Source: Pseudomonas phage WP1. Taken from it: a stretch of 64,000 bases of DNA. The position numbers and the translations under genes were made by a program. The DNA lies in the sequence record PP596839.1. The stretch is one strand, 5' to 3'. Below, in pieces: positions 1 to 64,000 of this stretch. Within the stretch, counting starts at the first letter, position 1, and the number at the start of each line of letters is the position of its first letter. The notes under the pieces are model-generated. The model did not search any database. It saw only the letters and a list, made by a program, of their open reading frames with translations, and was not told where the DNA came from.

Positions 1-1
1 A

Positions 2-145
2 AGGAACAGGGCCATCGTCCTGTCGGTCGAACTCTGGCGTGGTGAAGTAACTCTGGAGTTGACCTGCCCGGTCGGCGACTACTGGGAAGACTGGCGCGGG
101 AAATATGTCGAGTACACCAAAGTCGTCCTGATGAAGCGCGACTAA
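2..145 (+). CDS. hypothetical protein, C-terminal fragment (gene starts left of window)
   Basis: frame 2 open from window edge to TAA at 143-145; coding-like composition. Confidence 0.3.
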   Translation, partial: RNRAIVLSVELWRGEVTLELTCPVGDYWEDWRGKYVEYTKVVLMKRD

Positions 146-150
146 CGACT

Positions 151-174
151 AGCCTCTGCCATTCGGTAGAGGCT
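151..174 (+). terminator. stem-loop after truncated ORF (AGCCTCT / AGAGGCT 7-bp stem), weak terminator candidate without U-tract
   Basis: perfect 7-bp inverted repeat with 10-nt loop directly after stop codon. Confidence 0.2.
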
Positions 175-233
175 TCACCATGGGAGATCATTGATCCCCT
201 GACAAAGAACAAACAGCAAATGCTCATTACTGG

Positions 234-512
234 GTGACGGTCAGTCCGACCGACCTGTCAAGCGCGTCGGCCGCGCAGCGACTCTGCGAAACGATCAACC
301 TGAACATGACGCGAGGCGTCGCAGCCTACATCAAGTTCTACGGCTCGAAAGGCGAAGCATTGGTGACGCGAGTCATTCCGCACCAGTGCGAACTCTTCGT
401 GAATGACGAGTCCGGAACGAATCGTCGCCGGACTGCGATGATGATCGAGTACATGCGCTTCAAAGTTCCGGCCGGAATGTCCCTGGTCGAGCATACCAAG
501 CAACCTTACTGA
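234..512 (+). CDS. hypothetical protein (GTG start; in-frame ATG at 306)
   Basis: 92-aa ORF, protein-like composition, same strand as neighbouring early genes. Confidence 0.3.
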   Translation: MTVSPTDLSSASAAQRLCETINLNMTRGVAAYIKFYGSKGEALVTRVIPHQCELFVNDESGTNRRRTAMMIEYMRFKVPAGMSLVEHTKQPY

Positions 513-774
513 GGGCGCATAATGCTATACACCTGGGAAGATCAAGATATCCATAATGGCACTGAAACTGTCGCCTTCGTCGGCGAGGCCAGGTCCAGCT
601 GATCTGATCATCGGATTCAAACTCGGTGATTTGTTCGCCGTTGCCGAAGAGGCCACTGGCCAGGTCGTGGTAAGCCAGCCTGTCTCGGCAAGGGGCGGCG
701 GAGATGGCTGAACCTCAACGGCCAGATCCCTGCCGAGATCATCAGCCACGGCCCTGGTAATCACAAGAACCCGC

Positions 775-1134
775 ATGTCATGGGCAGATTCCATCGCCCT
801 GAAAAGGCTGCCGAACCATCCGACCATGCGCTGCGTCACAACCCCGTTCATGGGCGTCGATCCCGCAGAACCGGGCAACGACACGACGGTTCACTACGAG
901 CCGAAAGAACCGAGCCTTCCCGACCTCCCAGAAGGGCCGATGTCTCCACCAGCTCCGCCCGCGCCTCCAGTGCCGAAAGCGCCAAAAGCACCGCCCGCGC
1001 CTCCGGCACCGCAGGTAAGCAGGCGGCCTGAACCGCTGGGGCTTCGGTCCGGGGCCATCCCGTCCAGTCCGTCGCCCGCGTCGGACAACGATAAGCCCGG
1101 CGACCTGCCTGTCGAGCCGATCCCGACTTTCTGA
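775..1134 (+). CDS. hypothetical Pro/Ala-rich protein (PAPPAPPVPKAPKAPPAPPAP tract)
   Basis: 119-aa ORF; overlaps several alternative-frame ORFs in GC-rich DNA so weak. Confidence 0.25.
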   Translation: MSWADSIALKRLPNHPTMRCVTTPFMGVDPAEPGNDTTVHYEPKEPSLPDLPEGPMSPPAPPAPPVPKAPKAPPAPPAPQVSRRPEPLGLRSGAIPSSPSPASDNDKPGDLPVEPIPTF

Positions 1135-1234
1135 CCATCGCAGCATCGTCCAGAAAACACCGCAGGATAGGCTGCGGTGTTTTCACATCCGACAACCGTT
1201 CGTCGGGTTCGTCATCATTATGCTGAAATAAATG

Positions 1235-1263
1235 TAGACACGCAGCATCGACCTAGGCATAAT
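1235..1263 (+). promoter_or_regulatory. sigma70-like promoter TAGACA-17-CATAAT upstream of 1326 gene
   Basis: -35/-10 hexamers with 17-bp spacer; downstream UTR CCAAAACAGAGGATCGCAAAATGACC nearly identical to UTR at 61596-61626. Confidence 0.35.
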
Positions 1264-1325
1264 CTCTTTCAACGGGGCGACAAACTGAAGCCCGAACGAA
1301 ATCTTCCAAAACAGAGGATCGCAAA

Positions 1326-1679
1326 ATGACCAACTCCATCAAGACCTTCGGCGACATCCAGAACGCAGAAATGAAAGAACTGGTCGCCTTCTACAACGCT
1401 CACAACGCCGATGCGACTGTCAAGCGCTTCTCTGATCGCAAGACCGCCGAGCGTCGCTGCCTCGCCATCCTGAACGCTCTGCCGGCCGAGGAAGAAGCTT
1501 TCCAGGAAGAGGAAGCCCCGGCCAAGGTTTACAAAACCCGCACTTCCAAGAAGAAGGAAGAAGAGAAGGCCGAAGAAGAAAATCTGAAGCCGGAGGAAGA
1601 GGTCACCGAAGAGGAAGCGCTGGAAGAAATCCGGAAGATGCGCGAAGAGGCGAAGAAAGCTCCAGGGAAGGTCAAGTAG
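1326..1679 (+). CDS. hypothetical small protein with Glu/Lys-rich C-terminal tail
   Basis: ATG with AGGA RBS; 117 aa; globular N-half then KKKEEEKAEEE tail. Confidence 0.55.
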   Translation: MTNSIKTFGDIQNAEMKELVAFYNAHNADATVKRFSDRKTAERRCLAILNALPAEEEAFQEEEAPAKVYKTRTSKKKEEEKAEEENLKPEEEVTEEEALEEIRKMREEAKKAPGKVK

Positions 1680-1757
1680 TCCAGAGACCTGTCCGCAGCC
1701 ATCGCCAACTCCTGGAAAGACCCGGAAGTCTCCAAGAAGCGCACCCAGCGTAATGGC

Positions 1758-1941
1758 GTGGCGGTGACCGTCAAAGGGAAGCGCGGTGAGTTCCGGTCCA
1801 CCAGCGCAGCATTCATCGAGTTCGGCCTGCCCTCTTCGAAGCACATCCGCTTCCGCATGGCAGCTGAAGGAGGCCGGCAAGTTGACTTTCGAGCACGAAG
1901 GCGTCAAATACAACTTCGAAATCATCGAAGCTGGAGAATAA
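1758..1941 (+). CDS. hypothetical protein; frame stays open from 1680 after an in-frame TAG and needs a +1 shift near 1855 to reach ...KLTFEHEGVKYNFEIIEAGE*
   Basis: two protein-like segments in frames 3 and 1 joined by single-nt slip at CGCATGGCAGCTG; followed by strong terminator. Confidence 0.35.
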
Positions 1942-1954
1942 GAAGCCCCAGAAG

Positions 1955-1995
1955 AAAGCCCCGGATTCTGAACTAGAGTCCGGGGCTTTGTCGCT
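1955..1995 (+). terminator. rho-independent terminator (AAAGCCCCGGA ... TCCGGGGCTTT then T-rich)
   Basis: perfect 11-bp stem, 13-nt loop, followed by GTCGCTTCTGATCGTTATT. Confidence 0.6.
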
Positions 1996-2110
1996 TCTGA
2001 TCGTTATTGGTCGGCTTCCTAGAACAGCCCTAGAATCGTTTTTCGCCCCCTACCCGCTACCGTCGCCTTAGATCGGTCCGATTCAGGCCTAGAACGATGT
2101 TATTTTATGT

Positions 2111-2440
2111 CTAAATGGGGTTGGCGCGGTCTTCCTCGGTCGGTTCCGGCGTCGGGGACGGGAAATCGCCCTCTTTACCGTCCTGTACATGGCCATTGGC
2201 TTCGGCCGCAGCAGCGACGGTGGCGGTCTGAGCCTCGGCTTCCGATGCGTAGAAGCCTGCCAGTCCGCGACCGACCCTGGTTCTGCCAGGCTCGTCAACG
2301 AACGTGATTTCGGCCAGAACGTTCAGTTCCTTGATGGCAGGTAGACGGCTAGAGTCCTTGACAGTGGGATCGCGAACCACCTGGAGAAGTTCGATGAAGC
2401 GCCGTCTTTGGATTCCACAGATCGGACGTTCTGGTCGCAT
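2111..2440 (-). CDS. hypothetical protein (109 aa)
   Basis: ATG overlaps stop of upstream minus-strand gene (TGAATG); protein-like sequence. Confidence 0.5.
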   Translation of the reverse strand: MRPERPICGIQRRRFIELLQVVRDPTVKDSSRLPAIKELNVLAEITFVDEPGRTRVGRGLAGFYASEAEAQTATVAAAAEANGHVQDGKEGDFPSPTPEPTEEDRANPI

Positions 2441-2650
2441 TCAGCTGGCTTTGAACTGCTTGCGATAGTACGGGTTGGACTCCATCGCGAAGATGCGAGC
2501 CTGGGCCGGCCCGTCCATTGTGCTCTTCGCCCCAGGTCGCCCGGAAGACCCGCCAGGAGCTGTAGCCTTGAACGCGCAGGTCGATGTACAGGTCGAAACG
2601 CTTCTGGTTGATCGCCGCGAACTGCGGATCAGCGAATTCGTGGCGTGACT
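2441..2650 (-). CDS. hypothetical protein, frame-disrupted (…HEFADPQFAAINQKRFDLYIDLRVQGYSSW… then …MDGPAQARIFAMESNPYYRKQFKAS*)
   Basis: two adjacent protein-like segments in different frames on minus strand; no ATG in first segment. Confidence 0.3.
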   Translation of the reverse strand, partial: SHATNSLIRSSRRSTRSVSTCTSTCAFKATAPGGSSGRPGAKSTMDGPAQARIFAMESNPYYRKQFKAS

Positions 2651-2789
2651 AAATCGTCGGGTCTGTAGGATCTGGCGGTCATTTGTTGCTGCGTCCCTGG
2701 AGTTCGATTCTTGGACCGTCGCGGTTGCCTGGCTGTTGATGGGACCTAGTGCTTTGCCGCGACATCTGAGTATGGCGCGATTGTACCAT

Positions 2790-2990
2790 GGGGCCAGGGA
2801 GCATGCTCGATGGGCTGCTGGTGGGTGGCCTGTAGGTATGGGTGGGTTGGATGGTGAATGAGTGTTAGGTGGTGTTATAGGATGTTATATGGGCGGCCTG
2901 CTGGCGGGTGAGGATCGGATTGGTGGGTGGCGGATGAGCGTTTGGATAAAATGTTAAATCGAATGTTAGGAATGTGTCCAGGTGAGCGAT
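2790..2990. repeat. G/T-rich degenerate direct-repeat tract (TGGTGGGTGGC x2 about 95 bp apart, GTTAGG x3, AATGTTA x2); candidate iterons/origin
   Basis: strong strand compositional asymmetry, no ORF, repeated short motifs, lies beside primase-helicase genes. Confidence 0.4.
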
Positions 2991-3590
2991 TCTGCCTTGT
3001 GGCTTAATTCCTGGTTCCGCTCGTCGAGTTTTGGTCCCTGCCGCTTAGTCCGCCGTGGTGTTGCCGCTGCCCATGGTTTGGAAGGACGGAAGTTTCCGGC
3101 GACCCTGCCGCGAGTTGAGCGGAATCGGAAACTTGCCGGGTAATGTACAAGCTTAGCGCCGCGAGGCTTTCAAAGACTAAACTATTCCAAATTCCCAAAT
3201 TCCCATTAATTTTATTAATTTTAAAGATAGGTAACGTCCGTGATAGATTTTTTCTATTAGGATTGTGCAGTCGATTTTCGCTGTAGAATAGTTTTAACCC
3301 ATGCTCGGAAAACCGGGAATTCGGGAAAACGGCCGCAGGCCCGCGCGGCAGTAGGCCTCCCATCTTCCCAGTCAGAATCGCAGTCCAGGAATTTGCGGCT
3401 ATTTCCACACAAAAATCCACCTCAAGCCCACAATTTCTCAGCATTTCACGGAGGATCCAGTCACCATCCATGCCATACCAACGCCGAAAATCTATCAGCT
3501 TCCCATAATACGCCATCGCCACGCCACCCTAATTCCCACATGGCTTTCAAGCCTCACCCGTTCACAAGCTAAATTAATGTTCTCCGCACC

Positions 3591-3615
3591 AGAAAAAGAC
3601 CGCCCGAAGGCGGCC
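3591..3615 (-). terminator. minus-strand rho-independent terminator (GGCCGCC TTCG GGCGGTC TTTTTCT) after gene 3642..5365
   Basis: 7-bp GC stem with tetraloop followed by T-run on minus strand, 25 nt after stop. Confidence 0.45.
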
Positions 3616-3641
3616 TAATCCAGTCCATCTGCATCAGTACA

Positions 3642-5365
3642 CTAAAAATCCTCGCCCAGTATCTTGGCTCGCTCTGCCCGTACTGCTCGAATTTTTGCCA
3701 TGGCAGCCTCATCGGTCATGTCCGGATCGCCCTTTCTCAGCAGGTACACCAGCGCATCATTGAATGGCGGCAGCGTCGTCTGCATGCTTCTTCGACCAGT
3801 CAGGCGCGACCTTATCCACGGCGGCAGGCACCATCCATTCAGGCCGTTCTTATTCGGAATGAATCCCAGCGCTTTCAGGTGTGGAGTTAAATGGCGAGAA
3901 ATCGGCTTCTTCCTGGCGAGAATATCGAACCACTTCAGAATGGAAACGGTGTCTGCCCTCCACCCAGGAAGTCTTGGAATTCTTGCCAGGCTTAACCTCT
4001 TCGAACTCACGACTGATCAGGACATTGATCAGGTACATGTCAGTCGTATCGTCGCGAACCATGCCATCGCGCATTCTCCATTTCCGAAATAGAGAAGTTC
4101 TGGACTTCGCGGTTTGCTTCCGACACCATATTCCAGGTAGCCGTCGACGCCATGCTCTTCGATCCACGGCGCGGCATCTCGGCCATCGCTTGCCAGGATT
4201 TGCGACCGAAGTCGGTGAAGTCCACCTTGAACGGTTCATTGCCATCGCCCGGCTTGACCCAGTCTGGTTTTCCATCCTCATCGGGCAGTTGAGCAGCGAA
4301 CATCGGGTAGAAACGTCGGTTCCCAGAGTCGTCCCGCTGGAGTCCATCGTAGCCGTTGCCGTCCATTATGGTGATCCATTGTCGCTTGATCGTCTCGCCC
4401 GGTTCAGGCTTCCTGGTCGAATGTATCAGAAGACCGCACCAGAGAACTCCTTGATGCGTTCCATGTCGCCCTTTTTGAATCCTGACATTTCCCCGACGTT
4501 CGCAGTAACCGAGTTGCCGGTGATGTTGCGCAGGAATGGCGTCTGGTCATGCCGGCTCAGGTCGAGCTGGACTGGAGCCAGGTCGCGACCGCCCGACAGT
4601 TCCTTGCATGTCAGCAAGCCGAAATAGGATTTACCCGCATCTTGCCCACCAGTCAAAGCCAGAGTAAATCGGGGCCGAAATTCCCGGATAATTGATGCGA
4701 CAGTACAGGCTCAGCCAGAAATACTTGCTCACCATCCGGTTCAGTTCGGTGTCGAATGGCTTAAAAAGATCGATCAGGCAGCGTGCCAGTTCGCTCTTCG
4801 CCGTCCCACTCCGGAATCTTCTTCTCAAACGTCTCGATCAGCGAGTTGCGGCGATATCGACGCGCCCAAACGCAGCAAGTCTCAGTCGTCTTCTTGATCG
4901 AGGGATCGTCCAGGGCCGCAGCCGCGAGGGCGCCCATCAGGTCAGTCGGATCGAGGGTCTTGTTGTTGAACGCCACGCCGCGATGGTCCACCAGCCGGCC
5001 GCGAAACTCATCGAAGTGCGGATGCGGGACGGTTCCATCACCCTTGCAGAACAGGTGTCGTACACCGCTAGATAGTTGCTGTCGGAAGTCGAGCTGTATT
5101 TCGTGATGAAGTCGTCGAACGGCCCTTTCACCACCCGGCTGACCGGAAGATCGAACGCCTGGTCGAGCATCAGCAATCGCGCTCGCTTTCTCAGGCCTGG
5201 TTCCGCATGCGCCTCGGCGTATCTTGCCGCCTTTTGCGCGCGATGCGTTTCGTTCCTCGCAATCGCATCATCGGCCGCCTTGCTCGCGGCGGTCATCAAA
5301 GGGTCCATTCCAGCATCTTCTATCTGCGTGAGATCAAGCTCATCTGGACCCTGATTCGCCATCAT
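3642..5365 (-). CDS. P4-alpha/D5-like primase C-terminal region plus SF3 helicase (Walker A GGQDAGKS), reading frame broken at least 5 times
   Basis: chain of minus-strand ORF fragments (142, 76, 65, 76, 108, 122 aa) that read as one protein when frames are switched; Walker A motif; C-terminal domain typical of phage/plasmid primase family. Confidence 0.5.
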
Positions 5366-5551
5366 CAGAAATATTATCTTCGTCGATAATCATGTTAGGT
5401 TTGCCGCCTTCTGCTTTACATGATCGGATTCAGCATTGCCTCTACATGCTCGAGGCGAAAGGGACGGCTATTATCTCCTACCTAAACCGGCATGGCTAAT
5501 AAGTTCCGCCCCCATCCGAAAATTTCTGTACCGTTCGTCGATTAAAATACG

Positions 5552-5728
5552 TCAGACGCCACGACGAACCAGAACGTCAAAGCAGGAAAGGCCGAAGAAG
5601 AAGCACAGAAGCGACGCGAGGAAGTTTGCGACTTGTATTTTCCATCCCTTTAGGCCTTCGAAGAAGATGATAAGGCCGAGGAACAGCAGGCCGATGGCGG
5701 TAATCAGGATTCCAGGATCGTTTTGCAT
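5552..5728 (-). CDS. small membrane protein (58 aa, two hydrophobic helices)
   Basis: ATG with GAGGAG RBS 7 nt upstream; MQNDPGILITAIGLLFLGLIIFF...; sits between primase modules. Confidence 0.4.
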   Translation of the reverse strand: MQNDPGILITAIGLLFLGLIIFFEGLKGWKIQVANFLASLLCFFFGLSCFDVLVRRGV

Positions 5729-5733
5729 GTTGT

Positions 5734-5976
5734 CTACTCCTCACCGATATGACGGCGGTTGATTCTTTCCAGTTGTTCGACGATATAGGGTAGCACGACT
5801 TCATCCGTGAAGGCCGCCCAAGTCCGGCGATGCTCTTTGCGGCAGGTATCGTGGCCGCAGCCGAACACGTGTTCGTGCTCGGCTCCAGGGATCGGTCCGC
5901 GAAAGTAGGCGCCGAATGGATCGCCATTTGCGTGCTCGTCTCCCCACGGGCAGCGGATGCGGTATTTGCCGGACAT
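5734..5976 (-). CDS. zinc-finger protein (CPWGDEH…FGCGHDTC), probable primase zinc-binding module
   Basis: 80-aa ORF with two Cys/His clusters, located between PrimPol domain and helicase. Confidence 0.5.
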   Translation of the reverse strand: MSGKYRIRCPWGDEHANGDPFGAYFRGPIPGAEHEHVFGCGHDTCRKEHRRTWAAFTDEVVLPYIVEQLERINRRHIGEE

Positions 5977-6044
5977 GGTCCTGTTGGACCTGGCCGCCTG
6001 CTGCTTCGCCCATCTGTATTTCGTGCAGGTGTGCTCGGCATACT

Positions 6045-6809
6045 TCAGCCATCCTGGTCATACACCCAGTCGTCTCGGTTTATCTCCACCTTCTTCATCT
6101 GTGGCATTATGATGCGGACGCCAAAGGCCTGGGCAATCTCTTCCGGCGAGTAGCGCTTGGAATAGTCGGCGCTGTACAGGCGCACGAGTTCGGGCTTGCC
6201 GTTTTCGTCGGCATGTTTGAACTTGCCGTCTTTCCCGCGCTTGTTGTTGAAGCCGAAGGGCATCCGGCCGTAACGGCTGACGTCCTTGACTGTGTTGTCG
6301 CCGCCTTTCTTTAGCACCTGGTCCACAAACGAATAGAGCAGCGCCTTGAACTGGAGCATGTGGGACATCGGCTCTTTGAAGAAATACCAGAACTGGTAGT
6401 TGTTCGGCGAAGTCTCTACAATCGCGGTCGGCTCTAGTCGCTCGCGGAACTCGTCGCGGTCGAAGTCGCCCTTGGACCCTTTGCCTGAGCCGATGTCATC
6501 GACCATCAACGCCAGGCCGTGGCCGAAAGAGGCTTCGCCGCGCCAGTATCGCATCTGGCCGGTCTTCGGGTTGGGCGTCTTGATGGATGACGAGATGCAG
6601 GCGTAGGCGTTGGATCGGGAGTTTATGTATTTCCCTTCCTTCCAGGGCACAGGCCACCAGCCGGCGTTGAGCTTGCGGCCGTTCTCGTCGGTTTGGACTG
6701 TGGCCTCTTCAGCGTAGCCGACCATCACCCGTTCGTCGTCTGGAATCCCTCGGCCGAGTTCGCGCAGGAACTCTTCGGCCTGGGCCAGTCTTATTTCGTG
6801 AGGCTTCAT
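6045..6809 (-). CDS. DNA primase, PrimPol/AEP-like N-terminal domain
   Basis: 254-aa ORF with acidic hhhDhD-like motif LALMVDDIGSG and aromatic-rich NYQFWYFF segment typical of bifunctional primase-polymerase domains of phage/plasmid primases. Confidence 0.55.
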   Translation of the reverse strand: MKPHEIRLAQAEEFLRELGRGIPDDERVMVGYAEEATVQTDENGRKLNAGWWPVPWKEGKYINSRSNAYACISSSIKTPNPKTGQMRYWRGEASFGHGLALMVDDIGSGKGSKGDFDRDEFRERLEPTAIVETSPNNYQFWYFFKEPMSHMLQFKALLYSFVDQVLKKGGDNTVKDVSRYGRMPFGFNNKRGKDGKFKHADENGKPELVRLYSADYSKRYSPEEIAQAFGVRIIMPQMKKVEINRDDWVYDQDG

Positions 6810-7258
6810 GCAAGTCGCTCCGGGCGCCCCTTGCGTCGAGGCACTTCCACAGACTGTCGCGCAGCACTCGCCTTTCTGGCGGAGTTTAGGCCATCTTCGT
6901 GGACCCGGCTCCAGGCTTCCATTATCTTGTGCTGCCGCGCCTTTTCGAGCGCCGGGGGAATCTTCGCATCATCGATGCCGCGCACCCACAATCGAGCATC
7001 AGGAACGTCGCCAGGTCCAGGAGGTTGTTCTCATTTCCCTTCAGCGCATGTTCGGCGAATCCGTTGATCAGAACATCTTCGTCGCAGTCGATCCAGCCGC
7101 CTCGGCCCTTATCGCGGGATCGCTGCAGCTTCTGGCGGATCGCCGTTGCGAACATTGGACAGGGCATACTCGTCCTGAGCTTCGGGTTTTGCCTTCCTGA
7201 GAACGTCGAGGCTGGTCATGACGACTCCATCTACTGGTGAAGGTTTCTTCGGTTCCAT
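6806..7258 (-). CDS. hypothetical protein, frame-disrupted
   Basis: segments MEPKKPS…, MPCPMFATAIRQKLQRSRDKGRGGWIDCDEDVLINGF… and …IDDAKIPPALEKARQHKIMEAW… in three frames; stop overlaps ATG of 6045..6809 (ATGA). Confidence 0.35.
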
Positions 7259-8431
7259 TACACAGGCTCCTTGCTAGTCGCGGCGTTGATGTACGCATCC
7301 AGCAGCTTCTGCGTATCAGCTCGGGCGACGCCATTGTACAGTAGCGCCATTACGGCATAATGCATCGCTTCCGTCTCGCGAACCGGGATCAGGGCATAAC
7401 CCTCTGGCGCGCCGTACCGAGACTTGGCGACCGCCAGCGCTTCGTTGAGCCGGAATCCTTCGCGTACCCAGTCCGTCAGCTTCCCTTCCAGCTCAGCGAC
7501 CCTGGCCAGAGCAGCATCGCGCTCCAGGACGATCTTCTGGGCGGCCTTGATGCTGGCATTGTCGCCGATGAACTAACAGCTTGCCGTCGCCGTCGCCTAC
7601 GCCCATGGTACATTCGTAGGTCGGCCGCTCCGCCTCTGCCTGCGCCGGTGAGGGTTGCGCCAGGGCATCGCGTTCCGCCTTATAACGGCAATAAGCATGG
7701 CCGTATTCATCGCCGACCACGCCGTCACAATAGCTCGCGGCCAGTTCGCTCCCGCGCTTTTCTGATTCGCCGAGTTTTTTCTCCAGCTCGATCGACCCTG
7801 GCCAGAGCAGCATCGCGCTCTTTGCGCATTCCATCCCAGGCCGCGAGGTGCTGCCGGGCCTGCTCTGCCAAGTAATCGCGATCAGCCCGCAGCTCCCCGA
7901 CGATGCTGTCGCACTCGGCGACCGTTGTAAGAGCTTCGGGGTCTTTCAATCCATGGTCCTGCTCATAGACCATTCCCGACTCCCCCGCTGCGATACCCAG
8001 CCACTGCCGGCCTCTTCACAGTCTGCCTTCGCAAGGTCTGGTCGCTTCAGCAGCTCGTTAACGCAGGCGTCGCGCTCTTCCTTGCTGCTGCACCCAGGCG
8101 GGTTGTTCTGCCCGTCTTCATGGCCCCATTCGTAAGCTTCGCTCAGCCTCTTCTTCTCTGCATTCTCGGCCTGCGACGCTTCCGGTTCGCTCCAGCGCTT
8201 TTCCGATTCTTCAAGTTCCTTTTCAAGCCGGATGCTGGTTTCAGTAACTTCGGCGAGCCGATTCACATCGGTCTTTTCGAACTTGGGAGCGCATTGAGGG
8301 CAGTCCTCAAGGTGTCGCTGCGGCTCGTCGCTGATCCACACCTGGCCGCTACCATTACAAATGGTGCATTTTCCATCGAAGTAAAGTTTGACCGATGCCA
8401 GTGCAGGCGGCGCACTTCCGAAGAATCTCAT
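7258..8431 (-). CDS. coiled-coil / zinc-ribbon protein(s) (CTICNGSGQ…CPQC), frame-disrupted; carries 27-bp internal direct repeat
   Basis: N-terminal Cys4 ribbon, long Glu/Arg/Ala-rich helical region, C-terminal …LLDAYINAATSKEPV*; TAATG overlap with next gene. Confidence 0.4.
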
Positions 8432-8587
8432 TTTCAGCGAAATCGATTCCCGCCTTGGTTAGCATCCATTCAGCCCTGATGCGGCCGGTCCCTGCCCAGT
8501 TTTCGAACTCTTGCGCCTTTACATGGCCCACTGTCGAAGTTCATTTAGCGCCTTATTATTGGGACCGGTGAATGGCGGTTGGTTGGG

Positions 8588-8609
8588 ATTGTTGTACAAA
8601 TACAACAAT
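8588..8609. promoter_or_regulatory. perfect inverted repeat ATTGTTGTA-CAAA-TACAACAAT (operator candidate) upstream of minus-strand gene starting at 8431
   Basis: 9-bp arms, 4-bp spacer, in 230-bp intergenic region. Confidence 0.3.
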
Positions 8610-8660
8610 GCAGTTTTATGGTGGTGATTCAGAGTCGGTTTATTGTTCATGCCAATCACC

Positions 8661-9447
8661 TCAGTTACAAATGGCGATATTGATCACTTTATCATGGCCG
8701 GCCGCGAACCTCTCCAGGAAGTCCACCAGGTCATTCAAGATGGTGCCAGCTCGGCCTAGTTTGTGATCGATCAGGAGTTGCGCAGCCCGGTGGCCGACGA
8801 ATGTTCCTGCAGGAACCTGCGGCCACGCTTCGCCGATGCTTTTGAGCACCGCATCAGTATAGATTTTGTCTGCACCGACTTTGTGGTGGTCGAGGATCGT
8901 GCGGTCGCGAACATATCGATTGATGATCCGCCGCAGGAACTCGTCTTCAGTCCCGGCCAGGGCGCCGCATTCATGAAGCTGACGCAGGAGGCGCCACCCC
9001 AGGTTACGCTTCCATTTCTCGGCGAATTCTTCGGCCTCTGCGAATGACGCACGCATAACGCTCTCGACCGGGATGGTGATCGCGCCGCCTTCTTTCGTCC
9101 CAGTTTCCAGGACTGCCCATTCACCGTGCTTGCGGTGCTCGATGAAGCCGATGAGCATTCCGACGTTCGTTTCAGATTCCGCCATCCCAGTCACGCGAAC
9201 GACGGAATGGCGCGGGAACGCTTTCGATCCATGGAGGCTGGACTGGGAGTTGACCCACCCAGCGATGGCCAGGTCGGAGGCTTCGAGCATGGATCAGCTC
9301 GCGACGAATGCGAACGGCCAGAGCCGGGTCCAGCTCGCGACTGCGACGCAGGTAGCCGGGCTTTAGGTTCGGGTCGCGAGTCTTATCGACATTGGGATTC
9401 GGATTGCCGACCGGGAGTTGGTCGCGGTAAATCTTGCATTCTTGCAT
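8661..9447 (-). CDS. hypothetical protein (about 260 aa; one frame break near 9290)
   Basis: 209-aa ORF plus upstream 91-aa ORF that join as MQECKIYRDQLPVGNPNPNVDK…RRELI/MLEASDLAIAGW…. Confidence 0.5.
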
Positions 9448-9540
9448 TTAATGTATCCTCTGTTCTGGAGGGCAGTACAGGCGGCGGCGCTAGTATCGGC
9501 CACTTTCCTGCCGAAGTAAAGTTGGATTAAATTCGCTCGC

Positions 9541-9570
9541 TTTGACGAGTCAGCTGATAGTATACTCTTC
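9541..9570 (+). promoter_or_regulatory. promoter-like element TTTGAC…TATACT with conserved AGTATACTCTTC box, divergent-region promoter for 9616 gene
   Basis: box AGTATACTCTTC recurs at 16770-16781; TATACT also at 11163-11168; all upstream of plus-strand genes. Confidence 0.3.
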
Positions 9571-9615
9571 TTGCGCAGAGGTAAAGCAGGAACTGTACGT
9601 TATAAGGAACATTCA

Positions 9616-10038
9616 ATGGCGGAACATATTTTTACTCACGAAGGTACTGTGGTGTTTGAGGGCCGATCCCGGACGGTGAAGCTTCGGCGCGGCAACCACC
9701 ACTGGGTGGACCCCGATAGACATCGCTATAGCCCACAGGACGGCCGCGCCGCTTCCCAGGCTATTAAGGGTGCGGTCTTGGTCCTTTCGACCGTCCGCTG
9801 GCTCCCTGGTGCGAAGAAGGCCGCAGGCCAGGTGAAGGCCTTCCCTTATAAAGGAAGGGTCCACGCACTCGGCGCCGCTTGGCATTATGTTCTGTTGCGG
9901 CGCACGAAAAACTTCCATGTCGATCCGCACGGCCGCAGGTATCGTCGTGATACTGGTTGGTCTGTGGACGGCTTGCTTAAACTGAGCCTCAGTTCAATTA
10001 AACCTAGCGTTGGAGAACGCAAATATGTCAGCATCTAA
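9616..10038 (+). CDS. hypothetical protein (140 aa)
   Basis: ATG at 9616 with AAGGAA RBS; first gene of plus-strand replication operon. Confidence 0.5.
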   Translation: MAEHIFTHEGTVVFEGRSRTVKLRRGNHHWVDPDRHRYSPQDGRAASQAIKGAVLVLSTVRWLPGAKKAAGQVKAFPYKGRVHALGAAWHYVLLRRTKNFHVDPHGRRYRRDTGWSVDGLLKLSLSSIKPSVGERKYVSI

Positions 10039-11152
10039 CTTCACCGTCGATCAGGTCGAAGAGCGATTCGGATTCCGACCCAATGGCCAGCAGGTCGACG
10101 CTATTAATTCCGTCGTTAACTGGTATCGTGGTTGGTGTGATCGAGCGCACCGCCGCCAGGTCTATCGACTCGCCGGTTTTGCCGGAACTGGTAAGACTTC
10201 CATTGCGAAGATCATCGCTGAGCTTTGCTGCTCGATGGACTGGACAGTCTTCATCGCACCGACCGGAAAAGCAGCAGCGCGTCTTCGTGAGAAAGGCTGC
10301 ACCAGTGCCCGGACTCTTCACAGCTTTATCTATCGACCCATCGGTGAAGATGAAGACGGCGAAATCATGCCTGCCAACAAAGACTCGCTCGACGAGAAAC
10401 CGAAGTTGGTAGTGCTCGACGAGTCGTCTATGATCGGCGAGTGGGATGAAGAGCGCCTGTTGTCGCATCGAATTCCGGTTCTGGAGATTGGTGACTTTGG
10501 CCAAGTTCCTCCTGTGCGCGGCGTCCAGATCTTCCATCGAGAACAGTTGTGATACCATCATGACCGAAATCGAGCGCAACGCCGGCAACATCGTTCGGGC
10601 GTCGATGCTTGTTCGCCAGGGCAAGCGCTTGCCATGCCGCGAGTATGATGACATGTTGGTCCGGGCCGGCTTCGATATGTCGGATGATGAAATGCGGACG
10701 TTCCTGGACAACGATGGTGTGATTCTTTGCGCTTACAACAATACTCGCCGCCGCTTGAACGCACGGCGCTCGGCGAATCCTCGGCTACAGAGGTGCGCAG
10801 CCGGGAATCGGCGAGAAGCTGGTCTGCATCTGGGAACCAGGACGAACATGGAATCATGAATGGCGAACAGGCCATTCTGCTAGACTTCAAGCCAGTTCCT
10901 GAAGGGCAAGAGGATGACGACGAGCCTGATGAAATGTTGTTCGCCAAAGTTCGCATTATCGGCACGAACTATGAACGCTGGGTGAAGTTCAATCCCCTGA
11001 GTTTTTCGGCCGAGGAAGACGTGCGGCTGGAGGCGCAGAAGGCTATTGGCGGATTCGACTTCGGATGGGCGATGACGTTCCACAAGTCGCAGGGATCAGG
11101 AATGGAAACGGGTTGCTATGTTAGAAGAAAACTTGCCGTCCATCCCTTATAG
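10025..11152 (+). CDS. SF1 DNA helicase, RecD/Dda-like (Walker A GFAGTGKT, Walker B VVLDESSM, motif FHKSQGS); two frame breaks
   Basis: three consecutive ORFs (180, 137, 141 aa) that together carry the ordered helicase motifs; GGAG RBS before ATG 10025. Confidence 0.65.
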
Positions 11153-11168
11153 TCAGTTGATGTATACT
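11150..11168 (+). promoter_or_regulatory. promoter-like CAGTTGATGTATACT upstream of K/A/E-repeat gene
   Basis: shares TGATrGTATACT core with 9551-9566. Confidence 0.25.
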
Positions 11169-11378
11169 GGAATCACTCGCGCAACTGAATACTTACTGTT
11201 CTTGCGTAAAAGCTAGGAAATTCTCGAACATAAATAAGTTCCCTAGAGTCTGGACTTTCCCGAAAGAAAATATTTAGGAAAGTTCAGGCTAAGGGTATTC
11301 CCTTCTTCAATTAGTTTAGAGATAATTCCCCTCACAGGCCAATAAGCCATCCCTTTAAACATTCCCGGAGTAAGAACC

Positions 11379-12272
11379 ATGGAACAGAAGGACCAGAACG
11401 AACAGACCCAAGGCGAAGAGCTGACCAAGGAACAGGCCGCTGCCCTGCGCAAGGCCGAGAAGGCCGCTGAGCGCCAACGTAAAGAGCGCGAGCGCGCCGA
11501 GAAGGCCGAAGCCAAGGCCAAGGAAGCCGAGCAGAAGAAAGCCGAGCGCGAAGAGAAGCGCAAGGCCGAGCGCGAGAAGAAGGAAGCCGAGCGCGCCGAG
11601 AAGGCGAAGGAAAAGGCCGCCGCCAAGGAAGCCGAGCGCGCTGAAAAGGCCAAGGCGAAGGAAGCCGAGCAGGCCGAGAAGGCGAAGGCCAAAGAAGCCG
11701 AGCGCGAGCAGAAGAAGGCCGAGAAGGAAGCCGAGCGCGCCAAGAAGGCCGAAGAGAAGAAGGCCGCGCAGGAAGCCCAGAAAGTCGCTCGCGAAGAAGA
11801 GCGCAAGCGCCTGGCCGAAGAGAAGAAGGCAGAGCGCGAAGCCGAGAAGAAGCGTCGCAAGGAAGAGCAGGAAGAGCGCCGCGCGAAGGCCGAAGCCCGC
11901 CGCGAAGACCTGAAGTCCAGTGGTTCGCGCCGTCCGCGTGCCACCCACTTCATCCCGACCGGCGACGGCCACGGTACTCCGCAGGCCTTCTCGACTCGCG
12001 GCAGGGTGTCTGCTTACATCAACGAGCACTGCACCGTTGGTGAGCCGGTCGAAATCGAATCCTTCGGCGAGCAGGTGGCCCACCTGCTGTACGGCACCTC
12101 GGTTCGCAGCTACCTGAGCAGGCTGGAAATAATGGGCTGGGTCGATCTGGTTGCCATCGCTTCGAAGGAAGACGAAGCTGGCCAGGGCGATGACGAGAAG
12201 GCCGGTGACGAAGGCCAGGAGCACGACGGTGATGATCAGGGCGCCGACGGTTCCGATGGTGAAGAAGAGTAA
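11379..12272 (+). CDS. Lys/Ala/Glu-rich repeat protein with globular C-terminal domain and acidic tail
   Basis: 297-aa uninterrupted ORF; residues 15-185 almost exclusively K/A/E/R in degenerate KAEAE repeats; ends DDQGADGSDGEEE; both antisense ORFs are shadows. Confidence 0.65.
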   Translation: MEQKDQNEQTQGEELTKEQAAALRKAEKAAERQRKERERAEKAEAKAKEAEQKKAEREEKRKAEREKKEAERAEKAKEKAAAKEAERAEKAKAKEAEQAEKAKAKEAEREQKKAEKEAERAKKAEEKKAAQEAQKVAREEERKRLAEEKKAEREAEKKRRKEEQEERRAKAEARREDLKSSGSRRPRATHFIPTGDGHGTPQAFSTRGRVSAYINEHCTVGEPVEIESFGEQVAHLLYGTSVRSYLSRLEIMGWVDLVAIASKEDEAGQGDDEKAGDEGQEHDGDDQGADGSDGEEE

Positions 12273-12311
12273 GCCGCCGCTCTTCTGAGACTGAATCGTC
12301 TAGCTCTTCAA

Positions 12312-12340
12312 GGGACTAATGAAATGGGTCCCTTTTTTAT
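12312..12340 (+). terminator. rho-independent terminator GGGAC…GTCCC TTTTTT
   Basis: 5-bp stem, 11-nt loop, 6 T. Confidence 0.5.
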
Positions 12341-12375
12341 CCTCTCAAGTTCTGTACACTCATAAGGAACAGATC

Positions 12376-13378
12376 ATGATTCCTGATCATAAAGTCATCA
12401 TTGTAGGCGCCGGACTCGCCGGACTTATCGCCGCGCATCGCTTCCCTCAAGCTCAAATCATCGACGCGGCGACGCCGGAGAACAAAGAGCGTCACAACGC
12501 GCTCTTGCGATTCCGCTCACCAGTCATCGGCCAGCTCACCGGCATCCCATTCCGCGAAGTCACCGTACACAAGGCCATCTACATTGACGGCGGGTTCGCT
12601 CCCCAGCCGCGCATCGACTACTGCAGCATGTACTCCAGGAAAGTAACGGGCGGCCTGTCGGATCGGTCCACCTGGAATATGGCGACCGAAAAGCGTTGGA
12701 TCGCTCCGGCCGACTACCATGAGCAGCTGGTCGCTAAGCTGGCGAATCGCATCAGCTGGGGAAGGCCTTTCGACGCCTCTTTCTTCCAGTTCCTTCGCCG
12801 GCAAGATGATCACGTTAATATCATCAGCACAGCACCATTCCGCGCCAACCTGGCTGCGGCAGGACTGGACCTGGGTATCGACCCGTCATTCGGCGAAGGC
12901 ACTGCCATCGTCGTGAGTCGGTACAGGCTTTCCATTCCTTGTGATGTCTTCCAGGCGGTGTATTTCCCTGGTCCCGAAGTGGGAACGTTTCGAGCGTCCA
13001 TCACCGGAGACACCCTTATCGTCGAATCCGTTACTAAGGGCGTCGTGGAGACTGCCGATGGTGAAATCGAAACCATCGAATGGGACAGCAACTGGGACCT
13101 GGATGAAGTTTGCTCGGCCTTCGGCATCAGGAAGAAGAATCTCATTCCGGACGGCGAGCCGACCGTCCAGACCAAGGGTAAAATCATTCCGCTCGGTCGC
13201 GACGAGCGCGAATCCGATGACCTGGAATCTCACCCATGAAGCCGGCATCTTCTCGCTCGGTCGGTTCGCGACTTGGCGAAACGTCCTCCTGGACGATCTG
13301 GTTTCGGACATGGACGTCATCGAGCGCCTGATGACTTCTTCGTCTTATCAGAAGGCCAAGAAGATGTTCGTGAAATAA
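12376..13378 (+). CDS. FAD/NAD(P)-binding oxidoreductase, UDP-galactopyranose-mutase/amine-oxidase-like fold; one frame break near 13230
   Basis: N-terminal Rossmann dinucleotide motif VIIVGAGLAGL; C-terminal LGRFATWRN…DMDVIERL resembles C-terminus of Glf-family flavoenzymes; AAGGAA RBS. Confidence 0.5.
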
Positions 13379-13390
13379 TTTACACAAAGT

Positions 13391-13442
13391 GCTTTACTTC
13401 TTAGCCAGGTGAGAGTAGTATTCCCTCATCGAAACGCGAAAC
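13391..13442 (+). promoter_or_regulatory. promoter TGCTTTACTTC-17-TAGTAT plus conserved leader CATCGAAACGCGAAAC (copy A)
   Basis: -35 TTTACT 13393-13398, -10 TAGTAT 13416-13421, leader 13427-13442, ATG at 13468. Confidence 0.5.
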
Positions 13443-13467
13443 CCTTCAACCAAAAGGAATCGACAAA

Positions 13468-13698
13468 ATGGCCCGCGAAGTAACCTTCTCCACCGACAAA
13501 AACACCACCAAGACCTACGCCACCAAGGCCAATCTCGAACGCGCCATCGCCAAGGCCGAATGGCTCGGTGAAAGTGCACGCTACTTCATCCACCTGACCG
13601 AGGATGGCCGCCTGACGCCCGTGTTCCTTCTTAACAGTCTTCCTGCGGGAACTGGCGCGGTGTGGTGCGCCCAGCACGGCTGGAATGTGATAGGTTAA
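13468..13698 (+). CDS. hypothetical protein (76 aa)
   Basis: AAAAGGAA RBS, clean ORF, TAATG overlap with next gene. Confidence 0.55.
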   Translation: MAREVTFSTDKNTTKTYATKANLERAIAKAEWLGESARYFIHLTEDGRLTPVFLLNSLPAGTGAVWCAQHGWNVIG

Positions 13699-13916
13699 TG
13701 GCAGTCGATCCTCGCGAGGCAGCGCTCAAGCGGGCGCTGCTGGCTTTCTTCCGTGACACGCAGGCCCTTGGCGGCGGGAGTCTCACAATAACGGCCCGGA
13801 TCGTCGGGCCAGAAGGCGACAGGAAGCTTCGCGCCAGTTATTTCCTGAATGGCGCGAAGCTGAGCCTGTCCGATATCATCGCTAAAGTGGAGGCCGAAGA
13901 TGGGCCGGATCGTTAA
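13698..13916 (+). CDS. hypothetical protein (72 aa)
   Basis: translationally coupled start; protein-like. Confidence 0.5.
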   Translation: MAVDPREAALKRALLAFFRDTQALGGGSLTITARIVGPEGDRKLRASYFLNGAKLSLSDIIAKVEAEDGPDR

Positions 13917-14119
13917 CATCAAAGTAGTCATTTCTCGCACGACCGAGCGCGACTCCATGGGTTCGCCGTACATCCATTGAGTCTTATCGCACTTTCACCT
14001 TCGGCGCCGCCACAACGCTGGTTGCGGCCCTCGACTGGGTGAAAAGCCAGTGCCCGGAAATCGTTGATATGATCATCTACGAACCGGAAACAGTGGCCGC
14101 TCAGCAGGAGCGCTATTAA
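13900..14119 (+). CDS. hypothetical protein, frame-disrupted
   Basis: MGRIVNIKVVISRTTER… then …SYRTFTFGAATTLVAALDWVKSQCPEIVDMIIYEPETVAAQQERY* in another frame; TAATG overlap with 14119. Confidence 0.3.
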
Positions 14120-14385
14120 TGTACTCGCCAGACCATCCTGAAGAGGTTCCCATGTCTTTCCTCGAAATGCAAGTCGACCCGCCGCAAACGCGACAGACAG
14201 CGCCGTCTTTCGTTCTGGTAGGCATCCTGTACCTGATTGGCGATGGGCGCCTGGACGATAAGCCTTTCACTTCGTTCAACCTGTCGTTCGGCAGTCGCGA
14301 AGAGGCCGAGCGCGCCCGCGACAAGATTACTGAGCATTACCTGGACCGCCGCGATATTCGCGCCGAAATCATCCGCTGCTACTGA
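14119..14385 (+). CDS. hypothetical protein (88 aa)
   Basis: clean ORF in operon. Confidence 0.5.
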   Translation: MYSPDHPEEVPMSFLEMQVDPPQTRQTAPSFVLVGILYLIGDGRLDDKPFTSFNLSFGSREEAERARDKITEHYLDRRDIRAEIIRCY

Positions 14386-14396
14386 GGATTGCAGTA

Positions 14397-14606
14397 ATGT
14401 CCATTGAACTGGTGTACCGGACCTCTGATGGCACTATCTTCTCGTCCATTGTGCCACGCCGAAGAGCCATGAAGACCGACCTGGAGGCGTGCAGGTTGCT
14501 GGCCGAAGAGATCGACAGATACGGTCTACACAAGGAAGATGCACAAGCGCTGGCCATTGCGCTGACGGAGAAATTCACTTTCACGCCAATTCCGGAAGAT
14601 TTCTGA
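14397..14606 (+). CDS. hypothetical protein (69 aa)
   Basis: clean ORF; TGATG overlap with thyX. Confidence 0.5.
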   Translation: MSIELVYRTSDGTIFSSIVPRRRAMKTDLEACRLLAEEIDRYGLHKEDAQALAIALTEKFTFTPIPEDF

Positions 14607-15321
14607 TGAAAATTTCTCTGATCAGTTACACCCAGAACGCCTGGGAACTTCTCCTGGGTACGAAATCAGCCCGCCATGCGCGGCCAAGACCCGGCGACCA
14701 TGACCGAAGCCGAAAAGCTCGACCACTGGAAGTACATGGCCTGGATACCATCCGCTCGCCATTCGAATTCGTGGACTTCATTTTCCAGGTCGAGGGCGTG
14801 AGCAAGTAACTTCACCCATCAACTCGTTCGGACGCGGACCGGGGCTTACCAGCAGGAAACAGGTCGCGCCCTGGAGGTTAGCGCCGTTGTTCAGCCGGAA
14901 GCATTCCGCTGGGATTTCGATGAGCAGGCTACGGCCAATGGCGAGCCGGACCCGACCTATCACGCCCGCGAAGAGCTGAACCGCCTGTGGCATTATGCCA
15001 TCGCCGACGCGCAGACCAGTTACCAGAAGCTCTCTGGAGGCAGGCGCATCGCTCCAGGATGCTCGTGCCATCATCCCTTCCAGCATGGAAACGAAGATTG
15101 CGGCCAAGTTCAACCTGCGGACTCTCAGCGACATGGCGAAAGTTCGCCTGTGCGTTCGTACGCAAGGGGAGTATCAGGAAGCCTTCCGCGAAATGCGCCG
15201 ACTGGTTCTGGAAGTCTATCCGATGTTCGATAGCATGCTCCAGCCGCACTGCGTCGCTACTGGCTCCTGTGCCTTCCCGCGCTATGGATCGAAGGTTCTG
15301 AATGAAGATGAGATTCATTGA
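14606..15321 (+). CDS. thyX: flavin-dependent thymidylate synthase ThyX; at least 4 frame changes
   Basis: segments FEFVDFIFQVEGVS, …TMTEAEKLDHWKYMAW…, …VRTRTGAYQQE…, ARAIIPSSMETKIAAKFNLRTLSDMAKVRLCVRTQGEYQEAFREM match ThyX conserved blocks in order. Confidence 0.7.
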
Positions 15322-15559
15322 GCAATCCCATGACCGCTTCATGTCCGCTCTGGAGACGAAGCCCGGCCAGGTTCCTGTGGTTGAGTTGCCGGTGAAACCG
15401 ATCTATCAGTGCAAGTTCTATCGTCCATGGATGGATCGCTCGGCCGAGCAGGAAGAGCTGCGCCGCGAGTTCTGGGGATCGGAGAAACAAGAGGCCAATC
15501 CTGTAGCGGTCAGTGGGAAGTCAGTGCAGCATGAAGATCATCATCGAGAAGGTTGGTGA
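15302..15559 (+). CDS. hypothetical protein (85 aa)
   Basis: ORF overlapping thyX 3' end. Confidence 0.4.
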   Translation: MKMRFIEQSHDRFMSALETKPGQVPVVELPVKPIYQCKFYRPWMDRSAEQEELRREFWGSEKQEANPVAVSGKSVQHEDHHREGW

Positions 15560-15722
15560 TGTCGCACAAGTAGAAGTCACCAACGGCGGCGAATCAATTC
15601 GCATCACGATGAACGTGAAATCGTTCGACCTGGTACAGAACGGTGAGCTGTTCCGCCTGACCTCCGATGGCGCGTTCATCGAGAAAACCATCACCCAGAA
15701 AGCAGAAAGCGAGGAAATCTGA
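15531..15722 (+). CDS. hypothetical protein (63 aa)
   Basis: MKIIIEKVGDVAQVEVTNGG…, protein-like. Confidence 0.45.
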   Translation: MKIIIEKVGDVAQVEVTNGGESIRITMNVKSFDLVQNGELFRLTSDGAFIEKTITQKAESEEI

Positions 15723-15752
15723 ATATGGCATCGAAAACCAAGGAATGGCATC

Positions 15753-16679
15753 ATGATCTTCGATCTTGACGGATGCGTCTTCGACGATAGCCACCGTAAA
15801 AGCTTCGCACTGGAAAAGCAATGGGACGAGTACCACTCCCGCCTCGACAAGGACAAGCTCAATCCGCATGCAGTAGCACGAATCCGTAACGCCATCGACG
15901 CCGACCTGATGATTTTCTTCATCACCGGCCGAACCGACAACAACTATTTCCAGACCAGGGCGAAAATCCATCGCGACCTGGGTATCGCCGAACATCGCGA
16001 ATATGAGCTCATCATGCGGGAGTATGGAAACACCCAGCCGGCGCCGGAGTTCAAGCGCTCAGTCGCGCTAGATATTCTGAAGAAGATCGACGGCGTGACA
16101 AAGATCGTCGCGGCATTCGATGACCGACAGGATATCATCGACGCCTACAAGGGCCTGGGAATCGATGCCTATATCCTGAACCTGGAAGGCTGCGATGCGC
16201 CGTTCTTCGCCGTCGCGGCCGATAGCGATCCCGGTAGCGCGCCCAACAACATGGCAGGCGAGCCGTTCTCGGTCGCCCCGGACTCCGCCCCTACCCTCGA
16301 CGAGGCGTTTGCGCAGGCCCCTTCTCCGCTCTACGAAGAGCCGAACGAAGACGCAGCCGAAGACGCGGCCGAAGAGGCAACGGCGCCGTTCGCCATGGCA
16401 TCCAGCTGGCCCGGTGACGGCGCTGCCGATCCCGATGATTTCGTGGAGGACGTTCTCAGCAACCTGTCCGCCGCAGCAGGCATTTTCCGCGACCGCCAGG
16501 GCGCTTATGGCCGAAATGACCTGATGTATGGCAGGATCATGGAAATCCTCTTCCCGAATGGCATGGTGGTGAAGACCGCTGATGATCATCGACTCGCCCT
16601 GTTCGTGATGCATATCGTTGGCAAACTCACTCGCCTGGCGAACAGTGGGTTTGAGGATGATGATTCGGTCTTGGACTGA
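15753..16679 (+). CDS. HAD-superfamily phosphatase (motifs DLDG, ITGR, K, FDDRQD) with Ala/Asp/Glu/Pro-rich linker and conserved C-terminal domain
   Basis: 308-aa uninterrupted ORF; ordered HAD motifs I-IV in first 150 aa. Confidence 0.6.
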   Translation: MIFDLDGCVFDDSHRKSFALEKQWDEYHSRLDKDKLNPHAVARIRNAIDADLMIFFITGRTDNNYFQTRAKIHRDLGIAEHREYELIMREYGNTQPAPEFKRSVALDILKKIDGVTKIVAAFDDRQDIIDAYKGLGIDAYILNLEGCDAPFFAVAADSDPGSAPNNMAGEPFSVAPDSAPTLDEAFAQAPSPLYEEPNEDAAEDAAEEATAPFAMASSWPGDGAADPDDFVEDVLSNLSAAAGIFRDRQGAYGRNDLMYGRIMEILFPNGMVVKTADDHRLALFVMHIVGKLTRLANSGFEDDDSVLD

Positions 16680-16769
16680 TCAGCTATTCAGCGTTTGTCC
16701 AATGCCACCATGTATTCCGGCCGCATCACGCCGAAAGACGGACAGGAGGCATAAACCCTGCGCCGTTGC

Positions 16770-16810
16770 AGTATACTCTTCAGGCCGGTCGCGAAAGCAG
16801 CCGGCCTTTC
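16770..16810 (+). promoter_or_regulatory. AGTATACTCTTC box followed by GGCCGG…CCGGCC hairpin in 5' region of exonuclease gene
   Basis: second copy of box seen at 9559-9570; 6-bp GC stem immediately downstream. Confidence 0.3.
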
Positions 16811-16830
16811 GACATAAGAGGGAACAGGAC

Positions 16831-17387
16831 ATGAGATTCGCCGTATGGGATACTGAGACCACAGGACTCCCGTTCCACCAGAGGGTAAGTCTGCGGAAGC
16901 AGCCAGAATCACTGAATTCGCCGGAGTCATCACCGATGGCGAGACGATTCTGGATGAAGTCGAGTTCACCTGCAACCCTGGGATTGTGATCGAAGAAATC
17001 ATTACAAAGATCACAGGCCTGAAGAATGAAGACTTAATCAAACACCCATCGTTCCTCGATCAACGCCAGAAAGTTCGCGATTTCTTTTCGAAGGCCGACG
17101 CAGGTATTGCCCACAACCTTCCGTTCGATAAATTCATGCTTACCTGCGATCTGGCTCGCGGAAAGCTCGGCCTGGAAGAAGTCAACTTCCCATCGCTCGA
17201 TATCTGTACTGTAGAAGAGTCGGCGCCATTGTTCGGCCACCGCATGCGGCTGCAGGCATCCTGCATGAGCATTACTGCGGACCTTATGTCCAGAAGCACC
17301 GGGCATTGGACGACGTGCGGCTGCTCCATCGAAGCCTGCAAGCACATGGGAGTGTATCGGGCGTATCAAGCAATGGAGGCCGCATAA
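16831..17387 (+). CDS. DnaQ-like 3'-5' proofreading exonuclease (Exo I DTETTG, Exo II AHNLPFD, Exo III HRALDDV); two frame breaks
   Basis: motifs found in order across three frames; GGGAACAGGAC RBS region. Confidence 0.65.
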
Positions 17388-20050
17388 TGTCTTTTCCTCA
17401 ACTACGCGTTCGTTCCGGCTACTCACATGGCGCCGCATGGCGGCAGGTTCCCGGAAATCATTGAGCGTGCCAGAGAAATCGAATCGCCCTTTGTCGCCAT
17501 CGTCGATGATGGGACCTGGGGCCACGTCCGCTGGGAGCAGGCAGCTACCAGAGCAGGAATTGCCTCGCGGATTCGGCATGGAAATCCCGATCAAATGCGC
17601 CGATGATGGCGAAAAAGAACTGAAGCTGAAGGCCTGGGCGCTAGCCAAAGATACCAGAAGATTCTATCGCCTTACTTCGAAGACTGTCCAGAATCAAGGC
17701 TTGTCGCCCAAAGAATTCCAGGACGCTGACGGCATCATCAAGTTCGCCGGCGAGGCCTATGCCTACTTGGACTTGGCCGGGATCGACTACACTGACATCA
17801 ATCCTGCGTCGATGGTAGCCGCGCACGGCGCTATGGAGACGGCCAGGGCGTTCGGCAGGCCTGTGGTGATTACCTCTTACAACGACATGCCGTCCATCGG
17901 CCATGTAGATTTTGCTTCGGCCTGGAAGGTTCGGGAATCGGTCGGACTTCGCCACATCGCGACTGAGGAAGAGTTGTGGACCCGTCTTCGCCATGTCATG
18001 ACCCGCGAAGAGTTCGACGAGGCCATGGCCAGTACGCAATGCGGTGGCTGAGCAGCTGGCCGATGTAAAACTGGCAAAAGCGCCAATGATCCACCTAGAT
18101 GGTGATATCGTCGCCCTGGCTCGCGAGGGCCAAGCCTACCGTCTCAGTCGCGGCCACATCAAGGAATGGACCCAGGTTTACGAAGATCGGTTCCAGGAAG
18201 AAATCAAGCAAATTCAGCTGAAAGACTTCGACAGCTACTTCCTGGTGGTAGCCGATCTGGTTGCGTTCGCCAAGAAGCACATGTTGGTCGGCCCGGCTCG
18301 CGGCTCTTCGGCCGGCTCTTTGGCCTGCTACCTGCTGGGTATTACCGAGGCTGATCCGCTCCCGCATCGCCTTCTCTTCCAGCGCTTTATCGACATTTCC
18401 CGTTCCGATCTTCCCGATATAGATATCGACTTCGCCGATACCCATCGCTATCTAGTGTTCGAATATCTCCAGCAGAAATACGGCACTTGGAACGTGGTGA
18501 AGCTCGGGAACATCAACGCGCTGAAGGCCGCGTCGGTTATCGCTCACGTCGGGAAGCGCTTCGGCATTCCATTCCATGATACCGACAACATCAAAAACTC
18601 GATCACTGAATATACTTCGGCGGACGAACGACATGGAAAAGGATTGGAGGACACTTTCGAAAAAACTCAACCCGGCCGCGACTTCCGAGAAAAGTATGAG
18701 ATTGCGTCCGCCTGCATGGGCGACCTCGAAATTCACCCATCCCACTCCGGCGTCCACGCGGCAGGAATCCTGGCGTGCAACGATGAAGTAACCGATTTCT
18801 GTACGGTTACTCCTGAAGGCATCGCGCAGCTCGACAGCCTGATTCGGAATATTTGAATCTTCTCAAGATTGACGCGCTAGGCCTTCGAACGCTGGGCGTA
18901 ATCCAAGATGCGAATTGCGTGACGGCGCAGGAGCTGCATGACTTACCGCTGAACGACAAGGCGGTTTTGGACGTTCTCAATGAAGACAGATGTCAGGCAT
19001 CTTCCAGTTCGAAGGTCAGGCCGTCCGCTCGGTCGCCAGTGCGATCAACATCACCGCGTTCGAAAACATCGACCACATCACTGGCGCTCGCTCGTCCGGG
19101 TCCGTCTGTCTTCGGGCATGGCCACGAAATACATCGAGCGCGTAGCCGGTCGCGAGCCTGTGACCTATACCATTCCGCAGGTCGAGCAGTATCTTGTCGG
19201 GGACGTATGGTGTGTTCCTGTACCAGAACAGGTCATGTCAGTTGTTAAGGACATTGGTCAGTTCGACTGGGAACAAACGTCGGCGATCCGGAAAGCGATG
19301 TCGGCGCGGAAGGGCGAAGAGTTCTTCAACAAGCGCCGAGAATTGTTCATCGAGGGCGCCAGGACCATAGGCGTCGCCCCGGAAGACGCTCACCGAGTTT
19401 GGCAGGAAATGGTGACATTCGGAGCCTGGGGATTCAGCCGCTCCCACTCGGTAAGCTATGCCGTGGTGACGTACTGGACTTGCTACATGAAGCGGTATCA
19501 TCGCCTGGAATACGCGGCCGCGTGCCTTCGGGCGGCGAAGGACGACCAGCAGACTGTGTCTATCCTTCGCGAATTGGCCAAAGAAGGCGTAGAATATACG
19601 GCCCTGGACCCGGAGCATTCCGAACTCAACTGGGTGGTAGCGGACGGACGCCTGATCGGCGGCATAATGAACGCCAAGGGCTTCGGCCCGGCGAAGGCCG
19701 AGCGGTTCCTGCGTCTTCGCGAGGAAGTCAGGGCCGCGAGGATTGCCCTGGCAAATTGCCCGATTTCGGCGCAGGATGTAGAGGATAAGGCCGATGACGT
19801 TGCCGCGCTGGAAGCCCAGATTCTTCCTGCGAAAGTCAGTCGAGACAAAGAACTGGAGAAGCTACTCAAAGCTGATCTAAAGGAGTTGAAGGCTGAGCTG
19901 AAGGAGTTGAAGGCGCAATATAAAGAGCTGGCCGGCTCCCACCTTAAAACACTTCAGGATTGGGAGAAAGTTGCCGCGAGTTTGTCAAATTCCGAGGTTC
20001 AGTTCGCGGATCTGAACGAATCTCATGCGCTCTGGGGCCATGCGCCATGA
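17387..20050 (+). CDS. dnaE: DnaE-type (Pol III alpha-like) DNA polymerase, about 890 aa, at least 6 frame changes
   Basis: PHP start MSFPQLRVRSGYS, GSSAGSLACYLLGITEADPL, PDIDIDF, HSGVHAAGIL, GIFQFEG, FGAWGFSRSHSVSYAVVTYWTCYMKRYH all in canonical order; TAATG coupling to exonuclease gene. Confidence 0.75.
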
Positions 20051-20498
20051 CAATCCGAGGCTGGTTGGAGTAACTTCCGGAAATCCAATTCAGAACATTC
20101 GTGATATCCGCGATGGCGACGATGGGCTGGTTATCGTCAAGCTGGTGAAGAAAGTTCTGTCGGATGAGAATGAACCGATCCGCCAGAAGAAGAGGGCTGA
20201 CCAAGGGAAGAATCCAGTGTACAAAGGCCAGTCGCAGTTCCTCGACTTGATGTGCGCTGATGACTCGGTTGACCAGCCGATTCGTTTCAGGATTCGCCCT
20301 GAAAAATATCTTCAGTACGGGAAGAATATCGCCGAAGGTACGCCGACCGGCTCTTGGTTCCTCATCAAAGGATGGAAGCTCAGCGGAATCGATATGTTCA
20401 TCGTGAAGGCCGTCAAGCGGATATTGACCGAACGCGAGAAGGCGAAGCTGGCAGCGCAAGCAGAGAAAGATTCCGAAGAGGGGAATGGTGATGAATGA
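20040..20498 (+). CDS. hypothetical protein, possibly detached C-terminal OB-fold region of the polymerase
   Basis: in-frame ATG at 20040 overlapping dnaE end; beta-rich composition. Confidence 0.35.
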   Translation: MRHDNPRLVGVTSGNPIQNIRDIRDGDDGLVIVKLVKKVLSDENEPIRQKKRADQGKNPVYKGQSQFLDLMCADDSVDQPIRFRIRPEKYLQYGKNIAEGTPTGSWFLIKGWKLSGIDMFIVKAVKRILTEREKAKLAAQAEKDSEEGNGDE

Positions 20499-20901
20499 TC
20501 GCGAAACGAAAGCAGCGAATGCGTTTAAGCAACGCTCCCTCGGCCGAATCCTGATCGACTTCCTGGAGACGCGCCGGTCCGGCATGTCCGATTCGATCTG
20601 TCTTAATCGTCGCGGCGTCCAGTTCTGGGTTGAGTTCAAGGCCCTGGAAGCTTGGCCGAAACGCACCTCGACCTGCCCAGTGGCTCGTTGTTTCGAGCCT
20701 GGACAGGTCCCTTTCCTTCGGGAGCGGATCGGCTGGGGTGGTCGAGGCTTCGTCCTGGCAAAAATCGGGACCGATTGGCTGCTTTTGAATCCCATGCTCG
20801 ATCTGTTCGATCTCAACAGCCGCGACCTGGTGGAAGTCGCGAGTAATGCAGAAGGACTGGACAACATCATCCAATTCCTCGCCGATCTGGAGAATAAATG
20901 A
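20485..20901 (+). CDS. VRR-NUC / PD-(D/E)xK nuclease-like protein
   Basis: D…EFK catalytic-type spacing (SDSICLNRRGVQFWVEFKA); commonly paired with SNF2 helicases in phages. Confidence 0.4.
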   Translation: MVMNDRETKAANAFKQRSLGRILIDFLETRRSGMSDSICLNRRGVQFWVEFKALEAWPKRTSTCPVARCFEPGQVPFLRERIGWGGRGFVLAKIGTDWLLLNPMLDLFDLNSRDLVEVASNAEGLDNIIQFLADLENK

Positions 20902-22460
20902 AAGCCAAAACGTTTCCGGTCAAGGGCATGAAGACCGAGGCCATGCAGCACCAGTTCAATGCCCTGGCAGCTTCCCTAAACAAAAGAAATTTCGCCTACC
21001 TGATGGAACAGGGCACCGGGAAGACATGGACTACTTTGGCAGGCTCAGTTAGACTCTTCCTGCAAGGAAGGGTTGACGCTCTGCTCATCGTCGCCCCCAA
21101 TGGCGTGCATACGAACTGGATTCTGCGCGAAATTCCTACTCACGTCGCAGTCGAGACTCTGTGCGTGGACTGGCGCGGCAGGCCGACTACCAAAAAGGCC
21201 AGGGCGCGTTTGGATCGCCTGCATGCCGAGACGTTCGCCGACGAAAAAGTGCTTCGGGTATTTTCCATTAACGTCGATGCCATCAACTATCAGGCCGGCT
21301 ATGACGAAGTCGAGCGATTCCTTAAGACGTTCAAAGCCTGCGCAGTTGTGGATGAATCAGCGAGGATCAAGAACCCTCAGGCCAAACGAGCGAAAAAGAT
21401 CGTAAAGCTGGGCGAGAAGGCCGTGGCGCGCCGCATACTTTCCTGGTACGCCTCTGACGCGAGCGCCTACGGATTTGTTTATGCAGTTTCAATTCCTGCG
21501 TGATGGAATTCTGGGGACGAAATCCTATCGCGCGTTCGTAGCTGAATTTTCCGTTCTGGTTCCAGGTGACGACCCGCGAATGGTCGCCATAATGCGCAGG
21601 CTGGATGGGAAGAGTACTGTTCCACCTCAGCTCGTCGAAAAAGACGATTCTGGGCGACCAGTATTCCGAAATCTTGACAGACTGCGGTCCCTGATCGAGC
21701 CGCACAGCTTCCGAGTCACGAAGAAAGAGGCATTGCCATTCCTGCCAGAAAAGGTTTACAAGCGCATATATTTCGAAATGTCTCCGGAGCAAAGGAAGGT
21801 TTATCAGCGCGTTGAAGAAGACTACCACTTCGTGCTCAAGAACGAAGATTTCATGGTTGATGTATCGTTCGACGCGGCAGCGGCTCGTTCGAAACTCAAG
21901 CAGGTGGCGTCTGGCTATATCAGCGTTTATGGGGAGCCGATAATCCTGCCGCCCGAAGATAACCCGCGATTCGCAGTGTTCACCGACCTTCTGGAGGGTC
22001 TGTTGGAGGAAGACCCGGAACGGTCCATCATCATCTGGGCCATGGCGGATTCATTAAATCGGCCAGGTCGCTGCGTATCTTGAGACCCAGGGAATTTCGT
22101 TTGGAGCCTATTATGGCGAGACCAAAGAGGCCGAACGAGAAAAACTGATCGATGATTTCCAGGCTAAGCGCGTCCAAGTCTTCCTGGGCAACCCGGCCGC
22201 AGCTGGGATCGGGATCACGCTCACTGCCGCAGGCGTGGCAATTTACTACACGACCGACGAAGACAGCGAGTTGCGGATGCAGTCCGAAGACAGGAACCAT
22301 CGCATCGGAACCGTCAGCTCTGTTCTGTACTTCGACCTCGACCTGCCTGGACTCCATCGACGAGAAAATCCAGGCTAGCTTGGAGTGGAAGCGCAGTCTT
22401 GCGAGTTATGTCGTCGATGGAGTGTTCGAGGCTGACGTTAGCACTCGCGACGAAATTTAA
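20898..22460 (+). CDS. SNF2-family helicase (EQGTGKT, VVDESARIKN, QSEDRNHRIG); about 3 frame breaks
   Basis: ordered SNF2 N- and C-terminal helicase motifs across ORFs 20898-21503, 21475-22083, 22152-22460. Confidence 0.7.
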
Positions 22461-22554
22461 TATGTAAATCAGTAGCCGTATCAAGGAAGATGCGGCATAA
22501 TATCTACTCAATACTTAGTTCAAGTAAGGGAACATCACTAAGTTGGAGGCTTAC

Positions 22555-23175
22555 ATGAGCGAGCAAGAACTGGAAGTTCCGGAGTATCTGAAGGACAATG
22601 CGCCGGGCGAAATTGACTATTTCGGCGTAATGGATGAAATGGCAGTCGAAGCTACCGACATCGGCCATCGACTGCTGAACTTGGTGAACAGGGCTTCGCA
22701 GCTGGACGGCGAAATCCTCGATTTACAAAAGGCGCTGGCCGAAAAAGAGGAAGAGCTGAAGACCCTCAAGCGCAGCACCATTCCTGAGCTTCTGGAGGAA
22801 CTCGGCCAGAAGACCACGACCTGGCTGATGGCCGCACGGTAAAAGTCGAGCCGAAAGCCATCATTTCCGTCAAGGAAGAAAACAAGTCGAAGCTCTGGAA
22901 GTGGCTGGAAGACACCGACAACGATGGCATCATCAAGACCAGAAGTTCTGGCGGAATTCGGTCGCGGCGAAATGGAAGATGCGAAGAAGGCGGCCGAAGC
23001 AATCATCGAAGCCGGCTATGACGCCACCATCAACCGCGATGTTCACTACCAGGCCCTCCAGGCGTTCGGTCGCGAGTACCTGGAGAAGGGCGAAGAGCTG
23101 CCAGATTTCATCGGTGTCCACGAATATAAAGAGGCCAAGATCACGAAGCCGAAGGTGAAAAAGAGCAAATCTTAA
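22555..23175 (+). CDS. hypothetical protein (about 205 aa), two frame breaks
   Basis: GGAGG RBS 6 nt before ATG 22555; three protein-like segments. Confidence 0.5.
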
Positions 23176-23187
23176 CATGTAATTTGC

Positions 23188-23216
23188 TTTACTTCAGTTG
23201 CAACTTGCGTTATTAT
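23188..23216 (+). promoter_or_regulatory. promoter TGCTTTACTTC-17-TATTAT (family copy without the conserved leader)
   Basis: -35 TTTACT 23188-23193, -10 TATTAT 23211-23216, AAGGAG RBS then ATG 23265. Confidence 0.45.
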
Positions 23217-23264
23217 AAACCCACAGTTAGAAATAACTGAAATTCGACAAACAAGGAGCCTAAC

Positions 23265-24147
23265 ATGGCTGGCAAGAAAACCGAGACTTCCGAAGCAACT
23301 GAAGAAACCAGGGCCGTTGCAGATGGCCAACGGCGGCGCCGTAGCGACTACTGACGTTCCCGACTTAATGGACCTGGGCGCGTATGACGGCGCCGGTTTC
23401 GAAGGGGCTGACGCAGGTTCCTATGCCATTCCCTTCATCCAGGTGCTGCAGAAGATGTCGCCGCAGGTCGATGAAGACGACCCGAAGTACATCGAGGGTG
23501 CGAAGCCCGGCATGTTCCTGAATACCGTCACCGGCAAGATTTACGACGGCAGAACCGGTCTACTGATCATCCCGGCCGCGTATCGTCGCGAGTTCATTCG
23601 CTGGGCTGGCCGCGACGCCGAGGGCGGTTTCAAAGGGTCCATCAGCGTCGAAGACTTCAAGGAAATGATGAAAGACCCTACCAAGGTCAAGGAAGTCGAA
23701 GGGCGTCTGTACGCGCCGAATGAAGACGGCTCGGTCAGCGACAAGAAATCCGATTACTTCGCCGACACCCGTGGTCATTACGTCATCGTCATCGATCCGG
23801 AAACCGGCGACTTCGGCCAGGCCCTGATCTCCCTGTCGTCTTCGCAGGTCAGGGCCTCGAAGAAGCTAATGACCGCTCTGTCCCAGGAGAAGTTCAGGCT
23901 CCGCAGGGCCTGCGCACGCCGCCGACTTTCGCCAGCCTGGTCCGTATGACCACTGTCGGCATGGTCGAACGACAAGGGTAGCTGGTCCGGCGTCCAGTTC
24001 GAACTGGAAGGCCTGGTGAAAAACCCGGATCACTTCAAGGCGGCCGCCGACCTGTACAGGTCGTTCGTCGGCGGTGAGGTGAAGGTGGACTACAGCAAGC
24101 AGGAACAGCCTCGCGGCGACGCCGGTGGCGTGGGCGATGCCATCTGA
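23265..24147 (+). CDS. hypothetical protein (possible ssDNA-binding/annealing protein), 3 frame breaks
   Basis: AAGGAG RBS; about 290 aa with acidic C-terminal end …PRGDAGGVGDAI*. Confidence 0.45.
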
Positions 24148-24175
24148 AGCCGAAGAGTTCTAACGTCAACGGCCA

Positions 24176-24207
24176 GAGAAAGGCGCTGTAATGGCGCCTT
24201 TCTTTTG
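24176..24207 (+). terminator. rho-independent terminator (GAGAAAGGCGC…GCGCCTTTCTTTT)
   Basis: 11-bp stem, 7-nt loop, T-run. Confidence 0.55.
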
Positions 24208-24219
24208 AGGAATCGAAAC

Positions 24220-24824
24220 ATGGACTGGAAGGACATGGTAGTAAGATCGGCGCGGCTGCCCCGGCCCTGGGGTCGCTCCTGGGTGGGCCTGCAGGCGCCG
24301 CCGTTGGCGCTATCGTCGCGACGGCGCTAGGGTCGAAGGCCGACCCAGCCTCGGTCGCGAGCGCTCTAGACGCGAATCCGGAGGCTCTAGCGCGCCTCGC
24401 AGGACTCCAGGGCGCCGAGCGCGTTCGCCTCCAGGAGCTGGCCATCCAGGCCGAACAGAACCGTCTTCAGCCTGAGCAGAACCAGCTCCAAGCCGAACTC
24501 AGCCAGTTCGCCGCCGAGGCGGCAGACAGGGATTCGGCGAGAAGGCTTGCCGCGCAACAAAATGACTTCGTTCGCCCGGCGATAACTTTTGCTCTTCTGA
24601 CCGGTTCCATTCTCATCATCATCGCGATTTTCACATTCGGCCGCGAGGCGCTGATGGACCCGACTTCTTCCGTCGCCATCGGCACCATCATCGGCTATTG
24701 GTTTGCTGAACTGAAGTCTGTTATGGCCTTTTACTTCGGCACCACTAAGGACGGATCGCGCCAGAGCACGGCGTCCATCATCAGCGCAGTCAAATCCCAA
24801 ATACAGAAGGAATCGAAAGAATGA
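24220..24824 (+). CDS. glycine-zipper membrane protein with two C-terminal TM helices; one frame break near 24237
   Basis: GSKIGAAAPALGSLLGGPAGAAVGAIVATALGS then coiled region then ITFALLTGSILIIIAIF / AIGTIIGYWFAEL. Confidence 0.5.
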
Positions 24825-25228
24825 TCATCGAACGAATCATTAATAGCGAACTCCATGACCTGGTGGTAAAATGGGGTTCAGGCCGCAGCCTGATCAAAGG
24901 CTCTTCGGCCAGAAGATCAGTTCCTCAGCTGGTAGAAGAATTCGCAGGAGTTTGCGAAGCCTACATCCAGGACAACACCGCCGAAGTGAAAGACGGCATC
25001 GGCGATGTCATGGTCGTGGCCACCATCATGGCCGCGCAGCTCGGCGAAAATCTGTTCGACCATGTGTCAGCCTTCGTCTTGGCGGTCGAGCGCCGCCCGT
25101 CCTACGGCGAAGATCTGAAATTACTCGGCGACCTGGCCGGCTCGCTGGCTCGCGGAAATCGGTGGCTTGCCATCAAGAGTTTGGTCATGGCAGTCGCATC
25201 CCTGTTCGACGCGGCAGGAGAGCATTGA
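24821..25228 (+). CDS. MazG-like nucleotide pyrophosphohydrolase
   Basis: EExxE…GDV(M/L) helix pattern (QLVEEFAGVCEA…KDGIGDVMVVATIMAAQLG); ATGA coupling. Confidence 0.5.
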   Translation: MIIERIINSELHDLVVKWGSGRSLIKGSSARRSVPQLVEEFAGVCEAYIQDNTAEVKDGIGDVMVVATIMAAQLGENLFDHVSAFVLAVERRPSYGEDLKLLGDLAGSLARGNRWLAIKSLVMAVASLFDAAGEH

Positions 25229-25235
25229 CACCAGC

Positions 25236-26369
25236 ATGCTCGAATGCTACCAGGCGGCCTACGACACCATCAAGGATCGCAAAGGCGTGATGTACAACGG
25301 CGTGTTCATCAAGGAGTCGGATGAGCGCTATGCATCGATCATGGCCGAGCTGAATCACGCCAACGAAACCATCCTGATCCGGCTTACCGCCATTCAGCCC
25401 GGTTCGCCGGGCTTCTTTCTGGAGTACTGTATGAAACCCATGCTCGCATTGAACTATGACCCGGAACTTCTGGACGGCCAGTTGCCGATGTACTTTTCTC
25501 CGAAGATCGATGGTTTTCGCTGTTTCATGTTGAAGGCGAAGCCTTGACGCGAAGCCTAAAGCCGCAGGCCAGCCAGTCCATCCGTGAATATCTCAGCGAT
25601 GCAATGTTCGATGGCCTGGATGGCGAACTGGTCTGCGGCGACATCAGAGACCCGAAAGTATTCCAGAAGTCGTCCGGCGACCTTCGCCGTCGCGACGGTG
25701 AACCGGATTGGTCTTTCCACGTGTTTGACGATTTCACCGATCCGCGCGCGCCGACCGAAGAGCGACTGGCCAGGCTGCCGAGCGCGTCAGCTTTCTGAAG
25801 AACTGCATTGGCTATGAGAGGATTCACCTAGTCGAGCAGGAACTGGTCACCTCCATCGAACAGTTCAGCGAAGTCGAACGTCGCCACACAGGACCTGGAT
25901 TCGAAGGCTCCATTGGAAAGCGCGTCGATGGAACTTACAGGTTCGGGCGCTCGACGGCCAAGGAAGGGTACTGCGTCAGAAGTCAGGAGATATGACTATG
26001 ATGAAGCAGGTATTGTTGACGTCGAAGAGCTGATGCATTATAACAGTGAAGCATTCACGAATGAGCTAGGTCGAACGGCCCGCTCAAGCCATTCGGAAAA
26101 TCTGGCTCCATCAGGCGATGGTTGGCGCGTTCGTCTGCCGCAACGAGGGCCTGTGGCCTGGAGTGACTTTCAGTGTTTCCGCATCCAGCCTCACTCACGA
26201 CGAAAAGCAGCGCCGTTGGAACGACAGGGAATTTCTCGCCGGCCAGGTAATCCGATTCAAGCACTTCTCCCATGGTGCCAAGGATAAGCCGCGCCATGCC
26301 GTCTTCGACTGCTGGCTGGACGGATGGGGCGCGAGCCATCTGATTCTAGCGGACACTAGATCGAAATAA
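25236..26369 (+). CDS. ATP-dependent DNA ligase (motif I KIDGFR, motif IV EGSIGK, motif VI region GAKDKPRHAVF), many frame breaks; first about 65 aa may be a separate small ORF
   Basis: nucleotidyltransferase motifs in order across 5 ORF fragments. Confidence 0.6.
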
Positions 26370-26370
26370 A

Positions 26371-26414
26371 CCCGGACGCCTTATCTTAAAGGCGATCCGG
26401 GTTTTCTCGTTTTA
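26371..26414 (+). terminator. rho-independent terminator after ligase (CCCGGACGCC…GGCGATCCGGG TTTTCTCGTTTT)
   Basis: 10-bp stem with 1-nt bulge, long T-rich tail. Confidence 0.55.
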
Positions 26415-26852
26415 ATGTCGACAGGTTAAGCCTTAGACCGGACTCGGGCGCCAGAGTTCCTTGGCCAGAAAGAAGGCGATTTAATATCGCGGTGCGTATC
26501 GTTAAACAGTTAAGCGCGAGCATTTTCGTCGAGTTATAATAACGCCCGACCCTTCCGATTAACACAGCGCATCCCCAAGCCATTATCGGGGTGAGGAGAA
26601 GACCGCAGGCAGAGGACTAAACATTAAACGCAGAGAGCATCGCAAGCGCTTTCGGCCAGGAATCAGCCCCAGGCTCCGGGAAGAGTTAATATCCGTTCTG
26701 ACCAAGATCATGGGCGAGACAGTCAGGACAGGTGGTAAGAGCGCTGTTAATCGGCGTTCTGAGTTCATCTAGGGAACTATGTGGATTCGGTCACTCAGGA
26801 AGAGTCCGCCGCGCCGGTTGAAGTCAGGATGGTTGAAGAGGCAAAGCCGGAA

Positions 26853-26890
26853 AGCAAAAAGGCCGCTGAATAAGCGGCCTTTTCTTTTGG
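26853..26890. terminator. bidirectional terminator (A-run, AGGCCGC TGAATAA GCGGCCT, T-run) at 3' end of minus-strand late operon
   Basis: perfect 7-bp stem flanked by AAAAA and TTTTCTTTT. Confidence 0.6.
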
Positions 26891-26897
26891 GCGAATA

Positions 26898-27567
26898 TCA
26901 GGAGCCTTGATTGATCGCGGCGATGGTCTTCATATAACGGTTGATCCGGAGCTGGCCATGGTTCGCATCGTTCGGCGCGGCGCCGTTGATGGTTTTCATC
27001 GACCATTGGAGAAGTTGTTGGATTCCGCCATTGGGGATGCAGCGATTGCGCCAGGAGAACCAGGCCGAAGACATCGACGCGCCGGCCGGAGTTTCCAGGA
27101 GCTCCGGCTTCTCCAGGACGTCCATGGCGGAGTCTTCGGCGAACAGAGAATAGTTCGACTTCCCGGTCAGCTGGATTAAGCCGCGCCCGCGATACTTCCA
27201 GCCATCGCCATCCTGCTCGCATCCATTGCCCATGGCGATCCGCGTACACGTTGTTGGCGATGGCAGCCGGGTTTCGGGCCAGGCGATTCGCCAGGGCATT
27301 CGGGACATACGGGCGGACTCGCGGGTCTACTGCGTACCGGCGCGGCCATGTGCTGGCCAGTCCTTGGGCGCTGTAGTTGAGATTCTCCACTAGACTCACC
27401 AGTCCATCGGACTCGACGCCGATGTTGGCTAGGTAGGCCGCAGTGGCTCGCGGCGACTCGATGTGGAACTTGTCCATGGCCGCCTGGACATCATCCAGCC
27501 ATCTGATCGCCCGATCCGTGGTGCAGCCGGTTCCGGTGATCAGAATATCCTTCGTGATTTTCATCAA
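26898..27567 (-). CDS. endolysin, glycoside hydrolase family 19-like; one frame break near 27240
   Basis: ATAAYLANIGVESDGLVSLVENLNYSAQGL and DGWKYRGRGLIQLTGKSNY blocks characteristic of GH19-type phage lysozymes. Confidence 0.65.
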
Positions 27568-27993
27568 TACTCCTGATTTTTAAACATCGTTTTCAGGGCC
27601 ATTGGAAGTCGCGGCCGATCCCCGCTATTCCAGTCGCGAATCTGCTGCCTCCAGGAAACAGGAGCTGCTATCAGCCCAGGTCCGTCCGTGGTTTCGATAC
27701 CCAGCCGCCTCTGCTCGTCGTGACGATCCATGGGCCAGCGGGTATCGCGAAGGATAGCCCGCTTTTCCCTTGCTCGTATAGCGTCCTGCAGGGCCTTCTC
27801 CCGCGTCGAATCTACCGGGGCGATAGGTCCGTGCTCCCCGGACAGGATCGCAGCGTGGATGGCCCTTCCGTGGGCCTCCACGGTCGTGCGGATTGGCAGT
27901 GAAAGGAACTTCCCCGATCCCCTCGAAAGTCACCATGGCGTGGATGTTTGTTTCATCCAGCGAACGAGGGTTTCTGATCCGCGTCCATTTCAT
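27564..27993 (-). CDS. hypothetical lysis-cassette protein(s), frame-disrupted
   Basis: ATGA overlap with endolysin start; no TM segments evident. Confidence 0.3.
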
Positions 27994-28049
27994 TTACGTC
28001 ACTCGCTGGAAAAGGGTCGCGGAGTCAGGAGTGTTGGCATCCCGGTTGA

Positions 28050-30896
28050 CTACATGGCCCATGGACAGCGCCAAGTTCCGGCAGGCCTTTGGCCGCTATT
28101 GTAGTTTGCGGCGCAGGACGAGTAGATGAGAATGGAACCGTCCACGGCCACTCCCGGTTGAACGGTCGCGGTTGGAGCGGCATTGTCCAGGACCGCAAAG
28201 ATGCCATGGAACCGACTCCGCCAAGTACCCACCTGAACCAGCGCCTGGTTGATGTAGTTATTGTAGTTCCCGGCGTGGATGACCGGATAGGCATTTGCCC
28301 CCAGGTTTCCGCCACCTACTTTGAGAACGTTGTCGGTATCCAAGCCGAAGTTGACGAAGATACTGCCGCCCCGCTCGAAAGTGACTGCTGCCGCTTGCCC
28401 CGAATGCGCCCCATTCTGCAGGTCGATGGCGCCAGCTCGACCTGACGAAGCTATGCCGCTACCAGTTCCAGGAATGCGGTTGAAGATCATGTTGCCGTTG
28501 GTAGCGTTCGCGGCGTTCAGGTCCACTTTCGTTGCCGGATCAGAAGTTCCCGGATCGCCAGGTCGGTTTGACCGTTCCAGGACGGCGCGGTCGGGTTGGC
28601 CGCCCAGAGATTCATTATGTTGCTGGAATCGGCGATTTCCCTGGAACTGTTGCCGAGCGATCCGCCGCCCCATTTCAGCTTGTTGTCGGTATCGATGCCG
28701 AAGAACGCGCCCCAGTTGCCAGGACGAATGAACGCGATGACGGCCGGTTTTGCAGGCGGACCGGTTGGCGCGTTGTAAACCGTCAGTAGGGGCCTGAGAA
28801 TAATCGGACAGCGATGCGATTGGAGCGAATGGCATGGTTCCGCTGAATATCGCAGTGCTGCTAGTTTCCTGGGTGCCGGCTTTGATGGTCAGCTGGTGTT
28901 CGGATTAAAGTTCCACGGCCCCCAGGAATCGTTTCCGCCCCAAGCAGGAGTGCCAGCCATGGAATTCACGGTGGAAACGAATGTTGGATTCGTCGGTAAT
29001 CATGTAGGCGTTATTGCCGAGCGACCAGCCGGCCCGCTTGAGCTGTCCATCCTTGTCCATCCCCAGGTACCATCCTGTCTGGGAGTTGTCGAAATAAAGC
29101 GCGGCAGGCTCGCCACCACCTTTCCCGAAGATTTGAAGAGCAGCGTTTCCGTATGAAGCCGTCGTGGAACTGGAGCCCCATGGTGTTCATGTGCCGGTGT
29201 TGCCGTTTGTATTCCGAATCCCGGTCGGGCCGGCGATTTGGTTCGTGGCATTCACAGTCAGCTTGGTGGAGGGATCAGAAGTTTCCAGGATCCCAGGAGT
29301 GTATTGACCGGCAAAGAGCGGACGATTGTTGAATATGACGTTCGTGGACGCCCAGTCCCATCGCATGATCTGTGAGCGATAGGAGCCGTCCGGATTGGTG
29401 GTATTGACTGCGATAACCGCGTTGTTGTTGGCGTCCACACCTTGTGCGAAAGTGAACTTCCAGCCGGGCTGATCGGCGGTGGTGTTCTGCCAGAGGGGAC
29501 CAGAGTTCGCGATGTACGCGAGGTTTTTCGCAGCATCCAGTCGCGGCTGGAGGAATGTAACATTCGACCTGCTGAACAGGATATCCTGGGTAGGACCAGC
29601 TGACCCCTGGCGAGAGTAGAACGCCATTGACCCATCAGCTTCAGGATAAAGCGATAGTCGAAGTCTTTGGCGCGGTTGTTGTTGAAGTGGAAATCGATGA
29701 AAGGCCGAGCGTCAGGCAGCTCCAGGTTGGCGAACCATCGGCGTAGTGTCTTGGATAGCGACGTTCGGCTTGTTGACGACGTCAGCCCAGTCCATTTCAG
29801 TCAGCTTTTGGGACGCGACGTAATCCTTCACCTGTTTCCAGCTGGGGGCCTGGTAATCTTGATCGGCGTTGCCAGCTTGGATGCGTGGCGCGCCTGCGAG
29901 GATTCTCCAGCGGTCGCCTGCTGCGTCGAATACAGGCTCAGCGATGAGTCCTTGGCCAGGTTCGCCGCCGGTGAGAGGGAAGTTGGCCGCGCCGACGATG
30001 GCTTTGGCGCCGAGTCCGGAGACGTTGATGGTGGAGGCGCCGGTGTTCATGGTGTTGAACTTGACCCGAAGAATCATGCCATCCACCAGGCCGCCTTGGA
30101 GCTGCGGAACTAGCGTCAACGTGTAAGCGTTCGCCGATCCGGCCGCGACTCCATGGTGACCCGACCTTGTTGAAGGGCCATTACGTTTACCGCATGGATC
30201 CAGTTGGTTGACGGCTCCGGCATCAAGCCCGCGCATGGCGACGTTCCCGACGCGATCAGTGTAGCGTTGGACGCAGAACGTATTGGCTCCGGACACCCAG
30301 GATTTCGCCTCCAACATGCCAGCAGCGGCACCAGCGGAAGCCGGATATACGGGGGCATTCTGAGAAGCGATAACCACTGAATCAGGCAAGAACTCCCACG
30401 TCCCATTTAACAGGTCGTTGAAGTTGCGGCCGGTCGTGATGACTTCTCCGCCAGGAAGATAGGCCTGGGCCTCCGGCCGGCATCGGGATGTTGGAGCGCA
30501 TCGCCGACCATGGCGGGTTGTTCTTCCCAGGTCGTGCTGCTGAGAGGGTCGCTCGCATTGGCATTCACCATGGAACGATAACGCCGCATTATGCCGTCAT
30601 TTCCGACGCGCATGACTTCTGCATTCTGTTCGTAGCCGCCAGGCATGGCCTGAAACCATCGGCGGCGCCATTTGTCGCTGCCACGCCTGTGCGTTCTGGG
30701 TCGCGATGAAGAAGAGTTGGTTTTGAATTTTCCGCTCGACCGCTTTGGCCTGCGGGTTGTTCGACGCCAGGCCGATTTCATGGTCCGGCGTGTAGCCGTC
30801 GCGAAGGTTGGCAGGGCCAGTGGAAGAGGTCTGCGGGATTGGGTCTTTGTCGCCCTGCGCAGCAAGCGGACTGGGTATCAGTTCGGGTGTGATCAT
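28050..30896 (-). CDS. tail fiber protein (about 950 aa), multiple frame breaks
   Basis: N-terminus MITPELIPSPLAAQGDKDPIPQTSS…, Gly/Asn/Thr-rich beta-repeat body, C-terminal LGANAYPVIHAGNYNNYINQALVQ. Confidence 0.6.
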
Positions 30897-30900
30897 GCCA

Positions 30901-31970
30901 TTACTCCTGAATGACTTTTACATCGCAGCCGGCGCAGGTCGGCATTATACCGACCGCCCGGTCATTCATTAGGTTGATCAGTTGCGGCGACAGGTTAAGC
31001 GCCGGACCAGCTCTGTATTCTAGCTTGAACGCCCCATTAGTGGGTAGGCCGATGTATGCAGGGCTGGACAGGTTGAATGTATCTTGAGTCCCATCCCCTA
31101 CTGCGAATCTGGCCGGCTCGGTCGCAGGCCCGCCTTTCCAGCTCCAGTCCAGTACGCTTCTACTCCGGTCGGAAGGGGCTGTGTGAACTTGACTGTTCCG
31201 GTCTGGGCGTTCTGCAAGGCATCGTCAGTGATGGTTACGGGCGCCCCGGTAGTCTCCAGTATCCAGTTGGAGTATCACCCAGTTCGATCTGAGCGCCCCA
31301 GGTAAGCACGTCAGTCGCCGCGCTGGAATTCGAATCAGTCCAGCCGAAGTTGGTTTCTGCCGGAGCGACGTAAGCAGCGCGGAACGAAGAGCTGACGGTC
31401 TTGGTCGTGAGAACGCAGCGCCACCATCCATTTTCCAGGCGAATCATTCGGGCGCTTACCACGCTGCTGTCCAGCATCTGATCGCTGATCATGTTCCCGG
31501 AATCCAGGTCGAAAACGGCATCGGCTCGACTGGGGAAATCGGCAGCCGACTGAATTGCAGTGAAACGGGTGGAGCCGGCTTTCGCGAAGAACGAGAACGT
31601 TACAGTGCTACCGGACCCCAGCGGCCCATTTATCGGCGCGGAGACGTAAGCAGTACTCCCGGCCGGCTTAGTAAGCTTGCACACCGTAGCGGAGCCGTCC
31701 GGGGCCGTAGCGGACGCCGTTTCGACCGTTACCGGAATACCGCTCGCGGCCGGATCGACTCCCGGCCAGTCGGCGTCGCTGGCAGGGGTCGATGTCTAGC
31801 AGGCTGGTTCGTTCTGGGCGAACTGGACAACAGGACCATGCCTTCCCAGTCTTTCCGATATATCGCCAGGTTCTCCACAGGCCATTCTCGCCGGTTGAGT
31901 CTATGAGATAGAAGTACAGGCCGGTCGCCTCGTCCCATGGCTCATCATCATTGAATATGTAACGAAGCAT
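30901..31970 (-). CDS. tail fiber-associated / adhesin-like structural protein, frame-disrupted
   Basis: Ser/Thr/Gly-rich beta-type sequence; stop 4 nt before tail fiber ATG. Confidence 0.4.
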
Positions 31971-31996
31971 GCGATTGACATGTGCCAGTTGAGCCG

Positions 31997-32313
31997 TTAG
32001 AAATCAGCGCTACATATCTTCAGCTGAAGCATTTTCCTGATTTCGTCCAGGTTGAGAATTTCGGCATTGCCGCCACCGTAGAAGTTGCCGCCAGGCGATG
32101 CGTCTGCCGGTGGCGGAACTTGTGTACCGCTATAGATGAAGTTCTGGCGTAGCCGACCGAATGCCCAGAACTGTTTTTTGGATAAAGGCCGAACCCTTTC
32201 GAAGGCGTGCCGAGGATGATGCACCAGGCCATGAGGCCGAACGGGTTGGCAGTTTTCAGTTGGAAAACGTCGCGCTCCCAGTTGGCCCAGGAATTGGCGG
32301 CTGAATCTGTCAT
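31997..32313 (-). CDS. hypothetical tail protein (about 105 aa), one frame break
   Basis: two overlapping minus-strand ORFs 31997-32224 and 32020-32313. Confidence 0.3.
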
Positions 32314-32389
32314 GCCATTGCGCCTTTCTCTGGATCAGGCCGGTGATTCCAGGGCGCCTGGTTATGGAGCCATTTCAGGGCTTGTTGGA

Positions 32390-33671
32390 TGTCCGAATTG
32401 TACGCAGGCAGGGTCATGCGAAAGTCACCCGAACGTTACCAGCGGAAATGGTAGCCTGGCCGAATGCGCTCATTACGTATTCCGAAGTGAAATCGCCCGG
32501 AGCCGGAGCCGGCGAGCCAGCCGCGATGCACGGCGACCTGGCAGGCGTTTGATGTAGATGCCGGGAATTTCGCGAGCGATGGCGCCGGCGACTTCGAATG
32601 CCGACAGGCTCGCGCCCACCACCAGCCCCTCTTCCCCTTCCATTTTCCCCTGGGCGTAATTGACCATCGCGTTCTGAATGGCTTCCGGAGCTACAGGAGG
32701 AACCTTGCTGGACTGTTACGTTAACATTGCCCATTGTACATGAATTGGAGTGGTCCATCTTCATCGACATCTTTCGACCGGACGCCGGATCGCGCACGGT
32801 GAACGCCATTCGGACCGTCCATCGGGACGCCGTTGTTCGTCGCACCATGGTCCCATGGAGTTCCGCCGTTATGGGCGGCCCACAGCGCATCGGCGACTGC
32901 TTGTTTATCCGGGTTTCCGGCGACGCAGGCCCAGGCAGCATGCGGAAGGGTAAACGAGACTCCATTCACCACTTGAACGGCGCCGGTGTTGTTCTCGATT
33001 ACGTTCACCGACGTGACGTTTGGAACGGCGCTCAGAACCTCGCCTTGATGGCCATGGTCCAGTTGCGGCCTTGGATGGCCAGTCGATTAACGCGGGCATT
33101 CTTCAGCTCTGCATTGCTCATTTGGCGGCTGCCCGGATCGACGCGAGTGGAGGCGATGACTTTTGCTCCGGACCATCCAGTTGTTCCGTCGATGATGATG
33201 AGATTCCCGACCGGCAGGCGAATGTTGCCATGCCCTGCGATTTGATATCGATGGTCGCGACACCACCAGGAGGGATCGTGACATCGCTGATCACTGTGAA
33301 GATCGCGCCGGCCGGAGTCTGGACCCTAGACCCGGTGGAAATGCGGGTTTGGCTGCGGCCGGTGACTTGAACTCCATGGCCGAAGGTTGACAGGTCAGGA
33401 CCGTGCTCGATCCCCATCAGGCGCAGGTCGCGTCCAGGAACGTTCCGAATGAAACGTTCGGGTTTATGGTATTGGCAGTTCGCGCTTCATTCCGCATTAC
33501 ATTGGAACGGGCGATGGCCTCGGCCGCGACAGGCGATCCCTGCGGAGTGCTCGCGGCCAGGTTGATATTGGCACCGAGGGCGGCGCGGAACTCGGCCTCA
33601 GCGTCGCTCAGAACGTCGGCGGTATCTGCGACTATCACGCCAGTATCGACGATGTAGTCATGACTAGCCAT
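32390..33671 (-). CDS. baseplate J-like (gpJ/gp47 family) protein, possibly two ORFs, frame-disrupted
   Basis: N-terminus MASHDYIVDTGVIVADTADVLSDAEAEFRAALGANINLAASTPQGSP… typical of baseplate wedge J proteins. Confidence 0.4.
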
Positions 33672-33762
33672 TACAGCCCCTCCCCCCGCTGTTAAATCAG
33701 GAAAAATCAGAAATTAGCCATTAAATTCTCCTTAAGCAGTCATGGCGCCTTTCGTCCTGGCA

Positions 33763-34402
33763 TCAGGCGGGTTGTTTTCGAGGTGGCCGTGGTTGTTCAC
33801 TGTTGACGCCGTTTACAACCAGGGTGTTGGCGATAGTCAGAGCTTCCAGTGAAATTCGCCTGCGGAGTATCTACTGTGACATTCGACGGCGCAGTGATCT
33901 TGATGTTGTCGCCGCGAATGGAAATCCGGGTCGCTCCATTAGTCGATTGGATGACCATCGCGGCCGAGTCTTCAGGAATCGATGGTGTATCGGCGGAATA
34001 CATCCGGGATGAACATTCCATGGTCCAGTTTGTGGATGCGGCCGGTGTTCGGCTTCGACATCGATAGCGACTCTAAGAACTGGGAAGTGTCGCGGTCGGC
34101 CGCGTAAATCCAGCCGATATCCCCCTGCTGGATCGGGAAACTTATGTGGAAGCCGCCAGCGCCCATGGAAATCATCCGGAATGTCAGCCAGCCGATGTCG
34201 CTGGACGGCATTGTGTTCAGTACTTAGCCCAGGTGATGAGAGGTTGGATTGTGGCTATATTTTCGGCCCGATCATGTTGAACAGCCTGGGCGGGAATCAT
34301 TACTTCAGAGTCGAGCGCGTCCCGCCGCGACCGAGCGTCAGGAGCGGCGATCAGTCGCGTTCTGTCGGTAGATTTTGCTGATGTTAAAGGAATATTGGAC
34401 AT
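33763..34402 (-). CDS. baseplate spike/hub protein, gpV-like
   Basis: OB-fold-like GAGGFHISFPIQQGDIGWIYAADRD and C-terminal ITAPSNVTVDTPQANFTG beta-repeat. Confidence 0.45.
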
Positions 34403-34535
34403 GGGAAAGCCTCTGATTTGGCCGGTCTAGTATAGCCTTCCCAGGCTCGCTTAGGAATTATCCCTTTTTGATTCTGTTCTGTGATGCTTCGGACGCTAGA
34501 GCCTCATTCACGGCTCTTCGCCGTCATTATGTCAG

Positions 34536-34990
34536 TCATTTAAAGGCATCTTGAGTCGAATAATACTCTTCCAGCTCGCGCATGAAGCTGACCCATTCGC
34601 CACCAGGCTTGCGACCAGAGAAGGTGAATGGGCTGTCTTCACAGCTTTTGATATCTTCGACAGGTCTGGCTGGAATTTTGACCCCGTCCAGTCTTTGAGG
34701 AAGCCAGAAATTCCAGTCTATGACCAGTTCAGGCAGAAGTGTAGGCACTTGTACGGGGGCTATTACGTTCGCCCGGTCAGTGACATGAAGATTTATGTTC
34801 GCAGCGGTCAGGGAAGCCAGGCGCCTTCCGGTTGTTCCTCTGTATGGGCCAGGACGTCGGTCCCTTTGAGCAGTTCTTCCGGCGGAACATCATGAATTCC
34901 AGGCATCACCCTGAGTCCATCGACCGCAGGTAACTGCCGCGAGTTGTAGTGCACGGCGAACATGTTGAACGATTTGATTTCCCTGGCCAT
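34536..34990 (-). CDS. hypothetical baseplate/tail protein
   Basis: ORFs 34808-34990 and 34536-34748 joined by frame shift. Confidence 0.3.
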
Positions 34991-35856
34991 TACGCTGCTG
35001 GGCTCCCCATTACTTTGATATAGAAAGGCCGATCCCGACTGGCCAGATCATGGCTCTAGAGCGGTGATTACATGGTTGCCGTTGACGCTTGGATTCATTA
35101 GAGATTCGACCGCGACATCGCCAGCCACGGCGAATCGACGGTTCAGCAGGCATTTGAATTTCATGGCCCATTCCGACCATTAAGGGATTCCGACGAATGA
35201 GCTAATGTTGGCGACTTCATCCGGACGAATGACTTTGTCCCGATCCTTCACGACCAGAATGTCATCATCGACGAACGCGGCCATAGTCCGGCATGGACAC
35301 TGCCTGAATTGACGCCAGGATTGCCGACGCGACAGTGATCGAACGGCCCGGATTCTTCAGCAACTTGATCATTGTAGCTGGTATCGCAGGTGAAGTTCAG
35401 CCCCATTTCATTTGCGCCCCATTCGACGAACTTCAGGGCGTCGTGTTGGCTGGCGGCATGTTTCGAATTGTCTTCGTCCTATCGATTTGCCTTGTGTAGC
35501 ATCGGATGCGAATTCCAGTATCCGGTGGCGGCGAAATGATATCAGCAATGGCTATTTCGCCGACAGGTACTCTGGAAACTTGTTCTCGGCCCTGATCGGA
35601 ATAGCCGGCCTCAGCCGATACTCTGATCATCAGTTCGTCTTCCATGGCGACTTGACGCTGCCGGTGCTTCCACGCTGTGAACTGCGACAGGAGAGACTCG
35701 CGCAGTTGCGTCGTGAGTCCAGAGATTTCCAGGGTAGCTCGGTTTTGAATTCGCAGTGCAGCCCTTCATGATCCGGACCCGAACATCCAGGTCTTCATGA
35801 ATGATTTCGGGTCCGATGGCACTGTCGAATGTGACTCGCAAGATTCCTCTTTTTCA

Positions 35857-38427
35857 TCAGTAGAGTATCTTAGTTGCGGAATCGTTTTGGGCATCTTGGA
35901 TTGCCGTAGTCAGCTGGTCTGCAGTCTGCTTGCTGAATATCTCGCGAGCCTCTTCCGGAGAATTCGCGCCGGTAACGTTGACCAGCATGTCGATTCGACC
36001 GATGGTCAGCTCCTGGCCGCGCTCTGGAGCGCTCTTCAGGAGTTGCTCGCCGTACGTCCTGAGAATATCCATTTCTCGCGATGCGGCGTTCACCTTGGCA
36101 GTGGCTTCGGCGAGCTTGGCTGGAGACAGGAATACGTTGTTGGCTTCGGTCGCGGCGGCCTTGATCTCCTGCTGCTTGCCCAGGACGGCTTGGTTGTATC
36201 CGAATAGCAGGTCAGAACGGCTGATTTCGCGGCGCATTATCTGGTTGGGGTTAACGCCGATCATTTGCGCGATGGCTCCGGCAGTGAGTTGGGCCTGGAT
36301 GTTCTGCTTGGTCTCGCCGCGAACCTGATTCGGGAACTTCCGGAATCCAGGGGTCCGCCCGGTCGGCCTCTTGACGCCTAGACATCTTGAGGATTTCGCC
36401 GTCGCTGCGGTCTGGCATGCGGTCGATGATGCGAATTTCCGGTCGCACAGCCCTGTTGTCATCGTCCACGGGCTTCGCGGCGCTCATCTTCCTTCTTGCC
36501 CTGGTCTGGGGTTTCCAGTCGCCCGCCATCATGGGACGAATGTCCATGTCGCCGCCTTCCGGGGCGAACGTCTCGTTGGCGACGGTCATTGCCGCAGCCT
36601 TCTGCTTGCGCTGAGCCTCTTCCATCAGCTCGATTGGAGCGCTCATTACCAGGCCCGGATATGCGCGAGTCCTTGGGCCCCAGTTCTTCGGATCGAGTCC
36701 GCCATTATAGTATGTCAGGGCCAGCCGCATGGCGCCATTTGCTCGATCTAGGTTTTCACGCAGTAGGCGCGTTCCGCCGAGGATGTTCTGGCGAGGGTCA
36801 TGTACGCCAGTGATACCATTGCGCCTTGGCGATTTCCGGCATCAGTCGGATCAGGCCTTTCGCTCCGGCTTCGCTGGTGGCCCTGGCGTTGAATCGGCTT
36901 TCGGTGTATATGAGTTTCTTGATGTCCAGCGAGGAATGTTGTACATCTTCGAAGCATCTTTGATGATATCGTTGATGTACGATGGAACGGTGACCGGCTC
37001 TGCCTTGCGCTGCGGCGAGAAATATGCGATTGCGAAGAGACTGGGCGCCGATTGGCTCGCCGAAGACTTGTCCGGCCGCGCCATCTTTCGACTGATCATG
37101 GATCGCGTGCGGATAGACGCCGGTGGCCCGCGAAGTCGGCGCGGTGCTTCCCATGGCCGACCGCCCGACCAGTTTCCCCCGCCCAGGCCTGCCCAGGCTT
37201 GGCGCTCGTCAACGGCATTCGCGAACGACGATACCGCGCCATCGAACATGTTGATCGCCACCGCAGGAATCATTGGTAGACTTCGTGGTCTGGTCAGCCA
37301 GCTTCTCTAGCTCTTTCATGGACTTAGTAGCCTTGTCCTGGTCTTCTTGTTTCTTGGCCAGGTCTTCGCTGGTTTGAGCGCCGGGAACCTTGTCCTTGTC
37401 GATGAGCCCTGATTCTTCCATGGCGCGACGAGTCCCCCACGGCTGCCAGGCGACTGAGCAGGGCGCCGGGGCTGAGGAGGGATAGGATATCATCGCCAGC
37501 GGTCGCCTTCCCGAGCACTCCATCTTCCCAGCGGGATTTGGTGTCCTTCGCGAAGCTTTCCACTTCATTGGGAATAGCCTGGACTATCTTGTCGATGATT
37601 TCGATCAGCTTGGTGAACGCAGGCGCGAGCTTTTCGCCGACTCGGTTTTCCAGGGTAGTGAACGTCTGGTTGAGATTCGCCAGGGCATCGTTGAATTTCT
37701 GGATGTTGGACTCGCCCTGGACCCTGGACTGGAGTTCCGCAGTCGTCATCTCAGCGACTTTTCCCATGGCCGGGCCGATCTTCGCCAGGGCGTCAGGTAA
37801 TCTCGCGAGACGCCAGTGGCATCAGCGTAGGCAGGAAATTTCGTCCGGCTTCAGCTTGGCCATTTTCGTGGCCAGGTCCGGTGATGATGTCGTTGAGCGG
37901 CCGCATGCCCTTTTGGAAGCTCCCGACATCGACGCCGGCCATGGCAGGAATTCGCGCTTCCGGGCCGACTCGCCCGATATCGCGATAAGCACGCCGGAAA
38001 GTGTCTGCCAGGTTTTTTGGTCATCTCCGCGCCCTGCTCGCGGCTGATGGTTCCACCGGACTGGCGAACGAATTTTCTCTGGTACTCTTCCAGGCGTGCC
38101 GGGGCGATGCCGATGTCCATCGCCTGGATGCGCTGCTGATTGTACTGGTCCCTGGTGTTCATTAACGCCTTGACGCCGGCCGCGACCAGGGCCACGCCAG
38201 TGGCGCCTGATCGCCAGTTGCGCGTTCATTCCGCGAATTGCGCTCGTCAGAGATCAGTCTGCGGAACGACTCTGCCGAGTTCGGTGGCCGCGCCGTCTGC
38301 GAAGTGGCGCAGGTCCTGAAGGCCATCTGTCGATGCGCTGTTCACGGCGCCTGATCTGGTTCTGGAGGCGCTCCAGGTTGCGCTCGGCTCTGGCAGTATC
38401 AGCCTCATGGCCGAAGTATGAATTCAT
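35857..38427 (-). CDS. tape measure protein with lytic transglycosylase (SLT) domain
   Basis: long helical A/Q/E-rich region; SLT motifs ESRFNARATSEAGAKGLIRLMPEIA and ALTYYNGG; frame broken repeatedly. Confidence 0.55.
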
Positions 38428-38447
38428 CCAGGTTCATTAGACATTAA

Positions 38448-38877
38448 TCACTCCGGCTTGTTGGCGAGTCCTTCGGCGATCTTCATTGCTGGACCAGTGA
38501 GCTTGGACGCCTCGGCCAGGAATGCGATGGCCATCTGCGATCCGACTTGTTCCCAGTAGTCCGGCCGGTCGGCGTGCGTGGCCGGGTCGATGCCATTGTG
38601 CTTGAGAACAGGTCGAAAACCAGTTCCATGCGTTCTTCCAGTGGCCGAGGTGGTTGTTGATGACTGCCGCGGTGGTCAGCGGAATGCCGGCGTCATTGTC
38701 GCCAGCAGGATCTTTCGCATGGCCCAGGATTTCCATGGTGAAAGAGCGGCGGAAGTCTGAATCTTGGCTGACAGCGAATTCGACGAAACGGCGCTGGAGG
38801 TCCCAGCCATCCAGTGCCGACCATGCCTCGATTTGTACGCGAGTTTGACGGCCATCGGGAAGATTGATTTCAGGCAA
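38448..38877 (-). CDS. tail assembly chaperone-like protein
   Basis: position immediately upstream of tape measure; about 143 aa across 3 frames. Confidence 0.35.
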
Positions 38878-39075
38878 TTACACATCCCTTAGGTAGCTGG
38901 TCACGCGATTATATAGCGATTTTGCGGCCGAAGATATCGAATCGCCGATGGCGCCCAGAACCCAGGAAATCAGCATCAGGAAGAGATTGAATCTGTACCC
39001 CATGGTCGGACTATCTTGAGGGAACGCAGGATCGAATTCATTCAGTACTGGAGGCTCAGCCTGCTCGAATTCCAT
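38878..39075 (-). CDS. small hydrophobic protein (65 aa)
   Basis: clean ORF abutting chaperone start. Confidence 0.3.
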   Translation of the reverse strand: MEFEQAEPPVLNEFDPAFPQDSPTMGYRFNLFLMLISWVLGAIGDSISSAAKSLYNRVTSYLRDV

Positions 39076-39434
39076 GGTCGATCTCAGCCGCGTTCAGCAT
39101 TGCTGGAGACTGATCTACATCGAGCGCCATTATGGCCATTTGATCGGCCAGTATCGACTTAGAAGTGATAGCGAAAGTCGAGGTGTTATCATTGAAAGCG
39201 TTCATTATACTTTCAGCGGTGGACAGGTCCGGACAGGTAGCATTGATGCGGAGTCGCACCGGTTGGATGATCTTTCCATTCTTCAGGACCAATGTCCAGG
39301 AGCTTCGGTGTACATTTGAGCTTCCGTCTGGTCTTTCGTCGCCAGGCGTTTCGACATCTACGGAAGCCGGCGAGTAAATTTCCACTTTCTTGACTTGAAG
39401 ACTCTTCCAGGACAGTGAAGTTTGGTAACATCAT
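39056..39434 (-). CDS. hypothetical tail protein
   Basis: MLPNFTVLEESSSQ… then VKKVEIYSPASVDVETPG… after frame shift. Confidence 0.3.
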
Positions 39435-39559
39435 TGCGTATGGTGAGAGTAGGCGTGTTGAGAATAGACTTGAGGAAAGAGTTCAGTTGGGCACCTCAGG
39501 GCAGGCCTGCGGCGTTCTGGACGCCGTTTACTGCGTAGTCGAACAGGTCGCCGGCCGAG

Positions 39560-40536
39560 CCAGCCATTGTCTTCAGTGAGGGCCAGCCCCTCGGTCGATC
39601 ATGGAAGAGTCCCCTGCATTTCTGAACATTATAGGCTTGGGATTCTGGACGAGAACTTGGGAGAATGTCAGCCGCGCAGGAGTCGCCGATATCATGTCCG
39701 GAGTCTGATTGAGCGCTTCGCTGGTAACAGAGTCATCCGTTCGAATACCATGCCGCGAGTGATGACTTTGTACAGTGTGTCGCGATCCAGGAGCAGTTGA
39801 TTGATCTGATCGACGACATCAGTTGAAGGGCAGGTACTTCGACGATGATTTCCATGGGGTGGATCGTTCTGGAATCCATCTGGTCGTACCATCTTCCAGG
39901 ATCTGGCGTTGCCCTACAGGAAGAAAACCGGGTGTTGACCCGGCTTATCCTCAGGTCCGTAGCAGCTCAGCTGGTTTGTGTTTTGGTCCACAGTCGAAAA
40001 AGATCGCGAACTTAGGAGGCTGGTGAAAATCCCCAGCATCAGGTCATCTCCAGCACCGATTGGATAACGTTAGAAATGGCTTGACGCGCAGTTGGGTGCC
40101 AGGATAGCTACCGAAAACAGAAGTGTACGTGTTGCCTTTGCGTCGTCCGGTGTTCTGTATGGTGTCGATGGCCGGACCCTTGATGATAGTCCCATTGGAC
40201 AGGACGGTGCGGCCGCCATCAGGAAGAGTGGCCATGAGAGTCGTCATGTCCGGGATGCTGCCCGGAAGAAATCTGAATGATCCCTTTTTGGAATTGAGAA
40301 GGATGCGAAGGTTAATATCATCCTCGCTCCCTGCGATGACGGATACAGGTACTTCCAGGAGCAGCCTTGTCAGAGGCGAATAGGCCGCCGTCATGAGCAT
40401 CCATGGCCGAACGGCTCAGGCTCTTTTGAGGATATCGGACTCTCATCATCAGCAAGCTTCGACAGGAAAACCCCATCGGGAACGACGAGGTTGAAACTAT
40501 CACAGTTCCAGTGCCGAAGCCGCTGACGTTGATCAT
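39560..40536 (-). CDS. tail structural protein(s), heavily frame-disrupted
   Basis: MINVSGFGTGTVIVSTSSFPMG… and MLMTAAYSPLTRLLLEVPVSVIAGSEDDINLRILL… segments. Confidence 0.3.
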
Positions 40537-40544
40537 GTGTCGAG

Positions 40545-40975
40545 TCCTTACTTGCTGGTGGTTTTGCGAACCGTGGGCTTGGTAGTGGCGGAAGCCTCTT
40601 TAGCGGCCGTAGAGGCCTCTGCCTCGGTCTTTTCTTCCTTGGCAGTAGTCGGGGGCGTCTCGGCCCCTTTCTCGTCGCCTTGGCCCGCTGCAGGGCTTCC
40701 TGGGCGCTTTCCGGGGTCGATCCGGCCGCAGGGTTGCCGGTCGATTCCGGAGCGGGGTTGGAAGCCCCGTTGTCGACATTCGGATCGACGTTTACCGGGG
40801 GAACGGGAATACCGGCCGACGAAGAGTCGCCCTTGCCAGTGTTCTTTTCGCGGTCCAGCCCTTCCAGGTCTTCGACCGACGGGTTGAAAGAAGGAAGCGG
40901 GTCCAGGAGCGGCGGGTTTCTGCCGTCCAGGAACAGTTGGGTGCCGTTGGCGTATTGGATGCGAATGGTACTCAT
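40545..40975 (-). CDS. hypothetical Pro/Ala/Thr-rich tail protein
   Basis: MSTIRIQYANGTQLFLDGRNPPLLDPLPSF…, one frame break. Confidence 0.4.
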
Positions 40976-40976
40976 T

Positions 40977-41334
40977 TCAGACTCCTGCAGTTACAGGTCC
41001 GTGGATAGTGATGACTTTCGCATCGACGCCGAAGACTTCACCGGTGATGTCGATGTCAGGTTGCTCGATGCCGGTCATGTCCGGCGATGACAGTAATCGC
41101 ATCAGCGATGGATTTTCGAGCGTCATCATGGGCCTCTTCTGCGGCGAGAAGATGTATTCAGCAGTATCCCACGGCCGGCGTTCACGGTCCAAAATGTTTT
41201 CGCCGGTGCGCATGAGCATTGCCGCCCGAACGTCCTGGGCAGGCGGCTTTTACATCCCTGAGAATGACCATGTTTCCATTGTCGTCCAGAAGGATATCAT
41301 TGTTCGCCCCGGTTCTGATCGTTGATGTGCTCAT
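40977..41334 (-). CDS. hypothetical tail protein
   Basis: MSTSTIRTGANNDILLDDNGNMVILRDVKAA… then …GIEQPDIDITGEVFGVDAKVITIHGPVTAGV*. Confidence 0.35.
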
Positions 41335-41563
41335 TCTTTCCTCGTGGCCAGCGCTTGATATTCTGCGAACTCGACACCGTCCAGGTAAACAGGTTTATGC
41401 CGTCGCCGAACAGCGTCCAGTCGGCGTCATGATCGAAAACGAAATTGCCATGGTCGGGTCGATACTGGTGACTATACTGGAGAAGCGGAATTCCGCCGAA
41501 GCAGTGGACCCGATGGCAGGCTGATTATACCGTCGCGGCTGATATCGGCATTCATCATGTCCA
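41331..41563 (-). CDS. hypothetical protein
   Basis: ATGA overlaps on both sides; unresolved internal frame. Confidence 0.25.
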
Positions 41564-41960
41564 GGTCTGGTACAGGCGAATTTTCCAGTAGCTGCTGCCG
41601 GCGTTAAATGAGATCGCCTGATTCGGGACTGCTGTCAGCGGAATCTTCTTCATCAGCTGAGTACCGGCTTTGACCATTTTCTCGAAACGGAATCGATACG
41701 GCTTCGTCTTCAGGCGGCTAGCGCTCGCCACCGCATTGATCAGAACGCTGTCGATGGGAGTGCCGTTGGTACAGGTGATTTTGCTGCCGTCTGGCATCGC
41801 CATCGACCAGGCCGATGACATCGCGAGCACCCGACTTGTCTTTTCCGGTGCGGTTGGCATCCAGGAGGACGGCCAGGTTGCGCTTACCCTCGGTGTTCGG
41901 GATGACGTTGACGACGACTTCCAGGATGTTGGCCCGGTTCCAGGCTGACCATGTCGCCAT
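41555..41960 (-). CDS. tail tube-like protein (about 135 aa), one frame break
   Basis: size and position immediately downstream of sheath gene. Confidence 0.4.
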
Positions 41961-42166
41961 TCAGGCCGACGCCGGTATCGGCCGCAGTGAACGGCGGGCT
42001 GTCGATGGGGTCCGCATCATCAGCGAACTCGGTCATGGTGAATCCGTTCGGGAAGGTTCTGCTTGCCGTGAATTGGGCAGTCGAGCCGAACGCAGGAAAT
42101 GTTGATCATTGCTTATTCCTCACTCCATTCATTGAAGGTTGCGGCGGTCGAGTCCGCCGCAGGCCG

Positions 42167-43685
42167 TTAGATCATTACATCCGATCCTTCGACGAAGCGG
42201 ATTGCGTCGCCCTTCGAATAGATCAGGGTGTAGTTGGCCTTCCATCTGGTCAGGCCGGTGTTGCTGTTGGTATAACTGGAGAAGGTGATGTTGATCCAGT
42301 AACCCAAGGTTTGGACTTGACGCCAGGCGCGACGATCACCGGTGATTTGGGTGATGTACTGCTGTTGAACGGCGCTGATGTCCTTGCCATTGGTGAAAGT
42401 GCCGTTGGAAGTCGCCTTGTCCAGGACCGGCTGGAGGACGGCCAGGGCCATTGCTTCGCCTACCATGGTGGCCGGAACGGCATTCAGGTTCAGGAAAAGA
42501 TCCAGGTAGAGCCTGGGCGATGGCGGACTTCAGCCAGGTTTCGTTGGCGTAGACGTTCATGTCCACCGCATTGGTCGGACCGCCACAGAAATGCCGCGCT
42601 GGTAGAACGCGAGCTGTTGGCCGTTGGCCTGGGTGACGCCGATGTAGTTGCCATCGGCTCTTGTCGACGGTGTTCGCAACGGTATCGTCGGACATGGTGA
42701 TGTTGCGGCCAGGGAACTGATAGTACATGGTAGTTCTGCGAAGCGCCCGGCTCGTCATGGTCGGTAGTAGCCAGGATTTCGCTGGGGCATCGCTCAGCGA
42801 AGTCGTTGGAGGCAGTAGCAGGCAGGACGTTCAGCGCGGTTCCGGAGTTACCCTTCACCAGGTCGAAAAGAGCGCCGAGATTCGCCAGGTAGGTCGCAGC
42901 CGTATAGATGAACTGGTTGTTCTGAGCCGCGTTCCAGGTCGACATTGCCTTGATCTGATCGTTGTCGAGGGTCGCCCCGGCGAACAGGAACGAGCCGAAG
43001 TTGTTGCTGACATTGGTGCTCTTGGCCATTGCCGCGTCGGGGAGGTCGGCCGCCTGGCCGGCGACGTTCACTACGTTGGAGGTGGACCAGCCGAGGGCGG
43101 TGGACATTGCCTGCGGATCGGCCGATTTCGCCATGGCCAGGACGCCGGTGCCGATGGTAGCGCCGACCAGGTGAACTGGTTGGTGTTCGGATTCCAGGTG
43201 ACGGTGGCTTGGGCCAGCTGCGGATCGGTGTTCTTGCGGATTTCGGTCTGGATGATCGACGCCATGTTGTCCATCTGGAAGTCGCGGCGGACGTATCGAT
43301 GGCGGCGATGTTTTTCTCAGCCGCGCCGACCATTATGGTCAGAACGCCTGCGGAAAAGCCGGCGAAATCGGCAGTGGTTTTCGGCAGGTTGTCGCCAGTG
43401 ACCATCGGCGCGATGGCGGTGTTTACCCAGCGAGCGAAGCTGATGCTGGACGGGGAATTGACGCTCTTGCTGATGAATTTGAAATAGGCCGCAGCGCGCT
43501 GGTATTCTTCAGGCTGGGTGCCGAAAGTAAGACAGTACCGCGTTGGCATTGTCGAACTCGATGACGATTCCAGGCGGAATGACGTTGTTGGTGGTCATTA
43601 CGCGCAGAATCAGCTTTCGGCCTGCGACCGGAGCGCCTGCGCCTACGCCGGAAATGATCCGGATATAACGGCTCTGACTGATCAT
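42167..43685 (-). CDS. tail sheath protein (about 505 aa), 3-4 frame breaks
   Basis: N-terminus [55 protein letters not shown]…, AGGAG RBS, C-terminus …[45 protein letters not shown]. Confidence 0.7.
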
Positions 43686-43719
43686 CTGGATGATCTCCTG
43701 GTTTATGTTACTCTGCTGC

Positions 43720-44365
43720 TAATCGACTGAAGCATTGTGAGCCGTATCGACCAGTGGTCTGTTGAAACCCTTTCTCCTGACCGTAGATGCTGAGTTAGCC
43801 ACCCATTGCCCGGTCCTTATGCTTCTGGCTATGTATCCTTCCAGCGCCAGGCCGATCTGGGCAGCGCTTGATCCGGCGTGATTTGTCCTCTGGCCAGCCT
43901 CGATGGCTATTCGATTCTGGATTGCTGCGCGATCTGCGGAAAATAAGTTCCAGGGATGTCGCATGGAACGGTCGAGCCGGGATTGTAATCCTGTGAGGTT
44001 TTGTTACCTCGGTTTCTCCCGGAAAATCGTTTCTGACGAACCGAACGCCAGCAGGCCGACCCCGAACAATGGCGTCCCTAATATACCTGGTCCCGCCCGG
44101 ATGGTCGATAGTTCCGCCGTACTCATTGAGGCGCGCGATTCTCGCGACTTGTATTCCGACCGATCCGCCCGCCTTATCAGGATATCGAGCGGTTGAATAC
44201 CATCCGGCAGGAACGGACCTGCCGCGCATTGCTCTTAACATCTGCAGGTGCGCGGCGATCAGTTCTGAATCGCGTCTCAGGCTCGACTGCGCCTATCAGC
44301 GCCCCATCGGCCGAATATGCTGCGTTTTCGTGCAGGCGAATATACTGATTGTAAGTTACAGCCAT
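43720..44365 (-). CDS. hypothetical neck/tail-completion protein
   Basis: ORFs 44177-44365, 43795-44241, 43719-43964 chain. Confidence 0.3.
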
Positions 44366-44611
44366 TGCCAGAACTTGGGTGGAATTCGAATTGATGATTG
44401 TCGTTTTCGAATGCCTCGTTGGATATATGAGACACGGCGAAGGATGAGGAAGTCCAGTTCCTTGACTCGCTGAATGGTGGACCGAGCCTGGAAATAAGCT
44501 CTCACGGTGAATTGGCGATATCGGCTGCCGTTACGACATGATCCAGCTGAGGATTTTGCCAGTGAAGGGAACTTATCTGAAAGTCGTCTCGACATGGCTG
44601 TCGAGTAATTT

Positions 44612-44839
44612 CTACATCTTTCTGGCGGCGTTGTCCAGGTACCAGTCGGTTGCCGGCCAGCCGCGAGGGATGTCAGGCAGCTTCTGGAAGAAGATTGCAG
44701 GCTTGGTTGACGTGCCCTGTTGGGTCGGCTGGGCTTTCTGCATGACCTCAGGAATCAGGAAATTGCAGGTTTCTTTGGCTGACGTCATTGCGGAAGTAAG
44801 CTCGACCACCAGTTTTTCTATCAGTTCGCTGTTGAACAT
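44612..44839 (-). CDS. hypothetical protein (75 aa)
   Basis: clean ORF MFNSELIEKLVVELTSAMTSAKE…. Confidence 0.35.
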   Translation of the reverse strand: MFNSELIEKLVVELTSAMTSAKETCNFLIPEVMQKAQPTQQGTSTKPAIFFQKLPDIPRGWPATDWYLDNAARKM

Positions 44840-44949
44840 GAGCCACCTAGAAAGTCAGGGCTTCCGTCTTCAGTGAGTTTTGCTGTACCGATATCCATGG
44901 CTAAGCAGGCTCCCCAGCCGTCCTGATAAAACCAGAGCCTTGAGACTCT

Positions 44950-45713
44950 AGTTGAAAAACTCTTCCGGTCCAGGTAAACTGGTCGCCGGCCAGGTCTCGA
45001 TCCAGGTCAGCCATCTCAGAAGTTGGCGAAGATCATTACGTAATTTCGTTGAAACTCCAGGTTGAACTGGACATGGCTGATCGCGACGAACCCTTTGGAT
45101 GGAAGCGGCCAGTTGGAATGGCTCGCCAGGCAGGTAAACGTACTGCGCCTGGCTATTCTTCGTCCTCTGCTCGAATTTGCGATACTGAACGAGCTGCGTT
45201 CCTATGACGCTAAATGCCATGGCGCAGGAGGTTCGCTCCAGGGATCACCAGGAACGTCCCTCCAGCCTTCCGGAACCCTCGGCGTTCTGGAAGGCCGCCG
45301 ATGTAGAATCCGCCAGCGGCCTTGACATCCAGGAGCGCCCACAGTTCCTGACCGTAAGGCGTCCCGGAAAGCCACCATTGCCAGCCATTCTGGCAGGGGG
45401 CGCGAGCTTGGCAGCGCTAACCTCGCCGACCGTAGCGCTAGTGATGAAACCGCCTTGGGTCCCACCTGCTGTGACCCCGCCACCGGCCGCGCCCTGAACT
45501 TGCATCGTCGACAGCGAAAGGAGGTGGGCCGTCAGGGAATACAGGCAGGCCCTCCAGAGCTTTGCCATTGAGAATTCGGTATGGAGAATCTCGATCAGGA
45601 ATGAATTCGCACGGAATGTCGAAATAAAGCTGCAGGCGCATAGCCGGATAGGACTCTGGGTCAGCAAGCTCCGGAAACAGCGTGCGAAACTTTTGCTCGT
45701 CGAAAATTACCAT
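44950..45713 (-). CDS. hypothetical head-tail joining protein, frame-disrupted
   Basis: MVIFDEQKFRTLFPELADPESYPAMRLQLYFDIPCEFIPDRDSPYRILNGKALEGL…. Confidence 0.3.
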
Positions 45714-46256
45714 GCCGAAACCCTCGGTTAAACCCGGAACTCTTGTTCCTGGGAAGCGCTGGCAGTAGTTATTTTAATCTTCTGCTTCAGGCGAGCAGGG
45801 TCCCAGGCTGAAAACCATCGCGCTCCATGGTGCGAGTCTCTTTCGCAGTCCGCTGGTGGTCATTGGTGATGTCGGTTTTCATGACTCGCAGGTAACCTTT
45901 CTCCATTGTGCCGCATTAAGATTTTGTTGGTCTGGAGCAGTTCGAAATCGGAATCGCTCATCGCCGTGCAGTCGCCCTGCGGCGTCCAGGTCGGGCGCCC
46001 GGATGCGTCGGAAATCATGGCGCCGAAGCCGGATGTTTCGGATGCAGTGCCAGCGCGGCCGCGAATCAGGACCTTTCTCTGGAGACGAGGGTTGGACGGA
46101 TCAGGTGTCATGGCGCATTGCAAGACATGGATTGAGTCATTGCGGAAACGATGTAAACAGTCATTGGCGTAGTCCTATTAATTATGCCCTAACCGGCCCC
46201 TACAGCCGAGTCGAGGCCAGGTGAACAGAGTGCCGGAAGCCCGGCCTTTGGTGAAG

Positions 46257-47417
46257 TCAGGCATCGGTTAGATGCCGAGGTAGCGCACCACAGCCCAGTG
46301 GGCGTTTGCAGGTAGCGCCGGCAGTGCCGTTGGAGAAATCCTCCACAGTGCGACTTCGCCCGCTTTTCGACGCCAGGGGTGATGAACTTGCTCTGAACCA
46401 GCTGGCTGAACACGGTGCCGCCATTGGTGCTGCCATTGACGGACGCGTCCATCTCTTCGACGAAGAGGACCAGGGCGTCTTCCGGCGTTTGGCCCTGCAT
46501 CTGGACGCCGGACAGCTCCGGAGCCGACATGATCCGCATCTTCGGATAGGTCTGTTCGATCCAGTCAGGAACCGAAATGCCGTAAGGCGTGGTCACCGAC
46601 AGGTAGTTCCATCCTGCTGGTGGCCAGGGCCATTGGCGATCTTCTCGGCCTTCGGGTCGATCTGGTCTTGGCTCTGGATGCGCAGCGGGCGGACGGCCTC
46701 ACGGATATCCCCGATGATACCCGCCCAGTCGGCAGTGGCCCAGCCCTGGCTCGGCGGAGTCTGGAACGGCGGCAGGTTGGGTCATTCAGGAAACCATGGT
46801 GCGGTTGCCCAGGCCGCTCTGCCAGCCGTAAAAACCGATGGCGTTGCGGAAGATTTCCAGGCCGATGGCCGCCTGCTGACGCTTGGTCTCTGCGCTGTTC
46901 AGTCGAATGGCCGAAGCGCGGCCCTCTTCCAGGGTACCGATGAGCAGGCCCAGCTCATCATGAACGATGGTGCGGCGCTCGAAGTTGGCGTTCCAGCTGG
47001 TCAGCGGGATGTTGGTGTGGTCACCGTATTCCATCGCAGTGCCGGCCGGCTCAGCGATACCCTGAACGATTTCCTGGTCTTCCCAGGAGCCAGCGGTGTC
47101 GATGCCGATGATCTCATCGATTTTCCGCGCGGCGGTCATTACCTTCATCAACCCAGGCAGCCAGGCCGAAGGAACTGGATGGGGGTCGGGATGGACGGCG
47201 TGGTCACCGGGGCGGTGAAGTTGCTGTCCATGGCCGAGCCGGAACGGAATGCGCCGGCCTTCGCCAGGGCCTTGATCTGGTCCTGGACGACGGCGTGATC
47301 GAATACCAGGCCGATGCGACCCAGGGCGGCCATGGCTTCGTGGGTGACGTTCTTCAGGTCGAATGGCTTTGCGTGACGGCCTGCGAGGCGCGAATGGGTC
47401 TTACTGATATGGCTCAT
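46257..47417 (-). CDS. major capsid protein (about 385 aa), 3 frame breaks
   Basis: AAGGAGG RBS then ATG; segments [29 protein letters not shown]…, …[35 protein letters not shown]…, …[27 protein letters not shown]…; position after scaffold. Confidence 0.6.
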
Positions 47418-47423
47418 TACGCC

Positions 47424-48067
47424 TCCTTACTGCGTGAGCTGGACGATGGTAACGCCAGTTACCAGGTTCCCTGCCGACTGGGCAGGGCAGGCCGATGGCA
47501 TTGACGATACGCGCGTTGGGGATTTGAACCAGGCCGGTTGGCATCAAGCCAGCCTTGAAACCGACCAGGGCGCCGGCCGGCAGGCCCAGGGCATTGTCGG
47601 CGGTAGGCAGGTCGTTCGGTACATGCGCCATCCGGATCGCCGTAACTCAGGTCCAGGGCGGTGGCGGCGCCGTTGAAGATTTCGACGACCAGGCCGGTGG
47701 CCATTGTCGAAGAACTCGCCTTCGGAGCCATCGGGCAGGCCATGGCCGGGGGCGAGGGAATTGCCGGCCGACCCGTACAGGGCATGACGCTTCGGGTGGC
47801 CGAGGATGCCGAAGAAGGTTGCGCCGCCGACCATCAACTTCAGGAAGCGCGCGCGGCAGCGGTCTTCGGCTGGCCTTCACCGAGGGAGCCGACATCACCT
47901 GCGTAACCGAACGCGCGACTGATGCGGTTGGGGCCGGTGGCAGTCGCGGCCGGAGTGACCGATGCCAGCGCCATGATCCGACCCGGCCGCGCACGCTTCG
48001 GGCCGTCCTCGATCAGGTCACCAGGAAAACCAGGAGTGTACTGGCGATAGACTTGTTTCTGGAACAT
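47424..48067 (-). CDS. head decoration/accessory protein, frame-disrupted
   Basis: GGGGGAG RBS; [49 protein letters not shown]…. Confidence 0.35.
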
Positions 48068-48070
48068 GGG

Positions 48071-48926
48071 TTACTCCCCCTTCAGGTAACTGTCCAGCTC
48101 GGCGCATTGCGGAGCAGGAACTGGCCGAATCCTGGGCTTTCGATTGACGGCTGGCCGCGCCATCAGCAGCTTCGACGCCTTTCAGGTACATTGTCGAGCG
48201 CCAGGGCTTCCTGGCCCTTCTCACAGCTGATTGCCAGCTTCTTCACGCCGTAAACAGCGACTTTAGCCGAGTCCATGGCTCGGTGATCGAACGCACCAGC
48301 CATTGGAACTAAGACGCTTGTAGAGGCGATCTTTAGCAGCAGTGTCGCGATAGAGACCATGAATTGCAGGATCTTGCGCGTTCTTCTGTGCCATTTCAGG
48401 AAGTTCCTCGCTGTTATCCTTGCCCTCACCACCATTGTCGCTGGCGGTTTGCGCGCCGCTGAGGATGCTCTGTTCTTCCAGGCCCTCGACGACATCTTGA
48501 CCTTTGTCATGCTCTTCGTCCGCCTCTTCGGCTACCGTGCCCTCCAGTCGAGCCAGGACGGCCTTGACCTGGGAGATCAGTTCGGCGACTTCGCCTTCAC
48601 CGGACATTTCGGATGCGGCACCTTCTTGATGCTCCGGATCGACGGCGGCCATGGCCGGATCGACAGCGGACGGCGCTTCTTCGTGCTCTTCGTCGTCTTC
48701 CTGAGCGCCTTCCAGGTCGGATGCTCGGTCATGTGCTCGCTGTCGGTCGGTTCGGCCGGAGCAGCTGCGCCTTCCTGGTGCTCCGGCTCCTGCGCCTCTT
48801 CGCCCAGGAACTTCTGGACAGGTCGCAGGAGCTTCGGCCAGGGCGCGCAGCTCTTCGACCGCCGAATCAGGCAGCTTGTCCTGCGCGCTGGACAGGAGTC
48901 TTCTGCTTGGCTTTCTTGAGACCCAT
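48071..48926 (-). CDS. acidic scaffold protein
   Basis: GAGGG RBS; long D/E-rich helical region …AELISQVKAVLARLEGTVAEEADEEHDKGQD…; sits directly upstream of decoration and capsid genes. Confidence 0.5.
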
Positions 48927-49019
48927 TTCATTACCCTCATCGGATGGTCTGAAATCAGAACTGAGATGGTCAGGGACCGGCCATCCAGTACTCTGGCCCC
49001 CGGCATAGTCACCCTCTTT

Positions 49020-49440
49020 TACCAGGGCGATGCGGTTGCCGCGCATCTTGTCCTGGACGACTTCATGGCTGTTCCATTCCAGGTGCCGGGTTGCTCAGTG
49101 TAGTGGCAGCGATAGCCTAGGGACAGGTCTTCCTTGCCCCTTTCCAGCCGATGCTGGACTGTCGCGGGAATAGATACGGATATCGCCGCGAGCCCATTGG
49201 AGCTTCGTAGTAGGCGTTGGCTGTGATGATGCCTTCCACACCTTTGTCTTCGGGAGCCATGCCGTCGTCATCGCCGTCGAATCCCGACAGCATTTCGTGC
49301 TCGTCGATCAGCGGGAGATTCTTCAGGGATTCGATATACTCAGGATCATGAACAGCAGGCTCCGGACGATACACGTTGACAGTCCGCATTGGATCGCCCG
49401 GAAGACCGAGTTGACCGGCAGGTAGATTGGAAAATGCCAT
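49020..49440 (-). CDS. hypothetical head protein, first gene after AT-rich regulatory region
   Basis: 107-aa [54 protein letters not shown]… with frame change near 3' end. Confidence 0.4.
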
Positions 49441-50050
49441 TAGCTGATTGGACAGCCCTCGATGGTCATTTATCCATTTTCGTCAGTTTTTCTTTTCGAC
49501 TTTGCCATCGTTAATTCGAAGAGTCGTGGACTATGGCTGTATTATATACGCAGGACATCCAGGGTAAATAAGCGGAACAGTAATTAGATGTAGCCGCGAC
49601 TGTTAATTTACATTAGAATCTGTATTGTGATCTAATTACCGGATTTCCTCAGCCGCGAAAACTGGTAACTTGGTTTCGGAAATTTGACGGGATTTGTCTA
49701 AGCCTACTGCCGCAGGGCTTTCAGTCTTTAAACTAATCCAGGTTACCAGCTTACCAGTTAAAAATTGAATTTCAGTACGTATAGAGCATGGTCGATTCAC
49801 GTTATATTATAACGTTACTTATATATGAATTCTATTAGAACGTTATTCCTAATTTCCCATGCTATATACTTTTGCAGGATGCGGCGAAATTGGAAATTAG
49901 GAATTTAGCATGTTAAAGCCTTGCGGCAGTAGGCTTTCCAGGTAACCGCTATTTCCCAGGAAACGGTAATTTGCGGCTATCCGGACCCGAATTTTTGTTC
50001 AGGATCCGGATTTTCGCGGCATCATCAGCCGAAAGTAGTCAGGATCGAGA
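49441..50050. promoter_or_regulatory. AT-rich, ORF-free structured region with nested inverted repeats inside the head gene cluster (late promoter / packaging or replication signal / small inserted element)
   Basis: outer IR GCCTACTGCCGC (49702-49713) vs GCGGCAGTAGGC (49923-49934); inner IR ATTCCTAATTTCC (49845-49857) vs GGAAATTAGGAAT (49892-49904); palindrome CGTTATATTATAACG (49800-49814). Confidence 0.5.
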
Positions 50051-50084
50051 CGCCGATGATGGCCAGGTCCAGCTGCGGCAGGCT

Positions 50085-50375
50085 TCAGGCGAAGAATCCG
50101 CCGTTAATATTGGACTTGATCATGTCGGTCGCGAGTCGGCGTATGCATGTCTTTCGGTTCATTTCATCGAGCCTCGACAGCGAGTTTACCAGGGCGCGAA
50201 GATCGGCGACGAGTTCAGGCGAACAGTCTTTCGCCTTCTTCCCTTTCTCGCTGCGCTGGACGGAATAGGCTATGGCGGCTGCCTGTTTCGGGTCTTTCCC
50301 TGCTTCAGTTCTCCCGCTTGATGTTTTCAGGACGGGCTTCATTGGAAGTTCCATTGGACTAACGGCATGTCGCAT
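50085..50375 (-). CDS. hypothetical protein (96 aa), Mu G-like position between MuF-family gene and scaffold
   Basis: clean ORF 12 nt after MuF stop. Confidence 0.45.
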   Translation of the reverse strand: MRHAVSPMELPMKPVLKTSSGRTEAGKDPKQAAAIAYSVQRSEKGKKAKDCSPELVADLRALVNSLSRLDEMNRKTCIRRLATDMIKSNINGGFFA

Positions 50376-50387
50376 TCCTATCGACGA

Positions 50388-51890
50388 CTAAATGATTGGG
50401 ATTTTTCTGCACCGGCAGTTAATTGCCCAGCCTGGCGGTCCTTGGTCGGCCTTTGGACCTTCCCAAAGTCTAGGGTCATTCAGTTTGAATCTTTTCCCGT
50501 CCTTTTCCAGGTGGGTATGGCGAGGCGTCTTTCCTGCCGAAGAGTGCATCCATTCAAGCTCTTCGACTCCATTCTCTGCCATTCTCTCATCACTCAGCGA
50601 ACTGTAAAGTTTACTGGTTTGATCTCTTGCGATGAGTTCGATTCGGTTTTCAGGAAACTTTCCGACTTCTCTAAGTGCATTTGTTATCCCGGAAGTTCCT
50701 TGTTCCTCTGGGTTTGGAGAAGTCAGGTACAGTATTAGGGTGTGTAAATTTTCTCGTGGACTTCCTCTTGAATGTTGGTGATGAGGGTATGGTTGTAAGT
50801 AGTCGCGGCTTCCAGGGCGTTCCTGACGCTTTCGTTGTATGAAGCTCGCGGCTGATCGACACCGGCCATCGACAGGCGATGTAGAGTCGCAGCGGTCGCG
50901 GCTTCGTCGGCCCGATTGACGAACTCCGGGGCGATCTTTGCCGCGAAACCTTCAGAGATGCGATTCCACCGCTGCTGAAGGCTTCGCAGGGTCATCTTGA
51001 ACAGGACGTTCATCGATTCATTCTTTCGCGAAAAACCGTTCGGCCGCAGGCTGGGATATGGCCTTCTCTATTTCATTTCGATAATCGGCGATCATTAGCC
51101 TGGCCATGTCCTTCATTTGCTTTCGATACGAGGCCTTCGATTCCAGGAGGAGGAATTATGGGCTTGCCTCTTCCGACTGGAAGAGGCGCCCGGCGTTCGC
51201 GTTTCTTGGAGGCTTTGAACGCCATCACTTGCCTCCAGGTCGGCTTCGTCGTGTCGCCATTTGCCAGCCAGATGACGGAAGGCGGGCAGGTCAGCTTCAT
51301 GGATGGAGCCGAGTCCATCCCAGCCCGGGACGGAAGCAATAACAGGTATCCAGGCTTGGCGTCGTTAATGTTGTTGAAGCCGAGCATGGACTTGTGCTCG
51401 TCGAATTGCCCATCTTGTTCATCTGGTTGACGACGAAGACCCGTTTCGAACCAAGGTTCGGGCCGACGAAGCAGTCTACCTGATCACCATCAGCCCCCTT
51501 CGTACCTTTGATGAATCCATGGCGGTGCTTCATCTGTACTCGCCAGCTCCCATCCTTCCCTTGACGGATGCTACCGCGCGGATTCTCAGTCAGGGTGGTG
51601 ATTCCATTAACCTTGATTCTTTGGAGTTCCGAATGGTCGCGAGGGCCGACGATGCGGTTGGACGAAAACACCGAAGGTTCGATGCCCGATACGCTCGGCT
51701 TGGACGTTCGCTTCAGGCCTGGCGCATCATCATGCTCTATATCCACGCCGTTCGGAGCCTGCGCGTCGTCCAGGGCTTCGAGTTTCGACAGTAGGTCGGA
51801 CAGCAAGTTCCGAAGCTCGGCCCTGGGGTCCGGCCGCGACGGCGGTACGGCGGCCTCGGCGGCCCCTTCCTCGGCCGCTTTCGCGAGGGG
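50388..51890 (-). CDS. MuF / SPP1 gp7-family head morphogenesis protein, frame-disrupted
   Basis: C-terminal signature …GPPGWAINCRCRKIPII* (HxNCRC-type) and VEELEWMHSSAGKTPRHTHLEKDGKRF block. Confidence 0.55.
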
Positions 51891-51891
51891 C

Positions 51892-53532
51892 TTAGTACCG
51901 CGTGGCGCGGCCGGAACTGGGTCGCCTGCGCCTTCTACGGCGCCCGCTTGGGCTTCGGCTCGTTCGGCCTCGCCTTTCGCCTTCGCCGACTGCGCACCGG
52001 CCTTTTCGAGTTCGGCCAGGTTTTCCGGAGATATTGCCCGGCTCGGTTTCGGCCTGATCGTCGGTGAGTCGATTGTAGCCGGAGCGCGGATCGTCACGCA
52101 GGCGCTCGCGGACTTCATCCGGAGAGACGACGCCTGAGTTGATGTAAATTTCATCAGTAGCGGCTTTCTTGTTATTAAGCTCGGCTTGTTGCTGGCTGGT
52201 TGTGGAATCCACAGGGTTCCAGGTGATTTCCAGCTGTACATTGATTGCTTCCGATTTTGCCAGGCAGCAAGTAATGACGCTCAGCAGCGGGTCGAATATA
52301 TGCTCTTGAATCGATTCCAGCTCTTCGTGATAAGAAATCGTTTCGTGCTCACCAGTCGCGTTGAATCCTTTGGGAGAAGTGCCGAGTAGCTTCGTCGCAG
52401 GAGTCTTGGCGATGGCCGCAACCAGCCGATATTGGTTCATTATGACGCTGTCGAAATCGGACAGGTTCGTATCGAACTGCTCCATGGTTTCATCAGAACC
52501 AGTAACTTTCACGCGATTGGTTGTCTCGATTGGCGATCCAGGACGCCAGCCGGGCGTTGAAGGCATCCTCATTCGCGATGGCCTTTTCCACGGTCAACGT
52601 GAATGGTGCTGGTTCGCTTCGACATCGCCAGGAACGGCGCTTCGTTCGCAGTTCGCTCGGCAGCATGCAGGCGCTCGTAAATGCGCTGGGTGAGCGGGAT
52701 GCCTCCGAAAATGTATGTCGGCTTCAGGATATCTGGAGGCTGCGGCCCATCGAACGACCACCAGGTTGGCTGCGATGATACTTCTTCCCGCTGATGATCC
52801 AGAAATTGGGCTCATGGCAAGTGTTCGGCAGGCGGGTCTGCTGTGGACTCTGCAGTCAGCGAGGCATTGCCCAGTATGGATCGATCTGGGAAATTCCCTT
52901 GTACGAGCCGGGAGCTATTCCGTCTGGGTTGAATGGCTTCTCATGGTAGTCCGGATCGTCAGGCTCAGTGATGAACAGGGCGATTCGAACGCCGAAGACG
53001 TTTTTGAATCGGTTCAGTTCGACGAGGTTGTCTTTGACGCGAAACTCCATGTCGCGCCGAGCGATTAGCGCGCTTTGCTCATCAGGCAGCTTCCGGCCAT
53101 CCGACTTGAGTTCCCATCCGTTCCGCGCTGCGTCTTCGCCTGACATCTGGAGTAGGCTTTGTCGACCAGCCAGTGTTGAGAAATGATGGCGCAGGCTTGG
53201 TATCCGATGAATCCTTGGGAGTTATACCAGCTGCAGGACTGCTCGGTACTGACATGGGGATTCTGGCCGCCAGCGGCAGCTTTCGCGGCTGGGGTGGGTC
53301 CGTCACCATGCGCATTGTCCATTGCGACGGATAGGCCCGGCTCCAGGGAATCCTTCACGCTACGGATGACCGGGGCTTTCTCCGGCTTGACATTCCAGCC
53401 GCGAATCTTCCCCAGCTGAATCATGGGGTCGAGCGGATCGTGTTGAGGGATTCGTGCGACTTTCTCCGGCGCCGATTCAGAACAGGCAGGATTATCCTTT
53501 TTGCGCCCGAATATCCAGGAAAGTTTAAACAT
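51892..53532 (-). CDS. portal protein, Mu gp29 (DUF935)-like, frame-disrupted; alternative ATG at 53543
   Basis: N-terminal …[24 protein letters not shown]… and C-terminal …[17 protein letters not shown]… blocks. Confidence 0.55.
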
Positions 53533-53903
53533 TTTAATTCCATGCGGTTGCTGGTTGTGTGCACTTATTATAGGGGAAACATCAGACGTTCAAGAGAGAT
53601 TCAGGCAGGTACATCAGATTAACAGTCGCAGCTAATCAGTTATGAGAAAATAATTCTTTACGGGAACTTTTCGGCAGGTTAGACTCTAATTATCAGCCAG
53701 TGGAGATTAACATCAATCCTCTTCTTCCTATCGTACATGTCGTGTTGAAGGACGGCGAAGTTCTGGGCGTGTTCGACTGCGACAGGTCTGCGAAGTGGTA
53801 CAGGAATGTGAAAGACGCAGTTGTGGATTCCTGGGTAGTGGAATAGCCGAACAGCTCGCGCTCGCGCCTTGTCAGGAAAGAGTGCTATGAAGTCGGAGAT
53901 CAC

Positions 53904-54113
53904 GTGATGTATCGCGATGAGCATGGCGAAGGGCATGGCCGCATGTCGGCTGTCGAACCTCGCGGTGAATCGGCGCGTGACGAGAAAGAATTGTACCACC
54001 TGTATCAGGTCAGTAGCGACGATCCGTCCGTGGACATTTGGATGCTCGACGCAGGCATTATTGGCATTTATCCCGACGAAAAGCGCTTTACTTCTGAAGA
54101 GCAGGTGGAATAA
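53904..54113 (+). CDS. hypothetical small protein (69 aa)
   Basis: only protein-like ORF in the 53.6-55.2 kb gap; weak. Confidence 0.25.
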   Translation: MMYRDEHGEGHGRMSAVEPRGESARDEKELYHLYQVSSDDPSVDIWMLDAGIIGIYPDEKRFTSEEQVE

Positions 54114-55230
54114 AATCTGCTCATCTACCAGTAGGGTGACGAAATGGCAAGCATCAGGTATGGATCGCCATCGCTTTCCTTTGTACTGGCGATGGCTGTG
54201 TCCAGATGCCGGATCATGCCAGTAGGTCGGTTCGACAGGCAGGGCCAGTGCGAAGACGTCATGTGAAGAGCGATTGATAAGATGTGGGAGCGACATCAGC
54301 TGGTTGTTCGGGCCGTTTGTACGCCTTATTTCCTCAGCAGTACAGAAGTTCCCGGCTTTTACAGTCCGCCGCCCCAGCCGCTGATTGGTCTGAACCACTG
54401 CGCTGGGATATTTGGATTCGCGGCGGCAGCATCCCGTCTTATGAGCCGGGAAGGGGTTGGAGCGAATGAAGCCGCGCCGACCGGAAGTGCGGGTCAGTCT
54501 GGAAACTGCCCTGTGGATGTCGACATCCGCTGCGCTGCTCGCGGCGATAATCTCTAGCGCGGTTTTCCCGCCCTCGACGATTCAGTGTCCGGAAGAAAGA
54601 CCGCCTGCGGCCGAGCGTTTCCACCATCCGGAAAATAGTAGGTTCTTTCCTCACACAGAAAGGATAGTGAGTATGAAATATGTAGTGATGAAGATGACGG
54701 TCCGGGGAATGTCTCATTAAGTTCCCGTAATCTTCCCCGACTTAATCAGTCACGTCAGCATGGCCGCGAGTGCGTTGGTGGCCCTCGACGCCGAATGCGA
54801 AGGCTTCAGAAGGCTGGCGATAAAGTTGACATCAGGTGGTGTCGGCAGGCTTTCTGTCTTCCATGGATATTAATGGAAATTGCAACGGCCAGTCGGATTC
54901 GTTGAACGGTTTGAAGTCGAGAGAATCGGTGGATGACGAACTCATTCGCATTATCGACTACACTCATGGTTACGTCGGTTAAGGCTCGCTGCCTTTCCTG
55001 CGACAGGCGAGCTGTCCTGGACGAACGAAAACTGAAGTCGAAGCGCCCACCAGGATTGTAGGTGGTGTGGAGGATCGACATGGCGAATCGTCAGGTAAGT
55101 TACTTGTTACGGTTCGTGCAGGCATTATCCCCATGGGCAGGATCGGTCGGATGCATGCTCGACCGCTCAGGCTGAGCAGTAGTCGTTGAGCTTCCTGGAG
55201 CCTCAGGCCATTTCCCTTTCTGAGGTGAAT

Positions 55231-55577
55231 ATGGCTACTAAGGCCGATTTGGAATTGGAAGTTCAGCAGCTTCGACGAGTAGTCAGTCTCGCGAATTCGA
55301 AATTGAAGAGTTGCAGGGCCGACTGAGGCGCCATTGTGATATTATTCGCCGGGTCCGACTCTATCTTTGGAGCCGTTTGTTGATCCATCGCCGGACCGCC
55401 GAAACCCTGGAAGTCGGCGACAGGATCGCCAGGACCATCGCGACGAAGCGTCACAGGGTCGCTAACGACGTTCTTGGAATCATCCAGGATCTTAATGACT
55501 ACTGCGACAGTGATGCTGAGTACGACTACAACGACGGCGCTGAGCATGGATTCAAGATCAGCAGTGACATTTATTGA
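55231..55577 (+). CDS. small coiled-coil protein, one frame break
   Basis: GAGGTG RBS; MATKADLELEVQQLRRVVS… then …EFEIEELQGRLRRHCDIIRRV…. Confidence 0.4.
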
Positions 55578-55679
55578 TCGTCAGGAACCCGACGAACGGT
55601 AGTGCGAAAGTGCTACCGCGTTTCCATTTATGGAGTATAGTCAGCCCATTGAAACGAACTTTCCAGCAGGAGAATCGAT

Positions 55680-56347
55680 ATGAACGCAGTAGCCACCTTC
55701 AGCGGTTTCGACGATCTGGAATCCGAAATTGGATCCATCGAAATCTCGTCCGAAAAGCCCGCCACCTGGAAGATGCGTCCATGGGTGCCAGTAGAATCCA
55801 TTCAGAGCGGTCAGGATGTACCGCGAAAAATGCATTAAGTGCGCAGGGACTGGAATATATCGCGGACCTTCCTCCTATGGGTACCAGTGCTTTGCCTGCG
55901 GCGGCGTCGGCTACAAAGAGTACAGGGCCAGCCCCGAAGCATGTGCCAGGAGCCGGTCGAAGGCGGCTGAGAAGCGCCAGGAGGAACGCATGTCGGCCTT
56001 TGAGGCAGAACAGGCCAGGATCGCCAGGTTCGAGCAGGATCACCCGGACATCATTGAATGGTGGAGCGACAGCAGTTTCAGTTTCGCCTGCAGCCTTTGC
56101 GATTCGCTGTATCAGTGGGGTTGCCTGTCCGATAACCAGGTTGCCGCCGCGAAACGCGCCATTGAGAGTCTGGCTCAGTATCGCGAAGAGCAGGAAGGTG
56201 AAAGTCGAGGCTCTTCCGACCCTGGACATTTCCGGCATCGAAGAGGCTTTCGATAAGGCCAGAAATTCCGGCATCAGTAGCCTGAAGCTGCGCCTGGCCG
56301 GCGAAGGCGAAGACCCGTTGCTTGTGGTGATCAGTAAGCTAGCGTAA
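55680..56347 (+). CDS. DnaJ-type CxxCxGxG zinc-finger protein (about 222 aa), two frame breaks
   Basis: GGAG RBS; CIKCAGTG and CFACGGVG repeats. Confidence 0.45.
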
Positions 56348-56367
56348 ACAGCCGCAGTTACGGAAGC

Positions 56368-56609
56368 TTGTACGTCATCGGCGATGTGTACCTGGGCAGG
56401 ATCACTGGCGGCAGGTTCATCAGTAGCCGCGACTGCACCGACACTGAGAACGAAGAGATTCTGAAGATGTTCGAAAGGCCAGTGGAATCGGCAGTCGCCT
56501 ACGGTCGGAAGACTGGTCAGTGCTCCTGCTGCGGTCGCGAGTTGACCAGCCAATGGCATCCATTGAAATGGGAATCGGCCCTATCTGCGCCGGAAAGTTC
56601 TTCGGATGA
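56368..56609 (+). CDS. Cys-rich small protein (CSCCGRELT…GIGPICAGKFFG), one frame break
   Basis: motif becomes contiguous with one-nt shift at 56560. Confidence 0.4.
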
Positions 56610-57319
56610 TCCATCTTACAGTCAAAGTCATGGCCTGGTTCGCCCTTCTATGGGCGACCGGCTTGGCCCTCATGGCCTCTGCCATCCACTTCTGCTACTG
56701 AGGATTATCCATGGATACCGTCGCTGATCCGATGAAGGACAGAATCACGCTGCATTGGCCTGGGCTTCATCCAGGTCCAGCTTCCGGCAGGCCCGCCTCC
56801 GATGCATGGCATTCCGGAGCTGCCGCGCCGGATTTGCTTCCATCACTCTTCCATCCATGATCATCGATTCGATTTCGAGTCCTTGGTTCTGGTTGGGTCT
56901 ATGGAGAACATGAACTATTACGTTGACCGTTCGGCGCGCCTCTGTGAATTGACTCATTAAGGGTATGAGCACTCTTCGGCTCGCCAGGCCTGTGGCGGTC
57001 GCGGTTGGGAGCCTGTAGGCTCTGTATGCCTGCGCCAGAGGCAAGAATTCATCATCGGCGCCGGACAGCAGTACTCGATGTCGGCTTATGTCCCTCACAG
57101 GACGAATCCGCTCGGTGACGGTCGCGTGGCCACTCTCATTCGAAAGGGCGCCGTTCACAAATGGCCGGCCATTTCCTATGTGACCCTGGGAGTCGATCCT
57201 GAAACCGACTTCGACCGTTATCAATTGGTCGGCTCCGACGCTCTGGGAAGTCGTCACTGATGTCCTCGGCGGCGCCGAGTTCCAGGTCCCATCCATTCCT
57301 TGACCGAAGGAACCAAAAA

Positions 57320-57755
57320 ATGAAGAAATTCTGCATCGACATCACCAGTGGTCTGGCCGGCTTCATCACCTGGGGCGGCGCCATTGTCCTGGCGGCTTCC
57401 GTCTTAATCATTGGTCCGCTGGCCATCCTTCTGACCGGAGCCTGGGTCGTCTGCATGGCCGTAGTGTTCGCGCTCTGGTTCGCCGTCGCCGGCATCCATG
57501 AAGAGTCGCAGGCAGGCCGAATATTTGAAATCCATGGCGTCCCTCCAGGCTCGCGAGCGCGGCACCGGCTTTCACCCAGGAGACGCCGGGCCAAGCGCCA
57601 GCACTCCGGCGAATCCGGTAGAGCCAGGACTCAGCCACCCCGAGCTGAAGCCTGGCGCAGGGTTGGCCTCTGCAGTTGTGTTCTTCGCAGTGATCGTCGT
57701 TGTCCTGGCCGCGGGCGACTGGATCTGGAACTATTTCCAGGCTCTTCCGAAATAA
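57320..57755 (+). CDS. membrane protein with three TM helices (holin-like architecture), one frame break
   Basis: MKKFCIDITSGLAGFITWGGAIVLAASVLIIGPLAILLTGAWVVCMAVVFALWFAVAGI… and C-terminal GLASAVVFFAVIVVVLAAG. Confidence 0.45.
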
Positions 57756-57765
57756 TGGAAGAAAA

Positions 57766-57818
57766 TGCTTTACTTCCACTCTGGATGAAGGCAGGATAGC
57801 TCCATCGAAACGCGAAAC
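57766..57818 (+). promoter_or_regulatory. promoter TGCTTTACTTC… plus conserved leader CATCGAAACGCGAAAC (copy B; -10 poorly conserved)
   Basis: -35 TTTACT 57769-57774; leader 57803-57818. Confidence 0.4.
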
Positions 57819-57840
57819 CTTCAAGCAAAAGGAACCGACC

Positions 57841-58527
57841 ATTACCGACCAGGACGAATTCACTCCTGAAGCCATTGAGAAGGCGAAAGATCGCATTCGC
57901 AAGCTGACCGCAGTGGCGGCCGACTCGTCCAGTCCGCATGAAGCGGCCATCGCGGCCGAGCGGGTGAAGAAGTTAAAGGACAGGTATGATCTTCATGACT
58001 TCGAAGCGACCGGCGAGATTCGCGAAGAATTCGACGAGCAGGTTGCTACTCGTTACTATTCCGCAGTCCCGAACTGGATGAAGTTCTTCTCGGTGGCCGT
58101 GGCGACGTACAGTGATTGCATCATGGATTTCGTCGGCGGCATCAGCAATTATCGAGCATTGGCTAAGGCGTCCAGGAGCGCTCGCGACGGCAGCACCACC
58201 AAGCGCTGGGGTTATGCCGTTTGATTTAAAGGCTACAGGTCTGACGTTGAGCTGGCGGTAAACATGTTCAGCTCCCTGGTCGATGCAGTAGACCGTCTGT
58301 GCCGGGAATATCAGGAGGCTCAAGGTTTCGAGCGGTTCAGCGTCAAGGTCGCCGCGCAGTTTAAGCTCGCTGCGACCCAGGAAATCAGCGATCGCCTCCA
58401 GTCCATTACCCGGAAACGTATGGAGCTGGTTTCTTCGGCCGGAACGTCTCTGGTGGTGGTTAAGGAAGCTGCGGTCCACGGCATTTCGGCGATCCGGGTT
58501 ACAAGAAGTCGAATGTTACCAAGCTGA
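57841..58527 (+). CDS. DUF2786-like protein (…SSPHEAAIAAERVKKLKDRYDL…), uncertain start (ATT at 57841), frame break near 58224
   Basis: ORFs 57700-58224 and 58264-58527 in adjacent frames; N-terminal helix motif typical of DUF2786 family. Confidence 0.4.
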
Positions 58528-58643
58528 TTGCGTCTGGACGACAGTGACGGTCGGCGCGCCTACACTGCCGGGACCAGTGCTGGTCGCAGCATGGAAATCG
58601 TTCGGTCGGTGGAGGATTAACCATTGGTCTTCCTAGCGACAAG

Positions 58644-59039
58644 GTGATGCTGCGAATCGTCCAGTCCATCCTCGCGATCCTCATCGGGATCGCTTGGGCC
58701 TGCGCCGACTATGGAGTCGTGGCCGCCGAACTTCCGCCATCGTTGCAGGCCCATCCCGCGAGGCGAGGGCACAGCGAAGTCTCGGCCCGCGACCCTAGGT
58801 TGGTCGAGGCCGAAAAAGCGCGGGAAGAGGCCTTAGAATATGTCCTTTCGCTGCGCCCGGAAGTTATCGAGGCGAAAGCCCGCTTCGCGGCCGAGGCGGC
58901 GCAGCAAGGAATGTCCACTAAGAAGTATGCTGAGGTGCAGGGCCAGGCCAGGATTCTCACAGGAATGCTATTGGCGTTTGCAGCATTTCTGTTCATTTTC
59001 AGGACCATGCTACCCAGGCCTTTGAATAGGCCTGGGTAG
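58644..59039 (+). CDS. membrane protein (N- and C-terminal TM helices)
   Basis: 131-aa clean ORF. Confidence 0.45.
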   Translation: MMLRIVQSILAILIGIAWACADYGVVAAELPPSLQAHPARRGHSEVSARDPRLVEAEKAREEALEYVLSLRPEVIEAKARFAAEAAQQGMSTKKYAEVQGQARILTGMLLAFAAFLFIFRTMLPRPLNRPG

Positions 59040-59100
59040 ACCACAAACCCCAGCCAGAGGTAGAATCACCATTAAGAAAGAACCGATTCACCTCAGCTCG

Positions 59101-59421
59101 ATGGCCTCGGCCCGCGCTATCGATGCGGAATTCGCATTCCGGATGGACGAGTTCATGGCGCGTGTAGCGAAAGAGCACGAAGCGCTCGCCGCTCGCCTGA
59201 ATGCCGAGAATGAAGCGCTCTGGGGCGAAATCCGCGCTGTCGCCGGCCTGAGCGCCATCGACTTCCCGAACATCGCCATGGCGCATGACAATTCCGATGG
59301 GAAGCTCTATGTCATGGACGCCGACGAGTTGGAGCGCGTCCGCCAGTCCTGCCCGTGCCCGGACTGCGCATCCGCTCGCGCAGGAAGAATGCCGTCGCAG
59401 GCCAGTGGAGGGATTCATTAA
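59101..59421 (+). CDS. hypothetical protein (106 aa, CPCPDC motif)
   Basis: clean ORF; TAATG coupling. Confidence 0.45.
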   Translation: MASARAIDAEFAFRMDEFMARVAKEHEALAARLNAENEALWGEIRAVAGLSAIDFPNIAMAHDNSDGKLYVMDADELERVRQSCPCPDCASARAGRMPSQASGGIH

Positions 59422-59639
59422 TGGCTCTGAAGCTATCTTCCGTTCACGTTCGAATCGACGGACCTGACGGAAAAGTTCTGTCGGAAGGCCGCGCAGAGTT
59501 CTCCGGGACGGCCTTCTGGATCGCCGCGCAACGCGAAATGCAGCTCAGGCACCTCGTCGGAACTTCATTTGAAGGTGCCCTTACCTATTTGGCCGACAAC
59601 GGCTATAACGTAACATTCAGGAAAGGTGAAAAGCGATGA
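59421..59639 (+). CDS. hypothetical protein (72 aa)
   Basis: coupled start. Confidence 0.45.
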   Translation: MALKLSSVHVRIDGPDGKVLSEGRAEFSGTAFWIAAQREMQLRHLVGTSFEGALTYLADNGYNVTFRKGEKR

Positions 59640-60020
59640 TCGAAAGACACATCGTGGATGCGGAAGTCGTCGAGCGGATTCGTTCTCTTCGCCATGCGAC
59701 TCAGCGTCCTGGACGAAACCCTGCAACGGGCCGTCGACATGGCGATGCTCAGTCACCAGAAATCTCTGCAAGACCTTCGAACCTATGAAGCTCAACCCTG
59801 GGATGCGCTCAACGCCCGTTACGGCCTGTCCGTCGAGAAGACTTATGACCTGCGTTTCGAGGGCGAAGAAGCCGTGCTGGTCGAGGTGCCGCCCGGCGAC
59901 GGACAGGGCGATGACTTCATCGTCGAGTCGGAAACCGAAGCGCTCGCAGCAGGCCAGAAAGACCTGGAAGTCGGCGAGGCCGTTGCGTCGACACTCAGCG
60001 CCAGGAACCGCAACGAGTAA
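59636..60020 (+). CDS. hypothetical acidic protein, one frame break
   Basis: ATGA coupling; ends 7 nt before terminator. Confidence 0.4.
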
Positions 60021-60026
60021 TACCAG

Positions 60027-60058
60027 GAGCCCGGATCGCTCCGGGCTTTTCTGTGTTT
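60027..60058. terminator. terminator hairpin GAGCCCGGA TCGC TCCGGGCTT + T-run between convergent genes
   Basis: 9-bp stem, tetraloop, TTTTCTGTGTTT; terL stop immediately follows on the other strand. Confidence 0.55.
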
Positions 60059-61507
60059 AGAAGTCGAAGAAACCTTTGGGCTTCCTGATCGGCAGGAATG
60101 GCCGACATGATCACCGAATCAGCGATGTTCGGCGACTTGATCTTGCGCTTCTCGCGCATATCCTTCTTGGACTCGACTTTGAATCGGCCGTTCATGTCCA
60201 AGTCTTTGCGCGGCGAGGAAAGTTCGATACACTAGCTGATTTAGTTTGTCCGGGTGAATCGTTTCAGAGCTGATCGAAATCAATTCGTCGAATGGATAGA
60301 CCTTTCCATGGACAACCGCCTCGTAAGTCTTCCGGAACCTTGTCGCGACTTCTTCCCACTTTTGCGCCTTGATGTTGCTAAAGTGATCTTTGTTCTTGAT
60401 CGTGAGTGTGCGGCAGCTTCATGTAAATATCATCAGGCTTATCTACAGCGCCGCCTGCGTTGAATGGATCATAGGTCAGTCTGAAGCCTGGGCTGGAGTC
60501 ATTCAGTTCCTGCGAACTTCGACCCGACGTGAGCGCCGACGCCGATTGAGTCATAAGTGACCGAGGCGCCTTTCACCTTCGCCAGGTTGTAAACGCGACT
60601 GGACGACTTGAGCAACTCATCTTCCAGACCATCCCATTCGTCGACTTCCATGATGACGTTGCCGTGCATTAGAGTCGTGGCGTTCGCATCCTCGCCGTCA
60701 TCCGCAACGTCGAAGCCGATGCGCTTCGACCCGGCCGGCTCCCAGCCGAGTTTTTTGTGGGCATCAATGGCAGCGAGGATGAACTTGAGGTTGATGACGG
60801 ACCTGTCGCCGCCCGTCTTCGGAATCCCTCCATGGACGTGCTCAGCCTGGTCCTTGTCGCGCTCATAAGCTTCGATGGATGACCTTGAGCATCGTCTCAC
60901 TGAGAAACGGATTTTCGTTCCAGCTGATCATCCTGACGAAGGCGTCTTTTGGTGGCTTCACCACGAAGTTCTGATAAACGAAGCCTGTTACTTCGTTCGG
61001 GTTGAAGATGATCCAGATTCCTGAGTTCTCTTTCCGAATGGTCGGCTCAATGACTTCCCACTGTTCCTGGGTAAGGTAGTGCGCTTCCTCAAGCCAGAGA
61101 ATGTCAATGCCTTCGGTGGACTTGATTTCCGACAGGTTACGGGCGATCCCATAGAATAAGAATTCTGATCCTGTCCTCTTGTGCTTGATCGAGTTCTTCG
61201 TGAAAATGAACTCGCCGTTGTACTCAGAATTCTCAATCCTGTCCTTGATCAACGTGTAGACCGATTCGCTGATGCGGTTCTGAAACTGGCGAGCACAGAG
61301 GAACTGAGTCTATCAGCTGGCCGCGAGGTAAACGGCGATACCGCCTGCGTCGTGTGACTTCGAAGACGCCCGGCCGCCATGAATGACCCTGTAACGGGCG
61401 CGAGTTCGCCAGACCGCTCGCAATCGCAGGCTGAGCCTGTACATTCTAATCAATCCGGTGTCAGCAATAGGTCGAGTATATCGACGCCGCAACAGACGGT
61501 CGAGCAC
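60057..61507 (-). CDS. terL: terminase large subunit (Walker A GGRASSKS, Walker B ILWLEE, C-terminal nuclease [21 protein letters not shown]), about 3 frame breaks
   Basis: motifs in canonical order over ORFs 61313-61507, 60863-61252, 60499-60900. Confidence 0.7.
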
Positions 61508-61545
61508 AACCGTTCGTCGGTGAACATAATTTTACTGTTAATACA

Positions 61546-61596
61546 CTTTACTTCCATTCTGAATAGCGTCATAATCTCTTCATCGAAACGCGAAAC
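61546..61596 (+). promoter_or_regulatory. promoter CACTTTACTTC-17-CATAAT plus conserved leader CATCGAAACGCGAAAC (copy C)
   Basis: -35 61547-61552, -10 61570-61575, leader 61581-61596, ATG 61621. Confidence 0.5.
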
Positions 61597-61620
61597 ACTC
61601 CAAAACAGAGGAACGCAGAA

Positions 61621-61767
61621 ATGACCAAATCCCAGATCAACGATCAAATCCGCTCCGCCAAGATCGCCATCAGCGAGGCAGAAATGGAAGGCCTGCGCGG
61701 CCAGGCCATGATCGCCCTGAAAGCTAAGCTGACCACCCTCAAAGCTCAGTACAAACTCGCCAAATAA
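61621..61767 (+). CDS. small helical protein (48 aa)
   Basis: GAGGAA RBS; MTKSQINDQIRSAKIAISEAEMEGLRGQAMIALKAKLTTLKAQYKLAK. Confidence 0.4.
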   Translation: MTKSQINDQIRSAKIAISEAEMEGLRGQAMIALKAKLTTLKAQYKLAK

Positions 61768-61777
61768 GGGGCCAGAA

Positions 61778-62080
61778 ATGACTAAGCAGATCAATATCGG
61801 CGTCAGCAACTTCGACGAAGTTTTCATCCAGCACATAATCGGCGGCGGTTTCCTCTTCGATGTCGACGACCATGAAGTCACAGACCGCATCCTCCTGAAC
61901 GTGGATGGCGAACCGGCTATCCAGTTCGAACTGAATGCCGAACTGTGGAACGAAGAGACTCTGGGCATTCCGATGGACATCGACAGTGACGAGTTCGCCG
62001 ATGAGCTTCAAGACTGGGTCGAGTCTAAGGTTAATTTCGCCTTCGAAGAGTGGCTGAGCGCGGACGAAGGCGAAGAGTAA
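61778..62080 (+). CDS. highly acidic 100-aa protein (DNA-mimic / anti-restriction-like composition)
   Basis: clean ORF; about 30 percent D/E, ends ADEGEE. Confidence 0.5.
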   Translation: MTKQINIGVSNFDEVFIQHIIGGGFLFDVDDHEVTDRILLNVDGEPAIQFELNAELWNEETLGIPMDIDSDEFADELQDWVESKVNFAFEEWLSADEGEE

Positions 62081-62127
62081 TCATCAGGCGCGGCCGGCTG
62101 GTCGCGCCATTCACAGGAGAATTGTCG

Positions 62128-62340
62128 ATGTCCAAGCTAATCCCTTTCAACAGCATCGACGGTGAAGTCAAATTCGAACTGGAAGTCGCTGACGGGACGA
62201 AAATCGTCCTCATTGACGTAAGCGTCAGCGCCTCCCAGTTTCGGAAGTTCTGGCCTCTAGCAGACAGCCTCTGCTGGCACGAAGAGAATGCAGAGTTCGT
62301 TCCTCGATACAAGTCTTCTTACTTGCAGGGCGCCGACTGA
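62128..62340 (+). CDS. hypothetical protein (70 aa)
   Basis: internal ATG of ORF 62050-62340 with upstream GGAG. Confidence 0.45.
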   Translation: MSKLIPFNSIDGEVKFELEVADGTKIVLIDVSVSASQFRKFWPLADSLCWHEENAEFVPRYKSSYLQGAD

Positions 62341-63046
62341 GCTGTCCAACAGGGCAATCTTAGCGTTCGCCGCTGGGCAGTATTACCTGCGGGCCGATCA
62401 GGGACGTAAAGACGAATCCGAAGGTGTGACTTCTGACGAAAGCCTGATGGCCATGGAGCTTGATCGGGAGAACTCGCGCCTGGACGAATGCCTGCAAAAC
62501 TCCATCGCTCGCGAAGACAAGACGGCCGAGGTGAATCGCCAGCTTCAACTCAGAATCAGAGATCTGGAGGCTGAAGTCGAAACGAAGAACTCTGCCATAA
62601 AGGGTCACCAAAGAAGAATCGACGAACTGCTGAAGCACTCGCAGAACCTGTCCGCGCAGAACGTCGAATTTTCGCTGGAGCTGGAGTCCAAGAAGACTCT
62701 CCTGGAAGCACTCGACAAGAGCCTGGAAACCCTAATGGCCGACAAAGACAGGCTCGAAACAGCAGCGAAATCGGCCATCGACCTGGAAAACAAAGCTGTC
62801 GAAACGAATAGCCAGCTCGCCCTTCGAATCCGCGACCTGGAGGCCGAGCTGGCGTCCCAAAAGGCGCTCCGGGAAGAGCCTGACAGAAGCCTGGACGGAA
62901 GCATCGCCAATGCCAACAACCAGTACAAGCTCGCTTGCGAAGCGCGCGAAGCACTGTCGCAGGCGCGCGAGGATGCCGAGTTCTATCGCATCGGCATGCA
63001 AAGGATCGCGGAAATTGCGAACCGCAAACCTTTCGAGGACTGCTGA
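62288..63046 (+). CDS. coiled-coil protein with internal repeat (NRQLQLRIRDLEAEVE / NSQLALRIRDLEAELA); alternative start 62447
   Basis: 252-aa ORF, heptad-rich. Confidence 0.45.
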   Translation: MQSSFLDTSLLTCRAPTELSNRAILAFAAGQYYLRADQGRKDESEGVTSDESLMAMELDRENSRLDECLQNSIAREDKTAEVNRQLQLRIRDLEAEVETKNSAIKGHQRRIDELLKHSQNLSAQNVEFSLELESKKTLLEALDKSLETLMADKDRLETAAKSAIDLENKAVETNSQLALRIRDLEAELASQKALREEPDRSLDGSIANANNQYKLACEAREALSQAREDAEFYRIGMQRIAEIANRKPFEDC

Positions 63047-63251
63047 TCGTGCAGGAATATTGCCTGTACCATATCCCTCGGCCCGGAACGCTCCAGTTCG
63101 AATTCGAACGGACTGCCAGTTCCAAACTCGGCATCAATGACGGCTGCCTGTCCTGTCATCCGATGGCGAGCGCTACCTGAACGATCACGCTGACTGGCCC
63201 TGGCGACAGTTCCTGGCTTCCAGAAATTTCAGATAATTCTCTCAAAATTGC

Positions 63252-63301
63252 TTTACTCGATGAGGTGGCTGAGGTATAGTCACCTCATCGAAACGCGAAA
63301 C
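63252..63301 (+). promoter_or_regulatory. promoter TGCTTTACTCG-17-TATAGT plus conserved leader (copy D) embedded in 10-bp inverted repeat CGATGAGGTG / CACCTCATCG
   Basis: -35 63252-63257, -10 63275-63280, leader 63286-63301, ATG 63323. Confidence 0.5.
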
Positions 63302-63322
63302 GCTCAAAAAGAGGATTGCGAA

Positions 63323-63771
63323 ATGACCAGCTCCAAATGGAACATCGGCAGAAACGACACCATTGCAGTCGAGGCCGTAAACAGCCGCGAAGATTTCCGC
63401 TGGAATGGCAAGATTCGCGTTATTCACTACAGCGCCGGCCAAATCGTCAACATCATCGAGTTCTATCACCACGACCTGGACTGGGCGATCAAGAATTTCG
63501 GCATCAAGCTGAAGGCTATCTCCAAAGGCCTGGAAATACTCCACACCTGCTACTTCGGGAAGGTATGTCAAGTGATCGTCCAACTCGATTCCCAAGAAGA
63601 GAAAATCATCAGCCTGAGAACTCTGTCCAAGTATCGTCGCGCCGGTGGCAAGTTCGCGCCGATGGACGGGACTCAGACCGGTCCTGGGGTCCAGTCGACA
63701 ACGCGCTCTGGGCGAAGTTCGAAGCCGAAGCCAGGGCAGAATACATCCGCAAACAGGAGCGTAAAGCATGA
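63323..63771 (+). CDS. hypothetical protein (about 150 aa), one frame break near 63690
   Basis: MTSSKWNIGRNDTIAVEAVNSREDFRWNGKIRVIHYSAGQIV… then …NALWAKFEAEARAEYIRKQERKA*. Confidence 0.5.
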
Positions 63772-64000
63772 TCAAGCAAGACCTGTACAAGCAGATCGCC
63801 TTCGAGGCGATTGGCTCCGGCATCAGATGTTCGTCAAGCTTTACTGCAACGACACCATCCTGGAAGTCATCGGCGTCGAGGAGGCCCATGCTGATGGGAC
63901 GACTCGGCTGCGTTACACCGGCCACGCCGATGGTGTCGATATCCATTTCTTCATCAATGAAATCGACATTGGTGATGGTATGAGTGGCCATTCGATGTTC
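63768..64000 (+). CDS. hypothetical protein, N-terminal fragment running off window, frame break near 63830
   Basis: ATGA coupling; MIKQDLYKQIAFEAIGSGI then …MFVKLYCNDTILEVIGVEEAHADG…. Confidence 0.35.

What the first reader, a model, noticed from the sequence alone, without database searches (positions are those of the whole stretch)
3345..3402. About 60-bp element shared between two distant AT-rich regulatory regions
GCGGCAGTAGGC…CCCAG…CCAGGAA…AATTTGCGGCTAT occurs at 3345-3402 and again at 49923-49980 in the same order and orientation. Twelve- and 13-mers are identical and the spacing matches (53 versus 47 nt). A reverse-complement copy of the 12-mer lies at 49702-49713. Both copies sit at the right-hand edge of an AT-rich tract whose left side borders minus-strand genes. 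One tract precedes the early small genes 2111-2650, the other the late head genes from 49440. AATTCCCA-type repeats also recur at 3190-3215, 3535-3545, 11342 and 49850. The pattern suggests a common DNA-binding regulator or promoter-module shared by two leftward transcription units.
Basis: seen in the sequence. Interest (0 to 1): 0.65.

Follow-up and report, generated by a model that had tools for sequence, protein, structure and literature searches.

The report
Duplicated phage DNA-packaging-site module
The shared 58-bp element is real. It is one arm of a roughly 350-bp mirror-symmetric, AT-rich DNA module present twice in this Pseudomonas PB1-like phage: one copy holds the site where genome packaging starts, next to the small terminase gene, and the other sits in front of the head genes and has no known role.

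Summary
GCGGCAGTAGGC occurs exactly three times and AATTTGCGGCTAT exactly twice. The gap between them is the same 33 nt in both copies.

The element is not a stand-alone 60-bp motif. The window is a Pbunavirus (PB1-like) genome in reverse orientation. The two intergenic regions share a collinear module of about 340-370 nt (profile E about 5e-25). The module is an imperfect palindrome: GCCGC boxes lie only upstream of an AT-rich core and GCGGC boxes only downstream.

Copy 1 (about 3040-3445) lies directly upstream of the small terminase gene. That gene's 14-1 homologue is 99% identical to the solved E217 TerS structure. The core of copy 1 carries the packaging (pac) end at 3274|3273. That position matches the JG024 long-read start cluster at 59,376 and the first base of several deposited genomes.

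Copy 2 (about 49593-50020) precedes the head protease operon.

The same two-module layout, built from different lineage-specific short repeats, occurs in the E. coli phage WFH and the Pantoea phage Kyle. In both, the genome's left end also lies in the core of the module upstream of TerS.

Best reading: a terminase-recognition module that has been duplicated. The role of copy 2 is unknown.

The parts
3390..3402 (-).
   Evidence: Exact copy. Present in PB1/F8/JG024-type genomes. In 14-1-type genomes a different GCCGC box sits at nearly the same distance from the centre (-156 against -149).
3345..3356 (-).
   Evidence: 14-1-type genomes have GCCTTAGTGCCGC here, which matches the downstream arm GCGGCACTAAGC perfectly.
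3205..3295 (-). Module 1 AT-rich core, nearly invariant across Pbunavirus. It contains the packaging (pac) end between 3274 and 3273 (minus strand GCGAAAAT^CGACTGCAC) and the small palindrome ATAGAaaaaaTCTAT (3243-3257).
   Evidence: Mean pairwise identity is 0.89-0.99 in 15 genomes. A 91-nt stretch is 94.5-97.8% identical in every one of those listed records that cover it but do not align further upstream.
3188..3204 (-). Tandem GGGAATTT units, inside the 50 nt upstream of the mapped 14-1 promoter P040. The equivalent transcription start is window 3170 on the minus strand.
   Evidence: Supplementary Table S3 of bioRxiv 10.1101/2023.10.13.562163, mapped through the 14-1 sequence.
3151..3162 (-). 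Module 1, inner downstream box (minus strand GCGGCGCTAAGC). It is the mirror partner of the 12-mer.
   Evidence: Further GCGGC boxes lie at 3107-3111, 3063-3067 and 3040-3044.
2114..2683 (-). Small terminase (TerS) gene, broken by frameshifts in this window
   Evidence: tblastn shows the reading frame alternating between -3 and -1. The 14-1 homologue is 99% identical to PDB 7UXE, 'Small terminase'. The start coordinate is approximate.
3597..3616 (-). Intrinsic terminator of the upstream primase gene; marks the upstream limit of intergenic region 1
   Evidence: Annotated in PB1, LMA2 and DP1.
49968..49980 (-). Module 2, outer upstream box ATAGCCGCAAATT
   Evidence: Present in 12 of the 13 other genomes aligned, as ATAGCCGCAA[A/G]TT; DP1 has ATAGCCTCAAGTT, and one locus is truncated.
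49915..49936 (-). Module 2, inner upstream arm AAAGCCTACTGCCGCAAGGCTT. It contains the 12-mer at 49923-49934.
49745..49880 (-). Module 2 AT-rich core, with a perfect 17-nt palindrome ACGTTATAaTATAACGT (49799-49815) and the TAATAGAA box
   Evidence: GC is 0.39. The GenBank record of phage E215 starts at the position equivalent to 49837.
49700..49721 (-). Module 2, inner downstream arm (mirror copy; the 12-mer lies at 49702-49713)
   Evidence: Further GCGGC boxes lie at 49652-49656 and 49593-49597; further upstream GCCGC boxes lie at 49881-49885 and 50016-50020.
49541..49568 (-). Sigma-70 promoter of the head protease operon, equivalent to 14-1 P014. The equivalent transcription start is window 49534. 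It lies downstream of the palindromic module.
48074..49469 (-). Head maturation protease gene, frameshifted in this window
   Evidence: annotation of homologues

Best explanation
**What it is.** The 58-bp element is the upstream arm of a roughly 350-bp dyad-symmetric nucleoprotein-assembly module of the pac-site type. The arm consists of an outer box TAGCCGCAAATT and an inner box CCTACTGCCGC, 45 bp apart. The full module has this layout:
- two to four GCCGC-containing boxes upstream;
- an intrinsically AT-rich core with a small central palindrome;
- three to four mirror-image GCGGC boxes downstream;
- short lineage-specific repeats (GG[G/T]AATT here) interspersed among the boxes.

**Copy 1** lies directly upstream of the small terminase gene and is the phage's packaging initiation site. 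Terminase cuts concatemeric DNA in the core, between window 3274 and 3273. The cut lies 76 nt after the inner upstream box and 111 nt before the inner downstream box. Headful packaging then runs towards the TerS gene. Copy 1 also carries the sigma-70 promoter of TerS.

**Copy 2** is a paralogue kept in front of the head protease, scaffold and capsid operon. I infer that the same factor binds it, most likely the small terminase ring, possibly with a partner. It appears to be cut rarely or never. Its most likely roles are to couple head-gene expression to terminase, or to serve as a second pac-like site paired with copy 1.

**Shown here or in the literature:** the repeats, the homology, the symmetry, the position of the DNA end, the identity of TerS, and the cross-genus conservation.

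**Inferred:** which protein binds the boxes, and what copy 2 does.
For: **Homology and symmetry**
- A profile built from 15 copies of intergenic region 1 hits region 2 with E=5.5e-25. The reverse search gives E=4.7e-25.
- Each profile also hits the opposite strand of both regions (E=6e-15, 3e-8 and 8e-5).
- The box polarity (GCCGC upstream, GCGGC downstream) holds in both copies and in all three sequence types of copy 1.
- A genome-wide scan for this polarity ranks 49785 first. 3272, the cut site, shares second place with one GC-rich coding position, and 49785 and 3272 have the two most AT-rich cores among the listed peaks.

**Position of the pac end**
- In JG024, 36 of 161 long nanopore reads start at 59,376 +/-5, and a matching restriction fragment was seen (PMC10913387).
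- That base is the C after GCGAAAAT, which corresponds to window 3273.
- The Pa193 record starts and ends exactly there.
- PA11P1, Ab29, PA19 and TH15 start there, and Ab28 and PAP8 end there. PB10, fHoPae01 and vB3530 start at or within about 3 nt of it.
- Essoh 2015 reported reads with a single fixed end and no terminal repeat for Ab27-29.
- 16 of 296 records are split at this site. Only one phage is split in copy 2.

**Link to terminase**
- The downstream gene is TerS (99% identical to PDB 7UXE).
- The core is near-invariant (0.89-0.99) while its upstream flank diverges.

**Other genera**
- WFH and Kyle have TerS proteins 39-41% identical to the 14-1 protein.
- In each, a paralogous module pair sits upstream of TerS and upstream of the protease (E=5e-24 and 2e-30). 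The pairs are palindromic (E=7e-22 and 5e-17) and use different short repeats.
- The deposited left genome end lies in the core of the TerS-proximal module, with the same geometry: -42/+102 in WFH and -82/+127 in Kyle.
Against: - No binding data exist. A review reports that recombinant E217 TerS showed no appreciable DNA binding in vitro (PMC9611059).
- PhageTerm analysis of phage Banzai found no significant terminus peak.
- In copy 1 the flagged element is the least conserved part of the region. 14-1-type phages lack ATAGCCGCAAATT there, so that box cannot be essential for packaging.
- In Xanthomonas phage XcP1 a module-like array follows the primase gene, 3.5 kb from TerS. No second copy precedes its protease gene.
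- The ends of the WFH and Kyle records are taken as deposited. I could not check how they were determined beyond the statement of a 3.7-kb terminal repeat.
- Nothing here shows what copy 2 does.
Confidence: 0.55

Rival explanations
1. Shared late-gene regulatory module. Both modules would be upstream activating or repressing regions bound by one phage-encoded, or phage-modified host, transcription factor. That factor would co-regulate the small terminase gene and the head operon. The pac cut would merely happen to lie in one of them.
For: - Both modules precede co-directional morphogenesis transcription units.
- The 14-1 transcription start P040 (sigma-70) lies inside module 1, exactly at the inner downstream box. 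Its upstream 50 nt are the tandem GGTAATTT units and the AT-rich tract, which resembles an UP element.
- The centre of module 2 contains a consensus TATAAT, and two groups predicted a promoter there.
- 14-1 gp12 is reported to bind the RNA polymerase alpha subunit.
Against: - No start site was mapped at the homologous position of module 2, nor at its central TATAAT. The only start there (P014) lies downstream of the module.
- Boxes extend about 210 nt either side of a dyad centre, far beyond a normal promoter.
- In three genera the physical genome end falls in the core of the TerS-proximal copy. A pure promoter model does not predict this.
- The CTGGG in the element is not conserved.
Confidence: 0.25
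2. Paired replication elements. The modules would be an origin and a second cis-acting replication region, with initiator-binding boxes in inverted orientation flanking an AT-rich unwinding element. The adjacent primase-helicase would bind them, in the manner of phage P4 ori and crr.
For: - Inverted boxes around an AT-rich core are a classic origin layout (general knowledge).
- Copy 1 immediately follows the primase/VirE-like gene in Pbunavirus and in XcP1.
- There are two copies per genome.
Against: - In WFH and Kyle the genes annotated directly upstream of the TerS-proximal module are small hypothetical proteins, not an annotated primase, yet the module stays with TerS.
- The cumulative GC-skew minimum in the window is near 9 kb, at the divergent transcription point, not at either module. 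The Banzai study places skew minima inside the replication gene cluster.
- There is no experimental origin mapping.
Confidence: 0.12
3. The element encodes a structured RNA or forms DNA hairpins: a small RNA, or a stem-loop in the 5' leader.
For: In this window the inner arms can be drawn as AAGCC-N-GGCTT hairpins. The 14-1 transcript from P040 starts at the downstream arm.
Against: - There is no Rfam match apart from one chance-level RsmY hit (14.6 bits against a gathering score of 57).
- Fold energies of the element and its arms are no better than shuffled sequence (z from -0.8 to +1.0).
- The stem is not maintained in 14-1-type copy 1, where AAGCC...AAGCC is a direct repeat, nor in the PB1 copy 2.
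Confidence: 0.03
4. Chance similarity between two AT-rich regions, or a decaying duplication with no function.
For: The overall pairwise identity of the two copies is only about 58-71%.
Against: - Profile E-values are about 1e-25.
- Both copies are retained in 294-296 sequenced Pbunavirus records.
- Two other genera keep the same paired design with different sequences.
Confidence: 0.02

Closest known systems
Bacillus phage SPP1 pac region
   Same: - The packaging initiation region lies at the start of the small terminase gene.
- There are multiple terminase contact points on both sides of the site where the large subunit makes the first cut (as summarised in PMC9611059).
- Packaging is headful from a defined start.
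- The region also carries the promoter of the terminase gene (from memory).
   Different: - Here the flanks are mirror-symmetric arrays of GCCGC boxes extending about 210 bp either side.
- TerS is a decamer, and its gene lies 58 kb from the TerL gene.
- A conserved second copy of the whole module exists elsewhere in the genome. SPP1 has no known counterpart.
Phage P1 pac site (from memory: a 162-bp site with seven TGATC(A/G) hexamers, four on one side and three on the other, with cleavage in the centre and an IHF site)
   Same: Short repeated boxes are split into two sets, 4+3 in copy 2, flanking a central cleavage region in a site a few hundred bp long.
   Different: - The boxes are different, with no GATC or Dam logic.
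- The two sets are in inverted orientation.
- The core is strongly AT-rich.
- No IHF site was identified.
- The module is duplicated.
Phage T4 putative pac sites in genes 16 and 19, and the 'twin-ring pac synapsis' model
   Same: There are two homologous terminase-related sites per genome, one at the small terminase gene and one near the head and tail morphogenesis genes. The model proposes that stacked TerS rings pair two sites before cutting (PMC9958956; PMC9611059). E217 TerS is reported to form higher-order oligomers through its C-terminal helix.
   Different: - The T4 sites are short sequences inside genes, inferred from gene amplification, and T4 has no defined pac end.
- Here both sites are large intergenic palindromic modules, one with a mapped DNA end.
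- Pairing of the two modules has not been tested.
Salmonella phage P22 pac
   Same: A headful packaging signal associated with the small terminase gene.
   Different: P22 pac is a single 22-bp asymmetric sequence inside the gene. It has no flanking arrays, no AT-rich core and no second copy.

Membership tests
Headful (pac-type) packaging initiation site | A preferred, defined DNA end in the virion DNA population at the site | tested here: met
   Indirect evidence for copy 1 only.
- The JG024 long-read start cluster and pac fragment are at 59,376, which corresponds to window 3273.
- Essoh 2015 reported reads with a single fixed end.
- At least 11 deposited genomes start or end at that base or within about 3 nt of it.

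I could not analyse raw reads.
Headful (pac-type) packaging initiation site | Circularly permuted, terminally redundant genome without cohesive ends or exact repeats | not testable with these tools
   Literature only. JG024 and Banzai support permutation. Earlier work claimed fixed ends.
Headful (pac-type) packaging initiation site | Location in or next to the small terminase gene | tested here: met
   The cut lies about 600 nt upstream of the TerS start codon. In WFH it lies 201 nt upstream and in Kyle 356 nt upstream. Copy 2 does not meet this feature.
Headful (pac-type) packaging initiation site | Sequence-specific recognition of the flanking boxes by terminase | not testable with these tools
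   No binding data exist. E217 TerS is reported not to bind DNA appreciably in vitro.
Headful (pac-type) packaging initiation site | The site is required for, and sufficient to direct, packaging | not testable with these tools
   Needs plasmid transduction or mutant-phage experiments.
Sigma-70 promoter / UP-element module | -35 and -10 hexamers at correct spacing within the flagged element | tested here: not met
   The consensus scans found no promoter in 3345-3402 or 49923-49980.
Sigma-70 promoter / UP-element module | A mapped transcription start at or just downstream of the element | tested here: not met
   The 14-1 start-site table lists none inside the element. The nearest starts correspond to window 3170 (175 nt away, within module 1) and 49534 (outside module 2).
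14-1 'other motif' promoters (CTGGG about 5 bp before the start) | A conserved CTGGG with a mapped start about 5 nt downstream | tested here: not met
   CTGGG is present in this window's element. It is replaced in 14-1-type genomes (ACGGA in copy 2, CCGGT in copy 1), and no such start is listed.
Replication origin (initiator boxes plus AT-rich unwinding element) | Strand-compositional (GC-skew) switch at the site | tested here: not met
   The cumulative skew minimum is near 9 kb. There is no inflection at 3.3 kb or 49.8 kb.
Replication origin (initiator boxes plus AT-rich unwinding element) | Conserved linkage to the initiator or primase gene | tested here: inconclusive
   The module is adjacent to the primase gene in Pbunavirus and XcP1. 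In WFH and Kyle the annotated upstream neighbours are small hypothetical proteins; I did not locate the primase gene in those two genomes.
Structured non-coding RNA | Match to a known family, or a stable conserved fold | tested here: not met
   No Rfam hit reaches threshold. Fold z-scores run from -0.8 to +1.0. The stems are not conserved.
Miniature inverted-repeat mobile element | Terminal inverted repeats with target-site duplication and variable insertion sites | tested here: not met
   Inverted arms are present, but both copies sit at fixed orthologous positions in about 296 records. The window holds no further copies.

The most novel reading that the evidence does not exclude
The two modules form a functional pair. 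Small terminase rings bound at the pac module and at its paralogue upstream of the head genes would synapse, either within one genome or between genome units of a concatemer. Synapsis would license the first cut and/or feed back on head-protein synthesis. This would be a natural, sequence-defined instance of the 'twin-ring pac synapsis' mechanism so far argued only for T4. It would be conserved across at least three genera (Pbunavirus, Wifcevirus, Kylevirus).
Probability: 0.12. Interest if true: 0.8.

Novelty: new variant of a known kind. Interest (0 to 1): 0.6.

Why it matters
Pbunaviruses are among the phages most often used against Pseudomonas aeruginosa. Their packaging mode has been disputed, and their pac site has only been pointed to, not described.

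**For packaging biology.** How small terminases recognise DNA is an open problem, and no structure of a TerS bound to its site exists. This analysis supplies a defined substrate for the structurally solved E217 TerS decamer: a roughly 350-bp dyad-symmetric site with conserved box geometry around the cut.

**For the second copy.** The conserved paralogue in front of the head operon, co-evolving with the pac module in three genera, is unexplained. It makes a two-site (synapsis or feedback) model directly testable.

**For practice.** Knowing the pac module matters when rebooting or engineering these genomes, when choosing where to linearise assemblies, and when judging the risk of generalised transduction.

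Tried and rejected
**Explanations tested and rejected**
- *Structured RNA or hairpin.* No Rfam match at gathering or permissive threshold. Folding of the element and its arms is no better than shuffled sequence.
- *Protein-coding.* The 172-aa ORF over region 1 (F8 ORF075, phrog_18478) is not conserved in frame, length or even strand among 15 genomes. It is probably an annotation artefact.
- *tRNA.* None found.
- *Promoter within the element.* None by consensus scan and none in the 14-1 start-site table.
- *Additional copies.* None elsewhere in the window, by mismatch search or by profile search.
- *Origin of replication by GC skew.* No signal at either module.

**Searches that led nowhere**
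- Pbunavirus profiles do not align to the XcP1 regions. The cross-genus comparison therefore rests on architecture, not on alignment.
- IMG/VR gave only 6 and 12 related loci, so I used the GenBank phage collection instead.
- Ceyssens 2009 and Lokareddy 2022 could not be read. I cannot exclude that they mention these motifs.

Full report
**1. What the window is**

Both flagged regions match about 296-298 Pseudomonas aeruginosa PB1-like phage records (genus Pbunavirus). Identity is 70-96% for these regions and about 94-95% for the best whole-region matches over the first 25 kb. The window runs in reverse relative to the usual PB1 and 14-1 orientation, so the genes around both regions lie on the minus strand. 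The sequence is rich in indel errors. No ORF exceeds 356 aa. The DNA polymerase, protease, capsid, sheath and small terminase genes are each broken into several frames. Single-base length differences in this window should therefore not be over-read.

**2. The observation**

- The 12-mer GCGGCAGTAGGC is exact at 3345, 49923 and, inverted, at 49702. Nothing else in the window comes closer than 2 mismatches.
- The 13-mer AATTTGCGGCTAT is exact at 3390 and 49968 and has no other match with up to 2 mismatches.
- The gap between the two boxes is 33 nt in both copies. The sequence in that gap is not conserved.
- The inverted copy extends to a 22-bp inverted repeat with 21 of 22 positions matching.

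**3. The element is part of something larger**

A pairwise alignment shows collinear similarity across most of both intergenic regions. I built profiles from 15 orthologous copies of region 1 and 14 copies of region 2.

- The region 1 profile finds region 2 over about 370 nt (E=5.5e-25).
- The region 2 profile finds region 1 over about 340 nt (E=4.7e-25).
- Each profile also matches the opposite strand of both regions (E=6e-15, 3e-8 and 8e-5).

The unit is therefore an imperfect palindrome.

- Its centre in copy 2 is a perfect 17-nt palindrome, ACGTTATAaTATAACGT (49799-49815).
- Its centre in copy 1 is ATAGAaaaaaTCTAT (3243-3257).
- GCCGC boxes occur only upstream of the centre: -213, -170, -120 and -78 in copy 2; -149 and -99 in copy 1.
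- GCGGC boxes occur only downstream, with one exception, a GCGGC at -86 in copy 1 next to the inner upstream box. The downstream positions are +94, +151 and +210 in copy 2, and +88, +139, +183 and +206 in copy 1.
- A scan of the whole window for this polarity ranks 49785 first. 3272 shares second place with one GC-rich coding position, and 49785 and 3272 have the two most AT-rich cores among the listed peaks.

**4. Genomic context**

*Copy 1*
- It lies between the terminator of a primase gene and a gene whose 14-1 homologue is 99% identical to PDB 7UXE, the E217 small terminase decamer.

*Copy 2*
- It lies between two small ORFs and the head maturation protease, which is followed by the scaffold and major capsid genes.

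*Transcription starts (published for 14-1)*
- P040 (sigma-70) corresponds to window 3170, exactly at the inner downstream box of copy 1. It drives TerS through a leader of about 500 nt.
- P014 corresponds to window 49534, downstream of copy 2.

**5. Copy 1 carries the packaging end**

- Several GenBank records from different deposits start or end inside copy 1 at one nucleotide.
- Pa193 begins CGATTGCAC and ends GCGAAAAT.
- Essoh et al. reported reads with a single fixed end and no terminal repeat for Ab27-29 (PMC4482731).
- Ipoutcha et al. found that 36 of 161 long nanopore reads of JG024 start at 59,376 +/-5, together with a matching restriction fragment. They proposed a pac site there (PMC10913387).
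- JG024 base 59,376 is the C following GCGAAAAT, which corresponds to window 3273.
- 16 of 296 records are split at this site. Only one phage, E215, is split inside copy 2.

The roughly 90-nt core around the cut is almost invariant (mean pairwise identity 0.89-0.99). 14-1-type genomes lack ATAGCCGCAAATT but keep GCCGC boxes at nearly the same distances (-156 and -100). Their inner box (GCCTTAGTGCCGC) matches the downstream arm perfectly. Box position and dyad symmetry are conserved rather than exact sequence.

**6. The design is older than the genus**

The small terminase has homologues of 39-43% identity in other genera.

*E. coli phage WFH (Wifcevirus)*
- The left end of its reported 3.7-kb terminal repeat (PMC6563267) falls in an AT-rich core 201 nt upstream of TerS.
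- GCCGC boxes lie at -214, -95 and -42, and GCGGC boxes at +102, +148 and +176.
- This is the best polarity score in the WFH sequence I examined (records 1-52,999 and 64,500-71,283).
- The region upstream of its protease gene shares 193 nt at 70% identity with that module (E=5e-24), and also aligns in reverse (E=7e-22).

*Pantoea phage Kyle (Kylevirus)*
- The two regions share 260 nt at 70% identity (E=2e-30; reverse E=5e-17).
- The record's first base lies in the core, between GCCGC boxes (-91, -82) and GCGGC boxes (+127, +154).

*Short repeats and co-evolution*
- Each genus uses its own short repeat: GG[G/T]AATT in Pbunavirus, ACGGATGAT in WFH, GGTTATT in Kyle.
- The GCCGC/GCGGC polarity and the cut geometry are the same (-76/+111 in this window).
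- The two modules therefore co-evolve within each lineage, which implies a shared lineage-specific binding factor.

*Xanthomonas phage XcP1*
- It has a module-like array after its primase gene but no second copy upstream of its protease gene.

**7. Interpretation**

The best-supported reading is that the module is a pac-type terminase recognition architecture. Copy 1 is the functional pac site and also holds the TerS promoter. Copy 2 is a conserved paralogue whose function is unknown.

I favour the small terminase as the shared factor for three reasons.
- The module stays with the TerS gene in three of the four genera examined.
- It contains the physical end of the genome.
- TerS diverges enough between genera to account for the lineage-specific repeats.

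This identification is inferred, not shown. Recombinant E217 TerS reportedly does not bind DNA appreciably in vitro.

The rivals are:
- paired replication elements;
- an RNA structure;
- chance.

The last two are effectively excluded.

**8. Comparison with known systems and novelty**

The closest known systems are:
- the SPP1 pac region, with contacts flanking the cut at the TerS gene;
- P1 pac, with split sets of short repeats around a central cut;
- the T4 gene 16 / gene 19 putative pac pair, which underlies the twin-ring synapsis model.

What differs here is the large mirror-symmetric box array, the near-invariant AT-rich core, and a conserved second full copy upstream of the head operon. 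The pac position itself was already proposed in the literature. I did not find its architecture, its duplication or its cross-genus conservation described in the papers I could read.

I file it as a new variant of a known kind, with moderate to good interest.

Noticed in passing
whole window; e.g. 17387-20495, 46271-47417, 48074-49469, 2114-2683: No ORF longer than 356 aa occurs in 64 kb. The DNA polymerase, capsid, sheath, protease and small terminase genes are each split over several reading frames. The sequence looks like an uncorrected, indel-rich assembly rather than a viable genome.
   Followed up: partly
13392-13454, 57768-57830, 61546-61608, 63276-63313 (+ strand): Four copies of CTTTACTTCC...(about 22 nt)...TCATCGAAACGCGAAAC. 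The window copy at 57768 matches the upstream region of the mapped 14-1 sigma-70 promoter P006, and the CTTTACTTCC motif also occurs in P001. All four copies share a conserved start of the transcript, TCGAAACGCGAAAC, of unknown role.
   Followed up: partly
49741-49757 and 49941-49947: Only this window has GGTAACCTGG, GGTAAGCTGG and GGTTACCTGG at positions where all 13 other aligned Pbunaviruses have an AATT-containing unit (GGTAATTTGG, GGTAAATTGG or a close variant). Three repeat units of module 2 have changed in the same way.
   Followed up: no
position equivalent to window 49837 (module 2 core): The GenBank record of phage E215 (MF490241 / NC_042080) starts inside module 2 at the TAATAGAA box, about 14 nt from the position homologous to the pac cut. 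It is the only phage of about 296 records split there. This could be chance or a minor packaging start.
   Followed up: partly
2684-3170 (- strand): The small terminase mRNA has a 5' leader of about 500 nt (14-1 start at 59399, ATG at 59897). The part of it I aligned (3170 down to about 3000) is highly conserved (0.88-0.94), with GCGGCA boxes every 23-50 nt. It could be a regulatory leader or simply the downstream half of the pac site.
   Followed up: no
3004-3522 (- strand): A 172-aa ORF covers the pac region. It is annotated as a hypothetical protein in F8 (ORF075) and other phages, and it has its own PHROG (phrog_18478). It is not conserved in frame, length or strand among 15 genomes, so it is probably a spurious gene call.
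   Followed up: yes
11490-11900: A coding repeat with 33-nt periodicity, rich in Lys, Glu and Ala codons (GAAGCCGAGCGCG...AAGGCC units).
   Followed up: no
7487-7524 and 7782-7820: A 39-nt direct repeat at 95% identity, about 300 nt apart.
   Followed up: no
L036 (XcP1) 54430-55350: The Xanthomonas phage XcP1 region after its primase gene contains a tandem CCCCAGAACAA x4 repeat, in addition to the GCCGC / AT-rich / GCGGC array.
   Followed up: no

What the first reader, a model, noticed from the sequence alone, without database searches (positions are those of the whole stretch)
13427..13442. Invariant 16-nt leader CATCGAAACGCGAAAC present four times, always 25-30 nt upstream of a start codon
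Exact copies lie at 13427-13442, 57803-57818, 61581-61596 and 63286-63301. All are on the plus strand, each directly downstream of a TGCTTTACTTC-type promoter and upstream of a small-gene ATG (13468, about 57841, 61621, 63323). A 16-mer conserved perfectly while the flanks diverge points to a sequence-specific element in the 5' UTR. It could be a site for a phage RNA-binding regulator, an antitermination or processing signal, a translational operator, or part of a riboregulator. I do not recognise it as a known element.
Basis: seen in the sequence. Interest (0 to 1): 0.75.

Follow-up and report, generated by a model that had tools for sequence, protein, structure and literature searches.

The report
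Shared start sequence of phage early transcripts
The repeated 16-mer is the transcription start point plus the first 15 transcribed bases of four host-polymerase early promoters in a PB1-like Pseudomonas phage; it is real and strongly conserved, close versions start transcripts in unrelated phages, and its mechanism is still unproven.

Summary
CATCGAAACGCGAAAC occurs exactly four times, all on the + strand, and there are no near-copies. The window is a Pbunavirus (PB1-like P. aeruginosa phage). In the relative 14-1, published ONT-cappable-seq start sites fall on the A at motif position 2 in all four homologous copies. The 16-mer is therefore position -1 to +15 of sigma70-type early promoters (TTTACT-17-TAnnnT-6-A), not an internal UTR site.

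A fifth, degenerate copy (CATTGAAACGAAC) starts the gp12-homologue transcript. The leaders are U-free to about +17 and not significantly structured.

The exact 15-mer also sits at +1, in the same register to a -10 box, in several unrelated phages. These include Aeromonas T4-like phiAS5, a Pseudomonas genomic island and a Marinomonas gene family. Looser forms start transcripts in GAP32-like jumbo phages and at what looks like lambdoid PL. T7 A1 and A3 start similarly.

Because the register is fixed to the promoter and not to the start codon, I favour an initial-transcribed-sequence element acting on host RNA polymerase during start-site choice and promoter escape. This is inferred, not shown. 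A sequence-specific binding factor remains a serious rival. Cross-phage enrichment is moderate, and one of my tests was negative.

The parts
13390..13421 (+). Promoter A. It has the -35 block TGCTTTACTTC (hexamer TTTACT, 13393-13398), a 17-nt spacer and the -10 box TAGTAT (13416-13421).
   Evidence: Coordinates. The homologous 14-1 promoter P028 is classed sigma70 with TSS 49234.
13427..13442 (+). Motif copy A. C at 13427 is -1 and the inferred TSS is A at 13428. ATCGAAACGCGAAAC is +1..+15.
   Evidence: The TSS is inferred from 14-1 P028.
13443..13698 (+). Rest of leader A (SD AAGGAA at 13454-13459) and the first gene, ATG 13468 to 13698 (76 aa, gp65 homologue). It is the first gene of the operon that runs into thyX.
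   Evidence: 14-1 TU029 covers gp65-gp59.
57766..57797 (+). Promoter B. It has the -35 block TGCTTTACTTC, hexamer TTTACT (57769-57774) and -10 box CAGGAT (57792-57797). It lies inside the 3' end of the upstream ORF, whose stop codon TAG is at 57797-57799.
   Evidence: 14-1 P006 has TSS 4479.
57803..57818 (+). Motif copy B, with inferred TSS at 57804.
   Evidence: 14-1 P006 carries the variant CATTGAAACGCGAAAC.
57819..58620 (+). Leader B (SD AGGA at 57830-57833) and the gp08 homologue, which has a DUF2786 domain. Its start codon is ATT at 57841 where relatives have ATG.
   Evidence: tblastn places gp08 residues 1-260 at 57841-58620.
61544..61575 (+). Promoter C. It has the block CACTTTACTTC, hexamer TTTACT (61547-61552) and -10 box CATAAT (61570-61575).
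   Evidence: 14-1 P001 has TSS 707 and was active in E. coli and P. aeruginosa reporters when cloned only up to +1.
61581..61596 (+). Motif copy C, with inferred TSS at 61582.
61597..62080 (+). Leader C and the gp02 and gp01 homologues (61621-61767 and 61778-62080).
   Evidence: 14-1 TU001 is.
63249..63280 (+). Promoter D. It has the block TGCTTTACTCG, hexamer TTTACT (63252-63257) and -10 box TATAGT (63275-63280).
   Evidence: 14-1 P049 has TSS 65240.
63286..63301 (+). Motif copy D, with inferred TSS at 63287.
63302..63771 (+). Leader D and its first gene (ATG at 63323). This is the first gene of the gp88-gp84-type operon.
55597..55659 (+). Fifth, degenerate copy. A terminator-like stem-loop (55597-55618) is followed by -10 TATAGT (55636-55641), inferred TSS at 55648 and ATTGAAACGAAC (55648-59). 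The ATG at 55680 opens the gp12-homologue region.
   Evidence: 14-1 P009 (TSS 6637) starts ATCGAAACGAAC and drives gp12.

Best explanation
SHOWN. The 16-mer is the start-site region (-1 to +15) of four sigma70-type early promoters of a PB1-like phage, five counting a degenerate copy. Fifteen of its 16 bases are transcribed and form the very 5' end of the early mRNAs.

INFERRED. It works mainly as an initial-transcribed-sequence (ITS) element read by the host RNA polymerase. A pyrimidine-pyrimidine/A junction fixes one start site. A purine-rich, U-free stretch follows, with GA at +4/+5, no T-G or T-A step near +5/+6 and no -10-like hexamer. This would favour fast promoter escape without initiation pausing at strong phage promoters.

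A by-product would be an unstructured, A-rich, U-poor 5' end ahead of a weak hairpin that carries the Shine-Dalgarno sequence.

The first 8 nt (AUYGAAAC) are the widely shared core. The second GAAAC, at +11..+15, is a lineage-level extension.
For: 1) All four 14-1 homologues have their mapped TSS on the A of the motif.

2) The register to the -10 box is constant in every lineage found (5 nt, then C or T, then A). The distance to the first ORF ranges from 16 to more than 500 nt.

3) The exact 15-mer sits at +1 of good promoters in unrelated contexts:
- uncultured phages L014, L089 and L105;
- Aeromonas phage phiAS5 (L018);
- Pseudomonas sp. App30 (L045);
- a Marinomonas paralogous gene family, where it is the longest invariant block of the regulatory region.

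4) ATCGAAAC-NN-GAAAC hits fall in a promoter + SD + ORF context in 17% of cases against 0.9% for control positions, p=2e-12. Given AT..AAAC at +1..+8, positions +3/+4 are YG in 42% of families against 5% expected, p=7e-12.

5) In ATCGAAAC promoters the untranscribed -2 position is a pyrimidine in 73% against 35% of controls, p=1e-9. The element therefore spans the start site, which points to a DNA/polymerase-level role.

6) The same octamer starts transcripts that appear to be lambdoid PL-nutL transcripts, judging by boxA and by the synteny of the downstream segment. There, no start codon is nearby.

7) T7 A1 (C|ATCGAGAGGG..., U-free to +20) and A3 (C|ATGAAACGACAG) start alike.

8) Literature: ITS positions +2..+10 change escape kinetics by orders of magnitude. 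TG or TA near +5/+6 slows escape, GG or GA speeds it, and purine content tracks productive yield (PMC5961368).

9) The leaders are not significantly structured (z from -0.1 to +1.4) and match no Rfam family.
Against: - No experiment on the motif exists. 14-1 P001 is already a strong promoter when cloned only to +1, so the motif is not needed for promoter activity as such.
- A composition-type optimum does not easily explain why all 15 bases are identical in four paralogous copies and across the genus. That pattern fits a sequence-specific partner better.
- Cross-phage enrichment is moderate. In an unbiased sample of consensus promoters, ATCG starts were 1 of 141. Given ATCG, AAAC at +5..+8 was 2 of 77 families, which is not significant. 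My rough estimate of over-representation is 2-5 fold.
- The collection scans were cut at 120 rows, so counts are samples and not totals.
- +2 = T and C-G steps at +3/+4, +8/+9 and +10/+11 are not classic fast-escape features in every promoter context.
Confidence: 0.45

Rival explanations
1. The motif is a 5'-terminal RNA tag. The first 15 nt of the early mRNAs would be bound by a sequence-specific RNA-binding factor, from host or phage. That factor would coordinately control stability or translation of the early operons, much as the cold box at the 5' end of csp mRNAs does. The two GAAAC units 7 nt apart would be read by tandem domains or by an oligomer.
For: - All 15 nt are identical in four copies and across Pbunavirus genomes while the flanks drift.
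- The motif is a direct repeat, CGAAAC-G-CGAAAC, and L152 carries four GAAAC units at a 7-nt period.
- The sequence is strand-asymmetric, purine-rich and unstructured.
- In Marinomonas the second repeat pairs with a downstream GTTTCGC at variable distance, which looks like an RNA hairpin and not an operator.
Against: - No shared protein was found between the window and the other motif-bearing loci, although those loci are only partial.
- The representative genome scan found no promoter-context copy in P. aeruginosa itself.
- A pyrimidine bias at the untranscribed -2/-1 positions accompanies the motif.
- The second half of the motif degenerates in some Pbunavirus promoter copies.
Confidence: 0.22
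2. The motif is a DNA operator at +1..+15 for a phage-encoded repressor that shuts off the early promoters at the switch to middle transcription.
For: - It is found only at early-type sigma70 promoters, five of the 26 sigma70-type TSSs in 14-1.
- Its position overlaps the start site, which is a classic repressor position.
- 14-1 has a second, non-sigma70 promoter class, and gp12 binds the RNAP alpha subunit.
Against: - It is a direct repeat with a 7-bp period, which does not fit helical phasing or a palindromic operator.
- The same 15-mer occurs in phages with no detectable shared proteins in the loci held and in what looks like lambdoid PL, where the operator-like inverted repeats lie over the -35/-10 region instead.
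- The three small HTH proteins encoded downstream in L014, L018 and L089 belong to different families.
Confidence: 0.08
3. The motif is mainly a recombination linker. Promoter-plus-start cassettes would be kept alike by gene conversion and would serve as junctions for module shuffling, like the PeSL cassettes of T4-type phages.
For: - The region between copies C and D is hyperplastic across Pbunaviruses.
- In Wadjak_2 and an IMG/VR contig, novel ORFs begin right after the 15-mer, and the promoter with its start sequence is duplicated on both sides of the insert.
- Other phages also carry their own repeated promoter-leader cassettes.
- The T4/PST PeSL promoter consensus TTTACW-N17-TAYWAT resembles the promoters here.
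Against: - Within this genome the identical stretches are only 11 and 16 nt long and are separated by a spacer that is 30% identical. That is poor substrate for conversion.
- No stem-loop precedes the four full copies.
- Conversion cannot explain identity with unrelated phages and with Marinomonas.
Confidence: 0.1
4. The motif mimics a crRNA 5' handle. Transcripts beginning AUUGAAAC or AUCGAAAC would imitate the 8-nt 5' tag of crRNAs and titrate or mis-load Cas proteins. The P. aeruginosa type I-C repeat ends ...GGATTGAAAC.
For: - The shared core is exactly 8 nt and starts exactly at the RNA 5' end.
- The U variant equals the published tag AUUGAAAC (PMC3479195) and the end of the P. aeruginosa I-C repeat (PMC7761518).
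- The U variant occurs in 14-1 P006, Banzai and Wadjak_2, and ATTGAAAC is the commonest YG form in the scan.
- One duplicated promoter copy drives a gene annotated as Acr-like in phage Banzai.
Against: - The dominant Pbunavirus form has C, not U, at position 3.
- The I-C handle is 11 nt by my recollection, which I did not check with a tool.
- Primary transcripts carry a 5' triphosphate and crRNAs do not.
- No repeat stem-loop is present.
- The motif also heads Marinomonas chromosomal genes and what looks like lambdoid PL.
Confidence: 0.04

Closest known systems
Initial transcribed sequences of the T7 early promoters A1 and A3 (E. coli RNAP)
   Same: These are host-sigma70 early phage promoters with C at -1 and A at +1. 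A1 reads C|ATCGAGAGGGACACGGCGAAT, sharing CATCGA and being U-free from +3 to +20. A3 reads C|ATGAAACGACAG, sharing AT-GAAACGA.
   Different: In T7 these are single promoters, not an invariant 15-mer repeated four times. As far as I know, no element function has been assigned to the T7 sequences.
Downstream sequence region / ITS effect on promoter strength (T5 PN25, Kammerer et al. 1986; Hsu; Heyduk & Heyduk 2018, PMC5961368)
   Same: The first 10-20 transcribed bases of strong phage promoters set promoter clearance. Purine richness and GA or GG near +6 favour escape.
   Different: Those studies found no fixed consensus. Here one exact sequence is reused within a genome and recurs across lineages. 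The effect of this particular sequence has not been measured.
PeSL promoter-terminator cassettes of T4-type phages (PMC2839356, PMC4122927)
   Same: Both are repeated early-promoter cassettes at the borders of variable gene modules. The promoter type is similar (TTTACW-N17-TAYWAT).
   Different: PeSLs are defined by a stem-loop plus a promoter, and no transcribed motif is described for them. The four full copies here lack the stem-loop.
Cold box at the 5' end of the cspA-family 5' UTRs (from my own knowledge, not a tool result)
   Same: It is a short sequence conserved at the extreme 5' end of several co-regulated mRNAs.
   Different: The sequence, host and genes differ. No binding factor is known here.
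crRNA 8-nt 5' tag AUUGAAAC (PMC3479195); P. aeruginosa I-C repeat end (PMC7761518)
   Same: It has the same length and the same 5'-terminal position. It is identical to the U variant and matches the main form at 7 of 8 positions.
   Different: There is no CRISPR repeat, no stem-loop and no processing, and the RNA carries a 5' triphosphate. The resemblance may be coincidental.

Membership tests
Sigma70-type (host RNAP) phage early promoter with its initial transcribed sequence | -35 and -10 hexamers 17±1 bp apart | tested here: met
   TTTACT-17-TAGTAT, CAGGAT, CATAAT or TATAGT. The generic consensus scan reports only two of the four at 9/12.
Sigma70-type (host RNAP) phage early promoter with its initial transcribed sequence | Transcription starts about 7 nt after the -10 box | tested here: met
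   Mapped in relative 14-1, not in this genome: TSSs 707, 4479, 49234 and 65240 fall on the A of the motif.
Sigma70-type (host RNAP) phage early promoter with its initial transcribed sequence | Active with host RNAP alone | not testable with these tools
   Literature only: 14-1 P001 drives msfGFP in uninfected E. coli and P. aeruginosa.
Sigma70-type (host RNAP) phage early promoter with its initial transcribed sequence | The ITS changes abortive/productive yield or escape rate | not testable with these tools
   The sequence features agree with published fast-escape rules. No measurement exists for this sequence.
Known cis-regulatory RNA (riboswitch, leader, sRNA; Rfam) | Match to a curated covariance model | tested here: not met
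   No hit at gathering score in the whole window. Only chance-level hits appear at E up to 10.
Known cis-regulatory RNA (riboswitch, leader, sRNA; Rfam) | Stable conserved secondary structure | tested here: not met
   MFE is -3.6 to -9.6 kcal/mol and z is -0.1 to +1.4 against shuffles. Only a weak SD hairpin covaries (CCUU/AAGG against CUC/GAG).
PeSL mobile regulatory cassette | Stem-loop terminator immediately upstream of the early promoter | tested here: not met
   None is present at the four full copies. One is present only at the degenerate fifth copy, 55597-55618.
PeSL mobile regulatory cassette | Repeated cassette at the borders of variable ORF modules | tested here: met
   The region is hyperplastic, and an insertion in Wadjak_2 is flanked by duplicated promoter-plus-motif copies.
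N-utilisation / Nus antitermination site (boxA) | boxA-like GCTCTTTAACA in the leader | tested here: not met
   It is absent from the 36-40 nt leaders in the window. It is present about 50-58 nt downstream of the motif in L045 and in the lambdoid PL-like loci.
RNA anti-CRISPR / crRNA mimic | Repeat-like sequence including the repeat stem-loop | tested here: not met
   Only the last 8 nt of the repeat are matched, 7 of 8 in this genome. No stem-loop is present.
Translational operator (RegA-type) | Site overlaps the SD or start codon | tested here: not met
   The motif ends 11-13 nt before the SD and 21-25 nt before the start codon. Elsewhere the distance is 16 to more than 500 nt.

The most novel reading that the evidence does not exclude
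The 5' octamer AUYGAAAC may be a functional mimic of the crRNA 5' handle. The handle is AUUGAAAC, as at the end of the P. aeruginosa type I-C repeat. Early phage transcripts would then present a handle at their very 5' end and mis-load or titrate Cas proteins. That would be an RNA-level anti-CRISPR built into the start of ordinary mRNAs.

A less exotic but still new reading is that AUYGAAAC(NNGAAAC) is a previously unrecognised, sequence-specific start-proximal promoter element read by gammaproteobacterial RNA polymerase.
Probability: 0.04. Interest if true: 0.9.

Novelty: new variant of a known kind. Interest (0 to 1): 0.5.

Why it matters
Pbunaviruses are among the most used therapeutic P. 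aeruginosa phages, yet the published promoter analysis stopped at +1. If this start sequence tunes promoter clearance or mRNA fate, it is part of the early-gene switch. It would also be a portable part for strong expression in Pseudomonas.

More generally, ITS effects are usually described as having no consensus. An exact start sequence reused by unrelated phages, a genomic island and a bacterial gene family would give a concrete natural sequence with which to test whether polymerase, or some unknown factor, reads the first 8-15 transcribed bases specifically.

Tried and rejected
- **Mimicry of a host rRNA promoter.** L045 shows a boxA after the motif, but no rRNA or tRNA lies in that locus. 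The species-representative genome scan found no promoter-context copy in P. aeruginosa.
- **Pairing with ribosomal RNA.** The duplex energy of the 15-mer with E. coli 16S, 23S and 5S is no better than for shuffled 15-mers.
- **Known RNA family.** None was found.
- **Stable leader structure.** Not supported.
- **Autoregulated HTH gene.** The first genes after the motif in L014, L018 and L089 are small HTH proteins, but they belong to different families, and the Pbunavirus genes are not HTH proteins.
- **Shared phage-encoded factor.** No protein is shared between the window and the other motif-bearing loci. This test is limited by the loci being partial.
- **Sigma54, sigmaE or ECF -35 readings of GAAAC, LacI/PsrA-type operators, hammerhead core.** I considered these by eye from the sequences. 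Spacing or partner elements do not fit.
- **Literature.** No paper in the library contains the 13-mer on either strand. The 14-1 transcriptome paper analysed only -50..+1 and does not mention the motif.
- **Negative control result.** Given a consensus promoter and ATCG at +1..+4, AAAC at +5..+8 is not significantly enriched: 2 of 77 families, with ATCGAAAG commoner.

Full report
**What the window is.** The window is nearly a whole genome of a PB1-like myophage of Pseudomonas aeruginosa (genus Pbunavirus). An 8-kb stretch is 97% identical to phage PaW12 and 80-95% identical to about 300 other Pbunavirus records. The window aligns to phage 14-1 (NC_011703) at 82-91% in reverse orientation.

**The observation.** CATCGAAACGCGAAAC occurs exactly four times, always on the + strand, and nothing else in the window comes within three mismatches. 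A given 16-mer is expected 3e-5 times here. Aligned on the motif, the four copies share only two blocks:
- the motif itself, at identity 1.00;
- an 11-nt -35 block, at identity 0.82.

The 15-nt promoter spacer is 0.30 identical, -6..-2 is 0.40 and +16..+36 is 0.46. Each copy has TTTACT, 17 nt, a TAnnnT-like -10 box, and then six bases ending in C before the A of the motif.

**What it is.** Putzeys et al. (Microlife 2024, PMC10914365) mapped primary 5' ends of 14-1 by ONT-cappable-seq. 14-1 carries the motif at 693-708, 4465-4480 (CATTG variant), 49220-49235 and 65226-65241 on its minus strand. The mapped start sites P001 = 707, P006 = 4479, P028 = 49234 and P049 = 65240 are all classed sigma70. 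Each one is the A at motif position 2.

The 16-mer is therefore -1 to +15, and the RNAs begin pppAUCGAAACGCGAAAC. The transcription units are:
- P001: gp02-gp01;
- P006: gp08;
- P028: gp65 through gp59 (thyX operon);
- P049: gp88-gp84.

A fifth promoter, P009, drives gp12, which has been reported to bind the RNAP alpha subunit. It starts ATCGAAACGAAC in 14-1 and ATTGAAACGAAC in the window at 55648. The paper searched for motifs only in -50..+1 and does not mention the transcribed block. P001 cloned only up to +1 was already a strong promoter in E. coli and P. aeruginosa. The motif is therefore not required for promoter recognition.

**The leaders.** They are 36-40 nt long. After +2 the next U is at +17 or +18. 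Folding gives -3.6 to -9.6 kcal/mol, no better than shuffled sequence. The only recurring structure is a small hairpin whose 3' arm is the Shine-Dalgarno sequence, with covarying arms (CCUU...AAGG or CUC...GAG). No Rfam family matches.

**Conservation within the genus.** In six divergent Pbunaviruses the P001 and P049 copies are mostly exact. Variants do exist:
- ATTGAAACGCAAAAC in Banzai and Wadjak_2;
- ATCGAAACGAACAAA in R12;
- a duplicated P049-like promoter in front of a gene annotated as Acr-like in Banzai, carrying ATCGAAACCAGAAGC, ATCGAAACCCTAAGC or ATCGAATCCCGAAGC.

The first 8 nt are thus better kept than the last 7. The region between copies C and D varies greatly in gene content. 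In Wadjak_2, new ORFs start right after the 15-mer, with the promoter and its start sequence duplicated on both sides.

**Outside the genus: exact copies.** Exact-match scans found the 16-mer or 15-mer directly after good sigma70-type promoters, in the same register, in the following:
- an uncultured phage (L014, TTGACA...TACAAT);
- Aeromonas T4-like phage phiAS5 (L018; identified);
- a 36%-GC metagenomic contig (L089);
- a 55%-GC phage contig with T at -1 (L105);
- a Pseudomonas sp. App30 chromosomal island (L045), where a boxA-like GCTCTTTAACA and about 550 nt without an ORF follow;
- a family of paralogous genes for small secreted proteins in at least five Marinomonas species.

In Marinomonas the 16-mer is the longest invariant block of the whole regulatory region. 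All other exact hits lie in coding sequence and look like chance.

**Outside the genus: relaxed patterns.** Relaxed patterns gave many more promoter-context cases of ATCGAAAC-NN-GAAAC or ATCGAAAC alone. These include Cronobacter phage GAP32 and its relatives. They also include loci that look like lambdoid PL promoters, whose transcript carries boxA about 58 nt downstream. The homologous downstream segment in an annotated E. coli prophage lies between the cI-type repressor and the N gene. That prophage's own PL starts ATCAGCAGGACGC, like lambda's as I recall it. T7 A1 and A3 start C|ATCGAGAGGG... and C|ATGAAACGACAG.

**How strong is the cross-phage signal?**

Supporting results:
- Hits to ATCGAAAC-NN-GAAAC are in a promoter + SD + ORF context 19 times more often than control positions (12/72 against 0.9%, p=2e-12).
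- Among consensus promoters starting AT..AAAC and not ATG, positions +3/+4 are YG in 42% of sequence families against 5% expected (p=7e-12). One phage family alternates ATTGAAAC, ATCGAAAC and ATAGAAAC.
- ATCGAAAC promoters carry a pyrimidine at the untranscribed -2 position in 73% against 35% of controls (p=1e-9).
- T is depleted at +9..+16 (0.09-0.12 against 0.20).

Cautions:
- In an unbiased sample of consensus promoters, ATCG starts are rare (1 of 141).
- Given ATCG, AAAC at +5..+8 is not significantly enriched (2 of 77 families).
- Phage leaders are A-rich in general, which raises the chance rate of such sequences at promoters.

My rough estimate is 2-5 fold over-representation of the octamer. 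The recurrence of the full 15-mer in three or more independent IMG/VR lineages compares with well under one expected.

**Mechanism.** The one relation that never changes is to the -10 box and the start site. The distance to the first ORF ranges from 16 to more than 500 nt, and the downstream genes are unrelated. That argues against a translational operator and for a role at transcription initiation or at the RNA 5' end.

Several lines fit an initial-transcribed-sequence element that helps host RNA polymerase clear very strong phage promoters:
- the bias at untranscribed -2/-1;
- the 8-nt core, which matches the RNA length made before escape;
- GA at +4/+5;
- the absence of T-G or T-A steps around +5/+6;
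- the lack of any -10-like hexamer.

These features agree with published rules (PMC5961368). This step is an inference; nothing here measures escape.

The main weakness is that a general optimum does not explain base-for-base identity of all 15 positions in four copies. A sequence-specific partner explains that better, whether it acts on the nascent 5' end or on the DNA. I found no candidate: no protein is shared among the motif-bearing loci I hold, there is no autoregulator family, no rRNA complementarity, and no promoter-context copy in the P. aeruginosa representative genome.

**Other readings.**
- A PeSL-like role as a module junction is supported by the Wadjak_2 arrangement. It cannot be the whole story, because the identical patches are short and the motif is shared with unrelated genomes.
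- The U variant AUUGAAAC equals the 8-nt crRNA 5' tag and the end of the P. aeruginosa type I-C repeat. This is a striking resemblance, because the core is 8 nt and sits at the RNA 5' end. However, the main form differs at position 3, there is no repeat hairpin, and the motif also heads Marinomonas chromosomal genes. I rate it unlikely.

**Verdict.** The finding is real and correctly located. It is best described as the common start-site and initial transcribed sequence of the phage's sigma70 early promoters. It belongs to a known kind of thing, the ITS or downstream region of strong phage promoters as in T7 A1/A3 and T5 N25. It is an unusually exact, reused and apparently undescribed version of that kind (no literature match). 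Interest is moderate: the anatomy is settled, the cross-phage recurrence is suggestive but only moderately enriched, and the mechanism needs a simple in vitro test.

Noticed in passing
window 57841-57843: The gp08 homologue (DUF2786 domain) appears to start with ATT. 14-1 and several metagenomic Pbunavirus contigs have ATG at the same position, and the protein alignment begins exactly there.
   Followed up: partly
window 55597-55840: A degenerate fifth motif copy (CATTGAAACGAAC) follows a terminator-like stem-loop. The ORF opened by ATG 55680 stops after 52 codons, and tblastn places the rest of the gp12 homologue (56% identical) in other frames. This could be a frameshift, a sequence error or a diverged gene.
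   Followed up: partly
window 13443-13462, 57819-57835, 61597-61612, 63302-63314: In each leader the Shine-Dalgarno sequence is the 3' arm of a small hairpin, and the 5' arm covaries with it (CCUU/AAGG against CUC/GAG). The loop is CA-rich. The predicted stability is weak.
   Followed up: partly
L226 (Wadjak_2) 434 and 1025; L221, L222 and L224 near 1880-2190: Other Pbunaviruses carry extra promoter-plus-motif copies flanking inserted ORFs. One copy has a degenerate second half and lies upstream of a gene annotated as structurally related to AcrF2 and AcrIF13 in phage Banzai.
   Followed up: partly
L043, L047, L051, L052, L053, L064, L068 (Marinomonas spp.; L052 is labelled Rhodanobacter): A paralogous family of 86-93 aa signal-peptide proteins has the exact 16-mer as the longest invariant block of its upstream region. 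The second GCGAAAC pairs with a downstream GTTTCGC at variable distance.
   Followed up: partly
L045 2040-2660 (Pseudomonas sp. App30 chromosome): A terminator is followed by a TTGACA promoter, the motif extended to CATCGAAACGCGAAACGCGATTC (an extension shared with phiAS5), a boxA-like GCTCTTTAACA at about +50, and then about 550 nt with no convincing ORF. This could be a long leader or an ncRNA of a mobile element.
   Followed up: no
L206, L203, L167, L180 (IMG/VR contigs): Other phages carry their own repeated promoter-plus-start cassettes. Examples are TATAAT-gaagct-CAACATCAACCAAACGGATTAAA (four or five copies) and TATACT-tatttc-ATTGGAAGATAAAGCCACTAGCCC. Reuse of a start sequence within a genome is therefore not unique to Pbunavirus.
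   Followed up: no
L152 (IMG/VR contig): One leader reads ATCGAAACAAGAAACAGGAAACAAGAAACAGGAA, which is four GAAAC units at a 7-nt period.
   Followed up: no
window 24195-24225: A terminator-like hairpin is followed by AGGA-ATCGAAAC-ATG. Here the octamer sits between the SD and the start codon with no promoter in front, so it is probably coincidence.
   Followed up: no
hit H76: A 91-nt stretch of the gp02-homologue coding region (about window 61631-61721) matches Bordetella phage FP1 at 81% identity.
   Followed up: no

What the first reader, a model, noticed from the sequence alone, without database searches (positions are those of the whole stretch)
14606..15321. Pervasive local frame disruption of clearly recognisable genes
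thyX needs at least four frame switches, including two compensating shifts only about 70 nt apart (14680-14760) that restore the TMTEAEKLDHWKYMAW block. dnaE (17387-20050) needs at least six. The ligase, SNF2 helicase, primase-helicase, sheath, portal and terL are all similarly broken. Small genes are often intact. These are indels rather than in-frame stops, so stop-codon reassignment is not the explanation. Uniformly distributed indel errors from an uncorrected long-read assembly or similar are most likely. Extensive prophage decay would instead give clustered lesions and large deletions.
Basis: partly seen in the sequence, partly recalled or inferred. Interest (0 to 1): 0.6.

Follow-up and report, generated by a model that had tools for sequence, protein, structure and literature searches.

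The report
Modified-thymine sequencing errors break phage genes
The broken genes are not real: this is an ordinary Pseudomonas phage genome whose chemically modified thymines (in every TG) almost certainly made a long-read sequencer misread the neighbouring one or two bases, scattering false frameshifts through nearly every gene.

Summary
The window is about 64 kb of a roughly 66 kb Pbunavirus (PB1-like Pseudomonas aeruginosa phage). thyX (14606-15529) needs five frame switches and the DNA polymerase has 10 private indels. 57 of 67 core genes carry at least one indel found in none of six reference genomes (306 in 53.4 kb, against 2-15 per reference).

"Uniform long-read indel noise" is only partly right. 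All private indels are 1-2 nt, insertions outnumber deletions 2.4:1, and they are not homopolymer-driven. About 1,150 unselected substitutions accompany them, spread evenly over codon positions.

Nearly all lesions sit 1-2 nt 3' of a CA dinucleotide, which is 5' of TG on the other strand. They are strand-specific. From about 27.7 to 59.5 kb, 93-94% of susceptible CA sites are rewritten on one strand and about 0% on the other (CAA→CAG, CAGA→CAGG, CATA→CATG).

Pbunavirus DNA was recently shown to carry a hypermodified thymidine in a TG motif. Native nanopore reads of this genus are reported to be unusually poor.

Best explanation: modification-induced, strand-specific basecalling errors in an unpolished assembly with low or one-sided strand coverage. 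The frameshifts are an artefact, although their cause is real and already described biology.

The parts
1..64000 (.). About 64 kb of a roughly 66 kb Pbunavirus (PB1-like P. aeruginosa myophage) genome. It is fully collinear with phage Pa-A and carries motif-anchored sequencing lesions throughout.
   Evidence: About 300 Pbunavirus records match, but none exceeds 92-96% identity in any segment. The window is collinear with Pa-A over 2-64000. Against Pa-A there are 363 indels of 1-2 nt and 8 longer ones.
14606..15529 (+). thyX (FAD-dependent thymidylate synthase), 305 aa in relatives. Here it is split over the frame path 0/+1/0/+1/+2/0 and the stop codon is lost.
14674..14674 (+). Private +1 insertion (C) in GCCCG[C]CATG. 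It lies 2 nt 5' of a + strand TG (equivalently CAT[G]G on the - strand).
14739..14740 (+). Private +2 insertion (GC) in CATG[GC]CTGG. It restores the frame that was shifted at 14674.
14807..14807 (+). Private +1 insertion (T) in CAAG[T]AAC. It creates a TAA stop in frame.
15034..15034 (+). Private +1 insertion (C) in CTCT[C]TGG, immediately 5' of TG.
15318..15318 (+). Private +1 insertion (T) in TTCA[T]TGAG, after CA and before TG. It creates the TGA that ends the finding's interval.
15527..15529 (+). The thyX stop codon TAG is read as CAG. Nearby CA[A]TG->CA[G]TG changes are typical motif conversions.
17387..20498 (+). DNA polymerase III alpha-like gene (3108 nt in the references) with 10 private indels (net +4) and 37 private substitutions.
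   Evidence: reference annotation.
27700..59500 (.). Single-strand error block. 53-84% of all + strand CA(N)A adenines are read as G and 0-4% of the - strand equivalents. 93-94% of susceptible CA sites are altered. I infer the block was built only from reads of the - strand, which bears the modified T of each affected TG.
1..27699 (.). Mixed zone. Lesions of both strand types are finely interspersed at roughly 10-45% of motif sites, and overall density is lower. I infer consensus from reads of both strands.
59501..64000 (.). Zone where - type lesions (T>C 5' of TG on the + strand) dominate: 41/106 against 7/141.

Best explanation
The window is an otherwise normal, full-length Pbunavirus genome. 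It was most probably read from native (unamplified) virion DNA on a nanopore-type single-molecule platform and never polished.

Pbunavirus DNA carries a bulky hypermodified thymidine (T*) at TG dinucleotides. I infer that when a strand bearing T*G passes the sensor, the basecaller calls T*G itself mostly correctly but misreads the one or two bases 5' of it.

In read-strand terms the errors are T->C, G->A and C->A, plus extra or missing bases. In the window's + strand terms they appear 1-2 nt 3' of CA as A->G, C->T and G->T, insertions of G or T, and loss of A (often a conversion followed by collapse of the resulting run, for example CAAG->CAGG->CAG).

The error occurs only in reads of the strand that carries the T*. 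Where the consensus rests on one strand only (about 27.7-59.5 kb), almost every susceptible site is wrong. Where both strands contribute, the wrong call wins only some of the time.

The resulting 5.7 indels per kb break 57 of 67 core genes, thyX among them.

Shown here: the lesions are private and unselected, and their anchoring on CA/TG, their strand structure and their near-deterministic rewriting. Taken from the literature: the T*G modification and the poor native nanopore reads of this genus. Inferred: that this record came from a nanopore, native-DNA, low-coverage or strand-unbalanced source.
For: Private and abnormal lesions:
- 216 private insertions and 90 private deletions, all 1-2 nt, against 2-15 per reference.
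- Gap openings of 7.8 per kb against PaW12, compared with 0.37 per kb between two finished genomes.

Unselected:
- Private substitutions fall at codon positions 424/392/450, against 66-77% at position 3 in all six references.

Motif anchoring:
- A>G occurs almost only at CA[A] and CAN[A]. Rates are 0.37-0.58 overall, up to 0.80 for CAG[A]T, and at most 0.06 in other contexts.
- CA is unique among the 16 dinucleotides, 0.19-0.21 against about 0.01.
- Indels share the context: 127 of 216 insertions and 58 of 90 deletions lie within 2 nt 3' of CA.

Near-deterministic rewriting in the 28-59 kb block:
- CAACC->CAGCC 15/15, CAATA->CAGTA 9/9, CAGAC->CAGGC 16/20, CATGA->CATTA 19/26.
- CAGG, CAGT and CATT are unchanged 86-100% of the time.
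- 94% of CAA and 93% of CA[GT]A sites are altered whatever the flanking bases.

Strand specificity:
- The strand bias is independent of gene orientation: A>G/T>C is 177/68 in + strand genes and 409/84 in - strand genes.
- It forms block-wise regimes.
- The T>C hot contexts are the exact reverse complements of the A>G ones.

One process:
- Substitution and indel densities co-vary, rho 0.71.

Literature:
- Yee et al., bioRxiv 10.1101/2025.03.31.646159: the Pbunaviruses F8 and 14-1 have a hypermodified thymidine in a TG motif replacing about a quarter of T. 27.2-27.5% of T are followed by G in finished genomes.
- bioRxiv 10.64898/2026.07.08.737226: native ONT reads of Pbunavirus have median Q 11.3, against 15.7 after PCR. 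[quoted passage not shown]
- Liu et al., Genome Res 2024 (PMC11610603): DNA modification causes nanopore mismatches on one strand only.
- bioRxiv 10.64898/2026.01.14.699587: modification-associated A/G substitutions, and single-base indels as the dominant nanopore indel class.
Against: - The source record and its sequencing platform are unknown. An exact 32-mer spanning an indel was found in none of the viral, genome or metagenome contig collections, and an exact-protein lookup found nothing.
- Insertions outnumber deletions 2.4:1, whereas ordinary nanopore error is usually described as deletion-rich. That statement is from my own knowledge.
- A 32 kb stretch supported by one strand only requires very low coverage or an assembler that copies single reads. 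I could not verify either.
- No published description of the exact error footprint (bases 5' of T*G) exists to compare with.
- The two GenBank 'UNVERIFIED' Pbunavirus records examined (Pa-A, L13) do not show the signature.
Confidence: 0.8

Rival explanations
1. Generic uncorrected long-read noise: random or homopolymer-driven indels spread uniformly, unrelated to any property of the DNA.
For: The indels are short (1-2 nt), private to the window and locally Poisson-spaced (KS against an exponential p = 0.27 within 32-50 kb). About 86 of 306 indels and about 440 substitutions are not next to CA or TG.
Against: - 59% of private substitutions fall in 12% of positions.
- Conversion reaches 94% at CAA sites.
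- Only 54% of 1-nt insertions match a neighbouring base, against 45% by chance, and deletions follow the background run-length distribution.
- Density is non-uniform, chi-square p = 2e-6.
- The strand asymmetry forms blocks.
Confidence: 0.07
2. A polymerase-based artefact (PacBio-type sequencing, or first-cycle copying during amplification). The polymerase copying a T*G template would misincorporate 1-2 positions after passing the adduct, giving T.G and G.T wobble errors and slippage.
For: - The polarity fits. A polymerase moving 3'->5' on the template meets G, then T*, then the miscalled bases.
- In read-strand terms the dominant errors, T->C and G->A, are the classical wobble misincorporations (spectrum).
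- The excess of insertions over deletions resembles PacBio continuous-long-read behaviour. That comparison is from my own knowledge.
Against: - Error rates of 90% or more per site are far above any known polymerase misincorporation.
- Hundreds of polymerase-based (Illumina) Pbunavirus assemblies have intact genes.
- PCR-based libraries improved Pbunavirus data rather than harming it.
- A SMRTbell molecule reads both strands, which argues against a 32 kb single-strand block.
Confidence: 0.07
3. The lesions are real mutations: a decaying or defective phage copy (a pseudogenised relic), or a genome hypermutated by a DNA deaminase or a mismatch-repair defect.
For: Transitions dominate (1090 transitions against 262 transversions). 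A->G and C->T are the changes deamination would give. The long strand-coordinated tract superficially resembles single-strand-DNA mutagenesis clusters.
Against: - With 57 of 67 genes broken the phage could not replicate, yet the genome is full-length, collinear and free of private indels longer than 2 nt.
- Insertions exceed deletions 2.4:1 and none is 3 nt or longer. This is the opposite of the deletional bias with broad length spectrum known for bacterial pseudogenes, a point from my own knowledge.
- G->T changes, insertions and deletions share the same CA anchor, which no deaminase explains.
- Pbunaviruses are virulent, and the window shows no host flank.
- The asymmetry does not flip with gene orientation, which rules out editing of sense transcripts.
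Confidence: 0.02
4. Programmed recoding (ribosomal frameshifting, transcriptional slippage) or an alternative genetic code restores the reading frames.
For: None beyond the presence of frameshifts. One naturally slippery G/C run does exist in this genus.
Against: - The indels are absent from all six references, and their orthologues are intact.
- 5.7 indels per kb, accompanied by unselected missense changes.
- The lesions are not in homopolymers or at slippery heptamers.
Confidence: 0.01
5. Deliberately simulated or otherwise synthetic corruption of a real Pbunavirus genome.
For: The source could not be found in any collection. Indel lengths are capped at 2 nt with a roughly geometric ratio.
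Against: A simulator would not anchor errors on the one dinucleotide that was independently shown to be chemically modified in this genus. Nor would it produce context-specific rewriting with run collapse and block-wise strand regimes.
Confidence: 0.03

Closest known systems
Modification-induced, strand-specific nanopore basecalling errors (Liu et al., Genome Res 2024, PMC11610603; bioRxiv 10.64898/2026.01.14.699587)
   Same: The errors are tied to a sequence motif, occur on one strand only, are dominated by purine-purine and pyrimidine-pyrimidine miscalls, and survive into long-read-only assemblies (against here).
   Different: The published cases are 6mA, 5mC or 4mC at methyltransferase motifs 4-6 nt long, giving a few thousand sites per bacterial genome and mostly substitutions. 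Here the motif is a dinucleotide (about 8,100 TG in 66 kb counting both strands) and the adduct is a bulky sugar-type thymidine derivative. The errors fall on the bases 5' of the modified base, and frequent 1-2 nt indels destroy reading frames.
Pbunavirus hypermodified thymidine in a TG motif (Yee et al., bioRxiv 10.1101/2025.03.31.646159)
   Same: The genus is the same. The dinucleotide is the same (TG, seen here as its complement CA). The stoichiometry agrees: about a quarter of T by LC-MS, and 27% of T are in TG.
   Different: That work inferred TG from ten restriction enzymes and LC-MS and includes no sequencing footprint. Here the evidence is indirect, an error map, but it is genome-wide and at single-site resolution. 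It suggests no specificity beyond TG on the three flanking positions tested, and near-complete occupancy. The chemistry cannot be seen from sequence.
Failure of native nanopore sequencing for Pbunavirus (bioRxiv 10.64898/2026.07.08.737226)
   Same: The problem is specific to this genus, is attributed to modified bases and is cured by PCR-based libraries.
   Different: That study reports low Q-scores and failed assemblies, not the motif, the polarity or the frameshift consequences. The present window looks like what results when such reads do assemble.
Homopolymer indel errors of 454, Ion Torrent or nanopore consensus sequences
   Same: Short frameshifting indels occur in otherwise recognisable genes.
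   Different: The lesions here are not enriched in homopolymers. Some deletions are run collapses, but only after a motif-driven base conversion.

Membership tests
Modification-induced strand-specific nanopore basecalling error | Errors are concentrated at a defined sequence motif | tested here: met
   CA/TG is unique among the 16 dinucleotides. 59% of private substitutions fall in 12% of positions.
Modification-induced strand-specific nanopore basecalling error | Errors occur on one strand of a site and not on the other | tested here: met
   From 28 to 59 kb the + type rate is 53-84% and the - type rate 0-4%. The hot contexts on the two strands are reverse complements. This was judged on a consensus, not on reads.
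Modification-induced strand-specific nanopore basecalling error | Errors vanish in amplified (modification-free) DNA, and the raw current differs between native and amplified DNA | not testable with these tools
   No reads or signal data are available and the source record was not found. The literature reports improvement with PCR libraries for this genus.
Modification-induced strand-specific nanopore basecalling error | The sequence was produced on a nanopore platform from native DNA | not testable with these tools
   Provenance is unknown. The platform is inferred from the error signature only.
Pbunavirus TG-motif hypermodified thymidine | The genome belongs to Pbunavirus | tested here: met
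   About 300 Pbunavirus records match at 80-96%. The window is collinear with Pa-A, Ab28, F8 and LBL3.
Pbunavirus TG-motif hypermodified thymidine | The modification is targeted to T in 5'-TG-3' | tested here: met
   The footprint is anchored on CA, the complement of TG. It is independent of the three bases on the far side (88-100% in every class). This is an indirect readout.
Pbunavirus TG-motif hypermodified thymidine | About one quarter of thymidines are replaced | tested here: met
   27.2-27.5% of T are followed by G in finished genomes, and 93-94% of susceptible sites are affected in the single-strand block.
Pbunavirus TG-motif hypermodified thymidine | Chemical identity (362 or 390 Da thymidine derivative by LC-MS) | not testable with these tools
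   This requires virion DNA.
Pseudogenised or decaying prophage | Deletional bias with a broad indel length spectrum, large deletions or rearrangements, and host flanks | tested here: not met
   The insertion:deletion ratio is 2.4:1 and no private indel exceeds 2 nt. The genome is full-length and collinear. No host DNA is present in the window.
Programmed frameshifting or recoding | The shift site is conserved in relatives and lies at a slippery sequence | tested here: not met
   All 306 indels are absent from six relatives, and their contexts are CA-anchored, not slippery.
Homopolymer-driven indel error | Indels are enriched in homopolymer runs and increase with run length | tested here: not met
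   54% of insertions match a neighbour against 45% expected. Deletions fall at run lengths 1/2/3/4 in proportions 0.51/0.31/0.14/0.05, against a background of 0.54/0.34/0.10/0.03.

The most novel reading that the evidence does not exclude
The error map is, in effect, the first genome-wide single-site readout of the Pbunavirus thymidine hypermodification. It indicates that the bare dinucleotide TG is the whole recognition element, with no dependence on the three neighbouring bases tested, and that essentially every TG on a strand is modified (at least 93%).

This would imply a dinucleotide-specific post-replicative thymine-modifying activity. It would also give a defined, correctable basecalling signature: the bases 1-2 nt 5' of T*G are read T->C, G->A and C->A, with or without a 1-nt indel.
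Probability: 0.55. Interest if true: 0.5.

Novelty: not a real feature. Interest (0 to 1): 0.3.

Why it matters
As a genomic feature it does not matter, because the frameshifts are not in the phage.

It matters in two practical ways. First, Pbunaviruses are among the most widely used therapeutic Pseudomonas phages, and native long-read-only assemblies of them can look like wrecked genomes. Gene calling, safety screening and taxonomy on such records are unreliable unless the DNA is amplified or the assembly is polished with short reads. The specific signature found here allows such records to be recognised, and in principle corrected.

Second, the artefact independently corroborates a recently reported and still unpublished DNA hypermodification. 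It refines that report: TG alone appears to be the motif, and occupancy appears near-complete. This helps the search for the enzyme responsible, which is still unknown.

Tried and rejected
- **Source tracing.** An exact 32-mer spanning the +2 insertion was searched in viral contigs, genome contigs and metagenome contigs with 0 hits. An exact-protein lookup of the frameshift-truncated 308-aa ORF at 15753-16679 found nothing on record. Provenance therefore stays unknown.
- **Homopolymer hypothesis.** Rejected.
- **Uniform-noise hypothesis.** Rejected.
- **Transcription-linked or RNA-editing origin (ADAR/RADAR-like A-to-I).** Rejected. A>G exceeds T>C in genes of both orientations. The -1 preference (A>G>T>C) does not look ADAR-like, a comparison from my own knowledge. 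Indels share the motif.
- **Methyltransferase-type longer motif (Dam, Dcm or Type I).** Rejected. No information lies beyond CA on the 5' side, and only the identity of the target bases matters on the 3' side.
- **Contig spliced from single reads of alternating orientation, for the mixed zone.** Not supported. The + and - type events are finely interspersed there, which fits a two-strand consensus better.
- **Do the GenBank 'UNVERIFIED' relatives Pa-A and L13 share the signature?** They do not.
- **Not used.** The protein-homology, structure-prediction and RNA-family tools, because the genes are unambiguous orthologues of annotated Pbunavirus genes.

Full report
**What the window is.** Megablast of four segments against about 50,700 phage records finds roughly 300 Pbunavirus (PB1-like Pseudomonas aeruginosa myophage) genomes. 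None exceeds 92-96% identity in any segment. The window is collinear over positions 2-64000 with phage Pa-A, a 65.9 kb record. It is collinear over 8.2-61.6 kb with PaW12, Ab28, L13, F8 and LBL3. It therefore represents about 64 kb of a roughly 66 kb genome, with no rearrangement and no large deletion.

**Checking the observation.** In the annotated relatives thyX is 918 bp and 305 aa. A DNA alignment of window 14590-15560 with two references shows that the window carries extra bases at 14674 (+C), 14739-14740 (+GC), 14807 (+T), 15034 (+C) and 15318 (+T). There is also a compensated change near 14861, and the TAG stop is changed to CAG at 15527-15529.
- tblastn and the three-frame translation give the frame path 0, +1, 0, +1, +2, 0.
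- The gene ends at 15529, not at 15321.
- Of 67 reference genes mapped onto the window, 57 carry at least one indel absent from all six references, and only nine ORFs are intact.
- The polymerase (17387-20498) has ten private indels, the portal eighteen, the sheath eight, and the ligase and terL five each.
- Short genes escape roughly as Poisson predicts.

There are 7.8 gap openings per kb between the window and PaW12, against 0.37 per kb between PaW12 and Ab28.

**Leave-one-out control.** I aligned the window's core (8187-61590) with six genomes. For each sequence in turn I counted the changes found in that sequence alone.
- The window has 216 private insertions and 90 private deletions. Every one is 1 or 2 nt long.
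- The references have 2-15 private indels each, several of them multiples of three.
- The window also has 1,352 private substitutions with a transition:transversion ratio of 4.2. The references have ratios of 1.6-2.5.

**The lesions are not filtered by selection.** Private substitutions in every reference fall 66-77% on third codon positions. In the window they fall 424/392/450 on positions 1/2/3. Decomposing these numbers suggests about 95 natural private substitutions, a number typical for this genus, plus about 1,150 unselected ones. A phage with 57 of 67 core genes broken and 2% random missense change could not replicate. The lesions are therefore not in a living genome.

**The lesions are not generic noise.**
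54% of single-base insertions match a neighbour against 45% expected, and deletions follow the background distribution of run lengths.
- The base bias is strong. G and T are inserted (78 and 68, against C 40 and A 12) and A is deleted (46 of 81).
- The substitution spectrum is asymmetric between strands: A>G 635 against T>C 162, and C>T 237 against G>A 56.
- The asymmetry keeps its sign in genes of both orientations. That excludes any transcript-based process.
- Density is not uniform (variance/mean 2.9, p = 2e-6). Substitution and indel densities co-vary (rho 0.71), so one process made both.

**The CA anchor.** Context analysis shows that A>G happens almost only at an A lying one or two bases 3' of a CA dinucleotide.
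- Rates are CCA[A] 0.53, CAG[A] 0.56, CAT[A] 0.58 and CAG[A]T 0.80. Every other context is at most 0.06.
- C>T occurs at CA[C] and CAT[C]G, and G>T at CAT[G]A.
- The T>C hot spots ([T]CTG, [T]ATG, [T]TGA) are the exact reverse complements of the A>G hot spots.
- Insertions and deletions have the same address: CCA[T]CG, GCA[G]GAA, CAT[G]GC, C[A]AG, CAT[A]GG.
- 59% of the window's private substitutions lie within 2 nt 3' of CA, where 12% are expected and the references show 11-17%.
- CA is unique among the sixteen dinucleotides.

**Strand regimes.** From about 27.7 to 59.5 kb, 53-84% of all + strand motif adenines are converted and 0-4% of the − strand equivalents. From 1 to 27 kb both types occur, finely interspersed, at about 10-45%. 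From 60 to 64 kb the − type dominates.
- Within the one-strand block the change is almost a rewriting rule. CAACC becomes CAGCC 15/15, CAATA becomes CAGTA 9/9, CAGAC becomes CAGGC 16/20, CATAG becomes CATGG 12/17 and CATGA becomes CATTA 19/26.
- K-mers already ending in G or T (CAGG, CAGT, CATT) stay unchanged 86-100% of the time.
- Many deletions are a conversion followed by collapse of the new run (CAAG to CAGG to CAG).
- 94% of CAA sites and 93% of CA[G/T]A sites are altered whatever the three bases on the other side.

**The biological cause.** CA is the complement of TG.
- Yee et al. (bioRxiv 10.1101/2025.03.31.646159) report that virion DNA of the Pbunaviruses F8 and 14-1 resists the five of ten tested restriction enzymes whose sites contain TG. 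It contains a novel thymidine derivative (nucleoside mass 362 or 390) replacing about a quarter of T. They conclude 'hypermodified thymine, in a TG motif'.
- In finished Pbunavirus genomes 27.2-27.5% of T are followed by G.
- A 2026 preprint (10.64898/2026.07.08.737226) reports that native nanopore libraries give much poorer reads for Pbunavirus in particular (median Q 11.3, against 15.7 with a PCR library). [quoted passage not shown]
- Liu et al. (Genome Res 2024, PMC11610603) showed that DNA modifications cause nanopore mismatches on one strand only.
- A related preprint documents modification-associated A/G miscalls and single-base indels as the main nanopore indel class.

**Mechanism proposed.** A strand carrying the bulky T* at TG is read by the sensor. 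T*G itself is usually called correctly, but the one or two bases 5' of it are miscalled (T>C, G>A and C>A in read-strand terms) or are duplicated or dropped. Because only the strand bearing T* is affected, a consensus built from one strand keeps almost every error; this would be the 27.7-59.5 kb block, read from the − strand. A consensus built from both strands keeps a minority of both kinds. Motif-anchored 1-2 nt indels at 5.7 per kb then break nearly every gene longer than a few hundred bases.
- Shown here: the private and unselected nature of the lesions, the CA/TG anchoring, the polarity, the strand blocks and the near-complete site occupancy.
- Taken from the literature: the existence of T*G and the nanopore difficulty with this genus.
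- Inferred: that this particular record came from native DNA on a nanopore platform at low or strand-unbalanced coverage without polishing.

**Rivals.**
- Generic long-read noise cannot explain the motif, the polarity or the blocks.
- A polymerase-based artefact (PacBio, or copying of a T*G template) fits the polarity and the wobble-type errors. It does not fit per-site error rates above 90%, the intact genes of hundreds of polymerase-based assemblies, or the benefit of PCR libraries.
- Real mutation (prophage decay, deaminase hypermutation) is contradicted by non-viability combined with perfect collinearity. It is also contradicted by insertion bias with no indel longer than 2 nt, and by indels and G>T changes sharing the anchor.
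- Recoding is excluded because every indel is absent from relatives whose orthologues are intact.
- Synthetic corruption is unlikely to target the one dinucleotide independently known to be modified in this genus.

**What remains open.** I could not find the source sequence in any collection, so the platform and coverage are inferences. The excess of insertions over deletions is not what I would expect of ordinary nanopore error. It may be a property of this adduct. No published footprint exists for comparison.

**Verdict.** The frame disruption is real in the sequence and unreal in the phage. The cause is a recently described TG-specific thymidine hypermodification, for which the error map gives an independent, genome-wide footprint. 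It suggests that TG alone is the motif and that nearly every site is modified. As a discovery the finding rates low. Its value lies in diagnosing such records and in that corroboration.

Noticed in passing
window 33677-33690 (- strand gene start region): The poly-C tract reads CCCCTCCCCCC here. The references have C9 (PaW12, Ab28, LBL3), C11 (F8) or CTCCCCC (L13). The LBL3 record annotates G9/G10 subpopulations and a translational frameshift in the baseplate wedge gene at this run. This is the one naturally frameshift-prone site in this genome type. The termini of the Pa-A record fall inside it.
   Followed up: partly
window 25431-26343 (DNA ligase) and the wider 22-32 kb region: The ligase has 65 private substitutions in 912 nt. 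The 22-32 kb region shows third-codon enrichment, 53/62/96. Part of the divergence here is therefore a natural, divergent allele not represented among the six references, on top of the artefacts.
   Followed up: partly
window ~7526-8186 and ~61600-63220: These stretches are not collinear with most references, or match them only weakly. They look like the accessory, variable small-gene regions of Pbunavirus genomes.
   Followed up: no
L006+L007 (Pa-A, MN871454.1) and L008+L009 (L13, OR255951.1): Both close relatives are flagged 'UNVERIFIED' in GenBank and carry no annotation. Even so, they have few private indels (5 and 6) and no CA-anchored signature (17% and 11% against a 12% background). Their flag has some other cause.
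   Followed up: partly
window, CA sites in 28-59 kb: The C of CA is itself sometimes miscalled (C>G at AG[C]A about 12% of the time; outcomes such as GAGGA and TAGGC). The footprint therefore extends weakly onto the base opposite the G of T*G.
   Followed up: no
window 14606-15529 (thyX) and neighbouring nucleotide-metabolism genes (PNK 15725-16754, MazG-like 24821-25377): The phage encodes its own flavin-dependent thymidylate synthase. No recognised thymidine-hypermodification genes are annotated in the relatives, and the published work names no biosynthetic genes for the T*G modification. Which of the many conserved hypothetical proteins makes it remains open.
   Followed up: no
whole window: The window contains no homopolymer of 7 nt or longer, although the references have a G/C run of 9-11 nt.
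   Followed up: partly

What the first reader, a model, noticed from the sequence alone, without database searches (positions are those of the whole stretch)
49441..50050. 600-bp AT-rich, ORF-free, highly symmetric region in the middle of the head-gene cluster
It lies between the Mu G-like gene (ends 50085) and the first scaffold-side gene (starts 49440). Outer inverted repeat: GCCTACTGCCGC at 49702-49713 versus GCGGCAGTAGGC at 49923-49934, with extended imperfect arms of about 30 bp. Inner perfect 13-bp inverted repeat: 49845-49857 versus 49892-49904. Palindrome CGTTATATTATAACG at 49800-49814. AT content far exceeds that of the surrounding 58 percent GC genome. The position matches a late promoter between G and I in Mu-like phages. 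The size and nested symmetry instead suggest a packaging or replication signal, or a small inserted inverted-repeat element.
Basis: seen in the sequence. Interest (0 to 1): 0.75.

Follow-up and report, generated by a model that had tools for sequence, protein, structure and literature searches.

The report
Second copy of phage packaging-start region
The AT-rich gap is a conserved non-coding control region of a Pseudomonas PB1-like (Pbunavirus) phage, holding the known promoter of the capsid-protease operon and a ~300-bp inverted-repeat element that is a sister copy of the DNA-packaging start site upstream of the small-terminase gene; two related phage genera have the same duplication, and I found no earlier description of it.

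Summary
The repeats, the AT-richness and the lack of ORFs are real and far beyond chance. The window is not a Mu-like phage. It is an error-rich copy of a Pseudomonas Pbunavirus genome, and frameshifts misplaced the stated gene borders; the true gap is about 49509-50021. All ~296 Pbunavirus records hold the region. Its promoter-proximal end (49541-49568, minus strand) is the homolog of sigma70 promoter P014 of phage 14-1, whose start site was mapped experimentally. The symmetric core, "Element A" (~49676-49980), is a paralog of "Element B" (window ~3125-3420). Element B lies between the primase-helicase and small-terminase (terS) genes. Virion DNA ends map to the centre of B in JG024 and Ab27-29, and five GenBank records start or end at that same nucleotide. 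Serratia phage MTx and E. coli phage WFC show the same A/B pair, with their physical genome terminus in the centre of B. Within a genome A and B resemble each other much more than their counterparts in other genera. That points to a shared, lineage-specific DNA-binding factor, most plausibly TerS. What A itself does is inferred, not shown. It is most likely a second, mostly uncut docking site for the packaging-recognition protein. A twin replication origin or a promoter operator remain possible.

The parts
49509..50021 (-). True non-coding gap between the ORF20 homolog (stop codon at 50024-50022) and the head maturation protease gene (ATG at 49508-49506), defined by homology because the window's reading frames are broken
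   Evidence: Alignment A1 with 8 Pbunavirus relatives. Annotations of Epa6, HTN3 and 14-1. The protein N-terminus MAKSKRKIDENGY is conserved in WFC, tabernarius and FoX6.
49541..49568 (-). Sigma70 promoter, homolog of 14-1 P014. The -35 hexamer TTTACC is at 49568-49563 and the -10 hexamer TATAAT at 49546-49541. The inferred transcription start is about 49534. It drives the protease/scaffold/capsid operon.
   Evidence: Consensus scan finds this as the only site. 14-1 P014 has its start site at 13257(+) and transcription unit TU014 covers gp22. This is the least variable part of the gap, with 2 of 50 sites variable.
49676..49980 (-). Element A: the AT-rich core bounded by inverted repeats, paralogous to the packaging-start region Element B
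   Evidence: blastn of A against B in the window gives E=3e-10. In clean 14-1 sequence it gives E=3.5e-17. The two align co-linearly over about 330 nt (A3). A query made from B hits two places in nearly every one of 298 Pbunavirus records.
49915..49936 (.). Upstream (left, in gene orientation) arm of the outer inverted repeat, AAAGCCTTGCGGCAGTAGGCTT on the + strand
   Evidence: The exact 11-mer CCTACTGCCGC occurs only three times in the window, twice here in A and once in B.
49700..49721 (.). Downstream (right) arm of the outer inverted repeat
   Evidence: A compensatory A:T to G:C change between Pbunavirus clades keeps the two arms matched (A1 columns 212/420).
49889..49904 (.). Inner inverted repeat, upstream arm
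   Evidence: Conserved across relatives.
49845..49860 (.). Inner inverted repeat, downstream arm. It contains the position (49852|49851) homologous to the DNA-end site GCGAAAAT|CGATTGC of Element B.
49799..49815 (.). 17-nt palindrome ACGTTATAATATAACGT. It lies about 50 nt upstream of a second sigma70 promoter predicted in the LMA2 and LBL3 records (equivalent to window ~49749-49776); no start site was detected for that prediction in 14-1.
49739..49760 (-). Tandem iterons (TGGTAAnnTGGTAAnnTGG). In Element B of 14-1 the homologous block is the active promoter P040. In A the -10 hexamer is degenerate (GATTAG against TATACT).
49937..49974 (.). Further iteron copies (GGTAAYYTGG-like) upstream of the left arm. 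Another copy is at 49663-49673, downstream of the right arm.
   Evidence: In 14-1, 11 of 12 genome-wide matches to GGTAATTTGG (at most 1 mismatch) fall in the two gaps.
49676..49686 (-). Flank motif CAARTTTCCGA shared by A and B
   Evidence: In 14-1 it occurs only at 13104 (A) and 59434 (B). Window matches at 49676-49686 and 3125-3135.
3125..3420 (-). Element B: the paralog, between the primase-helicase gene (3642-5393, minus strand) and terS fragments (2111-2642, minus strand). Right arm 3151-3171, tandem iterons 3187-3204, left-arm core 11-mer 3345-3355. The homolog of the mapped DNA end lies at 3274|3273.
   Evidence: terS identity comes from the match of 14-1 gp76 to PDB 7UXE, E=2.5e-125. 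DNA ends.

Best explanation
The region is a conserved non-coding control region of a Pbunavirus, with two parts.

(1) At the gene-proximal end sits a host-type sigma70 promoter, the homolog of 14-1 P014. It starts the protease/scaffold/major-capsid transcript about 25 nt before the protease start codon. This part is shown, by homology to a mapped start site.

(2) Upstream lies a ~300-bp AT-rich element, 'A'. It is bounded by a 22-bp inverted repeat and flanked by short GGTAATTTGG-type iterons. A is a paralog of the packaging-initiation (pac) region 'B' that lies just upstream of the small-terminase gene. The paralogy is shown.

In B, the terminase makes the first cut in the AT-rich centre between the repeat arms. 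This is shown by others' read-end data and by the starts of GenBank records.

The rest is inferred. A keeps the flanking recognition modules but has a diverged centre. I infer that A is a second docking site for the same lineage-specific DNA-recognition protein that marks B, most plausibly TerS. I infer that A is normally not, or only rarely, cut. Binding there could couple packaging recognition to the head-gene operon: by synapsis of two pac-like sites, by titrating TerS, or by controlling the adjacent promoter.
For: Identity of the genome and conservation of the gap.

Promoter.

Paralogy of A and B: E=3e-10 in the window and 3.5e-17 in 14-1; co-linear alignment over about 330 nt; two places per record in 298 Pbunavirus genomes. 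Motifs are confined to the two loci.

B as packaging start: it lies 500-600 bp upstream of terS, which matches PDB 7UXE. In JG024, 36 of 161 long reads start at 59,376 and there is a matching pac restriction fragment. Essoh 2015 saw reads with a fixed end in Ab27-29. Records of phages 109, PA8P1, Ab29 and PA19 start, and Pa193 ends, at that same nucleotide.

Same architecture in two other genera: in Serratia phage MTx, A against B gives E=5e-32 and the alignment spans the terminus predicted by PhageTerm. In E. coli phage WFC, A against B gives E=2e-18 and record position 1 lies in the centre of B's AT-rich spacer, between inverted iteron arrays.

Concerted evolution: within-genome A-B pairs are the three best of 66 pairwise comparisons, and every cross-lineage pair has E of 2e-5 or worse. 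Iteron sequences differ even between the two enterobacterial phages. That argues for a phage-encoded factor rather than a host one.

Compensatory changes keep the arms matched in A and in 14-1-type B.

The gap is constrained: 11% of sites vary, against 44% at third codon positions of the upstream gene gp19.
Against: No binding data exist. A review reports that E217 TerS showed no appreciable DNA binding in vitro.

No DNA ends are reported at A. In the DTR phages MTx and WFC, A is not a terminus, so A's link to packaging rests on homology alone.

Three related lineages lack a detectable A/B pair: FoX6, tabernarius and Gekk3-15. A is therefore not universally required.

HTN3 carries a 128-bp tandem duplication inside A, so exact geometry is not critical, or that assembly is wrong.

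Constraint on A is only comparable to third codon positions of the downstream gene gp22 (16%).

B also adjoins the primase-helicase gene, so the shared factor could be a replication protein instead of TerS.
Confidence: 0.5

Rival explanations
1. Twin replication origins. A and B are two iteron-type origins, each an AT-rich unwinding region flanked by initiator-binding repeats. They would be bound by the phage primase-helicase encoded next to B. The packaging cut in B would then be a separate, adjacent function.
For: Iterons plus the most AT-rich DNA of the genome. B lies directly downstream of the primase-helicase gene in Pbunavirus, MTx, tabernarius and Gekk3-15. Promoter P040 fires out of B's AT-rich centre, as in the promoter-plus-unwinding-element origins of T4 and T7 (recalled knowledge). 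The SCUT-S1 authors speculated that the AT-rich region holding their predicted Pac site 'could be a replication origin'.
Against: Cumulative GC-skew minima of Pbunaviruses lie in the DNA polymerase region, not at A or B. The window's skew shows no inflection at A. The skew follows transcription direction, so this is weak evidence. The homologous segment in MTx and WFC is centred on the DNA terminus itself. No replication data exist.
Confidence: 0.18
2. Shared transcriptional operator. The repeats are binding sites for a phage regulator that controls the sigma70 promoters next to both elements: P014 for the protease operon, and P040/P041 for terS. The DNA end in B would be incidental.
For: Both elements lie just upstream of promoters of morphogenesis genes. 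In B the tandem iterons overlap the -35/-10 region of P040. The same layout of element, promoter and protease gene is seen in MTx and WFC.
Against: This does not explain why the physical DNA end falls in the centre of the homologous segment in three genera. The P040-equivalent in A is degenerate, and 14-1 shows no start site there. P014 lies about 180 bp from the nearest arm.
Confidence: 0.15
3. Active secondary pac site. A is itself cut by terminase and starts a minor packaging series.
For: The centre of A is homologous to the cut region of B. The E215 record, an unrotated SPAdes contig, is broken inside A only 13-14 nt from the position homologous to the B cut. SCUT-S1's PhageTerm 'Pac site' was 'in an AT-rich region' with no position given, and A is the most AT-rich region.
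Against: JG024 long reads and the Ab27-29 reads each showed a single fixed end, at B. In the DTR phages a cut at A would break the genome. B's cut-site sequence GCGAAAAT|CGATTG is not kept in A (GGGAAAT|TAGRAG). Two of 296 records are split at A, against about 2.4 expected by chance.
Confidence: 0.1
4. Structured non-coding RNA, or a MITE-like inserted element.
For: Strong predicted single-strand fold (z=-5.4). Terminal inverted repeats. One or two compensatory arm changes.
Against: No Rfam family matches; the best hit is RsmY at 14.6 bits against a gathering score of 57. 14-1 has no start or termination site inside the core. In B the mapped start site P040 lies between the arms, so the two arms are not on that transcript. 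There is no target-site duplication. Homology to the paralog extends beyond the arms. The arm 21-mer is absent from Pseudomonas species-representative genomes; 11 Caballeronia/Burkholderia hits are one orthologous chance locus.
Confidence: 0.04

Closest known systems
pac sites of headful phages P1 (hexamer repeats flanking a central cut) and SPP1 (pacL-pacC-pacR) (recalled knowledge)
   Same: Short repeated recognition motifs lie on both sides of an AT-rich centre. In the paralog B the terminase end maps to that centre. B lies next to terS.
   Different: The element in the finding (A) is about 19.6 kb from terS, inside the head-gene cluster, and no ends are known there. A genome with two homologous pac-like regions is not part of the P1 or SPP1 descriptions. 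TerS binding is untested.
Phage T4 gene 16 / gene 19 pac-homology pair and the synapsis model of L. W. Black (recalled knowledge)
   Same: Two homologous terminase-target sequences lie kilobases apart within the morphogenesis genes. One is at the terS gene.
   Different: The T4 sequences are about 24 bp long and lie inside coding DNA. Here there are ~300-bp non-coding elements with iterons and inverted repeats. No amplification or synapsis data exist here.
Two-locus iteron systems of phage replication: SPP1 oriL/oriR and P4 ori/crr (recalled knowledge)
   Same: Two dispersed loci share the same repeats, one beside the replication gene and one elsewhere. Each has an AT-rich segment.
   Different: There is no evidence of initiation at A or B. 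In three genera the shared segment is centred on a DNA terminus.
Promoter P014 of Pseudomonas phage 14-1 (Putzeys et al. 2024, PMC10914365)
   Same: The proximal 50 bp is the direct homolog. It has the same hexamers and the same downstream gene.
   Different: The window copy has a 16-nt spacer instead of 17. This is a private 1-nt deletion and probably a sequence error.

Membership tests
Sigma70 promoter (14-1 P014 homolog) | -35 and -10 hexamers with 16-18 nt spacing, upstream of a gene | tested here: met
   TTTACC-16-TATAAT, 10 of 12 matches, and the only such site in 49300-50200. It lies about 25 nt upstream of the protease ATG.
Sigma70 promoter (14-1 P014 homolog) | Experimentally mapped transcription start | not testable with these tools
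   The start site is mapped only in the homolog: 14-1 at 13257 by ONT-cappable-seq. It is inferred for the window by near-identity.
Terminase recognition / pac region | Virion DNA ends map to the site | not testable with these tools
   No read data are available for A. For the paralog B the feature is met: JG024 reads, Ab27-29 reads, five records starting or ending at one nucleotide, and the MTx and WFC termini.
Terminase recognition / pac region | Located in or next to the small-terminase gene | tested here: not met
   A lies upstream of the protease gene, about 19.6 kb from terS. B does meet this feature.
Terminase recognition / pac region | Repeated short motifs flanking the cleavage region | tested here: met
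   Iterons and inverted arms flank the AT-rich centre in A and in B, and likewise in MTx and WFC.
Terminase recognition / pac region | Sequence-specific binding by TerS | not testable with these tools
   A review states that E217 TerS showed no appreciable DNA binding in vitro. The DNA used in that assay is not given in the text I could read.
Iteron-type replication origin | Iterons plus an AT-rich unwinding region | tested here: met
Iteron-type replication origin | Strand-composition switch, or adjacency to the initiator gene | tested here: not met
   There is no GC-skew inflection at A. Published skew minima lie in the DNA polymerase region. A is not next to a replication gene, although B is.
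MITE / inserted inverted-repeat element | Target-site duplication and presence/absence polymorphism | tested here: not met
   The flanks TTTGTCT and TCCAGGT are not duplicated. The element is present in all 296 Pbunavirus records. Homology to B extends beyond the arms. There are no copies in Pseudomonas genomes.
Known structured RNA family | Match to an Rfam covariance model at gathering score | tested here: not met
   The best hit is 14.6 bits against a gathering score of 57.
Mu-like late promoter between G and I | Mu-like genome context | tested here: not met
   The genome is a Pbunavirus, up to 95% identical to the listed phages steven, HTN3 and Epa14. The flanking genes are ORF19/20 and a DUF2213 protease.

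The most novel reading that the evidence does not exclude
PB1-type myoviruses (Pbunavirus, Myosmarvirus, Wifcevirus) use a two-site packaging-recognition system. A non-cleaved twin of the pac/terminus region, placed at the head of the prohead-gene operon, is bound by the same TerS assembly as the true pac site. The two sites would synapse, or the twin would tie capsid-gene expression to terminase availability. The pair has either been kept in step for a long time or arisen repeatedly at the same genomic position.
Probability: 0.25. Interest if true: 0.75.

Novelty: new variant of a known kind. Interest (0 to 1): 0.55.

Why it matters
Pbunaviruses are among the most widely isolated and most used therapeutic phages against Pseudomonas aeruginosa. 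They are now being rebuilt synthetically. Their packaging signal has been described only tentatively, as a read-end position. Reports on their genome ends conflict. Purified E217 TerS showed no DNA binding in vitro.

This analysis gives the packaging-start region a defined anatomy: iterons and inverted arms around a fixed cut at GCGAAAAT|CGATTGC, upstream of terS. It also shows that the genome carries a second, homologous element in front of the capsid-protease operon.

That supplies concrete DNA substrates for TerS binding and structural work. It marks two cis-elements that genome designers should not disrupt. It raises a testable question about why a pac-like site is kept, in step with the real one, in three genera.

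Tried and rejected
Recoded stop codons as the cause of the short ORFs were rejected. The cause is private indels.

No tRNA or tmRNA genes and no Rfam family were found.

A hidden small protein gene is ruled out: no ORF of 25 aa or more is conserved.

There is no intrinsic terminator in the gap, and no termination site there in 14-1.

There is no target-site duplication or mobile-element signature.

An origin inferred from GC skew has no support.

An exact-motif scan of IMG/VR for a second copy of the L012 iteron found only the known copy. Paralogs share too few exact bases for that approach.

The search for related loci with TerS reached only close Pbunaviruses.

The A/B paralogy was looked for and not found in Xanthomonas phage FoX6, Pseudomonas phage tabernarius and Aeromonas phage Gekk3-15.

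The Lokareddy 2022 TerS paper could not be read.

The position of the SCUT-S1 'Pac site' is not given in the text.

Full report
**What the window is.** The 64-kb window is a Pseudomonas Pbunavirus (PB1-like myovirus) genome, not a Mu-like phage. A 6.1-kb stretch around the finding matches 364 phage records, 293 of them over at least 80% of its length. The best matches are about 95% identical (phages steven, HTN3, Epa14). The structural genes run on the minus strand.

Every large gene is broken into short ORFs. This is not an alternative genetic code. Against its closest relative the window has 45 gap openings in 6 kb and an excess of T>C changes. Two natural relatives differ from each other by one gap in 6.5 kb. 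The sequence is therefore error-rich.

By homology the protease gene starts at ATG 49508-49506. Its N-terminus MAKSKRKIDENGY is conserved in other genera. The small ORF20 stops at 50024-50022. The true gap is about 49509-50021.

All three symmetric features are at the stated coordinates. The outer inverted repeat (22 nt, 1 mismatch, arms 193 nt apart) was never reached in 200 dinucleotide shuffles (mean 11.1, maximum 16). The core is the most AT-rich stretch of the window (GC 0.39 against 0.56). No ORF of 25 aa or more is conserved among relatives. There is no tRNA, no Rfam family and no terminator-like site.

**Conservation.** The gap is present at the same place in 296 Pbunavirus records at 86-96% identity. 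Among seven clean sequences, 11% of gap sites vary. The figure is 44% at third codon positions of the upstream gene gp19, 16% at third positions of the downstream gene gp22, and 3-6% at first and second positions. The region is constrained, but not uniformly.

**The known part.** The only sigma70-like site is TTTACC-16-TATAAT at 49568-49541 on the minus strand. It is the homolog of promoter P014 of phage 14-1. ONT-cappable-seq mapped that start site at 13257, and its transcription unit covers the protease gene (Putzeys et al. 2024).

The same data list no other start site between 9247 and 18699. They list no termination site between 6661 and 35525. The symmetric core is therefore not a detected transcription start or stop in 14-1. 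A second promoter predicted in 2009-era annotations (LMA2, LBL3; equivalent to window ~49749-49776) has no mapped start.

**The new part: a paralog.** The 11-mer at the heart of the repeat arms, CCTACTGCCGC, occurs exactly three times in the window. Two copies are in the finding and one is at 3345-3355. Around that third copy lies a second element, B (window ~3125-3420). It aligns co-linearly with the finding's core, A, over about 330 nt.

The shared modules, in order, are:
- an ATAGCCGCAAATT block;
- the left arm;
- an AT-rich centre;
- tandem TGGTAATTTGG iterons;
- AGTTTAG;
- the right arm, which is the inverted copy of the left;
- CAAGTTTCCGA.

blastn gives E=3e-10 in the window and 3.5e-17 in clean 14-1 sequence.

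In 14-1, 11 of 12 genome-wide matches to the iteron fall in the two gaps. A query made from B hits 610 places in 298 Pbunavirus records, so nearly every genome matches at two places, consistent with A plus B.

**What B is.** B lies in a 963-bp CDS-free gap between the primase-helicase gene and 14-1 gp76. gp76 is the small terminase: it matches PDB 7UXE, E217 TerS, at E=2.5e-125. A review notes that the E217 terS gene lies about 58 kb from terL.

Several independent lines place a fixed virion DNA end in the AT-rich centre of B, at GCGAAAAT|CGATTGC:
- In JG024, 36 of 161 long reads start at 59,376 +/- 5, and a matching pac restriction fragment was seen (Ipoutcha et al. 2024).
- Essoh et al. 2015 saw reads with a single fixed end in Ab27-29 and no terminal repeat.
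- The GenBank records of phages 109, PA8P1, Ab29 and PA19 start, and Pa193 ends, at that same nucleotide.

In 14-1 the tandem iterons of B also form promoter P040 (start site 59399), which transcribes towards terS.

**The same pair in other genera.** Relatives whose protease is 46-51% identical keep a 520-650-bp gap upstream of the protease gene. Those gaps hold lineage-specific repeats and inverted arms.

In Serratia phage MTx (Myosmarvirus) the protease-upstream gap is 69% identical over 260 nt to the region between the primase-helicase gene and terS (E=5e-32). That alignment spans the left genome terminus predicted by PhageTerm.

In E. coli phage WFC (Wifcevirus) the two gaps share inverted arrays of GATACGGAT iterons around a very AT-rich spacer (E=2e-18). 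Record position 1, the start of the 3.78-kb terminal repeat, lies in the centre of B's spacer.

Among 66 pairwise comparisons of such gaps, the three within-genome A-B pairs are by far the best. All cross-lineage pairs have E of 2e-5 or worse. A and B therefore evolve in concert within each lineage.

The repeat motifs differ even between the two enterobacterial phages, so the factor that reads them is more likely phage-encoded than host-encoded. This is inference.

No A-B similarity was detectable in Xanthomonas phage FoX6, Pseudomonas phage tabernarius or Aeromonas phage Gekk3-15. More distant relatives have no gap at all.

**How A most likely works.**

Shown:
- A is non-coding, conserved and symmetric.
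- It carries the same flanking motifs as the packaging-start region.
- It sits immediately upstream of the promoter of the prohead-building operon.

Inferred:
- The same recognition protein binds both elements. TerS is the obvious candidate, because B is where packaging starts and lies next to terS.

A's centre differs from B's at the cut. A has GGGAAAT|TAGRAG where B has GCGAAAAT|CGATTG. In MTx only half of the near-palindrome at the terminus is kept in A. A is not a terminus in the two terminal-repeat phages.

I therefore favour an uncut or rarely cut docking site (confidence about 0.5). Its consequence is open: synapsis with pac, as proposed for the T4 gene 16/19 sequences; titration of TerS; or control of the neighbouring promoter.

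Compensatory changes keep the arms matched in A between clades. In 14-1-type B, both arms read CTTAGTGCCGC/GCGGCACTAAG. The single strand folds well (z=-5.4). Matched arms fit either base pairing or symmetric protein recognition and do not decide between them.

**Rivals.**
- A pair of replication origins fits the iterons, the AT-rich DNA and B's position beside the primase-helicase gene. It has no support from strand skew and does not explain why the termini are centred in the homologous segment.
- A shared promoter operator fits the position but not the termini.
- An active secondary pac site is hinted at only by the E215 record. That record is an unrotated SPAdes contig broken inside A, 13-14 nt from the cut-homologous position. 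The count of records split at A (2 of 296) is what chance predicts.
- An RNA gene or an inserted mobile element is unlikely.

**Novelty.** The AT-rich gap and its promoter are already in the literature and in annotations. I found no mention of the A/B paralogy, of the anatomy of the packaging-start region, or of its recurrence in three genera. I searched full text for Pbunavirus with 'intergenic region', 'AT-rich' and 'PhageTerm', for PB1-like with 'origin of replication', and for the E217 TerS literature. The library is incomplete: Ceyssens 2009 and Lokareddy 2022 could not be read. I rate the finding a new variant of a known kind, a pac-type cis-element with a conserved non-terminal twin, of moderate-to-good interest.

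Noticed in passing
whole window; measured on 46500-53500: The window is an error-rich Pbunavirus sequence. Against its closest relative it has 45 gap openings in 6 kb and a strong T>C excess on the gene strand, while two natural relatives differ by 1 gap in 6.5 kb. All large genes (portal, protease, primase, terS) are split into short ORFs. Any ORF-based border in this window is unreliable.
   Followed up: yes
window 3125-3420 (minus strand); cut-site homolog at 3274|3273: This is the packaging-start (pac) region of the phage, upstream of the terS fragments at 2111-2642. ORF 3004-3522 (172 aa, minus strand), like JG024 gp77, overlaps this element and is probably spurious. The 14-1 RefSeq record leaves the 963-bp gap unannotated.
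   Followed up: partly
L002 (phage HTN3, PP916316.1) 3904-4030; equivalent to window 49780-49907: HTN3 carries a 128-bp tandem duplication inside Element A that spans the inner inverted repeat. It is either a real length variant, showing that arm spacing is not critical, or an assembly artefact.
   Followed up: no
NC_042080.1 (phage E215) record start/end; equivalent to window 49837: The E215 record, a SPAdes contig deposited unrotated, is broken inside Element A at ...AACGTTC|CAATAGAATTC. That is 13-14 nt from the position homologous to the pac cut of Element B. It could be chance, an assembly break at a hairpin or a low-coverage spot, or a hint of real ends.
   Followed up: partly
L033 (14-1) 13283-13322; window 49508-49470: The annotated start of 14-1 gp22 (13322) is probably 13 codons too far downstream. 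The longer N-terminus MAKSKRKIDENGY is conserved in WFC, tabernarius and FoX6. The mapped start site at 13257 then leaves a leader of about 25 nt with no obvious Shine-Dalgarno sequence.
   Followed up: partly
Element B left arm: L034 (14-1), L036 and L040 against JG024, L035, L037-L039 and window 3345-3355: There are two allelic forms of B's left arm. The 14-1 type reads CTTAGTGCCGC and is a perfect complement of B's right arm. The JG024 type reads CCTACTGCCGC, is identical to the arms of Element A, and matches B's right arm at 9 of 11 positions. This suggests gene conversion between A and B. The ~250 bp upstream of the arm also exist in two very different versions.
   Followed up: partly
14-1 gaps 12771-13282 and 58934-59896: GCGGCA/CGCGGC-type motifs are 2-6 times enriched in both gaps, and similar 'GCGGC' words recur in the corresponding gaps of MTx, WFC and tabernarius. 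This could be a family-wide recognition word or a composition effect.
   Followed up: no
L012 2510-2845; L016 2600-2870: Metagenomic relatives have striking arrays in the same protease-upstream gap. L012 has at least 8 copies of the palindromic TTATCCGATAA. L016 has a 60-nt inverted repeat built from GTTGCGG words. Their terS-upstream regions could not be fetched to test for a twin.
   Followed up: partly
L124-L134 (Caballeronia / Burkholderia genomes): The 21-mer of the arm (AGCCTACTGCCGCGAGGCTTT) occurs once in each of 11 Caballeronia/Burkholderia genomes. In the two loci read (L124 and L132) the flanks are near-identical to each other and unlike the phage element. This looks like a single chance match inherited within a genus.
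   Followed up: yes
L118 (tabernarius) 65175-66051: The gap upstream of tabernarius terS holds about 7 copies of (A)TAGTCA and an AAGTTGCAC/GTGCAACTT inverted pair. The short word GCAACTTT(T)CG / AAGTTGC also occurs in its protease-upstream gap. A weak two-site relationship below BLAST sensitivity may exist there too.
   Followed up: no
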